Shown one piece after another: positions 1 to 64,000 of a stretch of DNA of 64,000 nt. Position 1 is the first letter of the stretch, and every line of letters begins with the position of its first letter. The stretch lies in the IMG/VR virus record IMGVR_UViG_3300029922_000001, positions 62,001 to 126,000 of that record. One strand, given 5' to 3'. Made by a program: the position numbers and the translations under genes. The notes beneath the pieces were generated by a model, which did not search any database, was not told where the DNA came from, and worked only from the letters and a program-made list of their open reading frames with translations.

Positions 1-2
1 GT

Positions 3-1688
3 CGTTTCCCAGAGAACTATAAAAAAGCTAGATATGACTATCTAATTGACTTAATCTATCATGATGATGAATTAGAAGCAGAAGGTGGCGAAATCTCCAA
101 TGAAGAATTAGAACTCCAAAAGCTTCAAGAACGTCACGTTTCAGATAAATTTGCTACTGAAATGGATTTAATTACTAAAGGTGATTTGCTTCCAGAAGTA
201 AAAAAACAAATTTTAGATAAAATTAAAATGCGTAGAAGATTCTTTGAATTAGTTTTAGTTATGGGACGTAGAGGTAGCAAGAGTTTTATTGTTTGTATTA
301 TTGCTCTATACGAAGCTTTTAAACTATTACAAATGGGACATCCACAAAGTAGAATTCCTTCTGCTATTGACTCAACCGTTTTTACTATCTGTAATGTTGC
401 TGTTTCACAAAAACAGGCTGACTCTGCTATTTTCACTCCTTTGTCAAGTTATGTGAACTCTAGTCCATTCTTTACTCAGTGTATTGGTGGTCAAAATAGT
501 CAAGAAATTCACTTATTAACAGAACATGATAAACAAGAAAATGTCCTTAGAAAGAAAAAAGGATTAGATCCTCTAACTGGAACTATTCAAATTATATGCG
601 GACATAGTAACTCGTCTTCATTGGTTGGACGTTCTATGATCGTCGTTATCATTGACGAAATGGCTGAAATGGCTCAAGAAGGTGGGGCTGGTGTTGACTA
701 TGAATTGTACGAAAAACTACTTCCTGCTATCTCAAGCTTTGGTTTGGAATATGGAAAAATGATTAGTATTTCCAACCCATTAGGTCCTCATGGTAAATTG
801 TATGATCTATACAAAGATAGTTTTGATTCTAAAAGCAGTTTAATGTTTCAATTGTCAACTCATGAAGCTAACCCATTCATTCCATTAGACTTCCTTGAAG
901 CGCAAAAAACTAGAAATCCAGTTACTTACGAAATGTTTTATGGAGCTAGGTTTGGAGATGCAGGTAGCTCACCTTGGATACAAGCAGAACATGTGGATAA
1001 AGCCTTTGAAAATGGATATTGTAGAAGTCGCTTAGAAATGGGTGAGCCTGGAGTATCTTATTATGCTCATTTAGATCCCGCTAGAAGTAATGACTATTAC
1101 GCATTAGCCATTGTACATCCTGAAATGACTGGTTATTACAATCCAGATGGTAGCCCTATTAATAAAATAATTGTAGATCATATTCACGTATGGAAGCCTT
1201 TGAATGATCACAAAATAGACAGTAACGAAGTAGATCAATACATCATTAATTTATCTCAAAAAATATTTTTAAAACAAGTTTCTTATGACCAATGGGAAAG
1301 TGAAAACTCAATTAAGAAATTACAAGGTTTCAATATCAATGCTGTATGTACTACGTTTAATCCAGACTACAAACGTTTAGCATATGGAGAATTATATGAA
1401 CTCTTTGTTAGTGGTAGAATTGAATTCTATGGTAAGAACACTATTATAGCACAGCCAAATGGCACAATTATGGAATTAAATGAAATTGATGAAGCTAAAA
1501 AACAATTCAAGTTATTGCAACAAAAATTCCAGGCTAATAAAAGAAAGATTTATACATTACCTAATGCTTTTGATGATATTCCTGACGCCTTAGCTGGTGC
1601 TTGTTATCAGGCATTACAAAAGCAAGTATACCAAACTTCATTTAGACCAAGAGCAGTGTATTTACCATATAGAGGGGGACGCTTCTAA
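3..1688 (+). CDS. terL: Terminase large subunit, 5'-truncated by the window edge
   Basis: Walker A GRRGSKS, Walker B VVIIDE, coupling motif ISISNP, RNase H-like nuclease AHLDPA...DIPDA. The frame is open from position 3 (RFPENYKKARYDY...), so the true start lies upstream of the ORF-track start at 162. Confidence 0.93.
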   Translation, partial: RFPENYKKARYDYLIDLIYHDDELEAEGGEISNEELELQKLQERHVSDKFATEMDLITKGDLLPEVKKQILDKIKMRRRFFELVLVMGRRGSKSFIVCIIALYEAFKLLQMGHPQSRIPSAIDSTVFTICNVAVSQKQADSAIFTPLSSYVNSSPFFTQCIGGQNSQEIHLLTEHDKQENVLRKKKGLDPLTGTIQIICGHSNSSSLVGRSMIVVIIDEMAEMAQEGGAGVDYELYEKLLPAISSFGLEYGKMISISNPLGPHGKLYDLYKDSFDSKSSLMFQLSTHEANPFIPLDFLEAQKTRNPVTYEMFYGARFGDAGSSPWIQAEHVDKAFENGYCRSRLEMGEPGVSYYAHLDPARSNDYYALAIVHPEMTGYYNPDGSPINKIIVDHIHVWKPLNDHKIDSNEVDQYIINLSQKIFLKQVSYDQWESENSIKKLQGFNINAVCTTFNPDYKRLAYGELYELFVSGRIEFYGKNTIIAQPNGTIMELNEIDEAKKQFKLLQQKFQANKRKIYTLPNAFDDIPDALAGACYQALQKQVYQTSFRPRAVYLPYRGGRF

Positions 1689-2086
1689 GCCCCCTCTGTA
1701 TCTGAAGTATATAATAAAGTGCGTTCTTTATCTATCAAACCAATTATTTCCCAACAACCTTGAATGATCCAATGTTCCTCTTTAGGATGCCATGCTAACA
1801 CTAAATCTAGATTTAGTTCTTTAATTTTTGGTGCATTAACACGACCAAGAACAATATGATACCAGTCATTGCGTTTAATATAGTTAGTAACAGCATATGC
1901 ACCAAATAAACGTTTTTTAGCACCCTTGTTTGCTTTAATTTCGTCAGGAGAAGCAATCCAATATATTTTCTTATTTAAGTTAGTGGCTTTGCTATATTCT
2001 TTAAGTGTCATGATCTTATTGTTCTTGTCTACCATGTTGGGAACCTGATAACCACCTTCTATTTTAAAACATTGATCTATATTCAT
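1685..2086 (-). CDS. Hypothetical protein, convergent with terL
   Basis: 133-aa ORF filling the gap; TATAAT 5 nt upstream of the ATG, no SD. Confidence 0.65.
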   Translation of the reverse strand: MNIDQCFKIEGGYQVPNMVDKNNKIMTLKEYSKATNLNKKIYWIASPDEIKANKGAKKRLFGAYAVTNYIKRNDWYHIVLGRVNAPKIKELNLDLVLAWHPKEEHWIIQGCWEIIGLIDKERTLLYTSDTEGA

Positions 2087-2103
2087 GCTTTATTATACCT
2101 AAG

Positions 2104-2129
2104 CAGGGTAATTTATTTATCGTATTGAA
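2104..2129 (+). promoter_or_regulatory. Putative promoter, variant of AAAGGWTTT-N14-GWA
   Basis: CAGGGTAAT-N14-GAA ending 9 nt before ATG 2139; GG-to-GAA spacing matches the other copies. Confidence 0.45.
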
Positions 2130-2138
2130 TTAGAAAAT

Positions 2139-3305
2139 ATGAGTAAACGTATCGCGCAGTTTGGTGGCATAGGAGGTATGTCCAATCAAGGTGCCCCTGG
2201 AAGGTCGCCAATTCAATTTGGTAACGCAGGAAACAATGGTAAACCCAATGCAATACAACCTGATGTTGTATTTGATAGTTTATTAAGTCCTTATCAAATT
2301 GGTTGTGATATTGAAAGAAGTATTGAAAATCAATTGGAAATCTTCCATACCGATATGGAAGCTGACCAAATCGCGTATTTAGATCCAAAACAAAGACAAA
2401 AAATTAAAGATGGTCAATATCTTCAAAGAAGAGATGAATATCGTTATAAGCCTTTGGCTAGTGACGAAAAGCCAAGATACCCTAAATTTGTACCTACAGA
2501 AACCGCTTTAAACAATAAGAGGGTAAACGATGATGCTAGATTAAACCAAGATAATGTCGTTGAACATATTAAACCAGACAGAATTCATATGTCTGCTAGA
2601 AAACTCAATAATGATGCTTTAAGATTTATTTTCGCAGATAATAAATTCGAAGAAGATTTAGATGAAAATTTTGATAATGGTGTTTTCGGGATGAACGCTG
2701 ATGGTGCGGAAATTGCAAGATCACCAACTTCTATGGGTGTTGAAGAAGATACTAATATCAATAACATGAAAAATGAAGGTCAAGATAAATATCATATGGA
2801 CCCTGCTAGTGGTGGATACAATTCCCCAAGTGCGCAATACGAAAAAGGTGGTATTGGTGGACGTAGCCAAGCAGATATTGAACATATGTTAAATGACGAT
2901 AAAGATGTTAGTGTAGGTGGTTATGGTAATAAATTACCAGAAAACGGTCAATTCTCTACATTATACGAAGGTGCTGCTGCCAACTATATTCAACCAGATC
3001 AATATTACAAGACAGATACAGAAGCTAAAACCTCTGAACCTGAATTAGATCCACAAATGAAAGAGTTATTAGATGGTATTATGAATAATTCAGAAGTTAC
3101 TACTGAATCCAAACTAAACTTACATAACAAAGTACAAAATCCTTCTCTTCAGGGTCCACCAACAAAGGACATGGATGCTGGATACAGTCAATATGATGCA
3201 TTAGGTAACAGTAAGGATAATAAATTCTATCAAGAAGCTGAAGGCGCAAACACTTGGAAGAATAACCCAGGTTCAATTGCTCAGCCTAGTAGCCCAATGC
3301 CTTAA
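2139..3305 (+). CDS. Hypothetical low-complexity protein, candidate internal head protein
   Basis: 388 aa, N-terminal KRIAQ then Gly/Met-rich segment; D/N/G/Q-rich; next to terL. Confidence 0.75.
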   Translation: MSKRIAQFGGIGGMSNQGAPGRSPIQFGNAGNNGKPNAIQPDVVFDSLLSPYQIGCDIERSIENQLEIFHTDMEADQIAYLDPKQRQKIKDGQYLQRRDEYRYKPLASDEKPRYPKFVPTETALNNKRVNDDARLNQDNVVEHIKPDRIHMSARKLNNDALRFIFADNKFEEDLDENFDNGVFGMNADGAEIARSPTSMGVEEDTNINNMKNEGQDKYHMDPASGGYNSPSAQYEKGGIGGRSQADIEHMLNDDKDVSVGGYGNKLPENGQFSTLYEGAAANYIQPDQYYKTDTEAKTSEPELDPQMKELLDGIMNNSEVTTESKLNLHNKVQNPSLQGPPTKDMDAGYSQYDALGNSKDNKFYQEAEGANTWKNNPGSIAQPSSPMP

Positions 3306-3331
3306 TATAAAATACGTGTATAAATTAAAAT

Positions 3332-4429
3332 ATGCATTACGATTTTCTAATTGTAGGAACTGGCTTTTATGGAGCTACCTTTGCTAACATAGCCCATGCC
3401 AAGGGCTATAAGGTTAGAATGATCGAACAACGCAATATTCCTGGTGGGAATAGCAGTACTGAATTAATACACAACATAAATGTTCATACTCATGGACCAC
3501 ATATTTTTAGAACAAATAAAGAGGAAATATGGGAGTTCATTAATCAATTCACTAAATTTCATCATTATTCACACAGACTAAAAGTAAGTCATAATAATAA
3601 ACTTTATTCCTTTCCCATCAATTTAATGACAATGCATCAGGTTTGGGGTGTAATGTCTCCAAATGAAGCAAAAGATAAGTTAGAGTCTGTAAGAGTTCAT
3701 AATGATAATCCAAAAAATATGGAAGAGTATTGTCTTTCTTTGATTGGTGAAGAATTATATGAAATTTTCATTAAAGGATATACCACTAAACACTGGGGAA
3801 GATCCCCTAAAGAACTACCTGCTTGGATTGTAAAGCGTATCCCTGTACGTTTCAATCTAGATGATCACTATTACCATAATGATAGTCAATATGAAGGTAT
3901 TCCAATTGGTGGTTACACGCGCATGTTTGAGAATATGTTAATAGACATTCCTGTAGATTACAATACTAACTTCATGGAAAATAAAAAAGAACTCAGCAAG
4001 ATAGCAGATAAGATTATCTTTACGGGTTGTATTGATGAATATTACGATTATGCTTTAGGTCGATTAGAATATCGTTCTTTAGATTTTCATCACGAAGTAC
4101 ACAAAGGAGATTATCAAGGTTGTTCTGTTGTTAATTATGCAGATGTAAATATTCCTTATACTCGTATTGTAGAGCATAAACATTTTGAACATTCTGATTC
4201 GGAATACACAATTATAACTAAAGAATATCCCAAAGCTTATACTACAGGTTCCGTTCCATACTATCCCATTAATGATGATACCAACAATAACTTATTTAAG
4301 AGTTACCAAGAGTTAAGTTCTCATGACAATAATGTGGTTTTTGGTGGCAGACTTGGTTCGTATAAATATTACGATATGGATCATGCAATTGCGGCTTCAA
4401 TGACACTTTCAAAAAGGTTATTGAATTAA
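3332..4429 (+). CDS. glf: UDP-galactopyranose mutase
   Basis: FAD-binding N-terminus LIVGTGFYGA, GGN, HTHGPHIFRTN, EYRSLDF, YTRIVEHKHF, PYYP, GGRLGSYKYYDMD; full length 365 aa. Confidence 0.95.
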   Translation: MHYDFLIVGTGFYGATFANIAHAKGYKVRMIEQRNIPGGNSSTELIHNINVHTHGPHIFRTNKEEIWEFINQFTKFHHYSHRLKVSHNNKLYSFPINLMTMHQVWGVMSPNEAKDKLESVRVHNDNPKNMEEYCLSLIGEELYEIFIKGYTTKHWGRSPKELPAWIVKRIPVRFNLDDHYYHNDSQYEGIPIGGYTRMFENMLIDIPVDYNTNFMENKKELSKIADKIIFTGCIDEYYDYALGRLEYRSLDFHHEVHKGDYQGCSVVNYADVNIPYTRIVEHKHFEHSDSEYTIITKEYPKAYTTGSVPYYPINDDTNNNLFKSYQELSSHDNNVVFGGRLGSYKYYDMDHAIAASMTLSKRLLN

Positions 4430-4438
4430 AAAATAGAA
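4413..4438 (+). promoter_or_regulatory. Putative promoter AAAGGTTAT-N14-GAA
   Basis: Overlaps the 3' end of glf; ends 10 nt before ATG 4449. Confidence 0.6.
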
Positions 4439-4448
4439 AGTAAATTAT

Positions 4449-5210
4449 ATGGGGTTAATCCAAACATTAAGATTGGCAAGCGTCTTAGATGGCATAGGCG
4501 ATGACGGCGATTATGAAAAAGCTGACGCCTTAGATCGTCATGTTCTTGCACAAATAGGTTATATTAACCAAAACCCATCAATTAACTGGTTTTTAAGACC
4601 TTGGAGCGATCACGCGCAAGAATTTAAAGATTCAGATTCTAAGCGTCAAAAATTCCATCAATCTACTATCCCAACTTATGGTAGTGGTTATACTCAAGCT
4701 CCTGAAGATTTTTCAGTTCAACCTAAAAAAGTACAAAATGTAAATGTTAGTGAATCTGCAAAACAAATTTTACAAACCATATCTGCACGTCCATGTTTTC
4801 TAAATATCAGCCTTAGAGGTTGTGGCGCTCAAGGAAGTGCTGTATTTGATGTTAAGATTACCAATAAACCACAAGGCGATAGGCAATTCCCTGTCTCCAC
4901 TGATATGTTTGTGGATTTTATGCCTGATACTGAAGGACACGAAAACGGTATATTAGATTGGAATGGTAAGAATTTTGTTTTTCAATCTCCAAACAAATGT
5001 AAACCACAAACCCAAAATACAAAAGAAGTGAGCGACACTTCTACTACTTTATTTAACATGGACGGTGGTAGCGGTGTTAACGGTCCAGCTTATGTAGTTA
5101 ATGACTACAAGAGTATTGGTATGAACGGTGGTAAAACTGGACCATTCGAATGGAATAGTCAACATCGCACTGAAGGCGTCGGAAGTTGGAAAAACGCCAT
5201 GCCAACATAA
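4449..5210 (+). CDS. Hypothetical protein with N-terminal helical tag
   Basis: 253 aa; RLASVLDGIGDDGDYEKADALD followed by HVLAQ. Confidence 0.75.
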   Translation: MGLIQTLRLASVLDGIGDDGDYEKADALDRHVLAQIGYINQNPSINWFLRPWSDHAQEFKDSDSKRQKFHQSTIPTYGSGYTQAPEDFSVQPKKVQNVNVSESAKQILQTISARPCFLNISLRGCGAQGSAVFDVKITNKPQGDRQFPVSTDMFVDFMPDTEGHENGILDWNGKNFVFQSPNKCKPQTQNTKEVSDTSTTLFNMDGGSGVNGPAYVVNDYKSIGMNGGKTGPFEWNSQHRTEGVGSWKNAMPT

Positions 5211-5255
5211 AGGAATTTGGAAATCGTTTAATAATATAAATATATAGGAGATAAT

Positions 5256-5972
5256 ATGCCCCGATCACCAATTAGACTTGTAAGCCAACAATATGATCTT
5301 GATATTTTCAATGGATCTTTCGAAAACGATGAAGTAGATGGTTTATCCGATTTACAACGCACTTTATTATCTAATGCATCTGTAACTAGAGAAGCATCCA
5401 AAAAGAAAGAACACTTTACTTCTTTATTGGAAATAATCGCTAAATCAGAAGATACCGTAGTAACTGCTGCATCCAAGATTGCTTACAATGATGACACTAA
5501 AATTTATCGTGTTCCAACTGAAATCAATGACGTAGAATTAATTGGCTTAAAAACTCATGGTTTAGTTCAGGGACAAGGTAGATTAGTTAAACTTACTGAA
5601 AGTGGTACTAATTTATTAAGAGATAAGTGGCTTACTTCCGAAAATAATATCAAACAAAAGAGAACCAAACCTAAATTTGATATTTTGAAAGAGCCAAAAT
5701 ATTCATATAGTGCAGCTAACGCCAATTATGTTGATAACTCTGCGTTTAAGGCTGTTGCTAGTTTGAATGATGAACAGAAAGTTGTGTTAGCTGAAAGTAT
5801 CTTAACAGATATTAAAGAAGGATATAATGATGAATTCATTAATGAAAGTCATGCTTATTTACGTCATTTAATCGGTTTAGAAGAAAATTGTCCTAATATT
5901 AACATCGCTACACGAACATTAGTTGCAAATCGTCTTGCATCTTCTGTACAAAGCAATAGACGCAATGGTTAA
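5256..5972 (+). CDS. Hypothetical protein with a possible winged-helix-like segment
   Basis: AGGAG SD; central LKTHGLVQGQGRLVKLTESG resembles a wHTH wing; several [RK]xA motifs. Confidence 0.7.
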   Translation: MPRSPIRLVSQQYDLDIFNGSFENDEVDGLSDLQRTLLSNASVTREASKKKEHFTSLLEIIAKSEDTVVTAASKIAYNDDTKIYRVPTEINDVELIGLKTHGLVQGQGRLVKLTESGTNLLRDKWLTSENNIKQKRTKPKFDILKEPKYSYSAANANYVDNSAFKAVASLNDEQKVVLAESILTDIKEGYNDEFINESHAYLRHLIGLEENCPNINIATRTLVANRLASSVQSNRRNG

Positions 5973-6687
5973 AGTTAAGTTAAACAGCACAGAGTTAATA
6001 GATATTTGCGGAGAATTAGTTCGCAAAACTGGAGTAAAGAAAGACAAATCTTTATTTAAATTACCTCCTAATTTCACTAGTGACAAAATCACTAGTGAAA
6101 AAAACTTAATAGCTTTGTTTCGTGTTTTATCCGAATATGAAGACGGCAGACATTTGAAGTTAATTAATTTGCCACAACTATATAATAAGTATGGCGGTTT
6201 ACCAATTTTAGAAGATAGTCAATATCGTACTGTACATAATTGGTTACAACAAGCACATTTTGCGTTTAGAGCAATTTTAGTCGAAAAAGCCATGCGACAA
6301 TTTGATAACCTTAATGATGCTGCTAAATGGGTTTATGAGCAAATGTATTTTAATAAACCTAGAAAATCATTTATTGCTAAAGACGGTAATGTTTACAAAC
6401 CACTTCGATATGCAACCTCTGAAGTTATTTTAAAATGGATTCAACAGGAATGTGAACAAAATCAACTAAATAAAGAATATGGTGCAAAAATCACAGTTGT
6501 AGAGTGGGAACTATACGGTTTACACGGAAAACTAAGAACTGCACAAAAAAATCTAACTCAAGAAATAAATTCAGTAGTAAAAATTGCAAAAACTTTAGAT
6601 TATAAAGGTTTTGCTCCCAATGCTGACGAACTAGATGATAAGTTAAATTCTTTTCTTGAGAATTTAGAAATAATGGATGGTGTTTAA
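5965..6687 (+). CDS. Hypothetical protein with C-terminal helical tag
   Basis: Start reassigned to ATG 5965, which overlaps the previous stop; ends LRTAQK...KIAKTLDYKGFAPNADELD. Confidence 0.7.
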   Translation: MVKVKLNSTELIDICGELVRKTGVKKDKSLFKLPPNFTSDKITSEKNLIALFRVLSEYEDGRHLKLINLPQLYNKYGGLPILEDSQYRTVHNWLQQAHFAFRAILVEKAMRQFDNLNDAAKWVYEQMYFNKPRKSFIAKDGNVYKPLRYATSEVILKWIQQECEQNQLNKEYGAKITVVEWELYGLHGKLRTAQKNLTQEINSVVKIAKTLDYKGFAPNADELDDKLNSFLENLEIMDGV

Positions 6688-9004
6688 AAGCATGAAGATT
6701 AAGATAGCCAAAAATGACAATTATAGTTATAGTTTTGAATATACTAAAGAAGAAAAAAAACGTCTTAGCGATTGGGCTATTTATGTAGAAGCTTTTGCAA
6801 CCACAGAAAGTGATAATTTAAGAACATCTTCTAGTATGATGTTGCAGATTAGAAACGCTGCTTTAATTAAAGACGTTTCCGGTCTTCCATCTGCTTTGGA
6901 AAATCTTTTTAGTCGTATTGAATCCTGGCGCAATCAAATTAGAAAAGTAGCTGATGCTAGACAAGATATTCCCCCTCAAGAAAAAGAAAGATTTGTTAAA
7001 ATCCAATTAGCTCTTAAAATTCAAGAAGTACTAACATCTAATTCAGAACTTAGAGATGCTTTGTTTACTCATATTTATGAATTATCAGATAAAATTGCAC
7101 ATAGCCCTAATTACTTACAAATTCCTCCTGGTTTTAGTGCTGAAGATGCTGTTGCCTATATGATTCGCAATACAATGGACTTAGATAAAACCGCTGCTTT
7201 ATCAGATAATGCTAATCGCGGTAAGATGTCTAGTTCTATTGTTGACTGGTTAGCTGGTTATGCTCCAGAAGCTAGTGGTGGCACTAAAAACTGGGAAAGT
7301 TATATTGCTCCTTTGTTAAGACAAAAGGGTAAAAATGCTGTTTCTGTTTGGAATAAAGGTAACAAGAGCGAAGAAGCATTAGAATATGAAGGTTCTGATG
7401 GTAAGACAACTGAAAATGCAAATATTTATCAAAATAGACAGCAAGATCCACATGCTTTAGTTGATGTTAAACCAGTTAATTTGTCTGCTTGGACAAAAGA
7501 AATGTTTAACAGCGTTAGAAACTTAGTTATGAAGTTGGCAAACAAGAATCCAGAAAAATACGAAGTTCTTGCGGAAAAATTTGGTACTTATACCGAAGCT
7601 ATGAACACAGTTGTAGCACAAGCTAAAAAAATAGATCAAATGCAAATTGGCTATTTCCAAGATAAAAACCCAGAAACTCTAAAGCAAATTCAAAATGCAG
7701 TACAAATTTTCCAAACTTCATTTATGAAGGCTCATGAAATTTTTCCAAATACCTCAAAGGGTTTTGCGGATGAATTAGCAGACATTTTAGAAGATTTCAT
7801 TCCTCAAGCACCAGTTGCTGAAGAAGTTGTTAATCCACAAACTGGTGAAACCGAAGTTGCACCACAGGTTGGAGAGACTGAAGAAAAAACAGATGATTTA
7901 GCTTGGATTGAACAACATGCTCCTGATTTAGCTCGTAAATTATTGAGTATTGGTGGTAAACCAGGTATGTATGTAGAAAATGGTTCTACCAAACCATATT
8001 CTAAGATGCTTGGTCAACAAGGTCCAGAAGGTCAACCTGTAATGAAATATTACATTGGCTTATCTAAACTATTACATTTAGGTATTAATTCTATTGGAGA
8101 TTTAAGTGACTTGTTAGATGAAACACGTTCATTGTCTTCTCAAAATTACGAAGCTATTATCTCTCATTTGATTACACAAGCTGGTTTTTACGAAAGTAGA
8201 TATCGTGCAGTTATGTTGTCTAAACTTTCTTCACCATCTCAGTATAAACCAATTTTCGGTAAATTCTTATTTGATTTGATTGCTCAATTTGGCGATAAGT
8301 ATTATGCTTATGCCGTTAAAGCTGCGGAAGAAAGTGGCGAATTGGCTCAAAATCCTCAAGCAACACAAGCTATTCAAGCTGCCAAGGATACTCTTATTAC
8401 TAATTTGCGTTCAGCCGCAAAAGCAAGACTTGGTGGAAAGAAAGAATTAGATGATTCTCAAGTTGAAAATATGACTCAAGCTAATGACGTATTCAGAGGT
8501 TTATTGTCAAGTATTGATCCTTCAATGAGAGCCGCTGCTTACGAATTCTTTAAGGACGAAATTGCAAAACGTCGTCAAGAGAAACTAGAATGGGGTGGTA
8601 ACTTCGGTGGTACAGCATTAACTCAAGAGGATCTTGAAGAAATCGCAAATGAAGTTTTCCAGAAAGTTTATTTGAATGGTAAAGTTGATATGTCACTTAG
8701 AAGTAAGGGCAAGAATCCTTATGAACCAGCTAAAGGATTAAGCTTCTTACAGCCACACGTTATTAAACAAGAACTTCAAAAGCTTAACACACCTGGTACT
8801 AAAGGTGATAGTTGGATGATGGGCATGGACGATTTGACTAAAGAAACAAGAAAAACTCCAGAAGCCACAGTGCGTGTTAAACTAAAAAGATGCGCTTCTA
8901 AAGAAGAACTTAATGATTTAGCTGCATATTACGATACTATTTCAAATTATGAATTTGCTGACAAGGTAGATAGATTAATTTTCAAATGGTATGCCAATGA
9001 CTAA
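6677..9004 (+). CDS. Large helical hypothetical protein, candidate internal/ejection protein
   Basis: 775 aa Ala/Gln/Leu-rich; C-terminal KRCAS then DLAAYYDTISNYEFADKVD tag. Confidence 0.8.
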   Translation: MVFKSMKIKIAKNDNYSYSFEYTKEEKKRLSDWAIYVEAFATTESDNLRTSSSMMLQIRNAALIKDVSGLPSALENLFSRIESWRNQIRKVADARQDIPPQEKERFVKIQLALKIQEVLTSNSELRDALFTHIYELSDKIAHSPNYLQIPPGFSAEDAVAYMIRNTMDLDKTAALSDNANRGKMSSSIVDWLAGYAPEASGGTKNWESYIAPLLRQKGKNAVSVWNKGNKSEEALEYEGSDGKTTENANIYQNRQQDPHALVDVKPVNLSAWTKEMFNSVRNLVMKLANKNPEKYEVLAEKFGTYTEAMNTVVAQAKKIDQMQIGYFQDKNPETLKQIQNAVQIFQTSFMKAHEIFPNTSKGFADELADILEDFIPQAPVAEEVVNPQTGETEVAPQVGETEEKTDDLAWIEQHAPDLARKLLSIGGKPGMYVENGSTKPYSKMLGQQGPEGQPVMKYYIGLSKLLHLGINSIGDLSDLLDETRSLSSQNYEAIISHLITQAGFYESRYRAVMLSKLSSPSQYKPIFGKFLFDLIAQFGDKYYAYAVKAAEESGELAQNPQATQAIQAAKDTLITNLRSAAKARLGGKKELDDSQVENMTQANDVFRGLLSSIDPSMRAAAYEFFKDEIAKRRQEKLEWGGNFGGTALTQEDLEEIANEVFQKVYLNGKVDMSLRSKGKNPYEPAKGLSFLQPHVIKQELQKLNTPGTKGDSWMMGMDDLTKETRKTPEATVRVKLKRCASKEELNDLAAYYDTISNYEFADKVDRLIFKWYAND

Positions 9005-9356
9005 ATTTAAAGTGGTTTTGATAGCTAATAACGAAGCAAAAAGAGAGAAGGGGTTAATGTTTACCAAGCCCCTTCATTCTGACGAAGTTGCTTATTTTAC
9101 TTTCACTAAACCTGATTGTTATGGATTTTGGAATAAAAATGTTTCTTACGATTTAACGTTAGCTTTTGTAGATGAAAATCATAAAATCATAGATTTCAAG
9201 GATTTAAAAGCCGAACAAGAAAAAACAGTTTATCCTGATACTCAATTTGTAAAATATGTTATTGAAGCATCAAAAGGCGCATTTGATAAGTATAAAATTA
9301 AAATAGGCGACGTGGTTCATCACAATGATGACGAATTAACAATCCACTCTTCTTAA
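8991..9356 (+). CDS. DUF192 (UPF0127) family protein
   Basis: REKGLMF, GFWNKNV, LAFVD, YVIEASKG, IKIGDVV match the DUF192 pattern GLM..FWMKN..YVLE..GD. Confidence 0.8.
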   Translation: MPMTKFKVVLIANNEAKREKGLMFTKPLHSDEVAYFTFTKPDCYGFWNKNVSYDLTLAFVDENHKIIDFKDLKAEQEKTVYPDTQFVKYVIEASKGAFDKYKIKIGDVVHHNDDELTIHSS

Positions 9357-9394
9357 ATTTTTTGAAAAACTATTTTGTTTTAGATTTCAAAAAA

Positions 9395-9420
9395 AAAGGG
9401 TTTATTATCTTTTTATTGAA
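9395..9420 (+). promoter_or_regulatory. Putative promoter AAAGGGTTT-N14-GAA
   Basis: Intergenic; followed by GGAG SD and ATG 9448. Confidence 0.65.
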
Positions 9421-9447
9421 CGAATAGATACTGGAGATAAACCAACA

Positions 9448-10548
9448 ATGAGAATTTTCCCAACAGCCCGTCAAGACAAACCATTAGAAGCCAAAGAAGT
9501 GCTTTCTACTATTAATTATGAAAACCTACCTGGTGCTATTGCTGACATTAGAAGTGGCAAGCACGAAACTCAATTAGATGATCTTTTAAAGGTTCTTTTA
9601 AGCGAAAAAAGTCAAAATTCACGTCTAGCTTCCAAAGATGAAGATGATGATGAAAATGATTTTACTGGTTTAGAAGATTCTCATGTTCATGATGAAGACG
9701 AAACACCAAGTAAAGGTAAATTTGCTAAAACATCTGACAACGAATGCAATAAACCAGAAAAAGGTAAGTTTGCTGATACTGATAATGATGACGAAAGCGA
9801 AGACAATGATGATGAAGAAGGCAAAGACGACGAAGACGATGACGAAGTTGAAGCTGATGCCGACATGGATACAGAAGCTAAATCTGGCGAAGAAAATAAA
9901 AAGCGCAAAGGCGTTTTCTCTGATGCTAAGAGAGTTATCCGTTTCACTAGCCCAGAACAAATTAGTGCTAGAGCATTGAATGAAGCACAAGCTGTTAACG
10001 ACCAAGTTCTAGTTAGAGCAATCTTATCCGCTAGAAATGATCGTCGTGTTGCTGTTGCTAAAAAGATTGTAGAAACAACTTCTACTCAAATGCAAAAAGA
10101 AGCACGTATCAACACAAAGACAACTAAGCAAGTTGCTGCTGCCGCAAAGAAAGAAGACGCACAAACAACTAAGCCTAAAACAGTTGCATCAACCACAACT
10201 CCTAAATCACGTAATGGATTTAAGACAGTTGATAAGATGTCTACTGCTGAAAAGAATCTATTCGCTTTAACTGCTAAAGAAAGTGGTTTACCAGAAGCTT
10301 ACATTCAAGCTTGTTTCGGTGTTAAATTTGCAGAAGCTGAAGATAGTTCACACGTCAAAGCTATCAAGTCTGTAATGGCTTCCAAGATGGATGCTGAAAC
10401 AAAGAAAGCCGCTGTAACAGCTATGATCAAAACTTCTATGTTAGATAAGGAATCTGAAAATCGTGTTATTCACTATTGGAAAGATGAACTTCACTATCAA
10501 GATACTGAATGGATCAAAGCTCTTGTAGAGGACTATAAAGCTGAGTAA
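9448..10548 (+). CDS. Acidic low-complexity hypothetical protein (scaffold/internal head-like)
   Basis: 366 aa with a D/E tract around residues 60-145 and RLAS, KFAE motifs; GGAG SD. Confidence 0.75.
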   Translation: MRIFPTARQDKPLEAKEVLSTINYENLPGAIADIRSGKHETQLDDLLKVLLSEKSQNSRLASKDEDDDENDFTGLEDSHVHDEDETPSKGKFAKTSDNECNKPEKGKFADTDNDDESEDNDDEEGKDDEDDDEVEADADMDTEAKSGEENKKRKGVFSDAKRVIRFTSPEQISARALNEAQAVNDQVLVRAILSARNDRRVAVAKKIVETTSTQMQKEARINTKTTKQVAAAAKKEDAQTTKPKTVASTTTPKSRNGFKTVDKMSTAEKNLFALTAKESGLPEAYIQACFGVKFAEAEDSSHVKAIKSVMASKMDAETKKAAVTAMIKTSMLDKESENRVIHYWKDELHYQDTEWIKALVEDYKAE

Positions 10549-10556
10549 TAAGGAGG

Positions 10557-10587
10557 TATCCCCCTTAGTTAAGAACTAAGGGGGATA
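10557..10587 (+). promoter_or_regulatory. Perfect 14-bp hairpin between an AGGAGG and the next start codon
   Basis: TATCCCCCTTAGTT-AAG-AACTAAGGGGGATA; AGGAGG at 10551-10556 abuts the 5' arm; ATG at 10597. Confidence 0.7.
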
Positions 10588-10596
10588 ATTTAAAAC

Positions 10597-10785
10597 ATGA
10601 GAAGCCCAATTCAAAGAGCAGAACAAGGTAATTTAGATCATTATATTAAGTATTTAGAAGAACATAAGAATACTTCTAATCCTTTTGCGGATTTATTCTT
10701 GGGACAAAAAAACGCTTCCGGTCCTGAAAATACTTACATTCAAGCAGGTACTTTGATTGACCTTAGCGAAAAGAATAATCATTAA
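10597..10785 (+). CDS. Small hypothetical protein
   Basis: 62-aa ORF filling the gap after the hairpin. Confidence 0.55.
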   Translation: MRSPIQRAEQGNLDHYIKYLEEHKNTSNPFADLFLGQKNASGPENTYIQAGTLIDLSEKNNH

Positions 10786-10795
10786 AGGAGTTAGA

Positions 10796-11659
10796 ATGGC
10801 TGAAATTAGAAAAGTATCACAATTAAATGAAATACCAGGTTACGTATCTGCTGCCTTCTTTGGCGAAGAAGAAGAAACAGATTTCGGTGGTAACCGTTAT
10901 GCGTCCTTAAAGGAAAATTCCGTTGGACGTAGATCAATTATTTCTAAAGAACAAAAAGCATGGGAACAAGAACGTTCTGCAAGCACCAAACGTCAAAGTT
11001 GGGAAAGAGATGATAGCCCTAGTGATGACGATAGTATGGCACAATTTTTGAAGAAGTTCCAAAGTCGTGGAGCATCAAGAATCGTACAAGATACTGATGA
11101 TTATAATTCTGGTTACCGTCCTAATCCTTCCAATAACCTAAACGATCCAGTCAACTTCTTTAATGCTGGTGGCGGTATTTTTGGTGATCTTGAATCCGCT
11201 GTTGCTGAAGGTATGGATAGAGAAATGGGAAAGAGAGTTGCCAAGTCTCAAATCAAGCATAACGAAGCATACAATCAAGCTTTAGAAGAAGAACGTAAGA
11301 ATCAATACAAAAAAGTTCTACGTGGAAGACAAGAAGTATTGGCTCATGGTAATGCTTTAATGGCTAACCGTGCTAAAGCGATTTTCCGTAATGGTGAAGA
11401 TGAAGCTATTGGTAGCTCTTTTGGTATGATGGATATGCACTCCGTTATGGCTAGAGAAGAACAGAGAGTCAGAATGGCAGAAAATAATCGTCAAGAAAGA
11501 TTAAGAATTCGTAGAGATACCGGTGAAGAATTAACCAATAATAACAATAAAGATTGGGAAGATAACATTAACTACGGAAGACAATCTTATCAAGATGCTG
11601 ACTTAGGATGGGTTGACTTCATTCCATACGGTCACTCAGAAGGTTTCGAAAGAGATTAA
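10796..11659 (+). CDS. Hypothetical protein (charged, helical)
   Basis: AAGGAG SD before ATG 10796 (MAEIRKVSQ). Confidence 0.75.
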   Translation: MAEIRKVSQLNEIPGYVSAAFFGEEEETDFGGNRYASLKENSVGRRSIISKEQKAWEQERSASTKRQSWERDDSPSDDDSMAQFLKKFQSRGASRIVQDTDDYNSGYRPNPSNNLNDPVNFFNAGGGIFGDLESAVAEGMDREMGKRVAKSQIKHNEAYNQALEEERKNQYKKVLRGRQEVLAHGNALMANRAKAIFRNGEDEAIGSSFGMMDMHSVMAREEQRVRMAENNRQERLRIRRDTGEELTNNNNKDWEDNINYGRQSYQDADLGWVDFIPYGHSEGFERD

Positions 11660-11667
11660 ACATTACA

Positions 11668-12585
11668 ATGGCTAAGAAAACTGCTCAATATTACAATCCA
11701 TCAACTCCTGAAAATTTGCTATTGCAACCAGGAGTTGATGGTCTTGGCAATGCTACTAATGGTGTATTGAGTCCTAGAGAACTATATGATTCATTAAAAA
11801 AAGTTCTTGAAAATACTGATCCAGAATTAGTTCTTGATGAATTAGAAGCAGTTTTAGAAAAATCGAGTAATCCAGACATTAAAGCTCAAATTCAAAGCGT
11901 TATTGATGCTGAAAAATTTGAAGGACATGGCAAGCCAAAAACACAAAACCTAGACACTGGAGAATTTCACAAAGATGGTCCTGCAAGGGCTAGAGAATTA
12001 ATGGAGGATCTGAAACCAATGATCAAAGCAGAAGAACAACAGCCACAACAGCAACAACAACAGTCACCACAGCCACAGCAACAACAGCAAGTAGTGGCTA
12101 AAGTTAGAAAGAATGATAAGCCAGCTAAGGATGACAGTAGAGGCAATCCTTTCAAGGTTTTGCTTGGTCAAATTGGTAAATTAAAGGATCATGGCGCAAG
12201 TGATAGTGAAGTTAAGAAATTCTTACGTAAAGATGGTATTTTTGGTGATGATATAATTGATAAAGGTCTTAAAATCTATAAAGATTTACAAAAAAAGAAA
12301 TCTAAAACACCAAAGAAAGCTTTTAATCTTAATGAATATCGTATCGCATTAGCTGCATCCGAAAAAGAGCCTGAAACAATTTATGATGTTCCACCTGATT
12401 TCATCAAGAGAAGCACTAATGAATTGATGGCACGTTTAGGTTGGTTAAAGTCATTAGAATCAATGACTAAAGACTCTCCCATAGGTGAAGGTAGAGAAGC
12501 TTTTAGTAAAGAAGGCGCTTCTGAGGAAATTACTAAAATTAAAAAAGCTTTACGTAGTAGAGGATTTGACGAATCTGAAATCTAA
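11668..12585 (+). CDS. Hypothetical protein with poly-Gln tract
   Basis: Starts MAKKTAQ; EEQQPQQQQQQSPQPQQQQQ near 12031-12090. Confidence 0.75.
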   Translation: MAKKTAQYYNPSTPENLLLQPGVDGLGNATNGVLSPRELYDSLKKVLENTDPELVLDELEAVLEKSSNPDIKAQIQSVIDAEKFEGHGKPKTQNLDTGEFHKDGPARARELMEDLKPMIKAEEQQPQQQQQQSPQPQQQQQVVAKVRKNDKPAKDDSRGNPFKVLLGQIGKLKDHGASDSEVKKFLRKDGIFGDDIIDKGLKIYKDLQKKKSKTPKKAFNLNEYRIALAASEKEPETIYDVPPDFIKRSTNELMARLGWLKSLESMTKDSPIGEGREAFSKEGASEEITKIKKALRSRGFDESEI

Positions 12586-12607
12586 ATAGTATTGAGAGGT
12601 TTAAAGA

Positions 12608-14029
12608 ATGAGAAAAACAGCAGGACACGAAGAAATTATCCACAGTGACACTTTTCCCAGTGCAACAGATAAGTACGATCCATGCGGAGATGATGCTAAA
12701 GATTACGAAACCTTAGAAGGCGAAAATCGTCGTGAGGAATCTTTTGATCATTCTATGGAAAATCAAGGTTGCGAAGGTGAAGGTGGTGCTGAAATAGATG
12801 GTAGTAAATTACTTAACATCTTTGAAAATGCTGTAACTCCTGTTTTTGAAAAATTACTTGATGGTCACGCTGAAGAAGGCGAAACTATTGAAGAAGACGT
12901 GAAACATGGTCCTTCTAGTAGCGTTAAGGTAATGAAGATTGACAATCCTTTAGATGTTTTCGGAAATGATGATTTTGATCATGGTTGTCCAGTTATTCAA
13001 CAATTAGAAAAAAGCTTAGGTGGCGATTTACCAACTAAACTACAGCCTTTATTTGATTGGGATGAAATAAGTGAAGAAGGCGATGAAAATAAAGAAGGTT
13101 TAATGCAATTAGCAAACACCTATAATCAATTTGTCAAACACTTATCTAAACTAGTGGAAGCACAAAAACTTTCTAACTTGAGAATGGCTTATTCTTACTT
13201 AAACAAGACTATTCAAGATCCAACTAATGTCGAAGTTAAATACAAGGCATTAAACAGTTTGAGAACCGCACAAAAGTATAGCAATAATCCAACAGAAATT
13301 GCTATACTTAGCAAAGCAGTTGATGCTGTCTTGAAAGGCACTCCAGAATTTTTAGATGCTGCTAAATACAGAACTCACCAAGTTTTCGCTTCCAATGTTG
13401 TAGCACCTAATATTAGAACAGCTTACACTACATTAGCTACTCAACCTGGTGAAGACTTCCTAATGTGTCCTAAAGGTTTGGATATGTTAGGTTATCCTAT
13501 TGCTATGGAAATTAGCAAGTGTAGAGATAATTGTATTGATAGTAGAGTAAATAGAGAATCAGGTGCAATCACTTGTGGCTATAAAGCTTGGATTAATAAT
13601 GTTGCTGATTCTAATAAGAAAGCAATGGCAAGATTAGATGTTCACAGACACCCAGATAATAAGAATAGCTTATTGTCTCTAAAGGCTGGTGAAAGAGGAC
13701 ATGATGATCCTACAATTACTACCGAAGCATCAATGAAGAAAGCAAAGCTTAACGATTCTAAAGTTTCAGATAAGACCTTAGCTGTTCAATTAGATGAATT
13801 CCATAAAGATGGCGAAAGATTGCAAGATCAAAAAGAAAAGGCAGAAAAGAAGGTTAAAGAATCCGATCTTCATGGTGTTGATGCTAGAAATACCAATAAA
13901 GATTCAGATGATAAAAGCTTCTTTGCTGGAATCGAAAAAAATCACAAAGCATTAACTGACGAAGATGTTAATAGATCACTTAATGCATGGTTAAACAAGC
14001 ATAGAGAAGACAATAAAAAGGGGAAATAA
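12608..14029 (+). CDS. Hypothetical protein with Cys-containing central domain
   Basis: Starts MRKTAG; RMAY, RTAQ, RTAY motifs; CPKG...KCRDNC...TCGYKAW segment. Confidence 0.75.
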   Translation: MRKTAGHEEIIHSDTFPSATDKYDPCGDDAKDYETLEGENRREESFDHSMENQGCEGEGGAEIDGSKLLNIFENAVTPVFEKLLDGHAEEGETIEEDVKHGPSSSVKVMKIDNPLDVFGNDDFDHGCPVIQQLEKSLGGDLPTKLQPLFDWDEISEEGDENKEGLMQLANTYNQFVKHLSKLVEAQKLSNLRMAYSYLNKTIQDPTNVEVKYKALNSLRTAQKYSNNPTEIAILSKAVDAVLKGTPEFLDAAKYRTHQVFASNVVAPNIRTAYTTLATQPGEDFLMCPKGLDMLGYPIAMEISKCRDNCIDSRVNRESGAITCGYKAWINNVADSNKKAMARLDVHRHPDNKNSLLSLKAGERGHDDPTITTEASMKKAKLNDSKVSDKTLAVQLDEFHKDGERLQDQKEKAEKKVKESDLHGVDARNTNKDSDDKSFFAGIEKNHKALTDEDVNRSLNAWLNKHREDNKKGK

Positions 14030-14383
14030 ATGAACAGGAAATTAGTATTACAGAAATTATGCATAGCGGCAAATGAATTAGATGGTCATCAATTCAAAAA
14101 AGAAGTTGATGCTATTACTGTTATTATGAGAAGGGTAGCAGGTATGTATGATGATATTAGTCATGAAGAAAACTGGCATCAAGTTGACCAAAGTCATAAA
14201 GAACCTTTTGACGGCGAAGAAGAAAATGAATTAGATATGCAAAATAATCTCCCTGATGAACGTTCACAATGTGAATTACTAATAAAATGGCTGAAGCTTA
14301 AAGGAATAGAAATTACTAATAAACACATAGCTTATGATAAAGAATTTCTAAGTAAACTTTATCAATCAGTATATTCCTTATAA
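14030..14383 (+). CDS. Hypothetical protein with N-terminal helical tag
   Basis: IAANELDGHQFKKEVDAIT then RRVAG. Confidence 0.7.
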   Translation: MNRKLVLQKLCIAANELDGHQFKKEVDAITVIMRRVAGMYDDISHEENWHQVDQSHKEPFDGEEENELDMQNNLPDERSQCELLIKWLKLKGIEITNKHIAYDKEFLSKLYQSVYSL

Positions 14384-14393
14384 AGATGTAATT

Positions 14394-14828
14394 ATGTGGT
14401 ATAAAAAGGCTTTAGCTCAATCTTCGGGTTTTAGGATTGCATTACAAAATGAACCAGTGCAAACGCTTCAAGACTTAATGCAAGCCTTTCCACAACTTGC
14501 TCAAATGAACACTCAACAAATTGCAGAGTTCATCAGTAAAAATTTAGATGCTAGTACATCACCTACTGATGTTAATAAGTTATTACAACAAGCAACAAAT
14601 GCACCTGATCCTGATAATAGTAGCACGGAATCTAAATTGGATATGGGTTTACACCAACAATATGAAGGTAATACTAATATTAATCCTCATGGTGTTCCAC
14701 AAGATATGAATCCGCAAATTATATGGCAAGGTATGCCTCAATATCAAACAGTAGGCGCACGTATTGAAAATCCTAATCTACCTACAGATAAAACATTTGT
14801 AGGAACCACAATAGGAAGTTCCGTGTAA
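14394..14828 (+). CDS. Hypothetical protein with MWYKKA N-terminus
   Basis: 144 aa, MWYKKALAQ; Gln/Pro/Asn-rich. Confidence 0.7.
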   Translation: MWYKKALAQSSGFRIALQNEPVQTLQDLMQAFPQLAQMNTQQIAEFISKNLDASTSPTDVNKLLQQATNAPDPDNSSTESKLDMGLHQQYEGNTNINPHGVPQDMNPQIIWQGMPQYQTVGARIENPNLPTDKTFVGTTIGSSV

Positions 14829-14850
14829 ATAAATTGTATAACAAAACATC

Positions 14851-17475
14851 ATGAGTGAAAAAAATATTCCATTAAGGCAAGTTCTGTCCGAGACTGCACA
14901 AAATGTGACAAGAAATGGTAACAAGCAAAAAGTATCTGTTAATGAAGCAATCATTAACAATGCAATGGACGTTATGGTTCCATTTCCTCGTCCTCATGCA
15001 ACTTCCTTTGAAGGTCGTGGTGCTTCTAGAGATCAAGGTTTAACAAGAACAGCCAATAGAATGAATCGTATTGCTTTTGGTGGAATGGGCGGCGGTGGTA
15101 TGGGTGGCGGTATGGGTGGAACTATTTCCACTCCACCACAATTTTATAGACCACAGTTAACCTCTATTGCTTTTAACACTGTTACACAAAGAAAAGAAGT
15201 ATATAACCAAGTTGATTGGTGGTTAAGAAATGAACCTATTATTGCTGCTGCTATTTTATTCTATTCTAGATTTCCCTTTTCTGGTTGGAAATTAGAAGGT
15301 TGCACCAGTTATGTAAAAGAATATTTCGAAAAGTTAATTGCTAAACTAGAGTTTGCTAAATGGCTACCATTAATTGCACAAGAATACTATGCAATGGGAG
15401 ACTGTTTTGTACAAGCTGAAATTAATTGTCCACTTTGTCATGGAAGTATGCAAGATGAATCAGGACAACCATGTAAGCATGAAGGTGCTGTTTGGAAAAA
15501 TCTTTACGTACATGATCCATCTTCTATCGAAGTAAGTAATGCTTATCCTGGTATGCCACCACAATACTACTTAACACCAACAGAAGAAATGAAAAGAGTT
15601 GTTATGGAAAAGCATCCTCGTGAACATTATGAGGCAATTCCAAATAAACTCAAGATGACTATTGCACAAGGTAATCCTATTCCTTTAGATCCTAGTTGTC
15701 TTACACACTTTAAACATTTTGGTAATGCTTATGCACCTTTTGGCAACTCTTTAATTAAGCCACTATTTCCATTGCTTATGTATAAAGATAGATTGCGCCA
15801 AGCACAATGGTTAATTGCAGAGAGGCACATTCTACCCATCAAAATCGTTAAGTTGGGTTCTGATAAGCGTTATGCTGGTGAAGCCGATCTACAGGCAGTA
15901 CAAGAGGAATTAGCAGCAGTTGCTAACGATCCATTCTTGACCTTAGTCGTACCTCATGACTTTGATTTTGAATTTTACGGTGCAACAGGTAAAGTACTTC
16001 AAATTACAGAAGAATTTGGACTTATTGAAAAAGAAATGATCAATGGTTTGATGCTTAACCAAGCTATTCTTAGTGGTGAAGGTCCTTCATACGCTAATGC
16101 TTCTATCGGTTTACTTGTTATGGCAAGACGTTTAGAAGAATTTAGAAATATAGTTGCAGAATGGATTCAAGAAAAATTATTCAAACCTGTTGCTATGTGG
16201 AACGGTTTCGAAGAAGAAGATGATACAGGTACTACTAAATATATTTATCCTAAGATTAAGTTTGATGACTTACAACTTAAAGATAACACTGGAACACTAC
16301 AGATTGTTATGCAATGTGTTGCTCAAGGATTCTTACCAGTACAAACTATTGTTGAAATGTTAGACTTAGATTGGGATACTCAAGTTGAAAGATTACGCTT
16401 TGAACAATCTATCAATATTATGCAAACCCCATCTGTTACTGGTACTGATATGGGAACAGGATTTAGAGGTCCAATGGGTGCGGATATGTCAGGTGGAATG
16501 GCTCAACAAGCTGGATTACCACCATTACCAATGGGTGGAATGGGTGCTGGTGCATCTGGAAATCCTGGTGGTGCTGGTGGCGGTGGTGCTTTGCCAGGTC
16601 AAGGAAACATCCCAGCAGTAGCTACAATACATTCACCTTGGGCTAGAGTTGCACAAGAAGTTCCTGAAGCTTACAGAATCGCACAAGATTTAACACGTCA
16701 CATTTATAACGAATACAATTTCTCTCAAGTTGATCAAACTAGTAGAGATAAAGGTAGTTATTCTTTGGTTAGAACCGCAGAAGAAAGTATTGGTATGTAC
16801 CGTAAAGCACATGCTATTACTAAAGAAGTATTTATGGAAGCATTAGATAATCCTAGATACAAGCGTAAGGCATCTAGAATCAAGAGTGCGGCTCATGCTA
16901 AGTTCTTAGAAACAGTTCGCCCTATTACTGGTAGAGGTTTCGATAAGCAACTATTACCTGAAAATGAAGTTTACTTTGTTGATTTTGGTAATTTTGTAGG
17001 AACTGGCGTACCAATGAACCGTCTCGCTATTAGAGATTACTTCTTTGATGATTCAGTACAAGAAATTGATGGCGTCAGAGTTGTAACTGCTCAAAGAAAG
17101 CCACAAGTTAATTTGCCTAAAGAGTACTTTACCAGTATCGAACAAGCACTTTACAATATCGTACTTGAAGCTGGTATTCCTTATGCATTTTATGCACAAT
17201 TTGCGGCTGGACCTGATGGTAAATACAAGATTGATGGTGCTTTCCCAGCAATTAAATTAGGGTTTGAAGCTGACTCAGAATCTTTCCACTCTCATGATGA
17301 TCAAATTGCTAGAGATAGACAAAGGGATCAAGAGTTAATGTCTCAAGGTTGGACAATTATGAGATTTACAGATCACGACATTAAACAAAAAGATAAAGAG
17401 GTACTTCGTGTTATCCAAGAAGTTGCATCAAAAATCATGGGACAATCCAGTAACTCCAATACTATCCAACTTTAA
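14851..17475 (+). CDS. Portal protein with C-terminal DUF559-like endonuclease domain
   Basis: Portal-like segments NEPIIAAAILFYSRFP, YAPFGNSLIKPLF..L..KDRLRQAQ, PIKIVKLG, IINGL-like region; position between terL and protease. C-terminus YKIDGAFPAIKLGFEADSESFH..RDRQRDQELMSQGWTIMRF is DUF559-like. Confidence 0.82.
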   Translation: MSEKNIPLRQVLSETAQNVTRNGNKQKVSVNEAIINNAMDVMVPFPRPHATSFEGRGASRDQGLTRTANRMNRIAFGGMGGGGMGGGMGGTISTPPQFYRPQLTSIAFNTVTQRKEVYNQVDWWLRNEPIIAAAILFYSRFPFSGWKLEGCTSYVKEYFEKLIAKLEFAKWLPLIAQEYYAMGDCFVQAEINCPLCHGSMQDESGQPCKHEGAVWKNLYVHDPSSIEVSNAYPGMPPQYYLTPTEEMKRVVMEKHPREHYEAIPNKLKMTIAQGNPIPLDPSCLTHFKHFGNAYAPFGNSLIKPLFPLLMYKDRLRQAQWLIAERHILPIKIVKLGSDKRYAGEADLQAVQEELAAVANDPFLTLVVPHDFDFEFYGATGKVLQITEEFGLIEKEMINGLMLNQAILSGEGPSYANASIGLLVMARRLEEFRNIVAEWIQEKLFKPVAMWNGFEEEDDTGTTKYIYPKIKFDDLQLKDNTGTLQIVMQCVAQGFLPVQTIVEMLDLDWDTQVERLRFEQSINIMQTPSVTGTDMGTGFRGPMGADMSGGMAQQAGLPPLPMGGMGAGASGNPGGAGGGGALPGQGNIPAVATIHSPWARVAQEVPEAYRIAQDLTRHIYNEYNFSQVDQTSRDKGSYSLVRTAEESIGMYRKAHAITKEVFMEALDNPRYKRKASRIKSAAHAKFLETVRPITGRGFDKQLLPENEVYFVDFGNFVGTGVPMNRLAIRDYFFDDSVQEIDGVRVVTAQRKPQVNLPKEYFTSIEQALYNIVLEAGIPYAFYAQFAAGPDGKYKIDGAFPAIKLGFEADSESFHSHDDQIARDRQRDQELMSQGWTIMRFTDHDIKQKDKEVLRVIQEVASKIMGQSSNSNTIQL

Positions 17476-17497
17476 TAAGTTGGATAGATTGCCTGGA

Positions 17498-18124
17498 ATG
17501 CAATTAGGTCATTATTTCAAAGAAAATTATTACTTTATTGAATATAATGCCTTGCCAGAAAACTTATTACTACAAAAAAATAAGTTTCACACTAATTTAC
17601 TTCAAGCTGTTGACTGCATAGAGTCTAACAATAAATATTATGTTGTGTATCCTTTTATTCAAAACAAATACGATTTGATGAAATTGGAATATAATGATAA
17701 ATACACAAAAATAAAACAAATTGTTGATGTTATTAGAGTATTGCACGATGAAAATTTAATTCATGGAGATATACAGCGTAGAAACATCTTAATTGATGAA
17801 GATATACATTTGATTGATCTAGAAACACTGTCCATTAATGACACAATTAGTACTCAGTTTTTAAAAGTACCAGAATTGGTTTATGGTGGGAATTTAAATA
17901 AGCAAACTGACATTTACATGCTCTGTTTATTAATTTACGAAGTTTTAAACGAAAGTGTTATACCAATATTAAAAACCCCATTAGCTTCTATATGCTATTA
18001 CAACACGCTCCAACCTGTCCGCAACAGGTTAAATAAAACACTTTTCGATGTTATCCAAACAGGTTTATCTCCAAACCCCTTAGAACGTAAAGTGGATGTT
18101 CAAGAAATTTATAATTCTTTTTAG
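17498..18124 (+). CDS. Ser/Thr protein kinase-like protein with short N-lobe
   Basis: HGDIQRRNILID catalytic loop, IDLE in place of DFG, VPE, TDIYML..LIYE, LSPNPLER; no Gly-rich loop visible. Start uncertain (17408-17498). Confidence 0.7.
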   Translation: MQLGHYFKENYYFIEYNALPENLLLQKNKFHTNLLQAVDCIESNNKYYVVYPFIQNKYDLMKLEYNDKYTKIKQIVDVIRVLHDENLIHGDIQRRNILIDEDIHLIDLETLSINDTISTQFLKVPELVYGGNLNKQTDIYMLCLLIYEVLNESVIPILKTPLASICYYNTLQPVRNRLNKTLFDVIQTGLSPNPLERKVDVQEIYNSF

Positions 18125-18139
18125 ATTTTTTGAAAAAAT

Positions 18140-18165
18140 AAAGGTTTTGCCTATGAATTTTAGAA
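18140..18165 (+). promoter_or_regulatory. Putative promoter AAAGGTTTT-N14-GAA, flanked by a 14-bp inverted repeat
   Basis: Intergenic upstream of the protease; arms at 18124-18137 and 18183-18196. Confidence 0.65.
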
Positions 18166-18232
18166 AGGTGAAATATATGTGGTTTTTCAAAAAATCATTT
18201 CTGAGCATCGTTTAAGGGAGCCAAAAGAAAAC

Positions 18233-21200
18233 ATGATACGCAAAGGAATATCAGGCGGTGTAATAGGTTTAAACAATTTAATTTGTTTGAACAAAAAAGA
18301 AGCAAACGCAATTAAGGCTAGAATCTTAACGGCATCTAGTTTGCGTGAAAGTGCCCGTATCGGTTTGCAACGTTTGTATGCAGACCCCGAAGATGCACTA
18401 AAGAAATATAAAGGAACCGAATTTGACATCGCCAACGAAATGCTTGAACGTCGTGGCATGAAATTACTATGGGTTAGATGTAGAGCTATTGACGCTAACG
18501 TAGTAAATGCTAATGGTGATTACTTCTCTACTAAAGAGTTATTGAAAGAAACCATACACAATGGCAAAAAAGTTCCAGCCTATAAAACATTTGAAGGCGT
18601 ACCAATTTATACCAATCATGAAAATGATGACATTGAAAAAGCAAAAGGTACTGTAGTTTATGCAGAGTGGGACGAAAAGGAAGAAGCGGTTTATTGTGTA
18701 TTTTACATAGACGAAGAAGCTTATCCCGAAATTGCTCATGCTATTCGTGGTGGAATTATGCACGACGTTAGTATGGGTTGTTTTATTCCAGGTACTAGAG
18801 TATTAACTAATTCAGGATATAAGAATATTGAAAATGTAAATATAAACGATTTACTTTTAGATAAAGATGGTAATTTTACCACTATAGTTAATAGACAAAT
18901 TAAAATTAAAAACGAAGATATTTTTGACATTAAATTTAATGGCGGCTTAACCATTAGTGCAACAAAAGAACATCCTCATTTTGTATTTAAAAAAGATGTA
19001 TGGAAATCTAGAAAAACTAGAAATAAACCAGGCAAAGGAAAAGAACGATGGTCTTATAAAGATATTGGAGAGCCAATTGAAATTACTTCTGAAAACTTAG
19101 AAGTTGGTGACGTGCTAGTAACACCTATTAATCAGGTTGAATTAAATCCTGATAATATAACTCCTGATTTCGCTAGATTATTAGGTTATTTTTTGGCTGA
19201 AGGAAATTTTCTTAAATACAATGATTCTATTAAAGAATTAGAGCTTACTTTTGGTCTTCACGAAAAATATACATTAGTTCAAGAATTTATTACACTTTTT
19301 TCAAAAGAATTTCCAAATTCTACAATTAGAGTATATGATCGTATACCTAACAATAATTGTGTTATTAGAGTATATGACACTGAAATAGCTAATTTATTTT
19401 ACAAATATTGCGGAGAATATTCTGATAGTAAAAAACTAGATTCATCATTAATGTTCCTTCCTAAAAATATTCAATTAGAATTAATCAAAGGGTATTTTAA
19501 TGGTGACGGTTGTATTCATCGTGCTAAAGATCGTGTTATTGGATTAAGCGCATCTTCTTGTTCTTTGGATTTAGTAGAACAAATCTCAATGATATTATTT
19601 AGAAATGGAATTTATCACAAGAAAAATGGAAGAATTAATGGGAAATATATTGAATATACCAAATCTAAAGAAGCATGGAAGCAGAAAGGTGATTTTAGGA
19701 AAACATATTATGAAATTTCTATTCCTCAAGCTTATTGTCCTCAATTGTTAAATGAAACTAGATTTGATTTTCAACCCAACTTACGACAAGATAATTTTCA
19801 TTATGGTAATTGGATAATTCATCCAATTAAAAACATAATCAAAAGACACTATGAAGGATTAGTATATAATTTTGAAACAGAAAGCCATACATATATGGTT
19901 GAGAATTTTGCTACTCATAATTGCGCGGTTCAATCTGGTAATTGTTCAATTTGTGGCAAAGAAGCAGTTAAGGAAGATGATTACTGTAGTCACATGAAGA
20001 ATTACAAGGGTAAGAAATTCCCTGGAACTGGCGAAATTGCTTACGAAAAGAATAAAGATATTAAGTTTATTGAAATCTCTATTGTTGCAGATGGTGCTTT
20101 TGATTCTTGTATGATTAAAGAAATTTACGAACAAGAAGAAATTGAAAATGCTGCTTCACAATTAAGACATAAGACTGCAAGTGTACAAGCAAACATTCTA
20201 TTAGCTGAAAACAATCTTCCAGAAGACATGCTTGAAAGAAGAAAGAGTGAAGAATTCTTACGTGCTATCAATAATTGTAATATTGAAATCTTTAGATTCG
20301 CTGAAAAATTAGGACACACAACTAGAATAGCTCAAGAAGCTGGAACATTAGTTGGTGGACAAATGGGTGGTGGACAAATAGGACAAAACGCTACAGTTAA
20401 TACACTAATGCAATTACTAGGTATTGATCCTACTACTGGATTAAATATCTTAGACATGTTGAACTTAGCTCTTAACTTCTTAGAAGTTGCAGTTATGGAA
20501 TTACTTTCTAAGAGTAGTTCAGTTAAGCTTGAGTACGTTAACAAGGTGACTAAAGCTATGACAGATTTACAAGATGTTATGGAAGACGTTATTAATGACG
20601 GTGTTGATGTTGCACAACAACCACAAGGTGTTCAATTACAAGGTGGTCCAGTTTCACAACAGCAACCAGTACCAGGACAGCAACCACAAGGACAACAACA
20701 ACAAACTCAAGTACCAGGTCAAGGACAACCAGGACAGGTACAACAGCAAGCAAATGTTATGCCAATGGCTTATCAACCAGCAGTTGGTCAGGTAACAGGT
20801 CCTATGTTTGGCGCTTTACCTGGTGTTACAGCTACATCAAGTAATAGAAAATTAGTATGGGCATCACATGATGACGATGATGTTCGTGAGGTTTTTGCCT
20901 CTAGCAATAGAGGTACCAGTGTAAAGAAAGTTAAATCTTTCGATGAAGCTTTAACTCACATTGGAGAAGTAGTTATCAAACTAGCAAGTGCAGTTGGTGT
21001 TGCTGACGATTCATCACTAAAAGCACTCAATTTTAAAATTAAAAAGAATCAAGAACAAAGCAAATCGACTCAACCCGGAGGAAACAATATGGAAAACAAC
21101 ATCTTCAACGAAATGGCGCAAAGACATCGTTTGCGCAACGCATCCAAACTCTCTATTGATGCAGTGTTTACAGACCACTCAAATAGATATAGTGTAGCCA

Positions 21201-23788
21201 TCTCAACAGATGGAACTGTCAAAGCGTCTGTAGACAACAAGCGTGTTGCTTGGGATTGTAGATTGAACGATACTCAAATCGAACGTCTTCAAAACAATGA
21301 CATTGCTCCTGTAGGTAACGAAATTCTAGATACATTTGTTGGTTTTGTTAAAACCGCAGAAACAGAAGGACGTAAAATTCTTGCATACGAAAAGCCAAAA
21401 ACTGTTACTAACATTTTCGAAGTTAGCTTAGAAGGTGAAAGAACTGGTACTGATGATGATGTTAGAGAAAACACTATCAAACCATTAAGAACCGGTGTTG
21501 AAGACGAAACTCAAGAAGTTAAACTTGAAAAGTATCGTACAGGCGTTAAAGAAGATGTTAGAGAAAATCTACTAGCAGATGAAGCTGGTTTATATGCACG
21601 TCGTAACGAAGAACGTGATATTGCAGAAGTTCTTTTGGAAGATGCTCGTGTTGGAGTTAATGAAGAAGTATTAGAAAATAAGCTTAATCATCACCGTGCC
21701 CAAGAAAGCAGTGTTGAAACACATGAAGCTGTTGCTAAAGTTCTAAGTGGTTTTGGTAATGCTGTACTAGCATCTAAGAATACTCCAGATGAAGTAGTTA
21801 CTGCCGCTATTGAATTAGCTAAGAAAGACAACTTCAATGAATTATTGGTAGTTGCTGCTGCTGGAACACAAACTAGAACAAAAGTTGCTTCTAGATATGC
21901 TTTCCACAACAAACCACTTCCTACACTATCTGCTTCTGCCGCTGTTCTTAATGAATTAGGTAAGGTAATCGTTAGTGGAGTTTCTGCTGTTGATGTTGCT
22001 CAAATTGTTAGAGAAGCAAGTGCAAATAAAGATCATGCTGTTAAAGCAGCATATATTGATGCTAAAGGTAAAATGGGAGAAGACTTCTCATTCGACGCTT
22101 ATTATTCTCAAAGAGAAGCAAGTAAAACAGACGCTATTCGTGTCGCGTTAGCTAGTTTATCAGGCGATGCAAATGATAACATTTCAGGTGTTGAACAAGT
22201 TAAAACAGCTTTGGCTGCTATGGCAAAAACAACTGTTGCTATCAAAGTTACACCAAAGGAAATTCTTACAGTATTAGCTAGTGTTGATGCTAAGCAATTA
22301 TCCAAGGACTTAACAGTTGCAAGAGATGCTAAAGAAGTTAAAGCAAGAAATGATTTACGTGAAAGAGTTGCCTTCTTTGAAGGTGCAAACATCCGTATCG
22401 CTAGTGAAGTAGACATCTACAATACTATCGTAGGTTACTTAGCTGACTATGCCAACAAAGATAAGTTCAATACATCTTCTATCGTAGAAGCTATTGGTAG
22501 AGTTGTAGACAAACCTCGTTATGCTGAGAAATATGTTTCTCGTTTAGCTTTCTCAAGTATTAGAGAAGCTGAAGCTACTATTACAGAAGACACAAACATC
22601 ACTCGTCGTCTTCAATGTACATTGGGTGAATTAGGATTAGACGCTAAAGATGAAAACTTTGACGACATGTTAAAGCAAAAAGTTGCTGAACTATTCGTTC
22701 AAAGAGGATATCCTATTGATCCAAACAACTTTAATCTAACTGATGTTATGATTACTGCTGAAGGTGCATGTACAGCAACTATTAGTACACGTTCAACAAA
22801 GACATTCAAAGTTGATCCTAGTGAATCTGGTGAAGATGAAAATGTAATCTCAGTAGATGGCGCTCCTACTCCTTTTGAACCAGAAGCACAACCTACAGAG
22901 GGTGAAGGCGTTCCTCTTGTTCCTACAGATATGTCTCTACCTCCGACAGATCCAAACGAACAACCAACTATCATGACTGCTGGTGCAATTGCTCTTAGAA
23001 AAGCTAAGAGAGAAAATCTATTAAGATTAGCTCAAATGCCAGGTGGCGGTGGTGGTGGAATGCCAGGTGCTGGCGGTGGAATGCCAGGTGGTGCTGGTGC
23101 TGCTGGTGCTGCTGGCGCACCTGATTTATCTGGTGCTGGTGACGGTCCTGGTGTTGGTGCATTAACCAATCCTCCTGATGGTGGATTAGATGATATGGGT
23201 GGAAGTGATCAAGCTACTGAAAACAAGGATTCTATGCCTACTCCTGGTAAGCAACTTCCTTGGGGTTCAATCTGTCCTGCCTGTGGTTCTGCTAGTGTTT
23301 CATTAGTAGACGGTAAAGGTAGCTGTGCTGATTGTAAAGCTGAAATCACATATGAATTCAAAGCAACAGTTATTCCTGGTAGCAAGAAGAATGAAGAAGC
23401 TCCTACAGATGAAATGTCTATGGACATTCCAGGCTTAGGAACCTTGCCAGGTGCTGAAGCTGGTGCAAATGGTGCAACCCCTCCTGCTGGTGGCGCACCA
23501 GGAATGGGCGGTGCTGCTCCTGCTGGTGGACAAGCTCTACTACAAGCACAAGCTTCTTGGTTAGCTGATAGTCGTACTTTTGTTAGAACAGCACAAGCTG
23601 ACTTTAACAAAGCTACAGAACAAGTTCTACCTCCTGGTTTCATCTGTCCTGGTTGTGCAAACAGAGAAGTTAATAAACTTGGATCTCAAACATTCTGTTA
23701 CGCTTGTAAGACAATAAGTAAGAGTCAAATTATAGCTTCCAGAATCCCTGGAAAGGTTATAGCTAGAGTCACTTGGGTTCTTAAATAA
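18233..23788 (+). CDS. Prohead (maturation) serine protease fused to a long scaffold-like region; intein-containing
   Basis: NANGDYF, IYTNH (putative catalytic His), DVSMG (putative catalytic Ser), CSICG..CSH, FIEISIVADGA fit HK97-type prohead proteases; AAGGGAG SD favours start 18233 over GTG 18179. Confidence 0.85.
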   Translation: MIRKGISGGVIGLNNLICLNKKEANAIKARILTASSLRESARIGLQRLYADPEDALKKYKGTEFDIANEMLERRGMKLLWVRCRAIDANVVNANGDYFSTKELLKETIHNGKKVPAYKTFEGVPIYTNHENDDIEKAKGTVVYAEWDEKEEAVYCVFYIDEEAYPEIAHAIRGGIMHDVSMGCFIPGTRVLTNSGYKNIENVNINDLLLDKDGNFTTIVNRQIKIKNEDIFDIKFNGGLTISATKEHPHFVFKKDVWKSRKTRNKPGKGKERWSYKDIGEPIEITSENLEVGDVLVTPINQVELNPDNITPDFARLLGYFLAEGNFLKYNDSIKELELTFGLHEKYTLVQEFITLFSKEFPNSTIRVYDRIPNNNCVIRVYDTEIANLFYKYCGEYSDSKKLDSSLMFLPKNIQLELIKGYFNGDGCIHRAKDRVIGLSASSCSLDLVEQISMILFRNGIYHKKNGRINGKYIEYTKSKEAWKQKGDFRKTYYEISIPQAYCPQLLNETRFDFQPNLRQDNFHYGNWIIHPIKNIIKRHYEGLVYNFETESHTYMVENFATHNCAVQSGNCSICGKEAVKEDDYCSHMKNYKGKKFPGTGEIAYEKNKDIKFIEISIVADGAFDSCMIKEIYEQEEIENAASQLRHKTASVQANILLAENNLPEDMLERRKSEEFLRAINNCNIEIFRFAEKLGHTTRIAQEAGTLVGGQMGGGQIGQNATVNTLMQLLGIDPTTGLNILDMLNLALNFLEVAVMELLSKSSSVKLEYVNKVTKAMTDLQDVMEDVINDGVDVAQQPQGVQLQGGPVSQQQPVPGQQPQGQQQQTQVPGQGQPGQVQQQANVMPMAYQPAVGQVTGPMFGALPGVTATSSNRKLVWASHDDDDVREVFASSNRGTSVKKVKSFDEALTHIGEVVIKLASAVGVADDSSLKALNFKIKKNQEQSKSTQPGGNNMENNIFNEMAQRHRLRNASKLSIDAVFTDHSNRYSVAISTDGTVKASVDNKRVAWDCRLNDTQIERLQNNDIAPVGNEILDTFVGFVKTAETEGRKILAYEKPKTVTNIFEVSLEGERTGTDDDVRENTIKPLRTGVEDETQEVKLEKYRTGVKEDVRENLLADEAGLYARRNEERDIAEVLLEDARVGVNEEVLENKLNHHRAQESSVETHEAVAKVLSGFGNAVLASKNTPDEVVTAAIELAKKDNFNELLVVAAAGTQTRTKVASRYAFHNKPLPTLSASAAVLNELGKVIVSGVSAVDVAQIVREASANKDHAVKAAYIDAKGKMGEDFSFDAYYSQREASKTDAIRVALASLSGDANDNISGVEQVKTALAAMAKTTVAIKVTPKEILTVLASVDAKQLSKDLTVARDAKEVKARNDLRERVAFFEGANIRIASEVDIYNTIVGYLADYANKDKFNTSSIVEAIGRVVDKPRYAEKYVSRLAFSSIREAEATITEDTNITRRLQCTLGELGLDAKDENFDDMLKQKVAELFVQRGYPIDPNNFNLTDVMITAEGACTATISTRSTKTFKVDPSESGEDENVISVDGAPTPFEPEAQPTEGEGVPLVPTDMSLPPTDPNEQPTIMTAGAIALRKAKRENLLRLAQMPGGGGGGMPGAGGGMPGGAGAAGAAGAPDLSGAGDGPGVGALTNPPDGGLDDMGGSDQATENKDSMPTPGKQLPWGSICPACGSASVSLVDGKGSCADCKAEITYEFKATVIPGSKKNEEAPTDEMSMDIPGLGTLPGAEAGANGATPPAGGAPGMGGAAPAGGQALLQAQASWLADSRTFVRTAQADFNKATEQVLPPGFICPGCANREVNKLGSQTFCYACKTISKSQIIASRIPGKVIARVTWVLK
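18779..19921 (+). mobile_element. Intein with LAGLIDADG homing endonuclease (381 aa)
   Basis: N-terminal CFIPGTRVLT, block B SATKEHP, LAGLIDADG motifs LLGYFLAEG and IKGYFNGDG, C-terminal VYNFETESHTY...THN followed by +1 Cys; visibly more AT-rich than its flanks. Confidence 0.95.
21440..21698 (+). repeat. About five degenerate ~16-aa repeats (R-T/V-G-x-[DE]..E..L) in the protease extension
   Basis: RTGTDDDVRENTIKPL / RTGVEDETQEVKLEKY / RTGVKEDVRENLL / RRNEERDIAEVLLEDA / RVGVNEEVLENKLNHH. Confidence 0.7.
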
Positions 23789-23794
23789 GCCCTA

Positions 23795-23836
23795 AATGAT
23801 GCCCACTATTTCGATAGTGGGCATCATTGTTTTATT
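23795..23836 (+). terminator. Rho-independent terminator after the protease gene
   Basis: Perfect 15-bp stem AATGATGCCCACTAT / ATAGTGGGCATCATT, TTCG loop, T-rich tail. Confidence 0.85.
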
Positions 23837-23888
23837 TTTCCCCAACAGTAAAAAAAACCGCGATATTTATTCCTTCGTTTTCAAATAA

Positions 23889-23914
23889 AAAGGATTTTTC
23901 CATTTTTTTTAGTA
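23889..23914 (+). promoter_or_regulatory. Putative promoter AAAGGATTT-N14-GTA
   Basis: Intergenic, between the terminator and the scaffold-decoration-capsid genes. Confidence 0.65.
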
Positions 23915-23971
23915 TGAGTAATATGTAAGCACTCAATTGAGTGCAAGACAGATCGCAGGAGCGAGTCAAAT

Positions 23972-25768
23972 ATGAAGAATAACAATGACAGAATAGCGAA
24001 AGCGATGAGGTTAGCCGAACTTGCCTTAGAAGATAAGCGTGATGTAAATCAATGCATTGATGAAATGCAAACATTCGCAGGTTTATCTCCTGAAGAAGCA
24101 AAGATCGTAACTTCTTCACTCAGAGCGGGACTTTACCCTCAAGAATTAAGAGCGGAAGGTTTCTCTGATGAAGAAATTCAACACCTTATCACTGCTAATG
24201 CTGACTTCGCAACAGACCCAACTCAAACGCCTCAACCATTCCAAAAGCCAGTTAAATCTGGAGTACCTGGAGTAGTTGAATACAAAGACGAAACTGATGA
24301 TACAGATGAAGATTCCGAACCAGCAATGCTAGGTGGAGAAGACGAAGATGAAGATGCAGTAGATGACACTGAAACAAACGAATTTCCAACAACAGACCCA
24401 AGCGAAGATACAGATGACGAATTTGATACAACCGGTAATGATGACACTGCTGAACTAACAGTAGAAGTGCCTAAAGAAAAATTACTTGCCCTTCAACAAG
24501 CTATTGCAGATGTTTTTGCCGAACAAGGTATGGATGACTTTGGTGATACCGAATCTCCATCTCCATTTGACGGTGACGACACTAGTGAATTTGCTAACGA
24601 AAGCGGTTCAGACGAACACTTGCATTCAGGTGACGACGATGAACTCGGTGACGATTATGACATAGAAATTATGGACGACGAACCAGTTCATGGCAAACCT
24701 GCATCACGTGGTTTCCCTAAAGAACCTGATTTCGGTAGTGAAGATGAAGTAGATGATGTTCGTGATTTTGACGATGATAAACATGTTTTATCAAAATTAG
24801 AGGTAGACAAAATGACTAAAGAAGTTTTAGCTAAAAGAAAAGCCGCTAGAGAGGCATTACTAGCACAAGCAAAGACAAAGAGCGTCAGAACAGCATCAGA
24901 TGGAGAGCAAGAAACAAAGGGCGTTGGCTTAGCTGCTGACCCTGCTTCTAATACATTTGATAAATCAAAGGCTGCTCAATTGCACACAGATGAATTTGAT
25001 TTTGAACGTGACAGCTTAGACAATAGTCAAGGCAGTGAACTCGTTAACGAAGCAAAGTGGAAACCTGCAAAACAAGAAATTCCTACTTTGAACAAGGGAC
25101 GTTTAGAACTCAACAAGGCATATACACCTTCTACTATGGAAGGTTCACCAGAAGATCGTTCTGATTACGTTATTGACTTTGATGTTTATGACATTCCAAG
25201 CCAAATGACTGATGCAGAACGTGGCAAATTACCCAAGATTCCTCAAACCGAAGGTGGCGCATTTGATTCTCATAGAGGTCAAGTATTAGCTACTGCTAAA
25301 GACGGTAAGAAAGAAAAGAAAGGCGACAAGGAAGCAGAAAATCTAAAGATTGAAGTTGAAGCGAAAGCTAAGAAAGCTTTAGATGAAGCATTTATTTCTG
25401 AAAGAGCAAGAATGAAGACTGCTTATTCATGTGCTTATAGATTAGTTGCAGCTAACCACATTAACGTGGATGAAGCTGATGGATTCGTAGACATGTGGCT
25501 AGACAATAACGCAACAGCTAAACAAATTAAGGTGCAAACCGGTGTTATGCTTCGTTCTTCTGGCGCTATCAACAATAACAGAATGGCATCATCTGATGCT
25601 CCTTCTACTAGAACAGCTTCAAAATCAACAGTACCAACCTTTGTGGGCTACGGTTCACTAAGCAATCCTGCTGTCGAAGATTTGAAACAGGCATTGAGCG
25701 GGGTTTGGTCCACTCCCAGCAAAGATGAATTTGAACAATGGACTAACAGAAATTTGGAGGATAAATAA
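23972..25768 (+). CDS. Acidic scaffold-like protein
   Basis: 598 aa, very D/E-rich first half, coiled-coil-like C-half, VRTAS/RMAS/RTAS motifs; lies between protease and capsid genes. Confidence 0.6.
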   Translation: MKNNNDRIAKAMRLAELALEDKRDVNQCIDEMQTFAGLSPEEAKIVTSSLRAGLYPQELRAEGFSDEEIQHLITANADFATDPTQTPQPFQKPVKSGVPGVVEYKDETDDTDEDSEPAMLGGEDEDEDAVDDTETNEFPTTDPSEDTDDEFDTTGNDDTAELTVEVPKEKLLALQQAIADVFAEQGMDDFGDTESPSPFDGDDTSEFANESGSDEHLHSGDDDELGDDYDIEIMDDEPVHGKPASRGFPKEPDFGSEDEVDDVRDFDDDKHVLSKLEVDKMTKEVLAKRKAAREALLAQAKTKSVRTASDGEQETKGVGLAADPASNTFDKSKAAQLHTDEFDFERDSLDNSQGSELVNEAKWKPAKQEIPTLNKGRLELNKAYTPSTMEGSPEDRSDYVIDFDVYDIPSQMTDAERGKLPKIPQTEGGAFDSHRGQVLATAKDGKKEKKGDKEAENLKIEVEAKAKKALDEAFISERARMKTAYSCAYRLVAANHINVDEADGFVDMWLDNNATAKQIKVQTGVMLRSSGAINNNRMASSDAPSTRTASKSTVPTFVGYGSLSNPAVEDLKQALSGVWSTPSKDEFEQWTNRNLEDK

Positions 25769-25770
25769 TT

Positions 25771-26451
25771 ATGGCAATGAAAGAACTATTCAGCATATTA
25801 ACTACAACTTATCCAGTTACAGCAGATGCTAACTGGAGACAAGGAGCAGTTATGCTTTTAGACGTTACAACAGGTAACGTATTAACAGCTAATCGTCTAG
25901 GTACTGCCGCTCAAAATGGATTATTCGTCGGTTTTTCCGCTGATAATACCGCTAAGGTAGCTACCGAAATTCAACCTTCTCCTGCTGGATCTAACTATAT
26001 TTCCGGTGGACAATTCTTAGCTAATAACAACGGTTATTTCGTAGCTTTGAAGAGAAACGTCATGTTAACAGTTGCTGGTGAAACAATCACTAACCCAACT
26101 AACTTTACAGACTTAACAGCCGCAGGTAACTCCGGTCCACGTAGAGGATGCTCTGTATTCTCTAATGGCGGTAAGTTTATTACTGACATGTTAGCTTGGG
26201 ACGGCAGCGGTAACGCAGTTCAAACCAACGGTACTAACGCCGACAACACTTCTGGAACCATGTATGCCATCGGTGATTTACTTACCTGGTCCGCTGGAAC
26301 CTACTCTGGAACAACCGGTTTATTGGTTAGAATTGCCTCCGGTGATATGGCTACTTCTCGTGCAGTAGCTCGTATTGAGAATTTACAACTCGGATCTATC
26401 AAGTCTAATACAGTTCAAAACTCAACATTAGCCTTCATATCTGCACTATAA
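25771..26451 (+). CDS. Head decoration / minor capsid protein
   Basis: 226 aa Gly/Thr/Asn-rich, directly upstream of the major capsid gene. Confidence 0.55.
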   Translation: MAMKELFSILTTTYPVTADANWRQGAVMLLDVTTGNVLTANRLGTAAQNGLFVGFSADNTAKVATEIQPSPAGSNYISGGQFLANNNGYFVALKRNVMLTVAGETITNPTNFTDLTAAGNSGPRRGCSVFSNGGKFITDMLAWDGSGNAVQTNGTNADNTSGTMYAIGDLLTWSAGTYSGTTGLLVRIASGDMATSRAVARIENLQLGSIKSNTVQNSTLAFISAL

Positions 26452-26464
26452 GGAGAAAACAAAA

Positions 26465-27334
26465 ATGTCATCAATGATTAGAAATAATAAAGCATATAAT
26501 GAACAAAGAGAAGCCATCATTGCAATGGCAGTGGAAACACCTGATGGTCGTTCCGCTCTTGCTGGAGCTATGGTAGACCCTATCAAGAACGCTCTTAACT
26601 ACCAAGGCGTTATCCGTAAATTAATTATGGTAGACGAACTACCTCAAGGTGCTTACCCTCGCTACGAAAGAGATATTACAGTCAAAAGCTGGATCATCGG
26701 TAATCGTGCTGGTGTACCTGTTAGCGTTATCGAAGGCGAAGACTTATTTATCCCTACAGTCGAATTAGCAGCATTGCCTACAATTCGTCTCCAAGAGGTG
26801 AAAAGCAGGAGATATTACATAGTAGATCGTGCCCAAGTTAAGGCTAAGGACTCTCTACAACGTCAAGAAGATACTCTAGGATTTGAAGTTATCAACGCTG
26901 CTGTTCCAACAGAACAGTCAATTACAGTAGTTGGACAATTGCAACCTGAGAACCTTAACCACGCTTTAACACTTATTGAAGAACATGAATTGGTCGGAGC
27001 AAAGATAGTCCTTCCTCCTTCACGTTACAAAGATATTAGAGGCTTTGGTAAGGAATTCTTTGATGAAGCAACTCAAAGAGATATCTTAATGACAGGACTT
27101 TATGGACACATTTACTCTGCGGACATCCACGTAAGTACTATGGTTCCTAAGAACTGTGTGTATATCATGGCTCCTGCCCAATTCGTTGGTGCAATGCCTA
27201 TTCGTCAAGACGTTACAGTTATCCCTGCTGACGATCCTCGCAAGCTTCGCTTGGGTTGGGTAGTCTACGAAGATATCGGTATTGGCGTCATCAACGACTA
27301 TTCTTTGGCTCGTATTCAAGTAACTGTTTCCTAA
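26465..27334 (+). CDS. Major capsid protein (HK97 fold)
   Basis: AGGAG SD, strong terminator downstream; ALAGAMVDPIKNALNYQGVIRKL, VDELPQG, VDRAQ..A...QRQED, GLYGHIYSADI, GWVVYE pattern of large-phage capsids. Confidence 0.85.
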   Translation: MSSMIRNNKAYNEQREAIIAMAVETPDGRSALAGAMVDPIKNALNYQGVIRKLIMVDELPQGAYPRYERDITVKSWIIGNRAGVPVSVIEGEDLFIPTVELAALPTIRLQEVKSRRYYIVDRAQVKAKDSLQRQEDTLGFEVINAAVPTEQSITVVGQLQPENLNHALTLIEEHELVGAKIVLPPSRYKDIRGFGKEFFDEATQRDILMTGLYGHIYSADIHVSTMVPKNCVYIMAPAQFVGAMPIRQDVTVIPADDPRKLRLGWVVYEDIGIGVINDYSLARIQVTVS

Positions 27335-27353
27335 GAAATGGTACTGGTTTGGA

Positions 27354-27390
27354 AAGAAAACCCTGGAGAAGTCCGGGGTTTTCTTGTTTA
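27354..27390 (+). terminator. Rho-independent terminator after the capsid gene
   Basis: AAGAAAACCCTGGA-GAAG-TCCGGGGTTTTCTT (14 bp with one G-U), T-rich tail. Confidence 0.8.
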
Positions 27391-27422
27391 TCATTATATG
27401 AAAAAATGATTTATAATTAGTC

Positions 27423-27869
27423 ATGAAGACTTACACCTATCATAGAGAACACGAAGTTGGATATCGTCGTGGTTTATCTAATCAGTTACTGTATATAGCC
27501 ATATCACAAGCAGTACTAAAAGGCTTTCAGACCACCAATAAAGAATGGAATGGATACACCTTAGATGATATGGATCGAAAAGATCGTTTTAATAAATTTG
27601 AAGAACTTTTTAATACGGCTTATCCTACACCTAAAATACAAAATGAAAACTACTACAATTCATTACCATTTTGTTTTCATTCTTTAGCCAATCATATTTT
27701 CTATACTGCTATAAGTTGGACTACAGAAGAATGGAATAATGAGACTTCCCCACACACCACTATTGATGGTAGTACTAAAATGTTAGAATTTTATGAAGAT
27801 ATCTACCAACTGTTTACTGGGTTATTAGATGAAGATGAAAAACCAGACTATTTAAAACCATTCATATAA
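27423..27869 (+). CDS. Hypothetical protein
   Basis: 148 aa; TATAAT 5 nt before ATG, no SD. Confidence 0.65.
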   Translation: MKTYTYHREHEVGYRRGLSNQLLYIAISQAVLKGFQTTNKEWNGYTLDDMDRKDRFNKFEELFNTAYPTPKIQNENYYNSLPFCFHSLANHIFYTAISWTTEEWNNETSPHTTIDGSTKMLEFYEDIYQLFTGLLDEDEKPDYLKPFI

Positions 27870-28432
27870 GGTTCTCTAAGTGTAATAATATCATTATATT
27901 TACTCATTACTGATTTCAAATCAGTAATTTTTATTACATACATTTTCATTAATGGGAGTACTAAAAATCCATATTCTAGTTTAGCTGGTAAATTCACAGG
28001 ATACAACTCAAATTTATTTTCCAAAGCGAACCCTTTTAGCATATGATACCAGGCATCCACATCTTTAATATAAGTAGTATTGGTTTTAATATTTTGCTTG
28101 GTGAATAAACGATATTCTATATGATGTATTACATCGTCTATTTTTGTTTGTAATAATTTAGCAATTTTATCTGCATCAAAATAAACATTAACAATTGGAG
28201 GATTACCTAAATCTTCTAAAATTTTATCTACTTCAGTTTGAGAATAAACAATATAATGTTTACATGTATCATTAGTAAAATACCCATCAGTAGTTAAATT
28301 ATATTTTTGTATTACCGATTCTAAACAAATATCCCCAATAGTGGTTTTCATGCGGTTTAAATTAGATTTTTCTAATGCTATATCTTTAAGTTTCTCTATC
28401 ATCCCATCGGGAATGTTAATTGTAATTCTCAT
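27848..28432 (-). CDS. Hypothetical protein with ribbon-helix-helix-like N-terminus
   Basis: MRITINIPDGMIEKLKDIA resembles CopG/RHH; TATAAT 7 nt before this ATG (ORF track starts at 28462). Confidence 0.55.
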   Translation of the reverse strand: MRITINIPDGMIEKLKDIALEKSNLNRMKTTIGDICLESVIQKYNLTTDGYFTNDTCKHYIVYSQTEVDKILEDLGNPPIVNVYFDADKIAKLLQTKIDDVIHHIEYRLFTKQNIKTNTTYIKDVDAWYHMLKGFALENKFELYPVNLPAKLEYGFLVLPLMKMYVIKITDLKSVMSKYNDIITLREPYMNGFK

Positions 28433-28461
28433 ACGACATATTATACCTGATTTACTAGACA

Positions 28462-28839
28462 TTAAACACTTTTACGATCTTTTTTGAATACCGTATTGTC
28501 CTCTAATGTAGGTTTTGTTGTAATTTCTTCTTTTTTCTTTCGGTAGATTCGAACACTTTTTTCTTTGAGCCTACCCACTGGTTCAGTGCTACTTTCATGA
28601 TAAATATTACCATCTTTATCAATATTGTGACCCACAATATTGCCATTTTTATCGTAAACCTTACCACTGTGTAAAGAATACATCTTACTTCTTAATGTAC
28701 CCTTTGAATTAGGTGATCTAAAAATACCTTTCGTTGGCAATAATTGACTTACAACCATATGCAATTCGTCTGCCTCTGCGAATCTTTGCTGTGCCTCTAA
28801 TGCTTCAGAAATTTCCAAAAGCTTTAAACGAATATCCAT
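28462..28839 (-). CDS. Hypothetical protein with N-terminal helical tag
   Basis: EISEALEAQQRFAEADEL then MVVSQ; own promoter motif upstream. Confidence 0.7.
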   Translation of the reverse strand: MDIRLKLLEISEALEAQQRFAEADELHMVVSQLLPTKGIFRSPNSKGTLRSKMYSLHSGKVYDKNGNIVGHNIDKDGNIYHESSTEPVGRLKEKSVRIYRKKKEEITTKPTLEDNTVFKKDRKSV

Positions 28840-28849
28840 AGTAATATGT

Positions 28850-28875
28850 TATAAAATTTGCCACCTAAATCCTCT
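28850..28875 (-). promoter_or_regulatory. Putative promoter AGAGGATTT-N14-ATA
   Basis: Ends 10 nt before ATG 28839. Confidence 0.5.
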
Positions 28876-28995
28876 TCCGCTATTTAACTGTATAAATATA
28901 TAAGCAGGAAAATGTGTTATTTTCGTTATAAAATAAATATAATAAGATAATCAATATCAAAATTTGTTTTCCCAACAAATTGCAGGAGTAAATCA

Positions 28996-29751
28996 ATGAA
29001 TATTAAAGCAATAGCAAAAGAAAGACAAGTCATCTCAGAAGTTTTAATGCAAGTGGCAAACAAATTAGATGATATGCTAGATGTTAACAGGGCAGATGCA
29101 TTAACATTAATGGCAAGTGAATTATTAGAGGAATATGTTCCCAGACTACCCAATAGACAAGCTCAAAGCGTAAACGATCAGCACTCTAATAGAGACGAAT
29201 ATACTACCAATTTTAATTATTCCGAAAGAGAAGACGAAGAAGATGAAGATGCAGAATACGATAGGTTTATTCACGCTGACGATGATGAAGATTTGGACTT
29301 TGATTTTGATGGTCGTGGTAGGTCTGTTGAAGTTAAAGAATTAGATAGTATTGATGCTTTTGCTAGAAGTCTTATGGAAAAGGGTGGTAGAACCTCTGAA
29401 GCTGCAATTGTTAGAGATGGTATTTCTTTTGGATCAGATCCTTATGCTGAATTTATGAAAGCTAGAGCAGGTAAAGATGGTGGCAAACGAACCATAGATA
29501 AAGGTGCTGGTTATCGTGAAATGCAAGAGCGTATTGCAGCGCAAGCCGATAGAGCAGCTAGAAAGAACGGGACAATGGTTGAAGAAAGAGTTCAAACTCC
29601 AGAAGATATCATTTTCTCTAGAATTATTGAAGCTAGAAAAGTGTATGGTACATTAATGAGAAAATCAGAATTAAGTCCAAGTGATGATAAGAAGTATATG
29701 CAAGTTACACAATTCCTCAAACAGTATGATCCACAATATACAGGAATGTAA
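28996..29751 (+). CDS. Hypothetical protein with N-terminal helical tag
   Basis: AGGAG SD; QVANKLDDMLDVNRADALT then RQAQ and an acidic tract. Confidence 0.75.
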   Translation: MNIKAIAKERQVISEVLMQVANKLDDMLDVNRADALTLMASELLEEYVPRLPNRQAQSVNDQHSNRDEYTTNFNYSEREDEEDEDAEYDRFIHADDDEDLDFDFDGRGRSVEVKELDSIDAFARSLMEKGGRTSEAAIVRDGISFGSDPYAEFMKARAGKDGGKRTIDKGAGYREMQERIAAQADRAARKNGTMVEERVQTPEDIIFSRIIEARKVYGTLMRKSELSPSDDKKYMQVTQFLKQYDPQYTGM

Positions 29752-29753
29752 CA

Positions 29754-30341
29754 ATGGAAATATGCCTTAAAAGCACCAATAAAGAATATACAAAATTAGC
29801 GATTAACACATTTTTGTCTGATGTTAAAGATTTGAAAATTGATAATGATTTTAAGTCTACACCAGACAAAATTATATTCCATGATAGTGTTTTTATGTTT
29901 ACGACTAACCCCGTAGAAAAAGTGATAAATCATATCAATAAGCATGGTGCTTTCTTTTCACAACGTAGTCCCTTACTATATAATAATTCAGATGGAGTGT
30001 ACTTATTAAGGTCATTAGGTATTATTCCACACGATTTCACTTCAGTACAACCTGATTTATCTGAAATGAATACAGACTTTATTGCAGATAATGAATCAAA
30101 AGAGAGTGTTCTTCTTTATTGCTTTGATGGACTAGATAAAATATTTAAATACAAAACCATCGACAATTATTCCAAATACTATAACGAATATTTCGACAAC
30201 AGATATATATTACATGATTCTGGAGTTAAAAAACAAAAAACATATATCACTAATTTGTTTGGATTTGAAATTACCTCTAATGAATATATTAACTTGTTTG
30301 CTGCGGAATTTAAGGCTTGTAAGCAGCAAGGTTGGTTGTAA
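29754..30341 (+). CDS. Hypothetical protein
   Basis: 195-aa ORF directly after the preceding stop. Confidence 0.6.
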   Translation: MEICLKSTNKEYTKLAINTFLSDVKDLKIDNDFKSTPDKIIFHDSVFMFTTNPVEKVINHINKHGAFFSQRSPLLYNNSDGVYLLRSLGIIPHDFTSVQPDLSEMNTDFIADNESKESVLLYCFDGLDKIFKYKTIDNYSKYYNEYFDNRYILHDSGVKKQKTYITNLFGFEITSNEYINLFAAEFKACKQQGWL

Positions 30342-30936
30342 GAGTGTTAGGACCCTGATATTTGTTTAATCCAAAATCGTATTGAACAGTTTTACGAGGA
30401 ACATTATTACCATAAATGTTTTTCTCTGGTAAATATTTTCTTTCACAAGGAAAACCGATGTTTTTTCCAAGTCTATTAATAACGGTTTCAGTGTACATTC
30501 CACGATGTTTATTGATGTCAATAAGAGAATTTAAATAATCTTTAATTGAGATTAAAAACTCATGTTTAAATAGTCCTAAATTAGTAAATCCTACTGGACT
30601 AAACGTACAACTATCAACCGCATTGTACTCTTTGCTGTTAATCATTTGCATTGTCTTCTTGTAAAAACTTAATGATGTTACCTCACAAGTATCATGTATA
30701 AAACACCAATTTTTTACACCTGTTAGTTTGGTAGCCTCAATAAAGGAAGTGTAATCTGATGAATTATGCGTTGCATATATATATAAAACACCATCCCTGT
30801 ATTCAGAACCTTCCATATTACAATTACCGAATATAACCAGTATATTTTCTTTAGGAATGCCATATCTCAATAAACTGTTAAGACATCTTACTCCTGCAAC
30901 ATCAAAATAAGTTGGTACGCTATTGATAACATACAT
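30310..30936 (-). CDS. Glycosyltransferase-like protein (THNS..HDTC family)
   Basis: YVINS, THNSSDYTSFIE, FIHDTC; paralogous to the N-domain of 51212-52681. Start 30936 or 30969. Confidence 0.55.
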   Translation of the reverse strand: MYVINSVPTYFDVAGVRCLNSLLRYGIPKENILVIFGNCNMEGSEYRDGVLYIYATHNSSDYTSFIEATKLTGVKNWCFIHDTCEVTSLSFYKKTMQMINSKEYNAVDSCTFSPVGFTNLGLFKHEFLISIKDYLNSLIDINKHRGMYTETVINRLGKNIGFPCERKYLPEKNIYGNNVPRKTVQYDFGLNKYQGPNTLTTNLAAYKP

Positions 30937-30944
30937 TAAGTCTA

Positions 30945-31718
30945 TTACATTTCCTCTGGAAACATCCATTTAGGTAAACCTCCATATCTATCAAATTCTT
31001 CTTGGCTATCTGGTGTAGTAGACACACTAACACTTGTTGGAATATCATTCTGTTGTGCAAATAAAGCATGTGTTCTAGCCATTAAAATGAGTTTATACTT
31101 TTGATATTTAATACAACCTAAATTCATGTAAACATCATATGGTAATGAAACAAAATGAGTTAAATCATCTACTTCTAAAATAATAGCTGGAACTGGCGTA
31201 GTACCATTGCTTTTATTTTTAAAATATTCAAAAGCACTATTATATAACAAACCAGCATCTTCAGTAGATAATTCGTAATAATTTTGATAAACATACCAAA
31301 ATTCTTCCGCAAATTCTTCTGTAAGTTTTCTGCTAACATTTTCTTCTTGTAATATGTTATTATTAATATCATACACCCACTTTAGACATTTAGGTATAAC
31401 ATTGCGAATTTCAAATGTTTCATTATAAAATGTATCTTCACCATGAGTTGCAAATGCCTGTGCTTGAATATCTGCCTTTTCCTGCCAAGTTAATTCACGC
31501 ACACAACAAATTGTTTTATTAACTAAAATCATAAAACAACCATCGTCCACTTTCTCATTAAGAAAATCTATATCTACACTAATATCTAGTTGTTGATTTT
31601 TTAAAAATTCCACAGCAGTTTGTGGTGCTGAAAAACTATTAGTGTTTTTACGCTGATTTTGCTTCATGTATTGCGCAATTTGCTGAGCAAAACCTTGGGG
31701 TGTCATTCCGTTATCCAT
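30945..31718 (-). CDS. Tail assembly chaperone-like protein
   Basis: CVRELTWQEKADI motif typical of chaperones; downstream of tube-like genes. Confidence 0.45.
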   Translation of the reverse strand: MDNGMTPQGFAQQIAQYMKQNQRKNTNSFSAPQTAVEFLKNQQLDISVDIDFLNEKVDDGCFMILVNKTICCVRELTWQEKADIQAQAFATHGEDTFYNETFEIRNVIPKCLKWVYDINNNILQEENVSRKLTEEFAEEFWYVYQNYYELSTEDAGLLYNSAFEYFKNKSNGTTPVPAIILEVDDLTHFVSLPYDVYMNLGCIKYQKYKLILMARTHALFAQQNDIPTSVSVSTTPDSQEEFDRYGGLPKWMFPEEM

Positions 31719-33108
31719 TATTTGTTGCCTCTATAACATCTGTTGGAATTAAAAACTCAGAAAAATTACCAACAGATAAATCTCCTAAAAAGTATTGATA
31801 TGGCACTGTAGTTTGAGCATTTGGTGCTGCACGAGCGATGAAATTCAATGTTACGTCTACACCAGCAGCGGTGAATTTTGCACTTGGCTCTTGTAAATCA
31901 ACATTTGGTAAAATGAACAAAAATGGACCACCAAAATACATCGCAAAGGCATAGCCTGGATATCTAATACCTAACACTCTATTATAAATATCTTGTGGCA
32001 TAAATAGATTGACTGTTCCACTTACTGCTCTGGTGTTAATAGCTACATATTTAGGACCAAACATGGCATTTCTACCCTCGTCGCCCACTGCGGTAAATTT
32101 TAATTCTTGAGTAACAGTTAAAGACATACCTTTAATCTTAATAGTTAATAAACCATTGTCATCAAACCAATCAGAATCTTGATAAGCAGATTGAAGATCA
32201 TCAAAATTATTCCAAGATGTTGTGCCATCACTAGAAGCTTGTTCCCATAAGATCATACAGTCTCGAATATTAGCAGAACGATAAGCTTCATATTCATCAA
32301 CAGTAGTAATATTGTCTGAATTACTACTATCATTCGTAATTAAAGTAACATCTCTTTGAGTTATATCAGGGTATTCTGCCTTAAAATAACTAATTCCATC
32401 AGGACTTGAATCTCCATAATCTACACCAATTGTAGGCATTAAAATAGCTTTACTACCAGCATATTTGGCACTAATTGTTACAGGACCTTCTATACCTTCT
32501 GTGCTTATCTGGATATGTTCCGCAAATAATGGTCCAAAATTCACTACATTTTGAAAACTATTCGTAATACACATAGGAAAGGCTGGAACTATCATACTTT
32601 GCCACACGATTAATTCGGCGGGATATGATACAGTATCTGCATATAATATGCTTTGTAGTGTTGTGTTTTCAGTATCAGAATAAGTATAAGTAGTAACTGG
32701 GTTTTGATTTACCAAAGGGTGAAATGTCAAACCTGCTCTAAAAATATTTTCATCAGAATTAAAAGTATTAAAAACATTTACAGAAAAATGCGTGGGTAAA
32801 GCTGAAATGGGTTGCCCCGCATTTGAGTCATGATCTTTGCACCATAATGGACTAAATATACTCGTATTATCTAAATATGCCCATTCAACTAAAGATGATT
32901 GGTTAGTGCTTAAATTAGATTGTATTGTCTGTGCTAATAAATACATATTCCACACATAAACATTTTTAGTGATAGAAGTTTGTGTTCTAGCTGACATTCT
33001 TAATTGATTAGGATCAGACCAAACATATGGTATAAAATCCGAGATTGAAGCAACATAAATAGTATGTTCCGCACCAGAAGGAAAAAGCCTATTAATCTCT
33101 TTGGGCAT
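31711..33108 (-). CDS. Tail tube-like protein (paralogue 2)
   Basis: Beta-rich; IQISTEG..PVTISAKY, GMSLTVTQEL, RAVSGTVNLF, FILPNV pattern typical of tube proteins. Confidence 0.5.
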   Translation of the reverse strand: MPKEINRLFPSGAEHTIYVASISDFIPYVWSDPNQLRMSARTQTSITKNVYVWNMYLLAQTIQSNLSTNQSSLVEWAYLDNTSIFSPLWCKDHDSNAGQPISALPTHFSVNVFNTFNSDENIFRAGLTFHPLVNQNPVTTYTYSDTENTTLQSILYADTVSYPAELIVWQSMIVPAFPMCITNSFQNVVNFGPLFAEHIQISTEGIEGPVTISAKYAGSKAILMPTIGVDYGDSSPDGISYFKAEYPDITQRDVTLITNDSSNSDNITTVDEYEAYRSANIRDCMILWEQASSDGTTSWNNFDDLQSAYQDSDWFDDNGLLTIKIKGMSLTVTQELKFTAVGDEGRNAMFGPKYVAINTRAVSGTVNLFMPQDIYNRVLGIRYPGYAFAMYFGGPFLFILPNVDLQEPSAKFTAAGVDVTLNFIARAAPNAQTTVPYQYFLGDLSVGNFSEFLIPTDVIEATNNG

Positions 33109-33508
33109 AACGCTTACCTCCTGTCATTTTCATCCACTTTTTAGCTATCGCTTTAATAAGACTGTGGTGAATTTTTTTAATATTATCTCTAGTAATCGGT
33201 ATTGTTTTTTCTTCTTTGCCTTGTTTAATATTCCAAGCAACAAAGAAATTTAAAATTATTTCTGGGTAAAGAATCTTGGATCTCAATAATCTTTCATTAT
33301 CTCTAGCTAGAACACAACTAGCTTCCGTTATGGTTGAGAAATTTTCCCAATCCCTACCTTTAGCAAAACATTCTATCGTAAGAATATGCTCCCCTGTTGC
33401 ATCATCTGGTTCCAAGCAAACACCAATAGGTTGTTGCGTAACATTATGATAAATTACACTAAATTTTTGTTCCAATGGAAACGTAGAATCATCAATAAAT
33501 ATAGACAT
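33092..33508 (-). CDS. Small tail assembly chaperone-like protein
   Basis: Between two tube-like genes; FFVAWNI motif. TATAAA 6 nt before ATG 33508. Confidence 0.45.
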   Translation of the reverse strand: MSIFIDDSTFPLEQKFSVIYHNVTQQPIGVCLEPDDATGEHILTIECFAKGRDWENFSTITEASCVLARDNERLLRSKILYPEIILNFFVAWNIKQGKEEKTIPITRDNIKKIHHSLIKAIAKKWMKMTGGKRYAQRD

Positions 33509-33515
33509 ATTAATT

Positions 33516-34877
33516 TTATACAATATTTAAAGTTGAATATTCTAAATCTGGATAACTATATGAAGTTTGATGATATGAATACCATTTTAGTGTTGCAATA
33601 GACTCTTCATTTACTGGTACCTTTCTTTCACCTGGGGACCAAACAACACCAGGTATTGTTAAGGCAAAATTACTATAATCTAGTTTAAGACCCGATTGTA
33701 GAGCATTATTTAATGAATTGATGTATCCGTTGCCTACTAGTTTTTCTAAGACAGCAGAGGGTTGTAGAGGGCTATAAACCTCTACTATACCTTCGATCAA
33801 TCTACCACTAGAATAAATTAAAGTAGGGAAAGAGTTTTCATATGTGCGTTCTGGATATTCACTTAATGAATCATCCGCAAACTCTGCTGTTAAATTGTTT
33901 TTTATACTAAAGGTGGTATTGTAAATTACTTCATTTTGTATATGTGGTGTTTGAAAACCGGTGGTTAACCCTTTACCAAAATATTGATAAGAATTATAAG
34001 TACCACCCAAACCAGGTGCCAAATAAAGCTTAATGGTATTTCCCAAAATAGGAGTGATAATCTGTTCAAAATCATAATCCTGAGTAATATTTTGAAGACA
34101 ATTGTAAAGTGCAACTTGATAACTTCTATCTATTTTTAACGCTTTAATTGTTACTGATGCGGTTAACTCTTCTTTGGAATTTGCAGTAATAGTAATAGTG
34201 TCAATTAAACATGGACCAATCAAGCCATTACCTAATGACCATAATAAAAATGTTGGACTTTTAATGGTTTTAGTTGTGACAATATCGGTGTCGTCTATGA
34301 ATACAAGAAATTTGGAGCCGTCTGGTAAAGAACTTCCTAATTGTAATGTTCTATGTATTTTATCAGCCCCAGAAACCATAATATTGGAAATTAATTTTTG
34401 ATTTTGATCTAAAATAGAAACTAATAATGACGATTTTTGACTTAATAGTTCCTCAAATTCAATCACATTATCTACTGAAACTAGTCTAGTTTCATCATTA
34501 TAGCTTAATATTTCTGTTTTAATAGCTAATGGAGTACCATAAACTGCTAATCCAGCCAAAGACCATAAAGAAGCAAAACTAGCCTGTACAAAGCCTTGCG
34601 CTGGTGAAAAAATAGGAACTTGAAATGATATGCCTAAATCCAATGTACTTCCAGCAATGTTGATTTTATCTACAGCACCAATCATAGGTGTTGGCTCTAA
34701 ACGAGTGTTGAATCCAACCTCCATATTCGACACAGGAAAGATATGATGATGTTTAATATCACTAATATCTGCGCTAAACAAGATGTCTTTATAGTTACCT
34801 GGCACTAAAGCTACAATATCATTGTAACCCTTATTATAACCAAAAATCTCTAAAAACTCTTCTAAATATTCTATCAT
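33516..34877 (-). CDS. Tail tube-like protein (paralogue 1)
   Basis: FPVSNMEVG, CLIDTITITANSKEELTASVTIKA, TFSIKNNL, GRLIEGIVEVY, LTIPGVVW. Confidence 0.5.
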   Translation of the reverse strand: MIEYLEEFLEIFGYNKGYNDIVALVPGNYKDILFSADISDIKHHHIFPVSNMEVGFNTRLEPTPMIGAVDKINIAGSTLDLGISFQVPIFSPAQGFVQASFASLWSLAGLAVYGTPLAIKTEILSYNDETRLVSVDNVIEFEELLSQKSSLLVSILDQNQKLISNIMVSGADKIHRTLQLGSSLPDGSKFLVFIDDTDIVTTKTIKSPTFLLWSLGNGLIGPCLIDTITITANSKEELTASVTIKALKIDRSYQVALYNCLQNITQDYDFEQIITPILGNTIKLYLAPGLGGTYNSYQYFGKGLTTGFQTPHIQNEVIYNTTFSIKNNLTAEFADDSLSEYPERTYENSFPTLIYSSGRLIEGIVEVYSPLQPSAVLEKLVGNGYINSLNNALQSGLKLDYSNFALTIPGVVWSPGERKVPVNEESIATLKWYSYHQTSYSYPDLEYSTLNIV

Positions 34878-37348
34878 ATTGCATTTTCCACAGTTACCAA
34901 ATCACTAATTGTCCACAAAACTCTATTGTCACTAGTGACATTAAAATTATTTCCAACCTGCACGTACATATAATCAATAGTATCAAATAAATCCGTAGTG
35001 GCACCTAATAATGTTTTAGTTCCACGTAATGTACCTTGTGTCAAGGTTGTAGTTAGGGTGTTTGTAGCTCCAGTAATAGTATTTCTAGCATAAACAGTTA
35101 ACAGTATATCATTAGTTAAAGCAGTTGCGGCAGGTGGAGTAGCACTCGAATTTGTAACAACAGGAGTACCTAATAAATCATTTGTTAAGGTTAATAATGG
35201 TACATTAGCCACCAATCGTGATGGTTTATTTGTCACTTCACCAGTAATGTAAACGCCATTACTGGACATCTGAGTACCAGGTTGACCATAATCAAGAAAG
35301 CCATATACAGTAATAGGTAATGTTCCAGAAATTTCAGAGAAACCAGTAACAGTTAATGGATTGGTATAATCTGAAGTTCCATAGCTTGTTGAATTAGTAG
35401 TGTATGTACTATTTGAACCAGTAGATTGCATCGCTATTTGAAGTAATCCTAAAGCATCCGTTGGGAAATATAAAGCAATATAATGGTCCCCTGCTGGTAA
35501 TTGAATAAAATTATTAAATGTTATAAAGCAATTAGTTGTCAATGTTGAATTAGTACTGAAATTCGCAAAAGCAAATGAAGATGATCCATATTGGCTAGTT
35601 GGTACACTTGTTCCAGAAGTAGAAGTTCCCCAATAAAAAGCCTGTATTCCATCTAACAAAGTCAATAAGGTAGCTAATGTTCCATTACTTACTGGTATTA
35701 ATGGAATATTGACACCACCCAATAAGCATCCTGTACTGGTAACGTGAATCAATAAAAAGTTATTGTTGATAATGTAATATCCATTAGGTGTGCAACTATC
35801 TGGAATTGGTGGCGAAATATATTTAAATCCACCAATTGGCGATAAACATAAACTTTCTATATTTCCGATTACATTAGAATTTCGATATATATTGTAGGTA
35901 GTATTTGCATTTGTAGTCCAGTTTAATTGATTAGCAATATAAATACTGTTACCATTTGATGCAGTAACCACCAAGGGTGTCGGTGCGCTTTCTAAGCCGT
36001 TTATATCAACACCAGTAATATTGTAAATTATCGTTCCTGTGGTTAAACTACCATTTGGTAAGTCAATAGTGGTTACAGTTACTGCGCTACTGACTGGCGG
36101 CGTGGCTGCGGAATTAGCTTGTTGTTTAGATATTAAATCTCCCCTAAAAATACCCAAAGTATGCATTGTGTCTTGCTGTTTATTAAGACTAAAATAAGCC
36201 TTAGAAAAAGATGTTGGAAATTCAAATCGTTGTAAATTGTTAAAACTAATACCAGGAGCGTATGAATTTACTGCTTCAAATGGTTGCCCTGCCCAATATT
36301 GAACGAAGCTTTGTCCTCCACCATCAATGGCGTTTGTATATTGCACTAAACTTTGAATAAGATTTGCAGCACTAGTGTAATTAAGACTTGTACCAATAGA
36401 TTTTTTTAAAGTGTTATAATCATTAATTAATCCAGTTTGTTCTGTTGTACTCAATCCAGTTGTTAAAGAATAAAGATTTTGTATATCTTGAATTTGATAA
36501 TTATTTGAAGTAACTAATGTTGGGCTATTTGGATTAGAAACCAGTAGCTTAGCAATAGGTAATACGTCATTTGGTATATATGGAAAATATGTACTTACAT
36601 CAGGATAACATAATACAGGAGCATTAAAAAAAGTATTAATTTTAGGTTGATATATGAATGTAACTCTAGTTTGAGCAGGAAAACTACTGCCTACAATTCC
36701 ATAACTAATACTACTATTGCCAATACCAATAGAAGGACTAGATGGGCTGACATAAAGAACTCCAGTATTTAAATCTCCATCAGAGAATTCAATAACCGTA
36801 TTATTCACAACGGCTTTAATAGGAAATCCTAAATTAAAAACACTTTTAATGTCTTGAACGGTAATATAAGTTTGATTAGTTGTTGCGACATTAGTCGTTA
36901 CGGTATTTAATACAGTGGATGCTTTGGTGAGTTCTGAATATTTCAAACCAAGTAGAACGCCGTAATAATAATTAGGATCTACTGAGTTTTCTGTGTAAGT
37001 CATTGCAAAACTAGTAGCAATAGGCACTGTCTGAGTAGGGATATTAACGATTTGCCCCTTAAATCCAACTTGCCCTCTATTAACAAGCACTTGACGACTC
37101 ATTAAATCAGTTGTTGTTGGTGACATGCCATTAGGATTAGCTTGTGTGGGCGTAACTAAGAAACCGTTAGGAACATCTAAAATACCGAAATAAGGTAAAC
37201 CATTAGTGGCTAAAGAATTAATCTGTTCAAGTTCAAATAAAGCTGTGCCAGGTGTATTGGTATCCCCAATTCCAGAATTAATTAAAGTATAGGCGTTTCC
37301 TATGCTTCTCACTAAATCATAAATATATTCTTTGATGACTATTGGCAT
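34874..37348 (-). CDS. Virion structural protein (tail/baseplate)
   Basis: ~824 aa Thr/Ser/Asn-rich with an FN3-like segment (YNITGVDINGLES..YNIYRN). TATAAA 6 nt before ATG 37348. Confidence 0.65.
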   Translation of the reverse strand: MPIVIKEYIYDLVRSIGNAYTLINSGIGDTNTPGTALFELEQINSLATNGLPYFGILDVPNGFLVTPTQANPNGMSPTTTDLMSRQVLVNRGQVGFKGQIVNIPTQTVPIATSFAMTYTENSVDPNYYYGVLLGLKYSELTKASTVLNTVTTNVATTNQTYITVQDIKSVFNLGFPIKAVVNNTVIEFSDGDLNTGVLYVSPSSPSIGIGNSSISYGIVGSSFPAQTRVTFIYQPKINTFFNAPVLCYPDVSTYFPYIPNDVLPIAKLLVSNPNSPTLVTSNNYQIQDIQNLYSLTTGLSTTEQTGLINDYNTLKKSIGTSLNYTSAANLIQSLVQYTNAIDGGGQSFVQYWAGQPFEAVNSYAPGISFNNLQRFEFPTSFSKAYFSLNKQQDTMHTLGIFRGDLISKQQANSAATPPVSSAVTVTTIDLPNGSLTTGTIIYNITGVDINGLESAPTPLVVTASNGNSIYIANQLNWTTNANTTYNIYRNSNVIGNIESLCLSPIGGFKYISPPIPDSCTPNGYYIINNNFLLIHVTSTGCLLGGVNIPLIPVSNGTLATLLTLLDGIQAFYWGTSTSGTSVPTSQYGSSSFAFANFSTNSTLTTNCFITFNNFIQLPAGDHYIALYFPTDALGLLQIAMQSTGSNSTYTTNSTSYGTSDYTNPLTVTGFSEISGTLPITVYGFLDYGQPGTQMSSNGVYITGEVTNKPSRLVANVPLLTLTNDLLGTPVVTNSSATPPAATALTNDILLTVYARNTITGATNTLTTTLTQGTLRGTKTLLGATTDLFDTIDYMYVQVGNNFNVTSDNRVLWTISDLVTVENAI

Positions 37349-37369
37349 AACTATTTTATACAAATTTTT

Positions 37370-38248
37370 TCACAGACTGATACCAAACTTAGCCAAAATA
37401 TAAGCCTTCAAAGCTGGTGGCATAAGCGGATTCCCTGTCCAATAAGATTGGAAATTCGTATAAGATTTTGCCCAATGTTGAATTGCTAACAACAATTGTG
37501 AGTTCAAATTATTTTGAGAAACATCAGTTAAGGCTTTAGCTTTAATGATGGCAGGCAATAAATTGACTGCCATATTTTCTTCTGCAAAACCAGGATAACA
37601 TTGATTTCGTCTTACATCATAAATTGTAGTATTACCCACAATAATATCATTACCCCCAGTACGAGTATAAGAATTTAAATCGACCAAAAATCTATACAAT
37701 TCAACAGCGGTTTGTCCACTAGATAAACTAGGCGATGTACCAGGTGGAGTTAAACCATTTAATAATTTACTATTTAAAACATCTATACTGTAATTTGCAA
37801 TATTAACTAAAGGCTCAGTAAAAGTAATAATAATTTCCGCAGATACAGGTGTTGCGGGTGGTCCTATGGTTGGTTCAGACATAACCAAATAAATAGATCC
37901 CATCAAATATACGCCTTGCACGGTTTCACTAGAATTATTGGGGTAATATTTAGCTAATTCACCAGAATTGTATGTATATAAATTAGCTAACAACGTATAG
38001 TTAGTAGCAGCACTTGTATTGCTAAATTGATTTCCTTCTCTAATAAATCCAGGTCCAATGTTAATTACAGTCCCAGTGCCAATATTTAAGATATCATAAC
38101 CGAAAGCAAGAACCTTTTGCGTATTCGGTGTTGTTATATACCCACCTAACGCAAATTCTTGTAAATTAGACATTACACCCTGACTGCCATTAACAGTGTT
38201 TATGGCAGTTACTAAATTTGAATAATGTTGTACTAAACTATCTTCCAT
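37370..38248 (-). CDS. Virion structural protein (baseplate/tail)
   Basis: 292 aa, translationally coupled within the tail operon; INIGPG, IYDVR motifs. Confidence 0.55.
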   Translation of the reverse strand: MEDSLVQHYSNLVTAINTVNGSQGVMSNLQEFALGGYITTPNTQKVLAFGYDILNIGTGTVINIGPGFIREGNQFSNTSAATNYTLLANLYTYNSGELAKYYPNNSSETVQGVYLMGSIYLVMSEPTIGPPATPVSAEIIITFTEPLVNIANYSIDVLNSKLLNGLTPPGTSPSLSSGQTAVELYRFLVDLNSYTRTGGNDIIVGNTTIYDVRRNQCYPGFAEENMAVNLLPAIIKAKALTDVSQNNLNSQLLLAIQHWAKSYTNFQSYWTGNPLMPPALKAYILAKFGISL

Positions 38249-41200
38249 TATTGACTCCTAATTATTAGCAAATCACCAGGTGGGGCACCGTAATTTGCAT
38301 CACTAATATCATTCATTGTCTTACCTACACCTATATATACAATACTATCGGCATAACCTAATGAAATTGGTGTAGCATGACCAACTGAATACGAAGTATT
38401 TGGATCAATAAATCCATAATCATTTGCTGACAATAATGTTTGTTGTGCAGTTGGTACATTACCAGAATTGGTTACAACATAAGAACTAATAAGAATCTTA
38501 TCCGCGCTTAAACTAGCTGATGTATTACCACCGTCTATTTCAAAAGTATATAATTCTTGAACAGGCACAATATTGAATACCAAAGTGTATGGTTGAGTAA
38601 GTGTGTTGCTGTTACTGATTGGAGTGTCGCCACCACCAGCATTAGGTGTTAAGCTAATCTTTGTAAAACCTAATGAACTAACAGTATCGGCATTAATAAC
38701 CACACCGTTAATCTTTAAGACAAAATTCTTAGGAACACTAATAGACCACTGATATGTATTTGAAGTGTTAAGTGCTAAATAGTGCTTCAAAACATAAGTG
38801 TAAGCAGTACCATTAGTGGTGACAATGCTAGGCAACGCAAATCCACTATTGTAATATTTCTCTTGATTTGTTCTAAGTTGGGTTTGCGCATTAACCGTCC
38901 AAGTTTCTTCCCAACCATGACTAAACCACTTAACTTCGATAGGTGTATCAGTAGTTATTGCTTCAGTTGGCGCTCTACTAAGGAAGTAATCAACCTGTAA
39001 TGGATAGAATACACCATTAGTCAATAGAATAGCAGAGGAATTATTTGTTTCAATAACTGCATTTGTTGGTTGCCAATTATTAATGATATAACTATCATTA
39101 AATGTAACTCTAACACCGTCTCTACATACCACCTGAATATAGTAATAAGTTTGTTCTGATAATAATGGAGCAAAAGACCCAACAAATCTAGCTCTATAAT
39201 AATCAATATTTGGGCTGATAGGAACGGTGTTATATTGATAATAGGCTTGAGAAACACCAGTATTTAAGCTATTGGAATTAATAAATTTAATTACTGAGTT
39301 ATTTAAATCAAATCCACCTGTGAAATTGCCGTCCATGTTTTGTACGCTATCAACAGTAGATGCCACCCAGAAGCATTGCCAAGCTGGGTAACGACTTAAT
39401 GAACCATAAACATTTTGTATTTCACCATCTAATTTTTTACGTACAACAAAATAAATATTAGAATTTGGATCTACCCATTGATATTCGGTTCCATCATAAA
39501 CGGCTCTTGGGTATAATGAAATTTCCTGAGTGTAAGGTAATTCATTAGCTGTCCAACTCCAATAACCATCCACAGTATATACACCAGCTTGTTCTCTTAA
39601 ATTATTAGGTCCTGGCAGTTGAGGGATATCAGAACGATTGAACGCTCCTAATGCTAATGGTGTTTGATATCTAAATAACAATTGAGTTAAATTAGTATCT
39701 GGCAACCATGCACCATCAATAGATTGAGCAATATGACCTATTTTACTAATAGTTGTGTTACGTAAACCAATTAGAATATTTCCACCAATCACTTCTACGG
39801 AATTCATAGATACAGTATTGTATTTCTTGAGAACAATCCAATACAGAACATTGTGTGTAGGAGCAAAAATGTTGTTATTAGGGAATGTAAATTCTAATAA
39901 AGTTTGAGTACTAGATAAACTGTTAATGGGAACAGGTGAACTAATAGCATAATTCGAACCTGATACTAACATGATACTATCACTTGGTTGAGTTCCGCTG
40001 GCAGCATGAATTTCGGCAACAATTACATCGTTATCTGAGTTTAACAACGTAGTAAAATCACATTGAATTTGTAGGGATATAGAAGCAATTGAATTACTAC
40101 CAGATGTATATTTGATGGGTATTGCAAAACTCTCTCCAACCCACGCTGTAAATAAATCAATAGTGTTTACATAAGTGTAATCTAGGTTAGATACTGTAAA
40201 ATTACTATTATTATAAACAGTTAATAATGGTACACCTGTTCCAATTAACCAAGTACCTCCATTGAAAAATCTATTAGACCAATCTATATCATTTAATGGA
40301 GTACCTGTTGTTATAGGATTTGATGGTATTTGAGTTGGAGCAGAAGTGCTATTATCCACTGAGTTGGAGTCACTAATAAGTCTACCACCAACAATGCTAC
40401 CACCAAAGCGTACAACAGACCAATATGATGCATTTGCATCTAGATTTAACACAGCACCAAATGTAAATTGTATTTTAGGTATTGGTAGAGTGTAATTAAA
40501 TACTGGAATAGCACTATATGGAATTAGATCACTACTACTTAATAAAGTTGAACCTGGTATACCATTATTGTCTAAGTAAACCTCTAAAATTAAACCTTGA
40601 GTAGCTACATTACCCACGGCAGCTACAGCATCATTAAGTTCAATTGCCAATGGAAGACCAATACTAGTAATAGTGCTTACTTCAGATGTATTAAAAGCAA
40701 AAGCAGTATCATATTCAATGATTTTAGCTATACCAGAGCGTGGATTTTGTATTAGATCACTATCGCTAATTGCTGCTGCGGGATCTTGATACGTATAACG
40801 TGTTTCAAGAATACCTGGACTCAATCCAGATGGTGCAATAGTAAATGAGTCTGCTCTAACCTGTGTATAATCATTAACCTGATTTTCGTTACCAACAGTA
40901 ACTCCACTATCATTACCATATGAACTTTCAATATTATTACTCCAATATGGAATGCTACTTATGGTGTATTGTGTTATATTCATAGCCACTGACTGAACAC
41001 CAATAAAGCTCTGTTCGTGTTCCCTAGTGTCAATAACATAAAACACATTACCCTCATCTAAATACTGTTGAATCATATCCGCAATTTGACTAGCGGTATA
41101 ACCTTGATCCTGTAACTGAGTGGTATATTCTTCTTCAGTAGGGGGTCTATTTAAAGTACCTGGAGGGTTAACCTCTCTCATATACAAAGGTCGAGATTCT

Positions 41201-43509
41201 CCCATGAATAAATCTGGCACAACTCCTGCATATCCATATGCAGACCATTCATTAATAGTATTCAACGTCGAAGACGTATAATAACCGGCTACAGATTGAC
41301 CCAAAGATAACCTTCTATTATAAGCATCTTGATTCAGATAATATAATGATGAATCAATATACCAATCTTTAATTATGACACTAGTATCATATGCCTGAAG
41401 ATATAAACGCAAAGTATAGTCTAAAGTAACGCCAGTGCCACCAGGGTAAATTCCTTGATAATTACATTGATCTGATGATTGTAAGAAAATTTCTAAAGGT
41501 GCATTAACAGGTAACCATTGATTAGTTAAATAAAGATTATTTGAATCAAATCTTACTAACTCTGTAGATGGTGCAACTCCACAAAAATCAGCAATAGATA
41601 TTCTTTCATCACTGTTGAATTGTATAGCTAATGGTTCATTAGGCAATCTGGCAATAACCGAATTATCAACAGGTGCTTTAAGGTAATTTCTAAATAGAAT
41701 CGAACCAATTGAATTGGGGTCAACAAAACTAGATGTAGTATCTGCTAAAACTGGATTAACATCAGCAAAACCTACTGTGATCAAAAATTGAGCATAATTA
41801 TTAAGCCATTCATATAATCCAGACCTTAAACTAACAACAAAAGAATATAAGGCTGGCAAAGTATATTGAACTAAATCTAAACTTCCAAGTGGTTCTTCAG
41901 CTATGTCATAAGGCACTTGTTTTGACCATACAACGTCGATATCTTGTAAGGTGGGACTAAACGTACCATTCCAACTAGAAAGGTTATTATTCGTGAATAA
42001 ATTTCTGCCAACTACATTAGATAATACGTTGTTGCGATATTGATCGTTAGAACCTTTGACAATGAATTTAGCTAAAGCAATGTAGTTATTAGGGATTTCT
42101 GGGAAGTATTTGAATTTTTCCCAATCAGCTTGTGTAAATTTAGCTTCAACTGGAGGACCCAATAAGAATTCATATTGCATATATTGAGACGCACCCTGTG
42201 TAATGGCTACTAAGACAACACCCATATATTGATCTTTAGTTAAAGATGCAATACCATTCAAGCTATTTGGTATAGAATTACTTGGTATTAAGTTGTATGT
42301 TTGATTGATGATATATTGACTAGGTGGATCAATAAAAACAGCCGAACCATCTTCCATAACTGCATTAGAGTAGTTGTTAGCAATAAGATAAGTTATTCCA
42401 TTATATGGACTAGTTGTAGACCAAGTAAATAGAGAATTATTTTTATTATAAAAGAAGCTTTTTCGTGGTCCAATAATGACATCACTACTATTAAGAATAG
42501 TAGCGGCAGGTTGAGTTGGTGTACTACCAGCTTTAGTATAGCTTTGGGTATCAGCATCCCCGAAATACATGATAAATAATTTTTCTATTCCATTAGACCA
42601 TGATGAATCAGTTATGTGTGTGGATGTTAATGAAAAAGTTAATGTATACAAGTTCTTAGTTGTATCAAAATAAATTCTAAAGTTATTAATTTGAATTGGT
42701 ATCGTACCTGCGTTGGGTTGACTGACATACTGATTGGTGCTTTTATTAAAATATAAATTACCAAAAGTAGTTAATGTAAAGTCAACAGGCATTTGTGATA
42801 TCGTGTATGACCCAGCCCCTATCAAATCTGAATTAATCACATTACGAAATGTTCTACAGCCTTGGAAATAGCTAGAATCTAAATCAAGTTGGTAACTTCC
42901 ACTAGTATAAGCTGAACCTGTAGAGTTATTAATAGCGATAATTCTTGCCGTTTCCCAAAGATGAACCCTAGCAAAGCTTGAACCAGTCCAAGCTACTGGG
43001 TAACTATATCCCAATCTATTAACACTACCCGTTTCACCCGTAGATGCAGTATTGTTTTTATTTAAATACGCATTATTAGTATTAGCAATAGGCGTTTGAG
43101 CTAAATTGTAATAAAACCAAGAATTATAATCCCAAACTTCCCATCCTTCAGTACAACAAGGACCATCTAACAACCACGTTCTTGGTGTTGTGGCGGGAAG
43201 TTGAGGAAAGCCAATTGGTGACGTGAAGCCAGCAGATGAATCTGCAAAGCGACTATCAAAACAATCTAAATAACCTTGAGTTGCAAATAATGGTGTATCT
43301 GACACACCAAAAGTTAAGTTATCTTTTAATGAAATATTATTGTCGTGATAGAAAGTTGAAATTCTTAATTTTGCTAACAATGCTTCCAATGATAGTTGAA
43401 CACCAGGATTTTTATCTAAATCCCCCAATGCACCATTTAGTGCTAAATTTATTTTAGAAATACTATCAAATAAATTCTTATATGTGGTTCTGGTAATTTG
43501 TGTTGACAT
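38248..43509 (-). CDS. Large virion structural protein with C-terminal PA14-like domain(s)
   Basis: 1753 aa beta-rich; YYRARFVGSFAPLL..YYIQVVCRDGVRVTFND..INNW..LTNGVFYPLQVDYF matches PA14. Confidence 0.7.
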   Translation of the reverse strand: MSTQITRTTYKNLFDSISKINLALNGALGDLDKNPGVQLSLEALLAKLRISTFYHDNNISLKDNLTFGVSDTPLFATQGYLDCFDSRFADSSAGFTSPIGFPQLPATTPRTWLLDGPCCTEGWEVWDYNSWFYYNLAQTPIANTNNAYLNKNNTASTGETGSVNRLGYSYPVAWTGSSFARVHLWETARIIAINNSTGSAYTSGSYQLDLDSSYFQGCRTFRNVINSDLIGAGSYTISQMPVDFTLTTFGNLYFNKSTNQYVSQPNAGTIPIQINNFRIYFDTTKNLYTLTFSLTSTHITDSSWSNGIEKLFIMYFGDADTQSYTKAGSTPTQPAATILNSSDVIIGPRKSFFYNKNNSLFTWSTTSPYNGITYLIANNYSNAVMEDGSAVFIDPPSQYIINQTYNLIPSNSIPNSLNGIASLTKDQYMGVVLVAITQGASQYMQYEFLLGPPVEAKFTQADWEKFKYFPEIPNNYIALAKFIVKGSNDQYRNNVLSNVVGRNLFTNNNLSSWNGTFSPTLQDIDVVWSKQVPYDIAEEPLGSLDLVQYTLPALYSFVVSLRSGLYEWLNNYAQFLITVGFADVNPVLADTTSSFVDPNSIGSILFRNYLKAPVDNSVIARLPNEPLAIQFNSDERISIADFCGVAPSTELVRFDSNNLYLTNQWLPVNAPLEIFLQSSDQCNYQGIYPGGTGVTLDYTLRLYLQAYDTSVIIKDWYIDSSLYYLNQDAYNRRLSLGQSVAGYYTSSTLNTINEWSAYGYAGVVPDLFMGESRPLYMREVNPPGTLNRPPTEEEYTTQLQDQGYTASQIADMIQQYLDEGNVFYVIDTREHEQSFIGVQSVAMNITQYTISSIPYWSNNIESSYGNDSGVTVGNENQVNDYTQVRADSFTIAPSGLSPGILETRYTYQDPAAAISDSDLIQNPRSGIAKIIEYDTAFAFNTSEVSTITSIGLPLAIELNDAVAAVGNVATQGLILEVYLDNNGIPGSTLLSSSDLIPYSAIPVFNYTLPIPKIQFTFGAVLNLDANASYWSVVRFGGSIVGGRLISDSNSVDNSTSAPTQIPSNPITTGTPLNDIDWSNRFFNGGTWLIGTGVPLLTVYNNSNFTVSNLDYTYVNTIDLFTAWVGESFAIPIKYTSGSNSIASISLQIQCDFTTLLNSDNDVIVAEIHAASGTQPSDSIMLVSGSNYAISSPVPINSLSSTQTLLEFTFPNNNIFAPTHNVLYWIVLKKYNTVSMNSVEVIGGNILIGLRNTTISKIGHIAQSIDGAWLPDTNLTQLLFRYQTPLALGAFNRSDIPQLPGPNNLREQAGVYTVDGYWSWTANELPYTQEISLYPRAVYDGTEYQWVDPNSNIYFVVRKKLDGEIQNVYGSLSRYPAWQCFWVASTVDSVQNMDGNFTGGFDLNNSVIKFINSNSLNTGVSQAYYQYNTVPISPNIDYYRARFVGSFAPLLSEQTYYYIQVVCRDGVRVTFNDSYIINNWQPTNAVIETNNSSAILLTNGVFYPLQVDYFLSRAPTEAITTDTPIEVKWFSHGWEETWTVNAQTQLRTNQEKYYNSGFALPSIVTTNGTAYTYVLKHYLALNTSNTYQWSISVPKNFVLKINGVVINADTVSSLGFTKISLTPNAGGGDTPISNSNTLTQPYTLVFNIVPVQELYTFEIDGGNTSASLSADKILISSYVVTNSGNVPTAQQTLLSANDYGFIDPNTSYSVGHATPISLGYADSIVYIGVGKTMNDISDANYGAPPGDLLIIRSQ

Positions 43510-44381
43510 TAGTTTGGTGCTGCACTTAAAATTGAAACATTATTTGGTCCAAATTCTATTTCTTTATACAATTCTTTGGCTTGGATTTCAAAAGTTGAAC
43601 CATATAAGAGCGCCTTATTCTCACCTTTGTCTGTTGGCTTAATATCAGAAGCGAATACATCAAACAATAGTCTAATTGGTTTACGTAAAAACAATTGCAT
43701 ATTCACGATATTGTTAAATACTTGCTCTGGGCTGTAATTATCAGGCAAAGTGTTAAGTGCAATTTTTACCATATCATTAGATGGAACGTTATTCCAGCTT
43801 CCGTTAACTTTGTTTGCGCGTTGAATATCTCGCCAAAACAAAGTATACGCATGATATGCTAACACAGCAGAAGGTGTTATTGGGAGTGGTAAATTGCCGT
43901 TTGTAACACTCCAAAGGTCTTGTAACCCTGTAGACGCTTCTGCAATGTATGGTTGTAAAACAGCATTTATGTCAGGTTGATTAAGGAAGTATTCAGGGGA
44001 TAGAATTTGCGCATCTGTAAATGGGCAAAGGCTACAAACCCAAATAAATCTATGCTTTCTCATAACTTCATTTACTAGACGAGTAAATTCCAAAATACTT
44101 CTTTCACTATTTTCTTTATCATTGCTTTGTGCATAACAACTAATAGTAAACTTATATTCTTGTTGGCGAACACGAAAAGCTTTAAATGTTGGTGTAACAT
44201 TTGTTCCAAAAATAGAAATAGCAGGAGTGTCTGTGTTTGGAATAATAGTTCTGTCGCCAAAATACCATCCGACTACAGGCTTATCATAAATAGTAGGTAA
44301 GAACTTACCAGCAGAAACTTCTTTCTTTGGTAAATCATTAAAAATAATGCCTAATATTGTATCATATGCCTGTTCTAACAT
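43509..44381 (-). CDS. Tail terminator / tail completion-like protein
   Basis: WYFGD..TPAISIF..EYKFTISCY..ERSILEFTRLVNEVM pattern; follows the head-tail adaptor. Confidence 0.55.
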   Translation of the reverse strand: MLEQAYDTILGIIFNDLPKKEVSAGKFLPTIYDKPVVGWYFGDRTIIPNTDTPAISIFGTNVTPTFKAFRVRQQEYKFTISCYAQSNDKENSERSILEFTRLVNEVMRKHRFIWVCSLCPFTDAQILSPEYFLNQPDINAVLQPYIAEASTGLQDLWSVTNGNLPLPITPSAVLAYHAYTLFWRDIQRANKVNGSWNNVPSNDMVKIALNTLPDNYSPEQVFNNIVNMQLFLRKPIRLLFDVFASDIKPTDKGENKALLYGSTFEIQAKELYKEIEFGPNNVSILSAAPN

Positions 44382-44869
44382 TAAACTCCCTCAGACTTAT
44401 TATCTTTGTTGACTGGATTAAATGGTGCATTATATAGTGTTCCAGTAACGTATCTAGAACTCTTAGTGGCTCTAATATGATCTAGAACTCTTTCTCCGTT
44501 TTGCACTAATTTCAATTCATTTAAGGCTCTTTTTTCACCTTCTTTTTGTTCTTCTGTCTTTTGATTATCAGAACCTTGTAAGACTTGTTCATAAATGAAT
44601 CTAGCAGTCAATAGACTTGCAATATAAGGAATGGGTTGAGGATAGCCAATAATACCACCACGGTTAGTTTCGCGCAAAGGAACATCATAAATAGTTCCAA
44701 TTGCAGCATCAATTAATCCAGACGCCATTTCAATATAAAATTCAATGGTATCAAGTGGTAGATTATCTGATTGTGGACTACCAAATGTTGGGTTATCATT
44801 ATCGCCCTCGACAAACAAATTAGATGGCAAAAACTTTCTTACACTATTTACATCGCAATATTTAGACAT
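44381..44869 (-). CDS. Head-tail adaptor, DUF1320 / Mu gp36-like
   Basis: MSKYCDVNSVR, YIEMASGLIDAAIGTIYDVPL, PQPIPYIA, ALNELKLVQNG; AGGAG SD before 44869. Confidence 0.75.
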   Translation of the reverse strand: MSKYCDVNSVRKFLPSNLFVEGDNDNPTFGSPQSDNLPLDTIEFYIEMASGLIDAAIGTIYDVPLRETNRGGIIGYPQPIPYIASLLTARFIYEQVLQGSDNQKTEEQKEGEKRALNELKLVQNGERVLDHIRATKSSRYVTGTLYNAPFNPVNKDNKSEGV

Positions 44870-45587
44870 TTTTAACTCCTTTTCCTGGTTGAGAAGTATC
44901 ATCCTTAATAACTGGATTTTGAGTAATCTGATTATTAAGTCTGTTTTGAATTTCCAAATAATTAGGAACATAATCAATGCCCTGATTTTGTGGTAGTAGA
45001 TTCATTGCTTCAACTTCTTCTCGTCTTTTGAGCGTATAAACATTGGTGTGTGTAAGGTCATCAGCACTTTGAGAAGCTGAAGATACGAATTTAGGATAAT
45101 CTAATTCAATATCATTAAATCCACCAATAGCAGCGTTATAAATTTCAACAGCATCAGGTGCTTCAGGAGTATCCTTAATATGGTTATATCTTTGTGCTTG
45201 TCTTTTTGTGATATTGGTAGCTAAAACAAAACCACCCTTAGAGTGGACAAGTTTAATAACTTCACCAACAGGTAAACCTTCTTGGATTTTTTCTTGGATT
45301 TTATAAATATTTACATGTTCACCTTCTAAACATGTATATTGTTCACCAGGCAAAACCCAAATGTCTAAATTGTTTTGAGTGGCAATTTGAACTCCAAGCC
45401 ATCCTATATTTGGACCATTAACATCAACCAATCCTACAATGTCTAGTCCCTGAAAAATAGCAGTTAAAAGGATATTTCTAACTGCTGTGGAGATTGCATT
45501 AGAATCATTAAGATTATTTAGGTTAGTACAATATATACCTAAATCTATCCTTAATTGATTTTTGCGCAGGGCTTTACGATACCACAT
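44862..45587 (-). CDS. Degenerate PHP-domain protein with MWYRKA N-terminus
   Basis: RIDLGIYC, GLDIVGLVD, VLPGEQY..GEH, VHSKGGFVLATN, PDAVEIYN follow the PHP fold but metal-binding His residues are replaced. Confidence 0.6.
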   Translation of the reverse strand: MWYRKALRKNQLRIDLGIYCTNLNNLNDSNAISTAVRNILLTAIFQGLDIVGLVDVNGPNIGWLGVQIATQNNLDIWVLPGEQYTCLEGEHVNIYKIQEKIQEGLPVGEVIKLVHSKGGFVLATNITKRQAQRYNHIKDTPEAPDAVEIYNAAIGGFNDIELDYPKFVSSASQSADDLTHTNVYTLKRREEVEAMNLLPQNQGIDYVPNYLEIQNRLNNQITQNPVIKDDTSQPGKGVKNV

Positions 45588-45597
45588 ATATATATAG

Positions 45598-45623
45598 TAC
45601 AAGAAAGATTGGCTAAATCCCTT
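45598..45623 (-). promoter_or_regulatory. Putative promoter AAGGGATTT-N14-GTA
   Basis: Ends 10 nt before ATG 45587. Confidence 0.6.
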
Positions 45624-45628
45624 GAGGA

Positions 45629-46228
45629 TTAAATAGCCAATCTTGCTTCGCCACATGATGGGCAGAATTTTTCACTACCCTTAAATCCATAACGGCATTG
45701 AGCGCAAAACATTGCCATGTCACTATCTGTTCTACTGGCAACTTTGTAAATAGCGGGTTCCTTATAAGTAGAAGCGTCATATGAAGGATTTACAGCTTGT
45801 CTAATTATTGAGCGTTGAACTCTAGCTTGAATTGATCCATTACTTAAACCATTAGCCAAGTCATCAAAATTGTCGAAACGGTCAACTAGGGATTCTAAAT
45901 CATTAGAAAGTTCAACTGATTCTACAACAACTTCTTTAACAGGAGGACCATCGTATTTTCTAAATTCATTTCCTACTTTTTCAATACCTTTACTTGCCAT
46001 AAATTGACGCATTTGTGGCGTATCTAATGTACGTTCTAAACCTTCTTCGTAGCTAAGATCATATTTTAGCTCTCCAGTTTCTGGATCTATAGAAGGCTTG
46101 ATGTTAAGATCATTCGTAGGTTTAGCATGAATGACTTTATTGCCAAATTTATCTGATTGAACAGTATGAGCAATTTTACTTTGTTTAAAGCTATGACGAG
46201 CGGGTATCCCTGTTTTAATATCTTCCAT
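45629..46228 (-). CDS. Hypothetical protein with C-terminal double-CxxC zinc ribbon
   Basis: FCAQC...FCPSCGE at the C-terminus, preceded by YKVAS. Confidence 0.7.
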   Translation of the reverse strand: MEDIKTGIPARHSFKQSKIAHTVQSDKFGNKVIHAKPTNDLNIKPSIDPETGELKYDLSYEEGLERTLDTPQMRQFMASKGIEKVGNEFRKYDGPPVKEVVVESVELSNDLESLVDRFDNFDDLANGLSNGSIQARVQRSIIRQAVNPSYDASTYKEPAIYKVASRTDSDMAMFCAQCRYGFKGSEKFCPSCGEARLAI

Positions 46229-46279
46229 TTTACACCTATTTTTGTTTTTGAGTGTTGTATTTTATTTATACAATTTTAT

Positions 46280-46690
46280 TTAGTTCTTTCTGGATTCTTC
46301 TTTAACGCCCCATTGCATACTCACTGGTTTAACATCAAGTTTTCCTTCAATGTCTCCAATGTAATTCATCATGTCATTTTTAGTAACATCTGGTGCGGCT
46401 TCAAGAACGATGGTGAGCGTATGATGAACTAATGGAGCGTGTTGAGCTTCACTAGCAAATTGCTTAACAGCTAATGGGTTACCAGCAGGAGCAGCACCAG
46501 GAACTTGTGGTTGACCTGGCTGTTGACCAGCAAGCATAGGGTTAGTTGCGCCTGATTCAATAGAAGGATCAAACATAGCACCTTCTAGTTGTTGTGCAAA
46601 TCTAGTTAATTCATCGGCTAATGCTACCTCTTTTCTATTAACTCTCAAATTTTCTGCGATTCTTATTAGTTGATAACCAATGCTGCTCAT
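46280..46690 (-). CDS. Hypothetical protein with N-terminal helical tag
   Basis: RIAENLRVNRKEVALADELT then RFAQQ; Gln/Pro/Gly/Ala linker. Confidence 0.7.
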   Translation of the reverse strand: MSSIGYQLIRIAENLRVNRKEVALADELTRFAQQLEGAMFDPSIESGATNPMLAGQQPGQPQVPGAAPAGNPLAVKQFASEAQHAPLVHHTLTIVLEAAPDVTKNDMMNYIGDIEGKLDVKPVSMQWGVKEESRKN

Positions 46691-46701
46691 AATTCACCTA
46701 T

Positions 46702-47961
46702 TTATTTTTTCTGTGTGGGTAATTGATTTCCTTTTTCCACAACACTTTGTTGATATTTTTGTACAGCTTCATAAACCTCATTTGCAGAAGCAGAGTCAAT
46801 ATATTCAATCATACTCTTGCCTTGCCTCATAGCTAGAAGGGCAGATTTCCAAGGAGTTGATTCAGCAATGTAATTAAAAGCAGTATCATCTAAATCTTTA
46901 TTAGCTTGGTATATTTCATTTAAATCATTCATTAAACTAATAACACTAATGACGGGTTTGTGAATAGACATGATTTGAGGTTCACCAATACTAGACATGG
47001 CTGTTGTCGAAGATATAGTGATAACTGTTTTGGTAAACGTCGTACCGCCAGTTCCATCAGTGCCAGTGCTAGGAGAGCCAACATCTAACATAAAAAATTC
47101 TGGAGCATAAAGAGATAAAAAGTCGATAGCTTCTTTATTAGAAGCTGTTGATTGTGCTGTTATAGATCGCTGTTGTGCTTTAGGTATTACACTGGTGTCA
47201 TATGACATAGTTCGCATTTTTAATCGCTTAAAATTAGAATCACACAAGACAATTCCCTCATGAATTTCTTCCAATGTATTTAAATAATTAAATGCTTCTT
47301 CAATACTATTAACTATTAGGTATAATGGTTTATCAACACCAATATCAATATCGTCTATTGATATTTCTTCAAGATTAGAGTCCACCACACACAATAATTG
47401 TATATAAGGTTTGTCATATAGAATACCAACTCGTAAATCTTCATCAAAAACTTCAAAACTGTAACTGTAACCAGGTATTAATTTTGATGTAAACTGTTCC
47501 CAAGTTAAATGATAAACATCCAACAAAATGCTTCTAAAAACATCAGCAAATGTACGTGAGTGATTTGAAAAATTAACTGATCCAGCTAAAATATTTGCCG
47601 TGGGATGTATTCTGCAACCAATATGCCAACTATTTTTATAGTAATACACAAACAATAAAGCGCCGTCATACTTAATAGACGCTCTGGCTTGATTCCAATC
47701 AAAATTACGTTGTACGGAAAATGCATTAGGTTCTCCATAATAGAAAAATGCATTTAATGACTTACATACAACATTCCAACTTTCATTCTCTAAGATTAAC
47801 CCGCGACTCTCTTGAACCATTGGTATATGCAACGGACTAAAATTCGTATAATTGAATAAGACCAATGGTAATTCACTGTCCACAGTAACTTCTATGTTAA
47901 AATCCTGCTTTATATCTTGCAGTGTCTTACCATCTAATAAATATTTTTGAAGCTCCAGCAT
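46702..47961 (-). CDS. RNA ligase, T4 Rnl1-like
   Basis: LVLFNY, QESRGLIL, KSLNAFFYYGE, motif I KYDG, SFEV, EGIVL, KRLKMR. Confidence 0.82.
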   Translation of the reverse strand: MLELQKYLLDGKTLQDIKQDFNIEVTVDSELPLVLFNYTNFSPLHIPMVQESRGLILENESWNVVCKSLNAFFYYGEPNAFSVQRNFDWNQARASIKYDGALLFVYYYKNSWHIGCRIHPTANILAGSVNFSNHSRTFADVFRSILLDVYHLTWEQFTSKLIPGYSYSFEVFDEDLRVGILYDKPYIQLLCVVDSNLEEISIDDIDIGVDKPLYLIVNSIEEAFNYLNTLEEIHEGIVLCDSNFKRLKMRTMSYDTSVIPKAQQRSITAQSTASNKEAIDFLSLYAPEFFMLDVGSPSTGTDGTGGTTFTKTVITISSTTAMSSIGEPQIMSIHKPVISVISLMNDLNEIYQANKDLDDTAFNYIAESTPWKSALLAMRQGKSMIEYIDSASANEVYEAVQKYQQSVVEKGNQLPTQKK

Positions 47962-47972
47962 TTATATTTGTA

Positions 47973-49859
47973 TTATACATTTTTTATTTTGCAAATACCA
48001 AATGTTGGTTTAGTAGATACATCAACAGGAATTATGTTAAAGTGATATGTTTCTTGAATATTTTTTTGAATGGAATACAATAAATCCTCAGTACCATAAA
48101 TAACCATCAATTGTTTAGGCTGTAAAGTCGGTATTAGTATTTTAAGTAAATTATCCAATTGTGTACCAGCAGTTTGAAGAAATAAAGGATTGGTTGATAC
48201 TGCCAAAGTATCCAACAAAATTAAATCACTATTTTGAACTTGGTATTCAATGTCATTTTCTATGTATGGCTTGTGAAGACTTATAAGCTTTGCCAACATA
48301 AGATGATCTTGATAAATAAGCTTAATATTTTGCGTTATCTTAAATGGTGCATGTTCATACAAATCCTGAAGATCCTTATTCATCCCATTAATAACGGAAT
48401 AGACCTTTTTGCCCTGTAAAGCAGCATGTAGACAAAATATACCATTACCAGGTGTAGCTTCTAAGACACTCTTAATACCATTGCCTTCCAAAATAGAGTT
48501 AAATGTGTTTATTGCATTTGTGTTGGGACTCAAATCATTAGCAAAAGTCCTGCCTGTAGTATTAATAAACATATTTGGGTCCATATCGACATTGAATCCA
48601 ACTTTAGACTTAGCAATAAACCCATCTAACAATGCCCTGGAATTACCGTTAAAATGTAGAATTTTAGCTGGCAGTTTATTAACATCATCTATGCTTTTTA
48701 TTTTATCCAAGTGAGAATGTAGCTGATAATTGTAACTATTCTTAATGAAAGCTGTGTTTTTTAGTCTAATAGTGGCAATGTTAGTTAATATTTGTTCTCT
48801 AATGGAATTAAACTTGTGCGATTCCCAAATTTCTGCTTTTGGAAACATTCTCAATAAGATATCTTCTATTGCATAGAAAGCCTGTCGTGAACCACCATAA
48901 ACACCTGTGTTGATTACTATTTTAGACTTACATTCATCTTCGGTTAACCCTAAATCTATTAATTCTTCAAGATTAGAATCATAAATCCATGATGCAGATT
49001 CATATAGTCTAATATAAGGTGTCATCCCTAATTCTTTAGTGGTGATAAAGACACTATCATCTAAAACCTTCAATGCTTCTAATAATTGACCAACAACATC
49101 TTCTTTAAACAACATATCACAGTCTAAAAATAAGAAATATTCAGAATCACACACATGAGGAATGGAGTGAGAAATTAGTTTCTTACCAATAGCTGTTTTA
49201 TTCTTTTTGTCTTCGCATTTAATTTCAATTACATTATTGTCTAAACAAAACTTTTCAACTTCAGGCGTACTATCAAAAGAAAGAGCGATAAATTGCAGAT
49301 CGTTTAAGTTTGAAACTTCACTTAATGAATCCAGCATGGATTTGAACAACTTTAGGAAGTTGGGTGTAATGGTTGTCATTATTGAGATTGGCTTAGAAGT
49401 GTTTTTAGGAGTTGTATTAGCCCATAAATGAGAGAAGCATCCTTGGAATTTATTAATTTTCTCTTTACTTAATTTGGGATCAATCCAGATGCTATGAGCA
49501 TTACCTGTGGTTTTTAAAGTGAGTATTTTAGCTCCACGTAAATTACAAGCAATGCTTCTCTTTCCATCCCCTTTAATCAATTGTGGTATGTGAGCAACTA
49601 ATAAATCATCCGCATATACAAAAAATTCTGAAAATCTATCATCTAAACAAGTGGAATTTATGCCAACCTCCATAATTAGAGATTCCCATTCGCCGTTTAA
49701 GTCGAAAACTAATTCACTAGGTGGGTGAGCAGAAAAACTACGTGTGTAATATTGATCTTTGACGTTGATCCACTCATTATCATAACCAGTCACACCTGAA
49801 TAACCTATATTCTGGTATCCAGACACTGCTTTAATGGGTTTCAAGTCATCTAAATACAT
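47973..49859 (-). CDS. NPCBM - GT8-like glycosyltransferase - methyltransferase-like fusion
   Basis: N-terminal YLDDLKP..SAHPPSELVFDL..VGIN..YADD..HSIWIDPKL (NPCBM); FLFLDCDML, INTGV, EQ, YNYQ, ILHFNG (GT8); VLEATPGNG (SAM-binding-like). Confidence 0.75.
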   Translation of the reverse strand: MYLDDLKPIKAVSGYQNIGYSGVTGYDNEWINVKDQYYTRSFSAHPPSELVFDLNGEWESLIMEVGINSTCLDDRFSEFFVYADDLLVAHIPQLIKGDGKRSIACNLRGAKILTLKTTGNAHSIWIDPKLSKEKINKFQGCFSHLWANTTPKNTSKPISIMTTITPNFLKLFKSMLDSLSEVSNLNDLQFIALSFDSTPEVEKFCLDNNVIEIKCEDKKNKTAIGKKLISHSIPHVCDSEYFLFLDCDMLFKEDVVGQLLEALKVLDDSVFITTKELGMTPYIRLYESASWIYDSNLEELIDLGLTEDECKSKIVINTGVYGGSRQAFYAIEDILLRMFPKAEIWESHKFNSIREQILTNIATIRLKNTAFIKNSYNYQLHSHLDKIKSIDDVNKLPAKILHFNGNSRALLDGFIAKSKVGFNVDMDPNMFINTTGRTFANDLSPNTNAINTFNSILEGNGIKSVLEATPGNGIFCLHAALQGKKVYSVINGMNKDLQDLYEHAPFKITQNIKLIYQDHLMLAKLISLHKPYIENDIEYQVQNSDLILLDTLAVSTNPLFLQTAGTQLDNLLKILIPTLQPKQLMVIYGTEDLLYSIQKNIQETYHFNIIPVDVSTKPTFGICKIKNV

Positions 49860-51205
49860 TATTTAAGCTCCTTATACAAAAACTCCACATTTGGAGTGAA
49901 ATTCAAAATAGTATTATACTGCTGTAAAAGATTTATTCCGTCATCTGCTGTAAAGAGTAGAACTTTAATATCTCCATACTCAGAAGTTGCAACGATCTTA
50001 TCGTGAACGTTGAAAATTTGCAGATTCTGAACGTTGTGTGGTAATTCACCATACTCTCTGTCTAGCGTAGTTATGTTTTTGCTTCTACATCCATATAGAT
50101 TTAACAAAGCGCCGTGACGATTCCATGTTTCACCATATTTTGACTGTTCCCACTCAGCTAAATACGGATAAAAAGTCTTAATGGCACTATCCATTGCCAT
50201 CATTGCCTTTTTAGAAGCTAAAAAGAAAACCGAGTTAACAACGGTACTATAATGTCTTTCATTCTCATTAATTCGTAATTTTTCTAAGTCGCCTCTACTA
50301 GACACATAAAGATTTAAACCGGGTTCAACCATTGATGATTCGATTGTTGTAATGAAATTAGGTTTATATAATGGTGCAACGACATTATAAACAGGAGTGA
50401 CATTGAAAATATCAACTAAAGGCATAACGTTATCAAAAAATATCACACCAGGAGTGAGACTGATATAGTAATCAGCATTGACAACATAATGTGTTTTGTA
50501 TAAAGCAGTCTGTTCAGTGCCAGGGTTGCTTTTAACCACCATTTCACATTTAACCCAAAATGGTTTAAATGCACTAAATTTCCTCATTACATCTTCTGAA
50601 AGATTAAAATAATAAAGTATTAAAGGCGTTTTAGAACCATCATTAAAAGCGTAAAACGAAGAGAGTGTCTTTAATGCCATTTCCACCTTGTCTTCAGCCA
50701 CACACATAGCAATAGCTGTCTTAAATTTAGCTTTAGGCATGACATTAATTGGAATTCTAATTTTCCCAACAGGACCACTCGTATACACTGGTTTAGTTTT
50801 AAACAATAAAGGCTCTATCCATACTGAATGTGCATGTTGGTGAGTGTTACTGTGTGTGATTAGTTTTAATTGTCGTACACCTTCTAAATTAATATCTAAG
50901 TATACAATACCGTTTTCTTGTTTAATACCATTAGCTATACCTAATAATTCTTTACCAGACCATATTTGGAAATCAATAGAGACATAATCTGAACCTGTAT
51001 CGTTAATTGCGCATCCAATAGTCATCCAAGAGTATTTAGCATCTAAATCGTAAATTAATTCAGAGTTAGAATGAACACTAAGCGAATTCAAGAATTTTTG
51101 ACCTTTGATAGCGATAAATTTATCTTCAAAACCAAGAGTGCCATTTAACCCCAATTCTCCATATCCAGTTTTCTTTTCTATAGGAGTTGTTCTACTGAGA
51201 AACAT
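49859..51205 (-). CDS. NPCBM domain fused to a degenerate GT8-like domain
   Basis: SLSVHSNSELIYDL..AIND..FQIW..HSVWIEPLL (NPCBM); C-half follows the GT8 layout but has YYISLTPG where DxD is expected. Confidence 0.65.
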   Translation of the reverse strand: MFLSRTTPIEKKTGYGELGLNGTLGFEDKFIAIKGQKFLNSLSVHSNSELIYDLDAKYSWMTIGCAINDTGSDYVSIDFQIWSGKELLGIANGIKQENGIVYLDINLEGVRQLKLITHSNTHQHAHSVWIEPLLFKTKPVYTSGPVGKIRIPINVMPKAKFKTAIAMCVAEDKVEMALKTLSSFYAFNDGSKTPLILYYFNLSEDVMRKFSAFKPFWVKCEMVVKSNPGTEQTALYKTHYVVNADYYISLTPGVIFFDNVMPLVDIFNVTPVYNVVAPLYKPNFITTIESSMVEPGLNLYVSSRGDLEKLRINENERHYSTVVNSVFFLASKKAMMAMDSAIKTFYPYLAEWEQSKYGETWNRHGALLNLYGCRSKNITTLDREYGELPHNVQNLQIFNVHDKIVATSEYGDIKVLLFTADDGINLLQQYNTILNFTPNVEFLYKELK

Positions 51206-51211
51206 ATCTTA

Positions 51212-52681
51212 TTATATGTAATTATTGTTATTAGTGCGAATCCATTGACGAATAGGATTCTGCATGTCTCTTTCGACTGGATGCACCCAGTAATCCATAG
51301 GACCAATTTTGATATTCTCTATATTAAACTCCATTCGAAATTTAATATAATCAAAAGAAATAGGATTACGTTTACACTCTAAATTAGCACCAAGACACAT
51401 TAAGTTAAAGAATATTTCTTCTGTAGCAAATATCTTACTATCATTGATGGCTTGTGCATACAAAGGATCTTTGCAAGCTTGTAATATAGCGTCTGCTCCC
51501 TTTTTGGTAATGACGGTACCAGGATTAAAAGTCCAAAACTGATGGGTTTTTATAGGTATTTTATATTTTTCTACAATTGGTTCCCATATAGCAATTTCAT
51601 CATGAAAAGTGCGAATAGGATATGGTTCCATGTATTCATTAGAATCCTTAACAAAAGCAGGGAATTTATGCGAACCGTTTGGAGAAATCCAAATTCCAAC
51701 TTTAGGATTTTGGATTTTAGACATTAAATTACTATAGCCTTTTTGAAGTAAAAGTTGGTCAGAATCACAGTTTGTAATGGTGTCATAATTGAAATTATCA
51801 TTAGCAAACAACATACAATCAATCATGAAGTCGTGTAAACGTCCATATGATTGAGGTTGTGACTTTGGATGAATATATACGTTTGGGTATTGTTTTAGAT
51901 CAAAATTTTTAAGTAATTTCATATCATGACCACCATTATATAAAATTATCTTACTATGAGGATCAAAATATGTTAAATTTTTAACCATGTCTAGTACAAC
52001 GTCAATCTTTTCGTGTACTAAACAGGCAAACACATTTTGGAACTCTGGTTTAGGCGTAATGACTTTAGACATAGACGGATTTGAATTAATAACAGATAGT
52101 AAAGCTGTAGAGTTCTGATAATGTCTTTGTTTTTTGTAAATTTCAAATTCAGGTAAATAGAATGTCTGAATTTCATCCTTAACACCTAAATCAACCGTCT
52201 TTTGTGTGGTGGGAGTTTGAAATAGGGTTGGTATGACTTTTTCAGCAATAAGCCCTTTTTGTTTGTTGCAGTTTTTAAGTCGGACAAGATAATTACCAAT
52301 ATTTTTCAAAGCCTGAGTTTTGTAAATACCAATATTGAACCAATGTTCATCACACGCTGGATAATAATCGTATTTCATAGGGATACGTCTAATTAGTTTA
52401 CTATAAAAATTATCTCCAACGTCACACGTATCATGAATTAGAAAAACATATTCCTCTTCAATATTTTGTTCAATCACTTCAATAAGAATAGAGTATTCAA
52501 ACGAATTATGCGTCACATAATGATAAACAATGTCATTATTGACTTCAATTTTTTCCTGAGTATTTCCAGTAACCACTACGTAAATATCGTTGGCTGGCAC
52601 ACCAACGCTACATAGTTTTTTAACCAAATTATGTGTTTGATCAATATAATTGATAAATCCAGCAACCATTATTTTAACCAT
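51212..52681 (-). CDS. Two-domain glycosyltransferase-like protein
   Basis: N-domain THNSFEY..FLIHDTC; C-domain FACLVHE..IILYNGG..NCDSD (DxD); GGAG SD before 52681. Confidence 0.6.
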   Translation of the reverse strand: MVKIMVAGFINYIDQTHNLVKKLCSVGVPANDIYVVVTGNTQEKIEVNNDIVYHYVTHNSFEYSILIEVIEQNIEEEYVFLIHDTCDVGDNFYSKLIRRIPMKYDYYPACDEHWFNIGIYKTQALKNIGNYLVRLKNCNKQKGLIAEKVIPTLFQTPTTQKTVDLGVKDEIQTFYLPEFEIYKKQRHYQNSTALLSVINSNPSMSKVITPKPEFQNVFACLVHEKIDVVLDMVKNLTYFDPHSKIILYNGGHDMKLLKNFDLKQYPNVYIHPKSQPQSYGRLHDFMIDCMLFANDNFNYDTITNCDSDQLLLQKGYSNLMSKIQNPKVGIWISPNGSHKFPAFVKDSNEYMEPYPIRTFHDEIAIWEPIVEKYKIPIKTHQFWTFNPGTVITKKGADAILQACKDPLYAQAINDSKIFATEEIFFNLMCLGANLECKRNPISFDYIKFRMEFNIENIKIGPMDYWVHPVERDMQNPIRQWIRTNNNNYI

Positions 52682-53360
52682 TAATAACTCCATCTGTATC
52701 AAAACAAACATTTGTTCCAGAGACTTTCACACTTTGATTTTTGCATAAATACAATAACATTTGATTAACATTAGAATTCACCGAACCACTTTTCATTTCG
52801 GACATCAAATAATCATTAAGCTTCCGATCCCAACCAATTGCAGCAGGAACGTAAAAGTCTTTTGCTCTAACGTAAAAAGACGGTATCGAATAGAATTCAC
52901 TAGTGTTGCTATTATAGTCATTCCATAAATATTGATAATCTTCTGGATTTTTGATAGCACTCAAACTAGAATTTGCCCAAGTGTTAGCAAAACCCAATGG
53001 TATAGAACCCCAAGTTTGATGATAAGGAATGATAAAAGGACAATTTACAATATTTGGAATCACAATAAATTCGGAATCAATCACTGCTAACGAATCGCCT
53101 TCAACCGTATCTTTGATTGAATAAAACCTCTTATGAGTACTTGTTAAAGATAGTAAAAATGGCGTATATGCATCAAACTTGTCAACAGTATGAATATTTA
53201 AATTTGGATAATCTAACTTCAATTGTTGCAAATAGACATATAGATAAATATTGTTTTTATCCACAATTGCCGTCACTTCTTTTATGTCGCTACTTAAAAA
53301 TAAATAGTTCAATATGTTTTTTGTTTTTTCTTTTTGAGTAGAAAATACGTAGACGTGCAT
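52674..53360 (-). CDS. Hypothetical, possibly GT-A-like protein
   Basis: Beta-alpha N-terminus and AVIDSEF; inside the glycosyltransferase cluster. TATAAT 6 nt before ATG 53360. Confidence 0.45.
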   Translation of the reverse strand: MHVYVFSTQKEKTKNILNYLFLSSDIKEVTAIVDKNNIYLYVYLQQLKLDYPNLNIHTVDKFDAYTPFLLSLTSTHKRFYSIKDTVEGDSLAVIDSEFIVIPNIVNCPFIIPYHQTWGSIPLGFANTWANSSLSAIKNPEDYQYLWNDYNSNTSEFYSIPSFYVRAKDFYVPAAIGWDRKLNDYLMSEMKSGSVNSNVNQMLLYLCKNQSVKVSGTNVCFDTDGVING

Positions 53361-53376
53361 AATATCATTATACATT

Positions 53377-53943
53377 TTAGCTTTCTGGATTTATCAAAAG
53401 ACTATTTGTATTTGGATCAATTGCAGCTTGAGTTTTGCCTATATTGCCTGTAATCGTATTACTGTCAGTGGATGCCCCACCATAACATGTAATTTCTTTA
53501 ATACCAGTCCAGCCTTTTTCATTTTTATACTGTTCCCATTGTGTTTGATTAACTTGTCGTCCTGGTTCCACAGTATATATTTTTTCGCCGTTCTCATTGC
53601 TACTGGAATGAACAAATAAATTACGTTGACCATCTTTGGATGTAATAATGAAAGGTGGACTATCTGGACCTACTTTGCTTTGGAATTTTTCAATTTCACC
53701 TGGATCTAAGGCGAAACTAGTGATTTGATTACTTTCTAATTTACCACCACTATATGGCTTGATTGGATTCCCGTTTGCATCTGTTAAACTAGAACCTCCC
53801 GTTGGAGCAGTGACAACATTGTAATTCATTTGAGATAATTTGATGTATTGTGCGAATAAATCAGTAATTTGATCTGCCTCCAAATCATAACCCTTTGCAT
53901 CTATTCTGTTAGCAAATTTTAAAAACTGTTCTGCGTATTTCAT
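53377..53943 (-). CDS. Hypothetical protein with N-terminal helical tag
   Basis: Start reassigned to MKYAEQF (GGAG SD); KFANRIDAKGYDLEADQIT then IKLSQ. Confidence 0.7.
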   Translation of the reverse strand: MKYAEQFLKFANRIDAKGYDLEADQITDLFAQYIKLSQMNYNVVTAPTGGSSLTDANGNPIKPYSGGKLESNQITSFALDPGEIEKFQSKVGPDSPPFIITSKDGQRNLFVHSSSNENGEKIYTVEPGRQVNQTQWEQYKNEKGWTGIKEITCYGGASTDSNTITGNIGKTQAAIDPNTNSLLINPES

Positions 53944-54031
53944 CTGTTTTAACTCCAATATCATTCTCTTTTTTGACGTACATAATAAGGCATATAATAA
54001 ATAAGCTATAGTATATATAAGAAGAATTTTT

Positions 54032-55036
54032 TTATCCCAATCCACTATGCCAAATTTGACGATACATTCTAGACATTCCACCAGGCATTGTATTGGTAGG
54101 AGAGACGATAGAGAAGATATGTGGGTACCTTGAATAAGGTAAAGTTTCCTTATACTTTTCATAATCTTCTTTGTATGTCGCAGCCAATCCCTTAACATAA
54201 TCTGGTGTAATATTACTGTTAACCAACAACCTTTGTGTTTGTTGATTAAGAATTCTTGTTTGTAAGCTTCTCATAAGGAAATAACCAGCCCCTGAAATCA
54301 AAGCTGCATCCCATTCAAATGGTGCTTGAGCTACATTTTCAATTTTATAAGTACCAGGTAAAGCAGTAATTCCTGAAAGTGCCATTTTTAGAGCATCGTT
54401 CATCTCTCTGACAGTAAACATTCTGATTTGATAAGAAGCTACGACATCATCATATGGTTGTACTGCTTGAGGATTACCTTGAGTATTTACAGTATGTACA
54501 ACACCTTGATAATTAGGTTTAATTAATAATCCATCAGGGTAGTTTTGCCCTCCTTTAAGAGTTGTTTGAAAAATAGGATCATGATCACTTAAACCGGAAA
54601 ATCCACCAGGTTCAGCACTAGTAATTCTAAGTTCTAAAGGATTCCAATAATTCCAATTACCATGTTGAAATTTAGCCTTGGTACGTGTGTAATCAAAAAT
54701 CGCTAACTCATTACTTACGTTTACTTCAAGCAAATCTCTAACTTGATAATATAAACTTTGTTTAATTAAAGCTTCTTCACCCACAAATGGACCCATTGTA
54801 GATAGTACATTCATATTGGCATCTAATTCTACAACTTTGTAATAGTCAAATGGAGTACCATTAGCATCGTAATAATCATTAGCTGGAAATGGTATAATAT
54901 CTATTTCTTCATAATCGCCATTAAAGTTTAATGACTTTAGAATTTTATAGTAAGCTACATTTGTTCTGATTGTATAATCCCAAACAATGTAAATGGAGCG
55001 ACTATCATTATATAGCATTTCTCTGAAACATGACAT
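54032..55036 (-). CDS. Neck / head-completion-like protein
   Basis: FN3-like N-terminus (IVWD..AYYKILKS) plus helical adaptor-like C-terminus (REMNDALKMAL..FEWDAALISGA). Confidence 0.5.
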   Translation of the reverse strand: MSCFREMLYNDSRSIYIVWDYTIRTNVAYYKILKSLNFNGDYEEIDIIPFPANDYYDANGTPFDYYKVVELDANMNVLSTMGPFVGEEALIKQSLYYQVRDLLEVNVSNELAIFDYTRTKAKFQHGNWNYWNPLELRITSAEPGGFSGLSDHDPIFQTTLKGGQNYPDGLLIKPNYQGVVHTVNTQGNPQAVQPYDDVVASYQIRMFTVREMNDALKMALSGITALPGTYKIENVAQAPFEWDAALISGAGYFLMRSLQTRILNQQTQRLLVNSNITPDYVKGLAATYKEDYEKYKETLPYSRYPHIFSIVSPTNTMPGGMSRMYRQIWHSGLG

Positions 55037-55046
55037 AAATATATGT

Positions 55047-55072
55047 TACAAAAAAAGAGAGAAGAAACCTTT
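55047..55072 (-). promoter_or_regulatory. Putative promoter AAAGGTTTC-N14-GTA
   Basis: Ends 10 nt before ATG 55036; overlaps a terminator hairpin. Confidence 0.6.
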
Positions 55073-55087
55073 AATTTCTTCTCTCTT
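55050..55087 (-). terminator. Rho-independent terminator for 55105-55872
   Basis: 13-bp perfect stem 55055-55067 / 55075-55087 followed by a T run on the minus strand. Confidence 0.7.
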
Positions 55088-55104
55088 CATAATACATGTA
55101 TATA

Positions 55105-55872
55105 TTAATCTAGTTCAAGATCAATAGATTCACCCATTCCACCTAAGTCCAAGTCAACATCTGGTTGATCTAGGTCAAGTGCAATATCTCCTTTAGCTGC
55201 GTATCTACGAGTTGCGATACCACCATGTCCATCAGCTTCAGCAACATAGGCATTACCTCTTTGCTGTTGTTGTGGATTGTAAGCTGGTCTATTTAACATA
55301 GCAGGACTAATGATGTTACTCTTATTCTTAGCTAAGTGTTCTGCGAAATCGGCTGGATCTAGGTATTCACCCTTGGCAGCAGCTTCATCAGAAGCAATTT
55401 GGAAAGCCGTGACGAATGAACGAGAGTCATTTGCATATCCAGCAGTAGAGACACGACTCTTTTGCTTACCTGTAGCGGAATTAATATCCATCAATTGTGG
55501 AGCATTACGTCCGTATTTCTCACGAATATGGGATTCTCTTTCTTCTTGTGCCCAAGCTTCTTGTTCTTTTTCTTGCTTTCTCTTACGAAGCATAGTATAT
55601 GTTTTTCTGTCAATACGTTGTAGAAAACCGCAGTCTAGTGCCGCAGTTAAATCGCGTGAACCACGAACGTACATAGGGTTTTCATGAGTTAAATCTTCTG
55701 CCTCAAATGGGGGAATAGATAACTTGATGTCACCAATAAATAAAGGTGTAGGTACAATGCTTCTAACAAGGAAATCGGTTGGATTTGCATCGGTGTTAAA
55801 GCTTCTTTCTTCTGCTTGTGCGTTTTTAGCGCCTAATTTTGACGAACGTTGTGGATTTGATAATTTTCCCAT
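55105..55872 (-). CDS. Hypothetical protein
   Basis: 255 aa, AAGGAG SD, own promoter motif. Confidence 0.75.
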   Translation of the reverse strand: MGKLSNPQRSSKLGAKNAQAEERSFNTDANPTDFLVRSIVPTPLFIGDIKLSIPPFEAEDLTHENPMYVRGSRDLTAALDCGFLQRIDRKTYTMLRKRKQEKEQEAWAQEERESHIREKYGRNAPQLMDINSATGKQKSRVSTAGYANDSRSFVTAFQIASDEAAAKGEYLDPADFAEHLAKNKSNIISPAMLNRPAYNPQQQQRGNAYVAEADGHGGIATRRYAAKGDIALDLDQPDVDLDLGGMGESIDLELD

Positions 55873-55920
55873 TTTTCTCCTTTTTTTGTTTTTACCGTTT
55901 TTACGGGGGTAAATATTGTA

Positions 55921-55946
55921 TTCTGAATTTATATAAAAAATCCTTT
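55921..55946 (-). promoter_or_regulatory. Putative promoter AAAGGATTT-N14-GAA
   Basis: Best consensus copy, continuing as GAAT; upstream of 55872. Confidence 0.65.
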
Positions 55947-55947
55947 T

Positions 55948-56367
55948 TTAAATATTTATAATTTCTGGTGTCATGACTGGTCTTGGTTGAGAAGCTTGTG
56001 TTGGAGCTTCCATAGTGTGTTTTGACTTGATATAAGACTTAGGATTAAGAACGCCTTTAAGGTTTTCATTACCCATCCATAATTCATTTGAATCATGTTC
56101 TCTAGTGCCTGGAGCCGCGTCTTTCTTTCTTGTTTCACGTACACTTTTGCAATGTTGTGCAAATTCTCTACGTTTCTTTGTGGTACCAGATACTTTTTCT
56201 TTTCTAGTCATACCTTCTTGAATAGCGAAGGATGATGGTACTTTGTTGGCGTCATATTTTCCGCAAGGACTTTTGATCGCACTTAAATCTGCTGTCGATG
56301 GAAATAAATCTTCAAACACAAATCTATCTCCATTGTCATCATAATATTCAAATTCATATAATGGCAT
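55948..56367 (-). CDS. FmdB-like protein with degenerate zinc ribbon
   Basis: MPLYEF..SPCGK..KVPSSF matches the FmdB layout but most Cys ligands are missing. Confidence 0.5.
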   Translation of the reverse strand: MPLYEFEYYDDNGDRFVFEDLFPSTADLSAIKSPCGKYDANKVPSSFAIQEGMTRKEKVSGTTKKRREFAQHCKSVRETRKKDAAPGTREHDSNELWMGNENLKGVLNPKSYIKSKHTMEAPTQASQPRPVMTPEIINI

Positions 56368-56432
56368 TTTTGTTCTCCAATTTGTTTATACAGTGAAGCA
56401 GGATCGTATTTGTTTATTTATAATAAATAAGT

Positions 56433-58559
56433 ATGAATAAAAAGCCTCAAAAAACAGCGGCGAATTTAGGCAGTTTAGTTGGTCCAGCAGTAATGGGACT
56501 TGTTGGTGCTGCCGCTGAACCATTAGTTGGTGAAGTTACAAGTAAATTACTTGGTGATGCGGCTCAGCCAGCAATTAATAATGCATTAAATCAACCAGCA
56601 GATGGTGATATTGCAGCCCCAGCAAAAGCCCCAATTGATTTTTTAACCGGCTTAGAAACAAAAAATAAGGATTTAGAAAGTTCAATTGGTCGCTTAACAG
56701 GTCAGGATACACAAACCCAAGGTGATACAGCCGCAAAACTAATTGATTTACTTAAACAGGCAGGAATAAGCCCAGCAAAGGCATATCCAGCTTGTCAAGC
56801 TGTATTTCAACAACTCGATGCGCGATTAGCTGGTGGTGACATTAATACGTTTTTAACTAACTACACAAATATATTAATTACAATGTTAAGGGCAAACATA
56901 GAACAGCCTCAAGTCGCTGTTCAAAAGGTTATAGAAATTGCCAAATTTGAACAGCAATATCCATTTTTTAGTAGTTTAGGATATCAACCATCTAAATTGG
57001 CAATTAAAAAATTAAGTGGAGGTAATATTAATGATGATTTAAACTCAATGCTTATGTTAGCCTATGCTCATGGTGGCAGTGAAGAATATGGTGAGGTTGG
57101 AAATGCAATTAAGAATTTTAATCAAATTTTAGAATTAGGCGCAACAAGAACCGATCAATTTGGTGTTCAAAATTTTTGGAAAATTCACGAACAGACTCAA
57201 GAAGCTAAACAAGAAGCCTATATTCAACATGGTAAAGTGTTAATGTCTCTACAAGAGGGTTATGATGAAATTCAAAAAGGAATGGCTCAATCATTAACAG
57301 CTTTAGGTATACCTACGGCTTATGCATCATTAGTAGGAACACCATTAATGATTATTTCTTTTGTTAAAAGTTTAGGTGGAACTATTGGTGGCGGTCCTGC
57401 TCCTACTTTGGCTTTTGTAGAAGATTTGAATATGAGATTAGCTTATGGTAATCATGGTTATAGATATGCACAGACTCCTACTACACCTACTACTCCTACT
57501 ACTCCTACTACACCTACTACACCTATCTCAATACCTCCATCTATTCCTAGTTCTTCTACTACTGATTTAACAACACCCTCAATATCTAAACCTTCTGGTA
57601 TGGGTTCAAAATCTATGTCAGGTACAGATCCAGCAAAAATGTCTTTATTAATGGAACAGGTAGTAAATACTATGCAAATATTGGATAAAAATTATCATAT
57701 TTATGAATCACTTATTCCAAATATGCAAGATCCTATTAAAACTGATTTGTCAGTAATGAAACCATCTCAGACTATGGATTTTGTTAATAGCCAACTACAA
57801 ATAGTTAATGATATTAAACCTATAATATTAAATGTATTAAGCTCGTTGACGAGATCTAATTCCATGTCTGATTCTACATTAAATTCTACTAATAATGAAG
57901 TGCAACAACTTGGAAAATATCCAAATCAATCCGATCTTTTAAAAATATTAACATATGAGTTCGCGCTTGAATCTGTGAAAGTTTCTTATAGTTTTGCAGT
58001 ACCATTGGTTCAATTAATGAATCAATTACGGAAAGAAAAAGCTGCTAGTGAATCTTATTTAGGATTCAAAGGTAGCGGGTTAAATCTTCCTGCAATTAAT
58101 ATAGAAACAATGATTAACTTAAATATGAAAATTAAAGATATTTATGAACAAGCCGCGACTGCGTATTCTGATCTATCAGGATCAGGTGGTGATAAAATTA
58201 CTGGTTTAGTTTCTAGTTGTCAGGCTAAAGCCGCTGAAGCTCTTTCTGAAGCATCTAAATTGATACAACAATACAATCTCGGTGGAATGAGTCTTGGAGC
58301 TAGTGTAAACCCTATAGATCGGTTAGAAAGACTTGCTGAAACTAGAAAATTAACTTTTGATGAGGTTTTGAAGTTTGCTGAAATCGCTCAAGAAGATAAA
58401 AAGCCTGATGAAGACGATGATGCTGGTTATGATTTTAGTGAACTTTTAGCTCATGTCAAAGATAAAAGTGATGACGAAATATATGATTATTTTGATGACT
58501 TATTACCTGGATATGGAAAACTTTATGAAGACATTGGTGAAGGTCATCATCAAAGCTAA
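56433..58559 (+). CDS. Large helical hypothetical protein (candidate virion/ejection protein)
   Basis: 708 aa; QKTAA, MRLAY, YRYAQ, KFAE motifs; central Pro/Thr repeat. Confidence 0.75.
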   Translation: MNKKPQKTAANLGSLVGPAVMGLVGAAAEPLVGEVTSKLLGDAAQPAINNALNQPADGDIAAPAKAPIDFLTGLETKNKDLESSIGRLTGQDTQTQGDTAAKLIDLLKQAGISPAKAYPACQAVFQQLDARLAGGDINTFLTNYTNILITMLRANIEQPQVAVQKVIEIAKFEQQYPFFSSLGYQPSKLAIKKLSGGNINDDLNSMLMLAYAHGGSEEYGEVGNAIKNFNQILELGATRTDQFGVQNFWKIHEQTQEAKQEAYIQHGKVLMSLQEGYDEIQKGMAQSLTALGIPTAYASLVGTPLMIISFVKSLGGTIGGGPAPTLAFVEDLNMRLAYGNHGYRYAQTPTTPTTPTTPTTPTTPISIPPSIPSSSTTDLTTPSISKPSGMGSKSMSGTDPAKMSLLMEQVVNTMQILDKNYHIYESLIPNMQDPIKTDLSVMKPSQTMDFVNSQLQIVNDIKPIILNVLSSLTRSNSMSDSTLNSTNNEVQQLGKYPNQSDLLKILTYEFALESVKVSYSFAVPLVQLMNQLRKEKAASESYLGFKGSGLNLPAINIETMINLNMKIKDIYEQAATAYSDLSGSGGDKITGLVSSCQAKAAEALSEASKLIQQYNLGGMSLGASVNPIDRLERLAETRKLTFDEVLKFAEIAQEDKKPDEDDDAGYDFSELLAHVKDKSDDEIYDYFDDLLPGYGKLYEDIGEGHHQS
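57474..57524 (+). repeat. 9-bp tandem repeat encoding (TPT)n
   Basis: ACTCCTACT/ACACCTACT, about 5.7 copies. Confidence 0.9.
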
Positions 58560-58576
58560 TACTGTACAAAGAAAAT

Positions 58577-60913
58577 ATGTCAGTTTTCTTGAGAGATGAT
58601 GTATTCTTAAAACCAGAAGAGTTAAATGCAGATGTAGATGATGCCTATGAAACGGTATCATCTATATTTGGAAGACGTGCTTATGCATTACCACCAGAAA
58701 ACTTTATCGTTAGTTACTTAGGTGAAAATAACGAATGGGAATATGTAAAACCTGAAAAAGCCACATTACCTTCTAGACTTATGAGGGTGTTTATGCCAAT
58801 GACCGTTAATGAGCTAAACAGGAATTTGCCTCAATCTCCAACATTTCCATCTAGAGGTAGTATAGCGTCATTTAAAGAAGAATTTAAGCCCAAAGCGTTA
58901 GATGATTTCTCTAAGATTATAAACATTGGAACAACTAAAAATAAAATTCAAGAAGATGAGAGTTTAAGAGCATATGATTTTAGACAACTAGAAAGAGCAG
59001 AACGTTTAGGCGGTTTATCTTTAGAAGAAAAACACATATTAAAGAAGTTTAGAGATCGTCAAAGAAAAGAACAAATTGAATCTAAAACTCAGTTAAATTT
59101 ACTTTACAAACAAACTCAAGAATCATATGAGTTTAAAGGTTTTGTTAGTGATGAACCTTCTAACCGAAACGCATTGACATTTAATAGTTTCATTAATTTA
59201 GATAATAAAAAAAATAGTGAAATGGCTATGTTTGATGGTGCGGTAGCGGCAGCAGAAAGCAATGTGTTACCAGGGGTTGATTTATTAGACCTTATGAAAA
59301 CACCAGTAATTCCATTGAGTGAACTTAAATTTATTACTACTAGTTTACCTCATGGAACTATTTATTTAAGATCCTCTGTTGATGATTTAAATCTAGTTGA
59401 GCCTAATTTAGAACCATTCTCGGAGTCTGTTTTTACTATAGAATTGCCTAAAGAAGTGGGTGACGAATCAGTTAAAAAATATAGTGTAATTGCTACGGAA
59501 GAAAAATTAGATACAAATATTTACTATATCAATAGCAGTGAAAATATTATGGAAATTGGTCATAATATATCTAATTTCCTAAACGAAGGCGTTAGTGGAT
59601 CAAACTATTATGATGCAGAATTAGCAGATATTCAAAATGGTTCTCTAAAGATTGGCAAATTATCTGGAACTCTACAAAATTACAAGAAAGATGCTATTAA
59701 GAACTATATTTTTTACATTAAGACCAAACATGCCGCTAGATTTGCTGATCTTTTGAAGCAATTTAATAATGAAAAATTTGTTATTAAGTGTATTGAAGAC
59801 ACATTAATGGTTATTGTTGATAAATCCATTGATCCGGTGGGTGTTTATAACTGGATTCAACAAACTTTAACTAAAAATGTTATAGATATTCAAAAGAAAA
59901 TCGCTTTATCAGAGGTTAGAGATAACACAATTTCACTTCCTATTTCTTTACCTAATTTAAGTGATAAAGTCGTTTTTGAAACCCCAATTTCGGTAAATGA
60001 AGTTGAGCTACCATTTATTGAAACACAACACATTACATTAAAAAATATAAACATAGATGAATCTAAGTTAGCTCAATTAGTTAATCAGAAGTTAATACAT
60101 AAAGGCGCTTATGCGACTAAAAATACTGATTCAGAATGGCAAATTAGGTCTAAAAACCAGAATGGTATTAATTTAGCTGAATACATTGCTGAAATTGTAG
60201 ACGAACTAGTATATCAGCACACCAATGCGCCAGTTGTGAATGATTTTTCTTATAAATCTTCTCTAGAGGATAGTTTATTTATTGACCAAGATATACCCAG
60301 TATTGTCAGTAAATATAAAACATCTATTAAAGACAAGGTGATGAAACTTTACAGTTTGGAAACAGGAGTCCAAACCAATGTGGTTGAGAACCATATTGTC
60401 GAAAAAATTATTGGTAATGAAATTGACAAAAATCCATTAATTGGTGTAGATGTTGAAAAAGAAATTACAGTCAACTTAATAAAAAATATTATTGAGCAAA
60501 TCAAACTGTTAGACTCCTTTAAAACCAATTACACCAATGAGGGTACTAATACTAATTTTGTTAATGCAAGATTAGTGGAAAATAGATTTAGAAATTTGCT
60601 TCAAAAAACCACAAAAGAGGTTAAAACAGAATCTAAGTCTAAGTCGTCAACGGACAAAAGTGTGAATTCAATTCATAATATATATGAAAACGAAACAATA
60701 CATGAAATTGTAAAAATTGTAGAAGAAAGAAGTGATAAAAAAATAGAATCTAAATCTGTTGATATTGATAAGCAAATTCAAAAAGCACAACGTGACATTG
60801 AAAAGAAAATGAAATTTGAATTGGAATTTATTTTACCTAAAATGATGAAAGAAGAAAGAGATCAACTGCTTAAAGAAAGTGAAGCAATGTTAATGAAGAA
60901 ACTAAACGGTTAA
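58577..60913 (+). CDS. Large hypothetical protein
   Basis: 778-aa ORF, K/E/I/N-rich, coiled-coil-like C-terminus; no motif recognised. Confidence 0.7.
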   Translation: MSVFLRDDVFLKPEELNADVDDAYETVSSIFGRRAYALPPENFIVSYLGENNEWEYVKPEKATLPSRLMRVFMPMTVNELNRNLPQSPTFPSRGSIASFKEEFKPKALDDFSKIINIGTTKNKIQEDESLRAYDFRQLERAERLGGLSLEEKHILKKFRDRQRKEQIESKTQLNLLYKQTQESYEFKGFVSDEPSNRNALTFNSFINLDNKKNSEMAMFDGAVAAAESNVLPGVDLLDLMKTPVIPLSELKFITTSLPHGTIYLRSSVDDLNLVEPNLEPFSESVFTIELPKEVGDESVKKYSVIATEEKLDTNIYYINSSENIMEIGHNISNFLNEGVSGSNYYDAELADIQNGSLKIGKLSGTLQNYKKDAIKNYIFYIKTKHAARFADLLKQFNNEKFVIKCIEDTLMVIVDKSIDPVGVYNWIQQTLTKNVIDIQKKIALSEVRDNTISLPISLPNLSDKVVFETPISVNEVELPFIETQHITLKNINIDESKLAQLVNQKLIHKGAYATKNTDSEWQIRSKNQNGINLAEYIAEIVDELVYQHTNAPVVNDFSYKSSLEDSLFIDQDIPSIVSKYKTSIKDKVMKLYSLETGVQTNVVENHIVEKIIGNEIDKNPLIGVDVEKEITVNLIKNIIEQIKLLDSFKTNYTNEGTNTNFVNARLVENRFRNLLQKTTKEVKTESKSKSSTDKSVNSIHNIYENETIHEIVKIVEERSDKKIESKSVDIDKQIQKAQRDIEKKMKFELEFILPKMMKEERDQLLKESEAMLMKKLNG

Positions 60914-60914
60914 T

Positions 60915-63900
60915 ATGTTAAGTCCCTACATGAATCAAAATAATCCATTACCTAAAGGTGCCTATCAGTGGGTGCCACCCGTTCCCGCGAATGGCTTAGC
61001 TACTGCTGGAAGTACTGCTGGATTTAACTTTCTATCTATTGTAAGAGGAACTTTTAGAAATGATGTTCCTAAAGATACACCAAACGATAGTAGAACTTAT
61101 GCCACTATTACTACTTCATATTCAGGCACAGTTAACGGTGTATCAGATAAGAATGATATTTCGAGAAACTACCCATTTTGGGCAGCTTTTAGACGAAAAA
61201 GAAGACCTAGTTGGAAGGTTGCAACACCACCAGTTGGAGTTAATTTCACTATGACTGCTGATGATAATGGTGTCTTAGAGTATAAAATTGATCTTGGATC
61301 TAATCAAAACATATCAGCTATGACAATGGAATATACATTAGTTGTAGATCCTAATTTCCCATATTGGAAAGACTTACTTGCTGATGCAGATGATACTAAT
61401 AACGCTAATGATCAACAAAACTTTGCCTCTGGAAATGTTACTGCGGTAAATTGGACACAATATCACCCTATGCAGATAGTTGGTATACCAGATGGATCTA
61501 ATACAGCTACAGAATATCCCTTGTTAGTTAAAAATAAATATCAAGCTTTAGCTATTACTGGTGTTAAGGGTAGTGGATTTGAAAATCTAACTAATATGCA
61601 GCAAAACCCCGCAAATGGAACACAGTTATATGCTCCAGGTGGTACTTTTACGTTTAATTTAGGTGCCCCTACTAGTTTTCCGAATATTCGTTATATTATT
61701 ATTCGTCAAAGAAATCCAGAATACCAAAATTTAACTTTATCTATTAATCGTATTTTATTATTTAATAATTCTAGAGTTAATATGGCAGATAAACAATATC
61801 CTGCTCAAGCATTTGGATATCAAGCGGATTTAGAAGCTAGTGTATATATAGATGGTAGTTCTTCTGGTGGTATTTATCCAAACTTGGAACCTGGTAGACC
61901 ATTAATATACTTTAAGATTTTCTCTCCAGAAGATTTAAATGCAAGTATTGGATTCGCACATGCAATAGATGTTAGATTTTTATTAGTTTGGTTTCCTATG
62001 TTATCTCAAGCTGGAGCAACCGCATATATGGCAATTAATGCAGGTCCATTGCCTGGATTAAAGCAATTGGCGTATAGCATGAACGCTACACTAGATAACA
62101 CGAATATTAATCCAATTTATGGATATGCAGTTAATTTAGACGCGGATAAGTTAGTTAATGATATTATCAGTTTTGATATTCAGCGCGGAACTGGTACTAC
62201 AACTACTCCACCTACTACTTGGTCAGAACTTCCGCAACCTAATAATCCAGTGTCAGAAAGTGATACAAATTATCAGTTTAATGGACCAATGGTTAGTCGA
62301 TATTTATATTTAGATACGTTACCTTTTAATGGCAAAACGCTCAATGATACATTTCAAACTAAAACGCCAATGTGGTATCGCATCAATCAAACATATAGCC
62401 TTGGTTCTGCGTCAGGATCAAGATTAAGCCCTGCTTTTCAGCCTTCACGATATTCTGAGGGTAGTCCTATGCAAATGGCTCCTGGGAGCGAAGTAGGTAA
62501 TTTGCCAACTACTGTTATTGCAAGAAGAATTAAAGATTATGTCTTGAGTGACCCTACTCAAGTTATGAACAGTTCACCGGTTGCTATTTTCATTGCTGAT
62601 GATCCAAATCCTCCTGCTGGTAGTGCTACATTTACCTCTGGTGTATTTAATTTTAGTTTTGCCGCTCATACTGATGATGCCAATAATGTTGCTGAAACTT
62701 ATTTAGTTGCAAGATTTTGGTTTCACCCAGTTGGCGTTACTTTTAATGCCCAAAATCCTCATCAATATAGAAGTGTTTCAGAGTTGATTTTTATTACAAA
62801 TAGTGCTGGAGAACAGGTTATTAGCAGACAAAACCCTGCTGATGTTTCGCAATTAATGATTTCCCCAGCGTTGGGTACGGATGATGCCAATTACTCTATT
62901 AACAAATACATTACTTCTGCTCAAGGAACGGGTGTTTCTAATAATGTGTGGACTTTCCCATCATCGTTTTCTCAACCTGGTAACACTTATAACCAAGGAA
63001 GATTAGTAATAGGTTTATATATTGTTACCGTTCCAAATCCTGGTGATACGACATTAAATTCAGTGAATTCAGCAACTTCTTCTGATTCATCTCCTAAAGT
63101 TTATATTACTGTTGATCCCACACGTATGAGTGTTACAACTACTATTGGTCAAACTATTACTGGTAACTTATTTCCAACTCAACCTAATTTATTTGGAACC
63201 GCAAATTATGAGTCCGTACCAGAACCTTTATATCTAAATGCTACTACATTAGCTGGCGCGACTTTAAACGCTACAAATAATTGGTACATTTACAATAATT
63301 CAGTTGCCACTCCTACTGTTAACAGCCCAGACACTGCTTTGAATAATTTAATGATAATGACATCTACAAATAACAATATTCAAGTTGCAATTCCGTACAA
63401 AAGTGTTCCTCTAACCTTTAGTTCTAATACAAGGGTGTATGCAGATTTTGTAACAAATAACCTTGTTCTCACTGATGGTAAAATAACTAACGGAACATGG
63501 ACTTTTAGTTTCACAGCAGATCAAGGTGCTGATACCGGATCTATTAGTTATAAATATCAATTTGAAGCATTTTTGTGTACAGCAGATGGCGTTTTAATCA
63601 ATTATATCTTGAAATCTCCTATTCAAGATTCAGCATCATATACGGTAGACTTAACATTACCTTATGCAATTGAATCTAATAATGTACAAATGGTAGTTAG
63701 AGTTTCAGGCTATCCATATTCCACAAATGGTACACCGATTGATTTATCAGTAATACAAACAGAATTAGGAAGTAAACCAGTTGGATTGAGAATTACAAAA
63801 TTCACAGTCTCAGCACACACATTAACCACAATGGATGTTAGTCAAACAGATAGTTTGTTATTGAGTATAGCCTCTTTTGAAGGTTTGCCAATGGTGCCAT

Positions 63901-64000
63901 CAGTGACATTTGGTGGTGAAAATTTTTGGGTTGATTTAGATCCAGACATGAATCAGCAAGTAGTTGTCACGTCCATTGGACCTATGTTACTATCTGCTAC
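60915..64000 (+). CDS. Large beta-rich virion protein-like ORF, 3'-truncated (>1028 aa)
   Basis: ATG 60915 (MLSPYMNQNNPLPKGAYQW...). Frame read open at both ends (..SVTFGGENFWVDLDPDMNQQVVVTSIGPMLLSA). Its absence from the ORF track fits a frame with no stop inside the window. Confidence 0.8.
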   Translation, partial: MLSPYMNQNNPLPKGAYQWVPPVPANGLATAGSTAGFNFLSIVRGTFRNDVPKDTPNDSRTYATITTSYSGTVNGVSDKNDISRNYPFWAAFRRKRRPSWKVATPPVGVNFTMTADDNGVLEYKIDLGSNQNISAMTMEYTLVVDPNFPYWKDLLADADDTNNANDQQNFASGNVTAVNWTQYHPMQIVGIPDGSNTATEYPLLVKNKYQALAITGVKGSGFENLTNMQQNPANGTQLYAPGGTFTFNLGAPTSFPNIRYIIIRQRNPEYQNLTLSINRILLFNNSRVNMADKQYPAQAFGYQADLEASVYIDGSSSGGIYPNLEPGRPLIYFKIFSPEDLNASIGFAHAIDVRFLLVWFPMLSQAGATAYMAINAGPLPGLKQLAYSMNATLDNTNINPIYGYAVNLDADKLVNDIISFDIQRGTGTTTTPPTTWSELPQPNNPVSESDTNYQFNGPMVSRYLYLDTLPFNGKTLNDTFQTKTPMWYRINQTYSLGSASGSRLSPAFQPSRYSEGSPMQMAPGSEVGNLPTTVIARRIKDYVLSDPTQVMNSSPVAIFIADDPNPPAGSATFTSGVFNFSFAAHTDDANNVAETYLVARFWFHPVGVTFNAQNPHQYRSVSELIFITNSAGEQVISRQNPADVSQLMISPALGTDDANYSINKYITSAQGTGVSNNVWTFPSSFSQPGNTYNQGRLVIGLYIVTVPNPGDTTLNSVNSATSSDSSPKVYITVDPTRMSVTTTIGQTITGNLFPTQPNLFGTANYESVPEPLYLNATTLAGATLNATNNWYIYNNSVATPTVNSPDTALNNLMIMTSTNNNIQVAIPYKSVPLTFSSNTRVYADFVTNNLVLTDGKITNGTWTFSFTADQGADTGSISYKYQFEAFLCTADGVLINYILKSPIQDSASYTVDLTLPYAIESNNVQMVVRVSGYPYSTNGTPIDLSVIQTELGSKPVGLRITKFTVSAHTLTTMDVSQTDSLLLSIASFEGLPMVPSVTFGGENFWVDLDPDMNQQVVVTSIGPMLLSA

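What the first reader, a model, noticed from the sequence alone, without database searches (positions are those of the whole stretch)
17078..17475. Portal fused to a DUF559/Vsr-like endonuclease behind a putative cleavage site
Seen: after the portal core, a Gly-rich linker and several RxA motifs, the ORF ends in YKIDGAFPAIKLGFEADSESFH..RDRQRDQELMSQGWTIMRF, directly preceded by RVVTAQ. The usual E-x-D-G reads EADS. Established: DUF559 belongs to the PD-(D/E)XK nuclease superfamily. Inference: a dodecameric portal would bring 12 nuclease domains to the packaging vertex, acting in DNA end processing or released inside the head for injection. A fused homing endonuclease is the alternative.
Basis: partly seen in the sequence, partly recalled or inferred. 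Interest (0 to 1): 0.72.

Follow-up and report, generated by a model that had tools for sequence, protein, structure and literature searches.

The report
Phage portal carrying a tethered nuclease
The DNA-entry ring (portal) of an uncultivated ~440-kb peat phage ends in a long floppy tether carrying an intact DNA-cutting domain; hundreds of related huge phages share this design, which probably puts twelve nucleases inside every virus head.

Summary
ORF 14851-17475 (874 aa) is a portal protein: residues 109-526 have the portal fold, 527-608 are a disordered Gly/Pro/Ala/Met tether, and 609-731 are a basic helical module. The C-terminus (about 732-866) is a Vsr/DUF559-type PD-(D/E)XK nuclease. All six active-site residues of the Vsr / I-Bth0305I ('EDxHD') type are present and kept in at least 116 of 120 homologues. 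The fusion is not an artefact. Independent peat samples carry the same sequence. At least 215 IMG/VR loci encode relatives, and most 50%-identity cluster representatives carry the fusion. The tether is never shorter than 87 aa. Core and nuclease co-evolve (Mantel r = 0.92), which rules out a homing endonuclease. About ten relatives have an intein lodged exactly inside the catalytic E-x-D motif. Phage G, the nearest cultivated relative, has the Gly-rich tail but no nuclease. The proposed cleavage site RVVTAQ is not conserved and lies in a predicted strand of the nuclease fold, so it is not supported. TerL keeps its own nuclease motifs. Portal C-termini face the capsid interior, so I read this as a portal-tethered, encapsidated endonuclease. 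Most likely the adjacent prohead protease frees it and it is delivered with the DNA. In-head DNA processing is the main rival. Neither function has been tested.

The parts
14851..17475 (+). Whole ORF: portal protein with C-terminal nuclease (874 aa plus stop)
   Evidence: ORF list; Pfam Portal_Mu plus DUF559; PHROG portal; identical in a 116-kb contig and in contig pieces from three further peat samples, with no indels
14851..15174 (+). N-terminal region (residues 1-108), mostly disordered, with a Gly/Met-rich run at about 77-90
   Evidence: pLDDT below 50 for residues 19-108 in the full-length AF2 model; sequence
15175..16428 (+). Portal core (residues 109-526), ending in the crown helices 480-525
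   Evidence: AF2 pLDDT mostly above 80; Foldseek against PDB gives 113 hits at E<=0.001, and the top 50 are all phage portal proteins with TM by target 0.42-0.60; 27% identity to phage G portal gp14 over residues 96-519
15427..15480 (+). Cys-x2-Cys ... Cys-x-His knuckle inside the portal core (C193, C196, C208, H210), a probable zinc site
   Evidence: C193, C196 and C208 are nearly invariant and H210 is invariant in 48 aligned homologues; metal binding is inferred
16429..16674 (+). Disordered Gly/Ala/Pro/Met-rich tether (residues 527-608)
   Evidence: pLDDT below 50. In 214 homologues the spacer from core to nuclease is 87-235 aa (median 136), and its first 70 aa are 38% Gly, 13% Pro, 12% Ala and 10% Met
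16675..17043 (+). Basic, mainly helical middle module (residues 609-731; pI 9.6 for 640-757), present only in the nearer relatives
   Evidence: Confident helices in the C-terminal AF2 model. Distant relatives replace it with a short Lys-rich stretch. pI. No fold or feature match
17044..17448 (+). Vsr/DUF559 ('EDxHD'-type) PD-(D/E)XK nuclease domain (residues 732-866), including the N-terminal beta-hairpin that contains RVVTAQ (743-748)
   Evidence: AF2 pLDDT 83-97 for model blocks 121-270 = residues 718-867 (model mean 81.8, pTM 0.77); 3r3p TM 0.80, 3hrl 0.70, Vsr 0.54-0.56; AFDB DUF559 proteins align from model residue about 136; Pfam DUF559
17140..17142 (+). E764, equivalent to Vsr E25 / I-Bth0305I E170
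   Evidence: 119 of 120 homologues; residue mapping from the 3r3p alignment and PMC3239194
17233..17235 (+). D795, equivalent to the metal-binding Vsr D51 / I-Bth0305I D196
   Evidence: 119 of 120; mapping
17266..17274 (+). E806-A807-D808 catalytic E-x-D motif (Vsr F62/H64 positions; I-Bth0305I E206/N208)
   Evidence: E in 116 of 120 and D in 120 of 120. In about 10 relatives a canonical intein (Cys...His-Asn|Cys) is inserted exactly between E806 and residue 807
17287..17289 (+). H813, equivalent to the general base Vsr H69 / I-Bth0305I H213
   Evidence: 120 of 120; mapping
17314..17316 (+). D822, equivalent to Vsr D97 / I-Bth0305I D222
   Evidence: 117 of 120; mapping
162..1688 (+). Context: large terminase with its own nuclease-type acidic motifs
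   Evidence: PHROG 2 TerL E 1.9e-26 over residues 27-488; tblastn aligns residues 25-431 to annotated TerLs; Walker A/B and the HLDPA, SYDQW and DDIPDAL motifs read by eye
18179..23788 (+). Context: 1869-aa ORF starting with a head-maturation protease interrupted by an intein (18779-19921)
   Evidence: PHROG 18299 'head maturation protease' E 1.7e-18; Pfam LAGLIDADG_3 plus Hint; intein boundaries; the same portal -> giant ORF -> MCP synteny in relatives
26465..27334 (+). Context: major head protein
   Evidence: PHROG 2522 E 1.6e-65

Best explanation
SHOWN: the gene encodes the portal of a ~441-kb uncultivated huge phage from peat. After the crown helices the chain continues as a disordered Gly/Pro/Ala/Met tether of about 80 residues, then a basic helical module, and ends in a complete Vsr/DUF559 ('EDxHD'-type) PD-(D/E)XK endonuclease domain. 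All six active-site residues (E764, D795, E806, D808, H813, D822) are intact. The fusion is an ancestral, vertically inherited, single-copy character of a large clade of 300-500-kb environmental phages from peat, fresh water, sea and soil, and no complete member is seen to have lost it. The nearest nuclease-less portals, including phage G, already have the Gly-rich tail, so the nuclease was added to an existing flexible tail. INFERRED from established portal structures: the C-terminus leaves the crown on the capsid-interior side, so up to 12 nuclease domains hang inside the head at the inner mouth of the DNA channel. MOST LIKELY MECHANISM (inference, about 45%): the portal acts as an encapsidation handle that loads a fixed dose of a DNA-cutting enzyme into every procapsid. 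The prohead protease encoded next door then cuts somewhere in the tether or middle module, as protease I removes the last ~124 residues of the related Mu portal. The freed nuclease leaves with the DNA at infection and cuts host or competitor DNA, or processes the incoming genome. The acidic catalytic domain and a separate basic module suggest weak, regulated DNA binding that spares the co-packaged genome. Identity and architecture carry about 0.95 confidence. The confidence given below is for the delivered-cargo mechanism.
For: Identity and fold. Catalytic residues conserved in 116-120 of 120 homologues at roughly 40% overall identity, mapped onto Vsr / I-Bth0305I residues through and PMC3239194. 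An intein sits exactly inside the E-x-D motif in about 10 relatives, as inteins typically sit in constrained functional motifs. Fusion is real and old: all 120 best homologues carry PF04480; 110 of 142 further 50%-identity representatives have it, and the rest are truncated fragments or distant portals of 33% identity or less; 215 IMG/VR loci encode relatives; 10 of 10 large genomes have one copy in a 767-877-aa frame; contigs from independent samples are identical. Co-inheritance: Mantel r = 0.92, with 0 of 999 permutations reaching it. Tether always at least 87 aa. A protease gene lies next to the portal in this window and a corresponding giant ORF follows the portal in relatives. Precedent for C-terminal trimming in a Portal_Mu-family portal: PMC11915804. 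Precedent for head-packaged toxin or nuclease cargo attached to the portal vertex (MuF fusions): PMC3482391. TerL keeps its own nuclease motifs, so the packaging cuts do not need this domain. The interior location of portal C-termini is established structural knowledge. From memory, and not checked here, engineered T4 gp20 C-terminal GFP fusions end up protease-protected inside heads (Baumann, Mullaney and Black 2006).
Against: No proteomic or structural data exist for any member, so neither cleavage nor presence of the domain in virions is shown. Delivered effectors are usually variable and often lost. This domain is never lost and evolves only slightly faster than the portal core (mean p-distance 0.54 against 0.46), which fits a housekeeping morphogenetic role at least as well. 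No thymidylate-synthase-family hydroxymethylase, N6/N4 methyltransferase or C5 methyltransferase was found in the genome. Protection of the phage's own DNA by those modifications is therefore unsupported, and another form of control would be needed. Nuclease activity itself is untested.
Confidence: 0.45

Rival explanations
1. The nuclease stays tethered to the portal and works inside or at the head during morphogenesis. It would process DNA at the inner mouth of the channel, for example trimming or nicking the entering or last-packaged end, clearing aberrant DNA structures, or completing the head. This would be a covalent version of the portal-associated nucleases of T4.
For: The domain is universal, never lost and single-copy, and its substitution rate is close to that of the portal core. 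This is what an essential assembly function would show. The tether is always long (at least 87 aa) and older than the nuclease. That fits a permanent leash better than a bare cleavage site. Vsr-type enzymes are structure-specific nickases (PMC3239194), which would be harmless to intact packaged duplex. T4 precedents are the portal-bound gp49 endonuclease VII, which frees stalled branched DNA (PMC9958956), and gp4, a REase-fold head-completion nuclease (PMC7824862). No methylase or hydroxymethylase was found for self-protection.
Against: The C-terminus emerges on the capsid-interior side, while branches stall and the terminase cuts on the outside. During packaging the channel is occupied by DNA. 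The idea that the domain replaces a missing junction resolvase is not supported: RuvC is absent in 10 of 10 genomes, but 5 of 10 have RusA-like ORFs, one has endonuclease VII, and this genome has a sub-threshold endonuclease VII-like ORF. There is no direct data.
Confidence: 0.3
2. The domain no longer cuts DNA. It serves as a DNA-binding or structural module, such as a clamp or valve for the DNA end, or a contact for scaffold or inner-body proteins.
For: The domain is acidic (pI 5.1 in the query, family median 5.7), and it sits beside packaged DNA, where an active nuclease looks dangerous. Some PD-(D/E)XK domains are known to be non-catalytic (general knowledge).
Against: All six residues of the Vsr/EDxHD active site are kept in 116-120 of 120 homologues across about 60% sequence divergence. 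A purely structural role would not require this. Inteins target the E-x-D motif.
Confidence: 0.07
3. The portal nuclease supplies the packaging cuts (initiation or headful termination) because the terminase has lost its own nuclease.
For: Pfam detects only the ATPase half of TerL, and below threshold. Terminase_6C is not found in the genome.
Against: TerL (508 aa) matches the PHROG TerL profile over residues 27-488 and aligns to annotated TerLs to residue 431. It shows the three acidic nuclease-type motifs HLDPA, SYDQW and DDIPDAL (read by eye). The portal C-terminus is on the wrong side of the portal for the headful cut.
Confidence: 0.03
4. A selfish homing endonuclease gene has fused to the end of the portal gene.
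For: The closest solved structure is the catalytic domain of the phage homing endonuclease I-Bth0305I. This gene family is full of inteins with their own homing endonucleases.
Against: Core and nuclease distances correlate at r = 0.92. The domain sits at the same position in every complete member, with one copy per genome. There is no sporadic distribution and no NUMOD/HTH module by Pfam. The domain is itself a host for inteins.
Confidence: 0.03
5. Frameshift or assembly artefact joining two genes.
For: The Gly-rich linker is low-complexity DNA in which indels occur. One NCBI MAG homologue (P0126) is split there by a frameshift.
Against: That example runs the other way: there the fused frame is the intact one and the error splits it. 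In this window a 116-kb contig and pieces from three other peat samples agree base for base with no indels, and hundreds of independent assemblies have the single ORF.
Confidence: 0.01

Closest known systems
I-Bth0305I and the 'EDxHD' Vsr-like homing endonucleases (PDB 3R3P; PMC3239194)
   Same: Best structural match of the C-terminal domain (TM 0.80 by target) and a profile match at E 1.2e-6. It has the same catalytic set E, D, H, D plus the extra acidic residue at the Vsr F62 position. The order is also the same: a DNA-binding or basic module first, then the catalytic domain.
   Different: I-Bth0305I is a free intron-encoded selfish enzyme with NUMOD DNA-binding repeats and a sporadic distribution. 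Here the domain is a fixed, co-evolving C-terminal part of an essential structural protein, with no NUMOD match.
DUF559 (PF04480; solved example NGO0050, PDB 3HRL) and E. coli Vsr (1VSR/1CW0)
   Same: The Pfam score is above the family cut-off, the profile E-value to 3hrl is 3.4e-12, and the fold matches.
   Different: DUF559 proteins are small stand-alone bacterial proteins, or fused to helicase or antitoxin-like domains, and their function is unknown. Vsr has a zinc site and mismatch-intercalating residues. The nuclease domain here has no cysteines and no Pfam Vsr hit at E<=1.
Bacteriophage Mu portal gp29 (Portal_Mu family)
   Same: Same Pfam portal family. [quoted passage not shown] This is a precedent for a disposable portal C-terminal extension.
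   Different: The Mu extension is not known to be an enzyme. Cleavage is not shown for the present protein.
MuF / SPP1 gp7-type head proteins fused to toxin domains (polymorphic toxins 'packaged into the phage head'; PMC3482391)
   Same: An enzymatic or toxic C-terminal domain, nucleases included, is attached to a portal-vertex protein so that it is encapsidated and delivered.
   Different: Those use the MuF domain, for which no Pfam match was found here. They are polymorphic, with variable toxin tips. Here a single domain type is fixed across the whole clade and is fused to the portal itself.
T4 portal-associated nucleases: gp49 endonuclease VII bound to gp20, and gp4 head-completion nuclease
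   Same: Nucleases that act physically at the portal vertex during packaging or head completion (PMC9958956; PMC7824862). gp4 also has the restriction-endonuclease fold.
   Different: They are separate polypeptides acting from the outer side of the portal. Here the link is covalent and comes from the interior end of the portal. The families also differ (HNH-like endonuclease VII; TnsA-like gp4).
Bacillus phage G portal gp14 (nearest cultivated relative)
   Same: 27% identity over the portal core, a huge ~498-kb genome, and a C-terminal Gly/Pro-rich disordered tail of about 130 aa.
   Different: Phage G has no DUF559 domain in the portal or anywhere else in its genome, and the next gene, gp15, is unrelated. 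Phage G encodes a RuvC, which the fusion clade lacks.

Membership tests
Phage portal protein (Pfam Portal_Mu PF06074; PHROG 16240) | Profile match above the curated threshold | tested here: met
   46.3 bits against a cut-off of 23.9; PHROG 16240 E 1.3e-37
Phage portal protein (Pfam Portal_Mu PF06074; PHROG 16240) | Portal fold (clip, stem, wing, crown) | tested here: met
   The full-length AF2 model gives 113 PDB hits at E<=0.001. The top 50 are all portal chains with TM by target 0.42-0.60
Phage portal protein (Pfam Portal_Mu PF06074; PHROG 16240) | Position in a head-morphogenesis module (terminase, protease, major capsid protein) | tested here: met
   TerL at 162-1688, protease at 18179-, MCP at 26465-27334; the portal -> giant ORF -> MCP-sized ORF order is kept in relatives
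Phage portal protein (Pfam Portal_Mu PF06074; PHROG 16240) | Dodecameric ring at one capsid vertex | not testable with these tools
   Inferred from family membership only
DUF559 (PF04480) | Profile match above the gathering score | tested here: met
   33.6 bits (whole protein) and 38.0 bits (domain) against a cut-off of 20.6; 37.8 bits in the genome scan
DUF559 (PF04480) | Fold of a solved member (3HRL) | tested here: met
   Profile E 3.4e-12; Foldseek TM 0.70 by target
MTES_1575 REase (PF18741) | Profile match above the gathering score | tested here: not met
   33.2-37.2 bits against a cut-off of 38.2: a related family, just under threshold
Vsr / 'EDxHD' catalytic type of PD-(D/E)XK nucleases | Catalytic residues equivalent to Vsr E25, D51, H64-position, H69 and D97 | tested here: met
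   E764, D795, D808, H813 and D822, plus E806, are present and 97-100% conserved in 120 homologues. Mapping comes from the 3r3p alignment and PMC3239194
Vsr / 'EDxHD' catalytic type of PD-(D/E)XK nucleases | Metal-dependent DNA strand cleavage | not testable with these tools
   Needs a biochemical assay
Vsr mismatch endonuclease proper (PF03852) | Vsr profile match, zinc site, T:G mismatch recognition | tested here: not met
   No Pfam Vsr hit at E<=1; TM only 0.54-0.56; no cysteines in the domain. Mismatch specificity was not tested
Homing endonuclease (EDxHD lineage) | Sporadic, mobile distribution; residence in an intron or intein, or free-standing; NUMOD-type DNA-binding region | tested here: not met
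   Fixed position, one copy per genome, co-evolves with the portal at r = 0.92; no NUMOD/HTH Pfam match
MuF-type head-packaged polymorphic toxins | MuF (Phage_Mu_F) domain N-terminal to a variable toxin tip | tested here: not met
   No MuF match in Pfam at E<=1. The C-terminal domain is the same in all relatives, not polymorphic
Prohead-protease substrate (cleaved portal, as in Mu gp29) | Proteolytic removal of the C-terminal extension during head maturation | not testable with these tools
   A protease gene is adjacent. No conserved site was identified, and RVVTAQ is not conserved and lies inside a predicted strand

The most novel reading that the evidence does not exclude
The tethered nuclease is an obligatory working part of the huge-phage head. 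In this reading, a ring of up to twelve active, structure- or end-specific endonucleases at the inner mouth of the portal cuts or nicks the phage's own DNA from inside the capsid. It might define or process a genome end, release an anchored end to license ejection, or destroy mis-packaged DNA. That would add a second, portal-borne nuclease activity to the classical terminase-only model of DNA packaging in tailed phages.
Probability: 0.15. Interest if true: 0.88.

Novelty: new variant of a known kind. Interest (0 to 1): 0.68.

Why it matters
Portal proteins are regarded as passive or sensing rings, and I know of no characterised portal with an enzymatic domain. None turned up in nine full-text searches. 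Here an apparently active endonuclease is a fixed part of the portal. This holds across a widespread clade of 300-500-kb phages from peat, lakes, soil and the ocean (Tara), and the ESM Atlas cluster alone has 524 members. None of these phages is cultivated, and none matches any deposited phage genome in this region. If the domain is delivered cargo, it is a new and very economical way to dose an enzyme into every virion and into every infected cell. If it works inside the head, it changes the parts list of the DNA packaging and ejection machine. Either way it gives a concrete, testable handle on the biology of uncultivated huge phages. It also offers a natural template for loading proteins into capsids through the portal C-terminus. 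The Vsr-like domain is small, about 110-135 aa. PMC3239194 notes that such domains are of interest as compact nuclease modules.

Tried and rejected
1. Fusion as artefact: rejected. The one 'split' homologue, P0126, is itself a frameshift in the Gly-rich linker.

2. RVVTAQ or RxA as a cleavage site. The alignment shows RVVTAQ only in the closest 3-4 sequences, and the AF2 models put it in a confident beta-strand. Only Y-[KR]-x-A (608-611) and R-x-A-[SG] (671-674) are semi-conserved. No protease specificity could be derived.

3. Split gene in phage G. gp15 is unrelated to the C-terminal module, and there is no DUF559 in phage G or three other outgroup phages.

4. tblastn of the C-terminal 277 aa against 50,697 deposited phage genomes found no match.

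5. 'Replaces a missing Holliday-junction resolvase'. RuvC, RecU and Hjc are each absent in 10 of 10 clade genomes, and T7 endonuclease I is never above the cut-off. But RusA-like ORFs occur in 5 of 10, endonuclease VII in 1 of 10, and this genome has a sub-threshold endonuclease VII-like ORF. The idea is not supported.

6. 'Replaces a lost terminase nuclease'. TerL looks complete. A phmmer search of TerL against PDB gave nothing useful.

7. Self-protection by DNA modification. No thymidylate-synthase-family enzyme, N6/N4 methyltransferase or C5 methyltransferase was found. Only three families were tested, so this is not exhaustive.

8. Homodimer prediction for residues 750-874: 'no answer', score 0.00. 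This is no evidence either way on nicking versus double-strand cutting.

9. Function of the middle module 598-757. The ESM Atlas feature search gave only weak hits (0.55 or less), and no fold match appeared outside the nuclease part.

10. The search for related loci with the C-terminal alignment alone failed for lack of a conserved stretch. It worked with the full-length alignment.

11. Literature. No paper in the held library links a portal protein with DUF559/Vsr. Dixit et al. 2011 could not be read.


Full report
WHAT IS THERE. The window is bases 62001-126000 of a 441,498-bp virus record that CheckV rates as complete. Matching reads come from peat metagenomes. ORF 14851-17475 (+) encodes 874 aa. 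It matches Pfam Portal_Mu at residues 271-494 (E 4.8e-12) and PHROG 16240 'portal protein' (E 1.3e-37). It also matches DUF559 (PF04480) at 789-858, with 33.6 bits in the whole protein and 38.0 bits for the isolated C-terminus against a cut-off of 20.6. The related family MTES_1575 scores just under its cut-off. The gene lies in a head module: TerL at 162-1688, a head-maturation protease at the start of the 1869-aa ORF 18179-23788, and the major head protein at 26465-27334. The in-frame start of the flagged stretch is 17077, not 17078.

ANATOMY. Two AlphaFold2 models were built on alignments of 48 homologues.
- Full-length model: a disordered N-terminus (19-108), a confident portal core (109-526) ending in crown helices, a disordered Gly/Ala/Pro/Met stretch (527-608), and a folded C-terminal module.
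- The core retrieves only portal structures from the PDB: 113 hits at E<=0.001, and the top 50 are all portals.
- C-terminal model, residues 598-874: mean pLDDT 81.8, pTM 0.77. It shows basic helices (about 643-731), then a beta-hairpin (732-749), then an alpha/beta domain ending near residue 866.
- Foldseek places that domain on the catalytic domain of the phage homing endonuclease I-Bth0305I (3r3p, TM 0.80 by target), on the DUF559 protein NGO0050 (3hrl, 0.70) and on E. coli Vsr (0.54-0.56).
- AlphaFold DB and viral-protein hits are DUF559 proteins. Several align from the hairpin onward.
- A sequence profile of the module finds 3hrl at E 3.4e-12 and 3r3p at E 1.2e-6.

IS THE NUCLEASE LIKELY TO BE ACTIVE? 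The I-Bth0305I paper lists the shared Vsr-type active site: Vsr E25, D51, H64, H69 and D97 correspond to I-Bth0305I E170, D196, N208, H213 and D222, with an extra conserved acidic residue at the Vsr F62 position (PMC3239194). Through the 3r3p alignment these map to E764, D795, D808, H813, D822 and E806.
- Among 120 homologues with about 33-76% overall identity to the query, these six residues are kept in 119, 119, 120, 120, 117 and 116 sequences.
- About ten cluster representatives carry a canonical intein (Cys-Leu-His/Leu/Pro-Pro ... His/Lys-Asn | Cys) exactly between E806 and residue 807, inside the catalytic E-x-D motif. Inteins characteristically occupy the most constrained functional motifs of their host proteins.

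Taken together this argues for a working active site. Activity itself is untested.

IS THE FUSION REAL, AND HOW OLD IS IT? A 116-kb contig covers 15800-18300 with no differences. Short contigs from three other peat samples also tile the stretch without mismatches or indels, but those pieces are 151-918 bp with gaps (for example 17232-17387 in one sample). Evidence from relatives:
- All 120 best hits in the 5.8-billion-protein collection carry PF04480, and most also carry PF06074.
- In the 50%-identity representative library, 276 proteins match below 1e-30. Of 142 additional representatives, 110 have the nuclease at their C-terminus.
- The 32 without it are C-terminally truncated fragments or distant portals of about 500-600 aa and 33% identity or less.
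- One apparent exception, P0126, is a frameshift inside the Gly-rich linker, and the DUF559 ORF follows it directly.
- IMG/VR holds 215 loci encoding relatives, and the match runs to query residues about 855-874 wherever the contig allows.
- Ten clade genomes of 300-499 kb each have exactly one above-threshold DUF559 match, in a 767-877-aa frame.
- Relatives come from peat, lake, soil and marine samples, including a 487-kb Tara scaffold, and keep the same synteny: portal, giant ORF, ~580 aa, ~220 aa, MCP-sized ORF.
- Pairwise distances of the portal core and the nuclease domain correlate at r = 0.92, with 0 of 999 permutations as high.

So the two parts have been inherited together. This rules out a mobile homing endonuclease and an artefact.

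THE TETHER AND THE OUTGROUP. In 214 fusion proteins the spacer between core and nuclease is 87-235 aa (median 136). Its first 70 residues are 38% Gly, 13% Pro, 12% Ala and 10% Met. The basic helical middle module exists only in the nearer relatives. Distant ones go from the Gly-rich stretch through a short Lys-rich segment straight into the nuclease. Phage G, the nearest cultivated relative (27% identity over the core), has a 648-aa portal ending in a Gly/Pro-rich tail of about 130 aa with no nuclease. It has no DUF559 anywhere in its genome. Three further outgroup phages also lack DUF559. Distant nuclease-less portals from metagenomes end in Gly-rich tails too. The flexible tail therefore predates the nuclease, which was added at its end in the ancestor of this clade. 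No deposited phage genome matches the C-terminal 277 aa.

THE PROPOSED CLEAVAGE SITE. RVVTAQ (743-748) occurs only in the three or four closest relatives and falls in gapped, unconserved columns. It is predicted with high confidence to be one strand of the hairpin that belongs to the nuclease module. Of six RxA motifs between residues 599 and 726, only two positions are semi-conserved. I could not derive a protease specificity. Cleavage as such remains plausible. The prohead protease gene is adjacent. In the related Mu portal, the last ~124 residues are missing from virions and are attributed to protease I (PMC11915804). If a cut occurs, the disordered tether or the middle module is the likelier place.

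WHERE THE DOMAIN SITS AND WHAT IT MIGHT DO. In all solved portals with a crown, the C-terminal crown faces the capsid interior. This is established knowledge, and the crown helices here are residues 480-525. The tether therefore starts at the inner mouth of the channel, and the twelve nuclease modules should lie inside the head. TerL appears complete: its profile match spans residues 27-488, it aligns to annotated TerLs to residue 431, and it has Walker A/B motifs and three acidic nuclease-type motifs. So the packaging cuts do not need the portal domain.

I tested whether the domain could stand in for a missing junction resolvase, by analogy with T4 endonuclease VII bound to the portal (PMC9958956).
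- RuvC is absent from all ten clade genomes, whereas phage G has one.
- RecU and Hjc are absent, and T7 endonuclease I is never above the cut-off.
- But five genomes have RusA-like ORFs, one has endonuclease VII, and this genome has a sub-threshold endonuclease VII-like ORF.

That idea is therefore not supported. In addition, no hydroxymethylase-type enzyme and no N6/N4 or C5 methyltransferase was found in the genome. Modification-based protection of the phage's own DNA is unsupported, although only three families were tested. The catalytic domain is acidic (pI 5.1) and the preceding module is basic (pI 9.6). This suggests that DNA binding is delegated to a separate, variable module, as in I-Bth0305I.

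VERDICT ON MECHANISM. Shown:
- a conserved portal-nuclease fusion that appears catalytically intact;
- a long flexible tether;
- vertical inheritance through a large clade of uncultivated huge phages.

Inferred: interior location and twelve copies per virion.

My preferred reading (about 45%) is that the portal serves as an encapsidation handle. The nuclease would be freed by the prohead protease and leave with the DNA to act in the infected cell. The closest parallels are MuF-toxin fusions 'packaged into the phage head' (PMC3482391) and T4 internal proteins. The main rival (about 30%) is a permanently tethered enzyme that processes DNA in the head, akin in spirit to T4 gp49 and gp4. The complete absence of loss and the near-core evolutionary rate favour such a housekeeping role. 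The interior topology and the intact TerL argue against roles at the terminase side. Lesser rivals are a non-catalytic clamp (about 7%), replacement of the TerL nuclease (about 3%), a homing endonuclease (about 3%) and an artefact (about 1%).

NOVELTY. Both domains belong to known families, and automatic pipelines already label these proteins 'very-short-patch-repair endonuclease'. However, nine full-text searches found no description of a portal-nuclease fusion. A broad comparative survey of jumbo phages mentions none (PMC7824862). I rate it a new variant of a known kind: a portal with an appended, conserved enzymatic domain. It is restricted so far to uncultivated huge phages. Interest is moderately high because the architecture is widespread, clean and directly testable, while its function is still open.

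Noticed in passing
window 18779-19921 (within ORF 18179-23788): A 381-aa intein with a LAGLIDADG homing endonuclease interrupts the head-maturation protease directly after the motif HDVSMG. It starts with Cys, and ends ...THN followed by Cys. That motif looks like the protease's catalytic serine region.
   Followed up: partly
window 18179-23788: The protease is the N-terminus of a 1869-aa ORF. It contains long Gly/Met/Pro/Ala low-complexity stretches like those in the portal, repeated R-[TV]-G-[VT]-x-[ED]-[ED]-like motifs, and C-terminal Cys-x2-Cys pairs. It is probably a protease-scaffold or internal-protein polyprotein. Giant ORFs of 1469-1939 aa follow the portal in relatives as well.
   Followed up: partly
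window 17408-18124 (probable ATG start at 17498): A Ser/Thr protein-kinase-like gene (Pfam Pkinase E 6.5e-13; PHROG 2361) lies between portal and protease. The listed GTG start overlaps the portal end by 68 nt. GC drops to 27-31% here against about 37% in the neighbours. Relatives lack a gene at this position with any Pfam hit on record, so it looks like a recent insertion.
   Followed up: partly
window 15427-15480 (portal residues 193-210): A Cys-x2-Cys ... Cys-x-His knuckle inside the portal core is nearly invariant across the family. It is probably a zinc site, which would be unusual for a portal.
   Followed up: no
homologues P0128-P0230: The portal genes of this clade are heavily colonised by inteins. 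Many representatives are 1100-3003 aa with 3-5 matched stretches, and the breaks recur near query residues ~120-138, ~379 and ~416 and inside the nuclease E-x-D motif.
   Followed up: partly
L006:5480-5640 (NCBI MAG contig JAWVHC010001365.1): A homologous portal is split into a 522-aa and a 260-aa ORF by a frameshift in the GGN-rich linker next to a G-run. This is probably a sequencing or assembly indel, and it shows that this linker is error-prone in assemblies.
   Followed up: yes
G000:C1:204458-204625 (-), outside the window: A sub-threshold endonuclease VII-like (PF02945, 19.3 bits) match lies in a 241-aa ORF. It is the only junction-resolvase candidate found in this genome. RuvC and RusA were not found.
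   Followed up: partly
window 162-1688: The large terminase is so divergent that Pfam detects only a sub-threshold ATPase match and phmmer finds no PDB match. Yet Walker A/B and the three acidic nuclease motifs are readable by eye.
   Followed up: partly
window 12608-14828: Three ORFs directly upstream of the portal (473, 117 and 144 aa) have no significant Pfam match (none, none, and only E>=0.02). PHROGs, run on the 473-, 117- and 144-aa ORFs, also found nothing. ORFs of similar sizes (~480-570 aa and ~110-150 aa) precede the portal in relatives, so they may be conserved head-module genes of unknown role.
   Followed up: no

What the first reader, a model, noticed from the sequence alone, without database searches (positions are those of the whole stretch)
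18770..19924. Homing-endonuclease intein three residues after the putative catalytic serine of the prohead protease
Seen: DVSMG|CFIPG...ATHN|CAVQ; the intein carries both LAGLIDADG motifs. Established: inteins favour active sites, and phage inteins are mostly reported in nucleotide-handling proteins and terminases. Inference: head maturation depends on splicing here, a possible timing or redox switch since both junction residues are Cys.
Basis: partly seen in the sequence, partly recalled or inferred. Interest (0 to 1): 0.6.

Follow-up and report, generated by a model that had tools for sequence, protein, structure and literature searches.

The report
Homing intein splitting a phage prohead protease
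A 441-kb peat phage carries a self-splicing, mobile protein insert (an intein with its own homing nuclease) three residues after the catalytic serine of its only head-maturation protease, so that enzyme probably cannot work until the insert has cut itself out; this host protein is unusual for a phage intein, but the element itself is ordinary.

Summary
Window 18779-19921 (+) encodes a 381-aa class-1 intein with a LAGLIDADG homing-endonuclease domain. Splicing blocks A, B and G are canonical; block F has Asn where Asp is common. Its AF2 model matches the TliVMA, PI-SceI and PI-PfuI inteins (E 1e-18 to 1e-15). Fifty-seven related phage loci have the uninterrupted sequence HDVSMG|(C/A)xV, which fixes both boundaries.

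The host is the N-terminal prohead serine protease domain of an 1869-aa protease/scaffold-like fusion. It lies between the portal and major capsid genes and is single-copy in the genome. In an alignment with HK97 gp4, window His147 and Ser198 fall in the columns of gp4 His65 and Ser114, so the VSMG serine is very probably the nucleophile. The link is by sequence profile and fold, not a residue-level structural superposition.

New findings: homologous inteins occupy the same site in at least six diverged lineages. A seventh phage has one four residues upstream, on the other side of the serine. None of 308 GenBank phages with this protease shows a split. The same genome has inteins in RNR and PhoH.

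That protease activity requires splicing is a sound inference. The redox or timing switch has no support. This is a new member of a known kind, of moderate interest.

The parts
18179..23788 (+). Single ORF of 1869 aa (GTG 18179; the real start is perhaps ATG 18233). It encodes a prohead serine protease domain interrupted by the intein, followed by a roughly 1200-aa scaffold-like tail that is part low-complexity and part helical.
   Evidence: ORF. The family profile A2 matches only window 18233-18784 and 19922-20272 in the whole 441-kb genome. Intein-free homologues are 1376-1438 aa. The PHROG 'head maturation protease' family hits both exteins.
18179..18778 (+). N-extein (200 aa), the first half of the protease fold. 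It holds the putative catalytic His147 (codon 18617-18619, motif YTNHENDD) and the nucleophile Ser198 (codon 18770-18772, motif DVSMG).
   Evidence: phrog_18299 at 1.2e-9 and phrog_2774 at 5e-14. His and Ser are invariant in A1 and A2 and fall in the columns of HK97 gp4 His65 and Ser114. NF045541 bridges this family and HK97 gp4.
18779..19921 (+). Class-1 intein with a LAGLIDADG homing endonuclease, 381 aa. Features: Cys1 (18779-18781); block B T62-K-E-H65 (18962-18973); LAGLIDADG motif 1 with Glu141 (19178-19207); motif 2 with Asp243 (19481-19513); blocks F and G, LVYNFETESHTYMVENFATHN (19859-19921), with penultimate His and terminal Asn381.
   Evidence: GC is 27.1% (GC3 13.6%), against 37-39% (GC3 19-29%) in the exteins.
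19922..20272 (+). Start of the C-extein, the second half of the protease fold. It holds Cys+1 (19922-19924), a CxxC...CxH zinc-ribbon insert (19943-19993), and the conserved FIEIS/ADGAF strand with invariant Glu632 (20066-20101).
   Evidence: phrog_18299 positions 185-247 at 1.1e-7. A2 profile positions 170-282 at E 7e-33. Invariant E, S and A columns are shared with HK97 gp4.
20273..23788 (+). Remainder of the C-extein: a long helical region with Gln/Gly-rich low-complexity stretches, and two C-terminal CxxC...CxxC ribbons (23273-23335 and 23645-23707). Presumed scaffold or core function; not tested.
   Evidence: Sequence. The same architecture occurs in Rhodococcus phage E3 gp77 'prohead protease', Gordonia phage Stormageddon gp13 'capsid maturation protease' and Mycobacterium phage LinStu gp97.
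14851..17475 (+). Portal protein gene, giving the head-module context.
   Evidence: Portal_Mu at 4.8e-12 and phrog_16240 at 1.3e-37.
26465..27334 (+). Major head protein gene, giving the head-module context.
   Evidence: phrog_2522 'major head protein' at 1.6e-65.

Best explanation
Window 18779-19921 is a canonical class-1 intein that carries a LAGLIDADG homing endonuclease.

Where it sits. It is inserted in frame in the only prohead (head-maturation) serine protease gene of a 441-kb peat phage. The insertion lies between Gly200 and Cys582, three residues after the nucleophile Ser198. In the model of an intein-free relative, this is inside the beta-strand that carries that serine.

Inferred mechanism.
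1. The gene is translated as an 1869-aa precursor whose protease fold is split.
2. The intein splices itself out by the standard route: an N-S acyl shift at Cys1, assisted by the block-B Thr and His; transesterification to Cys+1; cyclisation of Asn381, assisted by the penultimate His; then an S-N shift.
3. This joins ...DVSMG to CAVQ... and restores the HK97-type His/Ser (probably also Glu) active site.
4. The spliced protease/scaffold fusion then takes part in procapsid assembly and maturation.
5. At the DNA level, the freed endonuclease cuts intein-less copies of the same site in co-infecting relatives. Repair copies the intein in (homing). This accounts for its patchy presence at the identical site in several diverged phage lineages.

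Shown here: the intein's identity, boundaries and fold; the existence of empty sites; the host's family and fold; the single copy; conservation of the catalytic residues.

Inferred only: that splicing actually occurs, that the precursor is inactive, and that the endonuclease is active.
For: Intein identity:
- Pfam LAGLIDADG_3, Intein_splicing and Hint.
- tblastn to inteins in phage terminase, DNA polymerase, helicase and RNR genes.
- The PI-PkoII endonuclease domain at 1.1e-9, with both LAGLIDADG motifs aligned.
- The AF2 model has pLDDT 82.6 and pTM 0.83. It matches TliVMA at 1.4e-18 (TM 0.68-0.70), the PI-SceI chains at 4.5e-16 to 5.5e-13, PI-PfuI at 9.6e-16 and PI-PkoII at 8.5e-15.

Boundaries:
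- 57 IMG/VR loci read ...HDVSMG|(A/C)xV... without the insert.
- The PHROG protease profile is continuous over the junction in the empty allele L023 (positions 83-245, E 6.7e-18). It is split in the window into positions 80-140 and 185-247.
- The A2 profile is split at positions 170/171.

Conservation:
- C1, T62, H65, E141, D243 and N381 are invariant in five inteins at this site that are only 31-40% identical to the window's intein.

Mobility signature:
- The same site is occupied in the window, L003/P0004, P0111/P0112, L149/L153, L154 and L155. Close relatives of these are empty.
- The intein's GC is 27%, against 37-39% in the exteins.

Host protein:
- The AF2 model of the empty allele matches BFVD prohead proteases at E down to 1.2e-13, including entries named 'HK97 family phage prohead protease'.
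- The top PDB hits are KSHV protease (E 9e-3, probability 0.9).
- A MAFFT alignment with HK97 gp4 has invariant H, S and E columns, and hhalign picks the same His and Ser pairing.
- NF045541 hits both L023 (2.2e-5) and HK97 gp4 (2.7e-5) over the His-Ser region.
- The gene lies between the portal and major capsid genes.
- No Pfam S77, S78 or ClpP match and no second copy exists in the genome.

Stability in nature:
- 100%-identical contigs bridge both intein junctions in independent peat metagenomes X3-X5, and no contig skips the intein.
Against: - No protein-level or RNA-level data show that splicing happens.
- Block F position 4 is Asn rather than the common Asp (VYNFE). The Asp is said to assist step 1 in many inteins (PMC10663303). 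The Asn is invariant in all five inteins aligned from this site, so it is probably tolerated.
- The protease model is only moderate (pLDDT 66.5; the loop around the His is below 50).
- The PDB fold match is weak (TM 0.24-0.38).
- The hhalign statistics against the single HK97 sequence are poor (E 0.17).
- The identity of the HK97 catalytic residues (His65, Ser114) is recalled from Duda et al. 2013 and Cheng et al. 2004. Neither paper could be opened here.
- The inteins (39% identical) are more diverged than their exteins (51-59%). This argues against recent transfer and leaves open whether the endonuclease still homes.
Confidence: 0.85

Rival explanations
1. Conditional protein splicing. The intein acts as a redox-, zinc- or time-dependent switch. 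It keeps the protease inactive until procapsids are assembled, for example through a Cys1-Cys+1 disulfide or metal binding near the adjacent zinc ribbon.
For: - Both junction nucleophiles are Cys.
- A CxxC...CxH ribbon starts 7 residues after Cys+1.
- Conditional splicing by redox and by zinc is documented for other inteins (PMC10663303).
- Prohead proteases do need delayed activation. In T4, gp21 is activated only after prohead assembly (PMC9958956).
Against: - Cys1/Cys+1 is the default for class-1 inteins.
- Cys+1 pre-exists in 65 of 116 empty alleles, and Ala serves equally well in 50.
- Nearly all relatives (117 of the 120 top clusters, and all 308 GenBank phages with the family) manage without any intein. 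The intein therefore adds no function that the family requires.
- The known MoaA redox trap uses an N-extein Cys, and none lies in the residues just before the junction here.
- The patchy phyletic pattern fits a selfish element.
Confidence: 0.07
2. Domesticated or decaying intein. The splicing domain still works, but the LAGLIDADG domain no longer homes. The element persists only by vertical descent, because imprecise loss from an active-site strand of an essential single-copy gene would be lethal.
For: - Intein identity between lineages (28-40%) is lower than extein identity (51-59%). This fits long residence better than recent spread.
- No intein-free variant was seen in four peat runs.
- TliVMA and PhoVMA show that both active and inactive endonuclease domains occur in natural inteins (PMC8966425, listed).
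Against: - The two catalytic acidic residues (Glu141, Asp243) and both LAGLIDADG helices are invariant across 31-40%-identical inteins. The domain is full-length and well folded in the model.
- P0111 and P0112 carry the intein and are 78% identical over the protease domain to the empty allele L023, against 63-77% for most empty alleles. Empty alleles L044 and L049 share their +1 sequences CSVAYG and CSVDYG. This pattern is expected under continuing gain and loss.
Confidence: 0.2
3. Non-functional gene. The intein insertion has inactivated the protease, so the locus is a pseudogene or an assembly chimera.
For: This is a metagenome-assembled genome. A related contig (L002) shows a frameshift inside its protease intein.
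Against: - An uninterrupted 5.6-kb frame with every splicing residue in place.
- The only protease-family copy in a genome that CheckV rates as complete.
- Both junctions are bridged by 100%-identical contigs from three other samples.
- The same architecture recurs in at least five other lineages.
Confidence: 0.02

Closest known systems
Endonuclease-bearing class-1 inteins (PI-SceI/Sce VMA1, TliVMA and PhoVMA, PI-PfuI, PI-PkoII)
   Same: Bipartite HINT splicing domain with an inserted two-motif LAGLIDADG endonuclease. It has Cys1, block B TxxH, terminal His-Asn and a +1 Cys. The fold matches are E 1.4e-18 to 8.5e-15 at TM 0.6-0.7, and the PI-PkoII sequence match is 1.1e-9.
   Different: Sequence identity is only 12-17%. 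The host protein is a phage prohead protease rather than a V-ATPase, ribonucleotide reductase or DNA polymerase. Block F position 4 is Asn. At 381 aa it is shorter than PI-SceI or PI-PfuI, so it probably lacks part of their extra DNA-recognition region; this was not examined in detail.
Phage inteins in TerL, portal, helicase, RNR and others (mycobacteriophage survey, Kelley et al. 2016, PMC5050341)
   Same: Inteins sit in phage-specific, essential morphogenesis or replication proteins, at active-centre motifs, with several independent insertion points in one active centre. The same pattern is seen here: site b after SMG and site a before TSMG. This genome also has classical RNR and PhoH inteins.
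   Different: That survey lists no protease host and states that all phage intein hosts bind nucleic acid. A prohead protease does not. The cluster C1 homologue examined, LinStu gp97, is intein-free, and all mycobacteriophage matches are single-piece.
HK97-type prohead serine proteases (Pfam Peptidase_S78, MEROPS S78; herpesvirus assemblin fold) and protease-scaffold fusions of large actinophages (phrog_2774/18299: Rhodococcus phage E3 gp77, Gordonia phage Stormageddon gp13, Bxz1-like gp97; Bacillus phage G gp19)
   Same: The host extein shares the fold and the invariant His, Ser and Glu motifs (NH..D, SMG/SVG, E-S-V..A). It has the same position between the portal and capsid genes and, like the actinophage proteins, a long C-terminal extension.
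   Different: Pfam S78 itself does not score. This subfamily has a zinc-ribbon insert after the Ser strand that HK97 gp4 lacks. None of the 308 GenBank members shows a split at this region.
Inteins in other proteases (Chlamydomonas chloroplast ClpP; archaeal Lon), recalled from the InBase registry and not checked here
   Same: An intein interrupts a serine protease, which must be spliced to become active.
   Different: Those are cellular or organellar housekeeping proteases of unrelated folds, not a viral capsid-maturation protease. A check of one intein review for ClpP and Lon found no mention, so this row is a lead from memory only.

Membership tests
Class-1 intein (HINT splicing domain) | In-frame insertion whose removal restores a contiguous, conserved host protein; intein-less alleles exist | tested here: met
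   57 empty alleles read HDVSMG|(A/C)xV. PHROG and A2 profiles are continuous in the empty alleles and split exactly at the junction in the window.
Class-1 intein (HINT splicing domain) | Nucleophile at position 1 (Cys/Ser), block B TxxH, C-terminal (His-)Asn, and a +1 Cys/Ser/Thr | tested here: met
   Cys1, T62-K-E-H65, H380-N381 and Cys+1 are present. C1, T62, H65 and N381 are invariant in five inteins at this site.
Class-1 intein (HINT splicing domain) | Block F Asp (F:4), which assists the acyl shift; common but not universal | tested here: not met
   The position is Asn364 (VYNFE), and it is Asn in all five aligned inteins. This is not a strictly defining residue, so it is noted as a deviation.
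Class-1 intein (HINT splicing domain) | HINT fold | tested here: met
   The AF2 model (pLDDT 82.6) aligns over its full length with the TliVMA, PI-SceI and PI-PfuI inteins, with TM 0.6-0.7 and E down to 1.4e-18.
Class-1 intein (HINT splicing domain) | Actual protein splicing (ligated exteins plus free intein) | not testable with these tools
   This needs expression followed by western blot or mass spectrometry, or virion proteomics.
LAGLIDADG homing endonuclease (two-motif, monomeric) | Two LAGLIDADG helices, each ending in a catalytic acidic residue; alpha-beta-beta-alpha-beta-beta-alpha core repeated twice | tested here: met
   Motifs LLGYFLAEG (Glu141) and LIKGYFNGDG (Asp243) are present and invariant. 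Pfam LAGLIDADG_3 scores 3.9e-9. I-DmoI and I-Tsp061I match the domain at E about 1e-7 with TMt about 0.7.
LAGLIDADG homing endonuclease (two-motif, monomeric) | Site-specific cleavage of the intein-less allele, and homing | not testable with these tools
   There is only indirect support: the same site is occupied in at least six lineages in a patchy pattern.
HK97-type prohead serine protease (S78-like, assemblin fold) | Match to the curated family model (Pfam PF04586 or TIGR01543) | tested here: not met
   No match, even at E<=10, for the exteins, for the empty allele, or in a genome-wide scan. Membership is therefore claimed only at the superfamily and fold level, through phrog_18299 and NF045541.
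HK97-type prohead serine protease (S78-like, assemblin fold) | Assemblin-like fold | tested here: met
   85 BFVD matches at E<=1e-3. The best is 1.2e-13, and many are named prohead, head-maturation or HK97-family protease. The top PDB hits are KSHV protease at probability 0.85-0.94, but with weak TM. The model is of moderate quality.
HK97-type prohead serine protease (S78-like, assemblin fold) | Conserved catalytic His and Ser (plus a third acidic residue) in the family positions | tested here: met
   His, Ser and Glu are invariant in A1 (28 sequences) and A2 (16 sequences, including phage G gp19, actinophage and Erwinia jumbo-phage proteases, and HK97 gp4). The His and Ser columns coincide with HK97 His65 and Ser114. 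The His-Ser spacing is 51 residues, against 49 in HK97. That these HK97 residues are catalytic is recalled from the literature, not verified here.
HK97-type prohead serine protease (S78-like, assemblin fold) | Proteolytic processing of capsid or scaffold proteins | not testable with these tools
   Only gene context is available (portal - protease - major capsid).

The most novel reading that the evidence does not exclude
The catalytic-serine strand of this prohead protease family is a previously unrecognised intein hot spot in large environmental phages, with two independent insertion points flanking the nucleophile. In these phages, splicing has been co-opted as an extra safety catch. It would keep the protease/scaffold fusion inert until it is folded or incorporated, so that capsid maturation is gated by protein splicing. 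This would be the first case of an intein controlling virion morphogenesis rather than nucleic-acid metabolism.
Probability: 0.06. Interest if true: 0.8.

Novelty: new member of a known kind. Interest (0 to 1): 0.45.

Why it matters
- It adds a non-nucleic-acid-binding, virion-maturation enzyme to the list of phage intein hosts. The largest phage survey found only nucleic-acid-binding hosts (PMC5050341).
- It is another clear example of inteins targeting the most conserved few codons of an essential gene, here on both sides of one catalytic serine.
- Annotators of huge-phage genomes should expect the head protease to appear as a 1.8-2 kaa 'hypothetical protein' with a LAGLIDADG hit.
- The system gives a simple experimental handle. 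A protease whose activity depends strictly on splicing is a natural reporter for intein function.
- The many natural empty sites, with Cys, Ala or Thr at +1, form a ready-made panel for testing endonuclease specificity and resistance to homing.

Tried and rejected
- **Pfam and PDB sequence searches of the exteins and the empty allele.** There were no protease hits, and Pfam S78 does not see this subfamily.
- **hhalign of A1 against the single HK97 gp4 sequence.** It gave the expected His and Ser pairing but poor statistics. An attempt to deepen the HK97 profile from IMG/VR returned only 96-100% identical copies and was abandoned.
- **VIA-align wide search with the protease model.** It was swamped by the C-terminal helical hairpin and was uninformative. 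The ESM-Atlas shape search gave only unnamed viral clusters.
- **Literature.** Four searches combining 'intein' with prohead protease, capsid maturation protease, head maturation protease or prohead found no report of such an intein, and a broader term search also found none. Duda 2013, Cheng 2004 and Fokine & Rossmann 2016 are not held, so the HK97 and T4 catalytic residue numbers are from memory.
- **Cluster C1 'hypothetical protein' intein host of Kelley et al.** I considered that it might be the gp97 protease homologue. LinStu gp97 has no intein, and all 308 GenBank matches are single-piece. The identity of that C1 host was not resolved.
- **Intein-free variant in the same phage population.** None was seen in four peat runs. 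These are low-depth contigs, so absence is weak evidence.
- I did not use the 1.84-billion-protein representative search, because the family was not left open. No complex prediction was run, because no binding claim is made.
Full report
**1. What is there**

The window is G000:C1:62001-126000 of a 441,498-bp IMG/VR virus record that CheckV rates as complete. Identical DNA occurs in several peat metagenomes.

ORF 18179..23788 (+) is 1869 aa long. The family profile begins to match at ATG 18233, which may be the true start. Residue numbers below count from the GTG at 18179.

- DVSMG is residues 196-200.
- The intein runs from Cys201 (18779) to Asn581 (19921).
- Cys582 (19922) is the +1 residue.

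**2. The insert is an endonuclease-bearing class-1 intein**

- Pfam finds LAGLIDADG_3 (3.9e-9), with weaker, below-cut-off matches to Intein_splicing, Hom_end_hint and Hint_2.
- tblastn against GenBank phages hits only known intein regions, in terminase, DNA polymerase, helicase, RNR, methyltransferase and RecA genes.
- The endonuclease half aligns with PI-PkoII at 1.1e-9, with both LAGLIDADG motifs in register.
- An AF2 model built on five orthologous inteins has pLDDT 82.6 and pTM 0.83. Its best PDB matches are the TliVMA intein (1.4e-18, TM 0.68-0.70), PI-SceI, PI-PfuI, PI-PkoII and PhoVMA. Free LAGLIDADG enzymes such as I-DmoI follow.
- Every canonical splicing residue is present: Cys1, block B T62xxH65, His380-Asn381 and Cys+1. 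The endonuclease acidic residues Glu141 and Asp243 are also present.
- All of these are invariant among five inteins from this insertion site that share only 31-40% identity with the window's intein.
- One deviation: block F position 4 is Asn, not Asp, in all five.
- The intein is markedly more AT-rich (GC 27%, GC3 14%) than its exteins (GC 37-39%).

**3. Intein-free alleles exist and fix the boundaries**

A scan of IMG/VR with the first 200 C-extein residues returned 59 loci. Of these, 57 read ...IHDVSMG directly followed by ASVEW..., CSVAYG... or CQVQSG.... One (L003) has a 378-aa intein at the identical point.

A search of the 5.8-billion-protein collection with an empty allele (L023, region 1-300) listed 120 cluster representatives. 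Three of them (P0004 = L003, P0111, P0112) carry an intein at SMG|C. The +1 residue of the others is Cys in 65, Ala in 50 and Thr in 1.

Empty homologues are 1376-1438 aa. This agrees with 1869 - 381 = 1488 aa.

**4. A wider intein hot spot**

A more distant clade was found through L002:
- L147 and L148 have empty sites.
- L149/L153, L154 and L155 have inteins at the same site (SMG|C).
- L002 has an intein four residues upstream (...YATG|C...SN|TSMGC...), with Thr as +1. That places it on the other side of the serine.

All of these inteins are homologous. The window's intein is 39% identical to L003 and P0111, 33% to L149 and 28% to L002. They are more diverged than their exteins: window against L003 is 59% in the N-extein and 51% in the C-extein. 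The element is therefore old in this gene family, patchily distributed, and not a recent arrival in the window's phage.

A tblastn with the junction-spanning domain of LinStu gp97 found homologues in 308 GenBank phages, one place per record, and the matches listed are single pieces. None shows a split at this region.

**5. The host is the phage's only prohead protease, and the VSMG serine is the nucleophile**

Family and fold:
- PHROG 'head maturation protease' (phrog_18299) hits the N-extein (profile 80-140) and the C-extein (profile 185-247) separately.
- The same profile hits the empty allele L023 continuously over positions 83-245 (6.7e-18).
- phrog_2774 is the family of the large actinophage proteins annotated as prohead or capsid-maturation protease: Rhodococcus phage E3 gp77 and Gordonia phage Stormageddon gp13.
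- An AF2 model of L023 residues 1-300 is of moderate quality (pLDDT 66.5). It still gives 85 BFVD matches at E<=1e-3, led by Bacillus phage G gp19 (1.2e-13) and including many named prohead, head-maturation or HK97-family proteases.
- In the PDB the top hits are KSHV protease, which has the assemblin fold. They are weak (E 9e-3, TM 0.24-0.38).

Catalytic residues:
- Pfam S78 and TIGR01543 do not score. NCBIfam NF045541 (prohead protease/MCP fusion) matches both L023 (2.2e-5) and HK97 gp4 (2.7e-5) across the His-to-Ser segment, at corresponding profile positions.
- A 16-sequence MAFFT alignment was built from this family, phage G gp19, actinophage, Alcaligenes and Erwinia jumbo-phage proteases, and HK97 gp4.
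- Its only invariant columns are an Asp, the His of NH(K/E)N, the Ser and Gly of SMG/SVG, and the Glu, Ser and Ala of the E-S-V..A strand.
- HK97 His65 and Ser114 fall in the His and Ser columns. hhalign independently chooses the same pairing.
- In window numbering these residues are His147, Ser198 and Glu632. The His-Ser spacing is 51 residues, against 49 in HK97.
- That His65 and Ser114 are the HK97 catalytic residues is my recollection of Duda et al. 2013 and Cheng et al. 2004, which I could not open. PMC7411985 confirms only the general statement that phage prohead proteases use conserved Ser, His and a third residue.

Position of the intein in the fold:
- In the L023 model the Ser lies in strand 176-182, and the insertion point (after Gly180) is inside that strand.

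Single copy and gene context:
- The family profile matches the 441-kb genome only at the two extein halves.
- No Pfam S77, S78 or ClpP match exists in the genome.
- The gene lies between the portal (14851-17475) and the major head protein (26465-27334).

**6. Mechanism**

The best-supported reading is the ordinary one:
1. The gene is translated into a split, inactive protease precursor.
2. Autocatalytic class-1 splicing restores the catalytic strand.
3. The spliced protease/scaffold fusion works in procapsid maturation.
4. At the DNA level, the endonuclease homes into empty sites of co-infecting relatives.

Steps 1-3 are inferred from the anatomy. Step 4 is inferred from conservation of the catalytic residues and from the phyletic pattern.

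- Cys1/Cys+1 is the default pair for class-1 inteins.
- Cys+1 is native to more than half of the empty alleles.
- Almost all relatives do without an intein.
- The documented redox trap uses an N-extein Cys, and none lies near the junction here.

The adjacent CxxC...CxH ribbon (19943-19993) is a feature of the whole protease subfamily, not of the intein-bearing alleles.

**7. Population data**

Contigs from four peat metagenomes other than the probable source are 100% identical to the window. They bridge the N-junction (X3: 18714-18864) and the C-junction (X3: 19702-20059; X4: 19412-20078; X5: 19666-20210). No contig skips the intein. Depth is low and contigs drop rare variants, so an intein-free minority cannot be excluded.

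**8. Context in the genome**

The same phage has an intein in its ribonucleotide reductase large subunit and a LAGLIDADG insert in a PhoH-like ATPase. It carries two typical intein hosts and one atypical one.

**9. Novelty**

The element is a standard kind of intein. What appears to be new:
- the host protein, a capsid-maturation protease;
- the recurrence of this site in at least six diverged lineages of large environmental phages;
- the second insertion point on the other side of the same serine.

The main phage intein survey lists no protease and notes that all phage hosts bind nucleic acid (PMC5050341). Five full-text searches found no report. The library lacks most subscription journals and the InBase registry, so prior description cannot be excluded.

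Noticed in passing
window 17215-17424 (portal ORF 14851-17475, aa 789-858): The portal protein ends in a DUF559 / REase_MTES_1575 (Vsr-like nuclease fold) domain (3.9e-8 and 5.6e-8). The portal of the related contig L002 has the same tail. A nuclease-like domain fused to a portal is unusual.
   Followed up: no
window 17408-18124: A small Ser/Thr protein-kinase-like ORF (Pkinase 6.5e-13; phrog_2361) sits between the portal and protease genes. Its GC is low (29%) and it overlaps the portal stop. It may be a moron or an injected or packaged kinase.
   Followed up: no
L002:311-4813: The portal gene of the related peat-type contig is 1500 aa and appears to contain two LAGLIDADG inteins. The window's portal (874 aa) has none.
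   Followed up: no
L002:5812-7448 (junction near 6270; frameshift near 6310-6320): A homologous intein is inserted four residues upstream of the window's site (YATG|C...SN|TSMGC), with Thr+1 and a penultimate Ser. The contig has a frameshift in an A-run inside the intein; it may be an assembly error or decay.
   Followed up: partly
G000:C1:49528-53161 and G000:C1:188097-189932 (outside the window): There are two further intein-type insertions in the same phage. One is in the ribonucleotide reductase large subunit (Intein_splicing plus LAGLIDADG_3). The other is in a PhoH-like ATPase (LAGLIDADG_3 inside a 612-aa PhoH ORF).
   Followed up: partly
window 19943-19993; 23273-23335; 23645-23707: A CxxC...CxH zinc ribbon is inserted in the protease fold straight after the catalytic strand. 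It is conserved in the whole subfamily, including phage G gp19, Bxz1-like gp97 and Erwinia jumbo phages, but absent from HK97 gp4. Two more CxxC...CxxC ribbons lie at the C-terminus of the fusion protein.
   Followed up: partly
window 23972-25768 and 25771-26451: Two ORFs (598 and 226 aa) between the protease fusion and the major head protein have no PHROG match. They may be scaffold, decoration or core proteins.
   Followed up: no
window 19868-19870 (intein Asn364): Block F position 4 is Asn instead of the usual Asp. It is invariant in five 31-40%-identical inteins at this site. This may define a sub-class of splicing chemistry.
   Followed up: no

What the first reader, a model, noticed from the sequence alone, without database searches (positions are those of the whole stretch)
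47973..53360. NPCBM-glycosyltransferase fusions: a probable virion-glycosylation cassette
Seen: tandem genes NPCBM-GT8-methyltransferase-like (47973-49859) and NPCBM-degenerate GT8 (49859-51205), then two more GT-like genes, inserted between neck genes. Established: NPCBM modules are mostly known on glycoside hydrolases; some mycobacteriophages glycosylate their virions with GTs encoded near structural genes. Inference: a chain-building system with an active/inactive GT pair, glycan-binding modules for processivity, a methyl cap to end the chain, and Glf supplying Galf.
Basis: partly seen in the sequence, partly recalled or inferred. Interest (0 to 1): 0.72.

Follow-up and report, generated by a model that had tools for sequence, protein, structure and literature searches.

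The report
Jumbo-phage lectin-glycosyltransferase gene cassette
A 441-kb phage related to Bacillus phage G carries, inside its late structural gene block, sugar-adding enzymes fused to a sugar-binding module, one of them a catalytically dead copy; they belong to a large uncharacterised bacterial enzyme family and may coat the virus particle with sugars, though the target is unproven.

Summary
Both tandem genes (47973-49859, 628 aa; 49859-51205, 448 aa) start with a Pfam NPCBM/CBM51 domain. The 628-aa protein continues with a GT-A glycosyltransferase domain (invariant DxD and HFNG motifs) and a COMT-like methyltransferase fold. The 448-aa protein is a paralog in which both motifs are gone.

Gene 51212-52681 carries a further GT-A domain with a DSD motif. 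Gene 52674-53375 is only weakly GT-like. Glf exists, but 44 kb away next to the terminase.

Three corrections:
- "GT8" is a fold and motif resemblance; the Pfam GT8 model does not match.
- Methyltransferase activity is doubtful.
- Only the downstream "neck" flank (Mu Gp36-like) is confirmed.

The NPCBM-GT fusion is not a phage oddity. At least 100 clusters carry it, including Acidobacteriota, Planctomycetota and Sorangium, with the same NPCBM-GT-Methyltransf_24 layout or a sulfotransferase instead.

The cassette sits at a conserved position in a clade of 380-480-kb phages that all encode Glf. A second lineage has its own dead/active tandem pair. The heterodimer prediction gives only weak support.

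Virion glycosylation is the best-supported target but is inferred only. It is a new variant of a known kind.

The parts
47973..49859 (-). 628-aa three-domain enzyme. NPCBM/CBM51 covers residues 1-135. A GT-A glycosyltransferase covers about 155-425 (DxD at 246-248, HFNG at 402-405). A COMT-like class I methyltransferase fold covers about 407-628.
   Evidence: Pfam NPCBM. AF2 model, pLDDT 72.8. Foldseek and VIA matches. Atlas GT8-like TM 0.72. Motif conservation. No TM segment or signal peptide.
49859..51205 (-). 448-aa paralog: NPCBM plus a GT-A-like domain that lacks DxD (T-P-G instead) and HFNG, and has no methyltransferase tail. Predicted catalytically dead. Its stop codon overlaps the start of the 628-aa gene (TAATG).
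   Evidence: Pfam NPCBM. hhalign probability 99.9 against the 628-aa family. Alignment A2. Sequence at the junction. Weak-support complex prediction.
51212..52681 (-). 489-aa two-domain protein. The N-terminal domain (residues about 1-200 of the 489-aa product, motif THNS...LHDT) is conserved in all relatives. The C-terminal domain (about 221-489 of the 499-aa ORF as submitted to the Atlas) is GT-A (GT2/GT14-like) with a CDSDQ motif.
   Evidence: Atlas structure matches. Alignment A6. Synteny BLAST. No Pfam, PHROG or phage tblastn hit.
52674..53375 (-). 233-aa protein, possibly GT-A-like. The evidence is weak, and no homolog was detected in the relatives examined.
   Evidence: Atlas: own model pLDDT 0.42, TM 0.55-0.58 to GT2 clusters, feature hits to GT6/GT8-annotated phage clusters. 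No Pfam hit above the gathering score (a sub-threshold ASK_PH hit only) and no PHROG hit.
3332..4429 (+). UDP-galactopyranose mutase (Glf), next to the large terminase. A possible supplier of UDP-Galf. Conserved in two distant complete relatives.
   Evidence: PF03275 E 5.2e-76. Present in G001 and G002.
44381..44977 (-). Mu Gp36-like head-tail joining protein. It is the confirmed 'neck' gene, about 3 kb downstream of the cassette in the same gene string.
   Evidence: PF07030 at 26.1 bits, above the cut-off. phrog_195. PF07030 also in the homologs of L001-L005.
46702..47961 (-). T4 gp63/Rnl1-like RNA ligase homolog immediately downstream of the 628-aa gene, conserved there in all relatives. Its C-terminal part has an S/T-rich stretch.
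   Evidence: phrog_562 E 2.4e-17. PF09511 E 5.8e-6, below the cut-off. Synteny. Composition.
54032..55036 (-). 334-aa conserved protein that opens the gene string after a strong terminator-like hairpin (55088-55054). It has an FN3/Ig-like beta domain. Function unidentified.
   Evidence: Synteny. AF2 model pLDDT 66 with no convincing PDB match. Hairpin.

Best explanation
The cassette is a cytoplasmic glycan-building module. It is expressed with the late structural genes of a phage-G-like jumbo phage.

Its core is the 628-aa enzyme. This is a member of a widespread, uncharacterised family in which an N-terminal CBM51/NPCBM lectin module is fused to a metal-dependent (DxD) GT-A glycosyltransferase. 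The family often carries a C-terminal sugar-modifying domain, either a methyltransferase or a sulfotransferase.

Proposed mechanism, all inferred:
- The 489-aa protein, and perhaps the 233-aa protein, add the first sugars to an acceptor.
- The NPCBM module holds the growing or neighbouring glycan, so the GT-A domain can add further residues. The lectin domain of polypeptide GalNAc-transferases works this way.
- The C-terminal domain, if still active, O-methylates the product.
- The dead paralog arose by tandem duplication. It keeps its lectin module and pairs with the active enzyme through a pseudo-symmetric GT-GT interface, as a non-catalytic subunit.
- The phage Glf may supply UDP-Galf.
- The most likely acceptors are the phage's own structural proteins, i.e. 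virion glycosylation as in mycobacteriophages and chloroviruses.

Shown: the domains, the motifs, the paralogy, the conserved position and the breadth of the family. Inferred: the donor sugar, the acceptor, methylation and heterodimerisation.
For: Domains and motifs.

Operon context: all genes from 55036 down to the Mu Gp36-like gene and the 1753-aa protein lie head to tail on one strand, after a terminator-like hairpin. The pair has a TAATG overlap.

Conserved position: the cassette sits between the 54032 homolog and the RNA-ligase/Gp36 genes in L001-L005, L009 and L010. The NPCBM-GT homologs in these loci are 25-53% identical to the window's 628-aa protein.

Soluble proteins: no TM segment or signal peptide.

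No phage-encoded lipid-carrier initiation: PF02397 and PF00953 are absent. This argues against a self-contained exported-polysaccharide pathway.

No ThyA-like hydroxymethylase was found, which argues against hmC/hoC-type DNA glycosylation. The Tet_JBP search also found nothing, but its controls did not ring, so it is uninformative.

Glf is present in all three complete genomes of the clade.

Bacterial relatives swap the C-terminal modifier: Methyltransf_24/RMNT_CmcI in Sorangium and many MAGs, Stf0 sulfotransferase in Thalassoglobus. They sit beside GT2/GT4 genes. This fits a domain that modifies the sugar product.

A dead/active tandem pair recurs in a second lineage.

Complex prediction: ipSAE 0.39 against a best control of 0.00, called 'weak support'.

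Precedents:
- PBCV-1 A064R is a GT-GT-methyltransferase acting on the capsid glycan (PMC7826918).
- Mycobacteriophage capsid and tail-tube glycosylation by GTs in the structural region, as summarised in PMC12619734 citing Freeman et al. 2023.
- The Che8 glycosyltransferase appears among the BFVD fold matches.
Against: - There is no direct evidence for any acceptor.
- In relatives the same locus hosts non-structural cargo: Ro60/TROVE, GGDEF and a methyltransferase. An RNA-ligase-like gene is always adjacent. Position among structural genes is therefore weak evidence.
- Bacterial homologs sit in polysaccharide-like clusters, not in known protein-glycosylation systems.
- The MCP has no C-terminal extension relative to phage G gp27.
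- The methyltransferase-like domain lacks clear catalytic signatures and has no Pfam hit.
- G001 and G002 have no dead paralog, so the pair is not essential to the system.
- Glf is 44 kb away. Phage Glf has also been linked to DNA glycosylation in Pootjesviridae (PMC13326640).
- The AF2 model rests on a 4-sequence alignment, and residues 372-422 are low confidence.
Confidence: 0.45

Rival explanations
1. The enzymes remodel a host cell-envelope glycan (O-antigen, teichoic acid, capsule or EPS precursor) during infection. This could block superinfection or stop progeny from sticking to debris. The NPCBM would bind the polymer, and the methyltransferase would cap it as in ABC-transporter-dependent O-antigen pathways.
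For: Bacterial family members lie next to GT2/GT4/TylF genes typical of polysaccharide loci. The top fold matches include polymerising enzymes: GlfT2, RfbC and hyaluronan synthase. Multi-GT plus methyltransferase architecture is classic for O-polysaccharide chain extension and termination (established knowledge of WbdA/WbdD).
Against: The genes lie in a late structural gene string of a presumably lytic jumbo phage. All four proteins are soluble, with no membrane anchor. No phage-encoded initiating transferase was found; a flippase was not searched for. Known phage serotype conversion uses membrane Gtr-type or O-acetyl systems in temperate phages (my own knowledge).
Confidence: 0.2
2. The cassette glycosylates phage DNA (base hypermodification) to evade restriction. 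Glf would supply UDP-Galf, as proposed for Pootjesviridae, and the NPCBM would bind already glycosylated DNA.
For: Phage Glf has been tied to DNA glycosylation gene clusters (PMC13326640). Phage GTs commonly act on DNA (Pyle et al. 2024, as cited in PMC12619734). Intracellular NPCBM domains have been proposed to sense modified invader molecules (PMC8195603).
Against: No thymidylate-synthase-like hydroxymethylase or hydroxylase (PF00303) was found in the complete genome. The Tet_JBP search (PF12851) also found nothing, but its controls did not ring, so that absence is untested. The GT genes are not near replication or nucleotide-metabolism genes. A carbohydrate-binding module plus sugar O-methyltransferase layout is not known for DNA glycosyltransferases. 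Other routes to a modifiable base cannot be excluded.
Confidence: 0.12
3. The two NPCBM proteins are mainly virion-borne lectins, adhesins or decoration proteins that bind host glycans. The GT-A and methyltransferase folds would be structural relics.
For: They lie in a structural gene block. The dead paralog proves that the fold can be kept without catalysis. CBM-bearing structural proteins are common in phages (my own knowledge).
Against: DxD and HFNG are invariant or at least 90% conserved across the active branch, which indicates purifying selection on catalysis. There are no collagen, coiled-coil or fibre-like regions and no PHROG structural hit.
Confidence: 0.08

Closest known systems
Uncharacterised bacterial NPCBM-GT-A-(Methyltransf_24 / sulfotransferase) family, e.g. 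the 715-aa protein of Sorangium sp. So ce726 (L016) and the 982-aa protein of Thalassoglobus neptunius (L059)
   Same: Same domain order: NPCBM, then a GT-A with LDxDxL and HFNG motifs, then a modifier domain. hmmsearch E-values run from 1e-60 to 1e-106 over profile positions about 8-415.
   Different: These are cellular genes in polysaccharide-like clusters, often with extra N-terminal GT2/GT6/HPAT domains. Their methyltransferase domain is recognisable by Pfam, whereas the phage's is not. No member has a tested function.
Chlorovirus PBCV-1 A064R (638 aa; GT-GT-methyltransferase that extends and methylates the major-capsid-protein glycan)
   Same: A virus-encoded, soluble, multidomain protein. 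It joins GT-A-type transferase domains to a C-terminal sugar O-methyltransferase and acts on a virion protein glycan (PMC7826918).
   Different: It has no lectin module and has two active GT domains in one chain. It comes from a eukaryotic virus and makes N-linked glycans. No sequence homology was shown here.
Mycobacteriophage virion glycosylation (Che8, Corndog; Freeman et al. 2023)
   Same: Phage GT genes placed among structural genes. The glycans are put on capsid and tail-tube subunits (as summarised in PMC12619734).
   Different: tblastn of the window's proteins against 50,697 phage records finds nothing. Similarity to the Che8 GT is at the GT-A fold level only. Those systems have no NPCBM, no dead paralog and no Glf.
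Polypeptide GalNAc-transferases (GT27 catalytic domain plus ricin-type lectin domain)
   Same: A GT-A catalytic domain fused to a carbohydrate-binding module. The module reads existing glycans to guide further glycosylation of a protein (my own knowledge). This is a functional analogy for the NPCBM-GT layout.
   Different: The lectin is C-terminal and of a different fold (CBM13). These are eukaryotic Golgi enzymes. No homology is claimed.
Mycobacterial galactofuranosyltransferase GlfT2
   Same: It is the best Foldseek match in PDB and Swiss-Prot (E 1.7e-9 and 7.5e-8). Its architecture is an N-terminal beta-sandwich, then GT-A, then a C-terminal domain, at about 630 aa. It uses UDP-Galf made by Glf.
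   Different: The global TM is only about 0.18-0.2, so the match is domain by domain. GlfT2 is a GT2 inverting enzyme without an NPCBM or a methyltransferase. Use of Galf by the phage enzyme is untested.

Membership tests
NPCBM / CBM51 (Pfam PF08305) | Profile HMM match above the curated gathering score | tested here: met
   53.7 and 50.8 bits against a cut-off of 23.9, for the 628-aa and 448-aa proteins. Six-frame confirmation.
NPCBM / CBM51 (Pfam PF08305) | Discoidin-like beta-sandwich fold superposable on solved CBM51 modules | tested here: met
   Z 15.2, rmsd 2.1 A over 124 residues to ZmpB CBM51-2. Foldseek TMt 0.71 to 2vmi.
NPCBM / CBM51 (Pfam PF08305) | Binds galactose or blood-group-type sugars | not testable with these tools
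   This needs a glycan array or ITC. The nearly invariant D84 of the family is not kept in the dead paralog.
Glycosyltransferase family 8 (Pfam PF01501 / CAZy GT8) | Sequence profile match to Glyco_transf_8 | tested here: not met
   No hit at E<=0.01 on the protein or at E<=0.1 in the genome. There is only a sub-threshold GT2 hit at the DxD region (E 0.0017).
Glycosyltransferase family 8 (Pfam PF01501 / CAZy GT8) | GT-A fold with a DxD metal site and a distal C-terminal His (H-x-x-G motif) | tested here: met
   TM about 0.72 to GT8-annotated Atlas clusters. RfaJ and GlyE are among the matches. D246, D248 and H402-F-N-G are conserved. GT2, GT6 and GT31 enzymes match about as well, so the fold does not discriminate between families.
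Glycosyltransferase family 8 (Pfam PF01501 / CAZy GT8) | Retaining stereochemistry | not testable with these tools
   This needs product analysis by NMR.
Class I SAM-dependent O-methyltransferase (COMT / Methyltransf_24 / TylF type) | Rossmann-like class I methyltransferase fold | tested here: met
   Residues 407-628 against COMT: Z 17.5, rmsd 3.0 A, 196 residues aligned. Also TrmR and bacterial O-methyltransferases at Z 15-16.
Class I SAM-dependent O-methyltransferase (COMT / Methyltransf_24 / TylF type) | Sequence profile match and SAM-binding motif I (E/D-x-G-x-G-x-G), plus catalytic or metal residues | tested here: inconclusive
   No Pfam hit for the window protein. Motif I reads LEATPGNG. 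The C-terminal domains of more distant 580-650-aa family members, which include the phage-encoded relatives, link to bacterial Methyltransf_24 at probability 98.3. The window clade links to those members only at probability 32. The D-x-x-H-E signature of the bacterial relatives is absent.
Phage virion-glycosylation systems (mycobacteriophage type) | GT genes embedded in the virion structural gene block | tested here: met
   The cassette shares its strand and gene string with the Mu Gp36-like gene and conserved structural-block genes, in seven related loci. The locus also carries non-structural cargo in relatives.
Phage virion-glycosylation systems (mycobacteriophage type) | Glycans demonstrably attached to capsid or tail proteins | not testable with these tools
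   This needs virions, glycostaining and MS. The genome is a metagenomic record.
ABC-transporter-dependent O-polysaccharide synthesis with a methyl chain terminator (WbdA/WbdD type) | An initiating phosphoglycosyl transferase or lipid-carrier pathway, with export components accompanying the GTs | tested here: not met
   PF02397 and PF00953 are absent from the complete phage genome. All cassette proteins are soluble. Host enzymes could still supply these steps. ABC transporter genes were not searched for.

The most novel reading that the evidence does not exclude
NPCBM-GT-A-modifier proteins form a large, unrecognised class of lectin-guided glycosyltransferases, a prokaryotic counterpart of the lectin-bearing GalNAc-transferases. 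Phage-G-like jumbo phages have captured one. At least twice independently they duplicated it into a dead-subunit/active-subunit heterodimer. It builds a Galf-containing, methyl-capped glycan coat on the virion, giving protection or adhesion.
Probability: 0.15. Interest if true: 0.75.

Novelty: new variant of a known kind. Interest (0 to 1): 0.52.

Why it matters
Virus-encoded glycosylation of the particle is established only for chloroviruses, other giant viruses and some mycobacteriophages. Showing it in a clade of 380-480-kb environmental phages would extend it to jumbo phages. It would also bear on phage stability, adsorption and immune or defence recognition.

Independently of the target, the work defines a large protein family with no Pfam model for its catalytic domain and no characterised member. 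It has at least 100 clusters at 50% identity and occurs in Acidobacteriota, Planctomycetota, Chloroflexota, Myxococcota and phages. The swap of methyltransferase for sulfotransferase at the C-terminus, and the recurrent dead-paralog pairs, give concrete and cheap hypotheses for enzymology.

Tried and rejected
Searches that found nothing:
- PHROGs found nothing for the four cassette proteins.
- phmmer against PDB sequences found nothing useful.
- megablast and tblastn against 50,697 GenBank phage records found nothing for the region, the 628-aa protein, the 489-aa protein or the flanking genes 44862 and 54032. No cultured phage can serve as a model. Only the MCP links the genome to Bacillus phage G.

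Technical failures:
- The search for related loci with the 84-sequence alignment failed, because no conserved stretch was available.
- Pfam on that alignment exceeded the size limit. Ten representatives were scanned instead.

Inconclusive tests:
- A direct hhalign of the window's C-terminal domain against bacterial Methyltransf_24 gave only a 28-column motif-I alignment (probability 2.4). An intermediate profile helped only partly.
- The AF2 model of 54032-55036 gave no convincing structural match, so the upstream 'neck gene' claim could not be confirmed.

Alternatives marked down:
- DNA glycosylation was considered and marked down, because no ThyA-like gene was found. The Tet_JBP search had silent controls and is uninformative.
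- An own nucleotide-sugar pathway beyond Glf was sought and not found: neither Epimerase nor NTP_transferase is present.

Paper checked:
- The 'moraphage' paper (PMC12619734) was checked as a possible description of this lineage. It does not fit, since those genomes reach only 307 kb.

Full report
**Context**

The window is bases 62001-126000 of a 441,498-bp virus record that CheckV rates complete. GC content is about 34%.

The window holds these packaging and head genes:
- a large terminase at 162-1688;
- a Mu-like portal at 14851-17475;
- a major head protein at 26465-27334 (phrog_2522, E 1.6e-65). It is 46% identical to gp27 of Bacillus phage G.

The phage is therefore an uncultured, distant relative of phage G. 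From 55872 down to 30310, every gene of at least 100 aa lies on the minus strand. The finding sits inside this block.

**The observation**

Four consecutive minus-strand ORFs occupy 47973-53375.

NPCBM domains:
- The 628-aa and 448-aa products each begin with a Pfam NPCBM domain well above the gathering score.
- They are the only NPCBM genes in the genome.

The 628-aa protein was modelled with AF2 (pLDDT 72.8, from a four-sequence alignment). The model has three domains:
- Residues 1-133 superpose on CBM51 modules (Z 15.2, rmsd 2.1 A).
- Residues about 155-425 are a GT-A fold. They match GT8-annotated Atlas clusters at TM about 0.72. They also match many GT-A enzymes of families 2, 6, 8 and 31.
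- Residues 407-628 superpose on catechol O-methyltransferase (Z 17.5, rmsd 3.0 A, 196 residues).

Sequence motifs fit a metal-dependent GT-A. L-D246-C-D248 and H402-F-N-G are invariant in the close relatives. The DxD is at least 90% conserved across 84 family members.

The Pfam GT8 model itself does not match. "GT8-like" is therefore a resemblance, not a membership.

The 448-aa protein is a clear paralog over the NPCBM and GT regions (hhalign probability 99.9, 379 columns). It has T-P-G where the DxD should be and has lost HFNG. Both changes are conserved among its orthologs. It is a predicted pseudo-enzyme.

The other two genes:
- The third gene really starts at Met11, so it spans 51212-52681. 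The Atlas holds that form. Its C-terminal half is a GT2/GT14-like GT-A domain with a conserved CDSDQ motif.
- Its N-terminal half is a phage-specific domain (THNS...LHDT). All relatives keep this domain, but the Asp is not always present. The window contains a paralog of it at 30310-30969.
- The fourth gene (52674-53375) is GT-like only on a low-confidence model.

None of the four proteins has a hydrophobic segment or a signal peptide.

**Context and conservation**

The 628-aa protein has only four close homologs among 5.8 billion clustered proteins. Their contigs, plus two IMG/VR genomes of 478,840 and 378,848 bp, show the same gene order:

1. homologs of 55948, 55105 and 54032;
2. a protein with the 51212 N-domain;
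3. a variable insert;
4. the NPCBM-GT-MT-like gene (628-651 aa);
5. an RNA-ligase-like gene;
6. small genes;
7. a Mu Gp36-like gene;
8. a roughly 290-aa gene;
9. a giant gene of about 1750 aa.

The Gp36-like gene passes Pfam's cut-off in the window. This confirms a head-tail joining gene downstream. The upstream flank (54032-55036) stayed unidentified after structure prediction.

In relatives, the variable insert carries Ro60/TROVE-vWA, a GGDEF protein and a methyltransferase. The locus therefore tolerates non-structural cargo.

The dead paralog occurs only in the window and its two nearest relatives, L001 and L002. G001 and G002 each have a single NPCBM gene.

Glf (3332-4429, next to the terminase) is present in all three complete genomes.

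**The family is large and mostly cellular**

A profile search of 1.84 billion representatives returned 1110 hits at E<=1e-3, and 128 at E<=1e-30. With local domain HMMs, 108 of the 161 proteins in hand carry NPCBM directly followed by this GT domain.

A scan of species-representative genomes found 56 bacterial loci. These include Blastocatellia and Pyrinomonadaceae, Planctomycetota, Chloroflexota, Verrucomicrobiota, Sorangium sp. So ce726 and Thalassoglobus neptunius.

Domain layouts vary at both ends:
- The Sorangium protein is NPCBM-GT-Methyltransf_24/RMNT_CmcI, next to a double GT2.
- The Thalassoglobus protein is GT2-NPCBM-GT-Stf0 sulfotransferase.
- Other members add GT2, GT6 or HPAT domains at the N-terminus.

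The interchangeable C-terminal modifier (methyl or sulfate) suggests that this domain acts on the sugar product.

The C-terminal domains of more distant 580-650-aa family members, which include the phage-encoded relatives, link to bacterial Methyltransf_24 at probability 98.3. The window's own clade links to those members only weakly (probability 32). It also lacks the D-x-x-H-E signature. Whether it still methylates is open.

**The pair**

The stop codon of the dead gene overlaps the start codon of the active gene (TAATG), and a Shine-Dalgarno-like AAGGAG lies upstream. L001 has the same overlap.

A quick ML tree places the window's dead clade next to the window's active clade (SH-aLRT 86). 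Both branches are long, so long-branch attraction is possible.

A second pair of DxD-less proteins, P0062 and P0072, groups with strong support beside a different active protein, P0019.
- In locus L071, P0062 is followed by a P0019-like gene with an intact LDADML motif, again with a TAATG overlap.
- P0072 heads three tandem NPCBM genes on a phage-like contig.

Tandem dead/active pairs thus recur, which argues that the dead copy has a function.

The complex prediction (residues 1-430 of the active protein with the dead protein) scored ipSAE 0.39 against 0.00 for the best control. The tool rates this "weak support": the mark was reached by 58 of 80 solved complexes and 2 of 110 mismatched pairs, but a pass at 0.60 or under is more often wrong than right. 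The predicted interface is pseudo-symmetric and uses equivalent GT segments of both chains. Because the two proteins are paralogs, this could equally reflect an ancestral homodimer.

**What it acts on**

Nothing here shows the acceptor.

For virion proteins:
- the cassette is co-oriented and apparently co-transcribed with structural genes;
- its position is conserved across a deep clade;
- the enzymes are soluble;
- the phage encodes no initiating phosphoglycosyl transferase;
- no ThyA-like hydroxymethylase that would create a glycosylatable base was found; the Tet_JBP search was uninformative because its controls did not ring;
- there are two precedents: PBCV-1 A064R, a GT-GT-methyltransferase for the capsid glycan (PMC7826918), and mycobacteriophage capsid and tail glycosylation (as cited in PMC12619734).

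Possible acceptors noticed nearby are a (TPT)5 repeat in the 708-aa protein at 56433-58559 and an S/T-rich stretch in the adjacent RNA-ligase-like protein. Neither was tested.

Against virion proteins:
- the locus also carries non-structural genes in relatives;
- the bacterial homologs look like polysaccharide enzymes;
- phage Glf has been tied to DNA glycosylation in Pootjesviridae (PMC13326640).

My estimates are about 0.45 for virion-protein glycosylation, 0.2 for host-envelope remodelling, 0.12 for DNA glycosylation and 0.08 for a purely structural lectin role.

**Verdict**

The functional story is plausible but unproven, and parts of it (GT8 membership, methyl cap, neck insertion, heterodimer) are weaker than stated.

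Novelty lies in three things: the phage context, the recurrent dead/active pairing, and the recognition of a big unannotated NPCBM-GT family. The kind of system itself is not new. I rate it a new variant of a known kind, of moderate interest.

Noticed in passing
window 14851-17475 (+): The Mu-like portal protein (874 aa) carries a C-terminal DUF559 / MTES_1575 restriction-endonuclease-like domain at residues about 789-858. This is an unusual fusion for a portal.
   Followed up: no
window 17408-18124 (+) and 18179-23788 (+): A Ser/Thr protein-kinase-like gene lies directly after the portal. It is followed by a 1869-aa protein that contains intein and LAGLIDADG homing-endonuclease signatures.
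   Followed up: no
window 56433-58559 (+): A 708-aa protein of unknown function has a perfect (TPT)5 repeat followed by a Ser/Pro-rich stretch at residues about 347-400. This is a mucin-like linker that could be an O-glycan acceptor. It has no Pfam or PHROG hit.
   Followed up: partly
window 46702-47961 (-): A T4 gp63/Rnl1-like RNA ligase homolog is always adjacent to the NPCBM-GT gene in relatives. Its C-terminal part holds an S/T-rich segment at residues 295-325.
   Followed up: partly
window 30310-30969 (-): This 219-aa protein is a paralog of the N-terminal domain of the 489-aa cassette protein (32% identity, E 2e-17; THNS...IHDTC motif). The phage therefore has two copies of this unassigned domain at the two ends of the minus-strand block.
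   Followed up: partly
L003/L004/L005 and L009 (relatives), between the 51212-like gene and the NPCBM-GT gene: Relatives carry a Ro60/TROVE plus vWA protein in this locus. L003-L005 also carry a GGDEF protein, and L003/L004 a class I methyltransferase. Together with the RNA-ligase-like gene, this hints at an RNA-repair or anti-defence cargo island.
   Followed up: no
L071:2536-5000, and the ENA contig carrying P0072: A second lineage has a DxD-less NPCBM-GT followed by a DxD-intact one, with the same TAATG overlap. One contig has three tandem NPCBM genes next to a TnpB/IS605 gene and radical-SAM genes.
   Followed up: partly
L011 (planctomycete-like contig), 13090-22943: The bacterial HPAT-NPCBM-GT-Methyltransf_24 protein P0155 lies about 3 kb from an extracellular contractile injection system cluster (eCIS_core, phage-sheath-like). 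This may be coincidence.
   Followed up: no
window 55088-55054 (-): A 16-bp-stem terminator-like hairpin with a T-run lies between genes 55105-55872 and 54032-55036. It may mark the start of the transcription unit that contains the cassette.
   Followed up: no
window 53377-54198 (-): The listed 273-aa ORF overlaps the end of gene 54032-55036 by 167 nt. The real gene probably starts at the Met at 53964 (about 195 aa). It has no detected homolog in the relatives and no family hit.
   Followed up: partly
window 8991-9356 (+): A DUF192 (COG1430) protein is encoded in the packaging and head region (E 3e-20).
   Followed up: no
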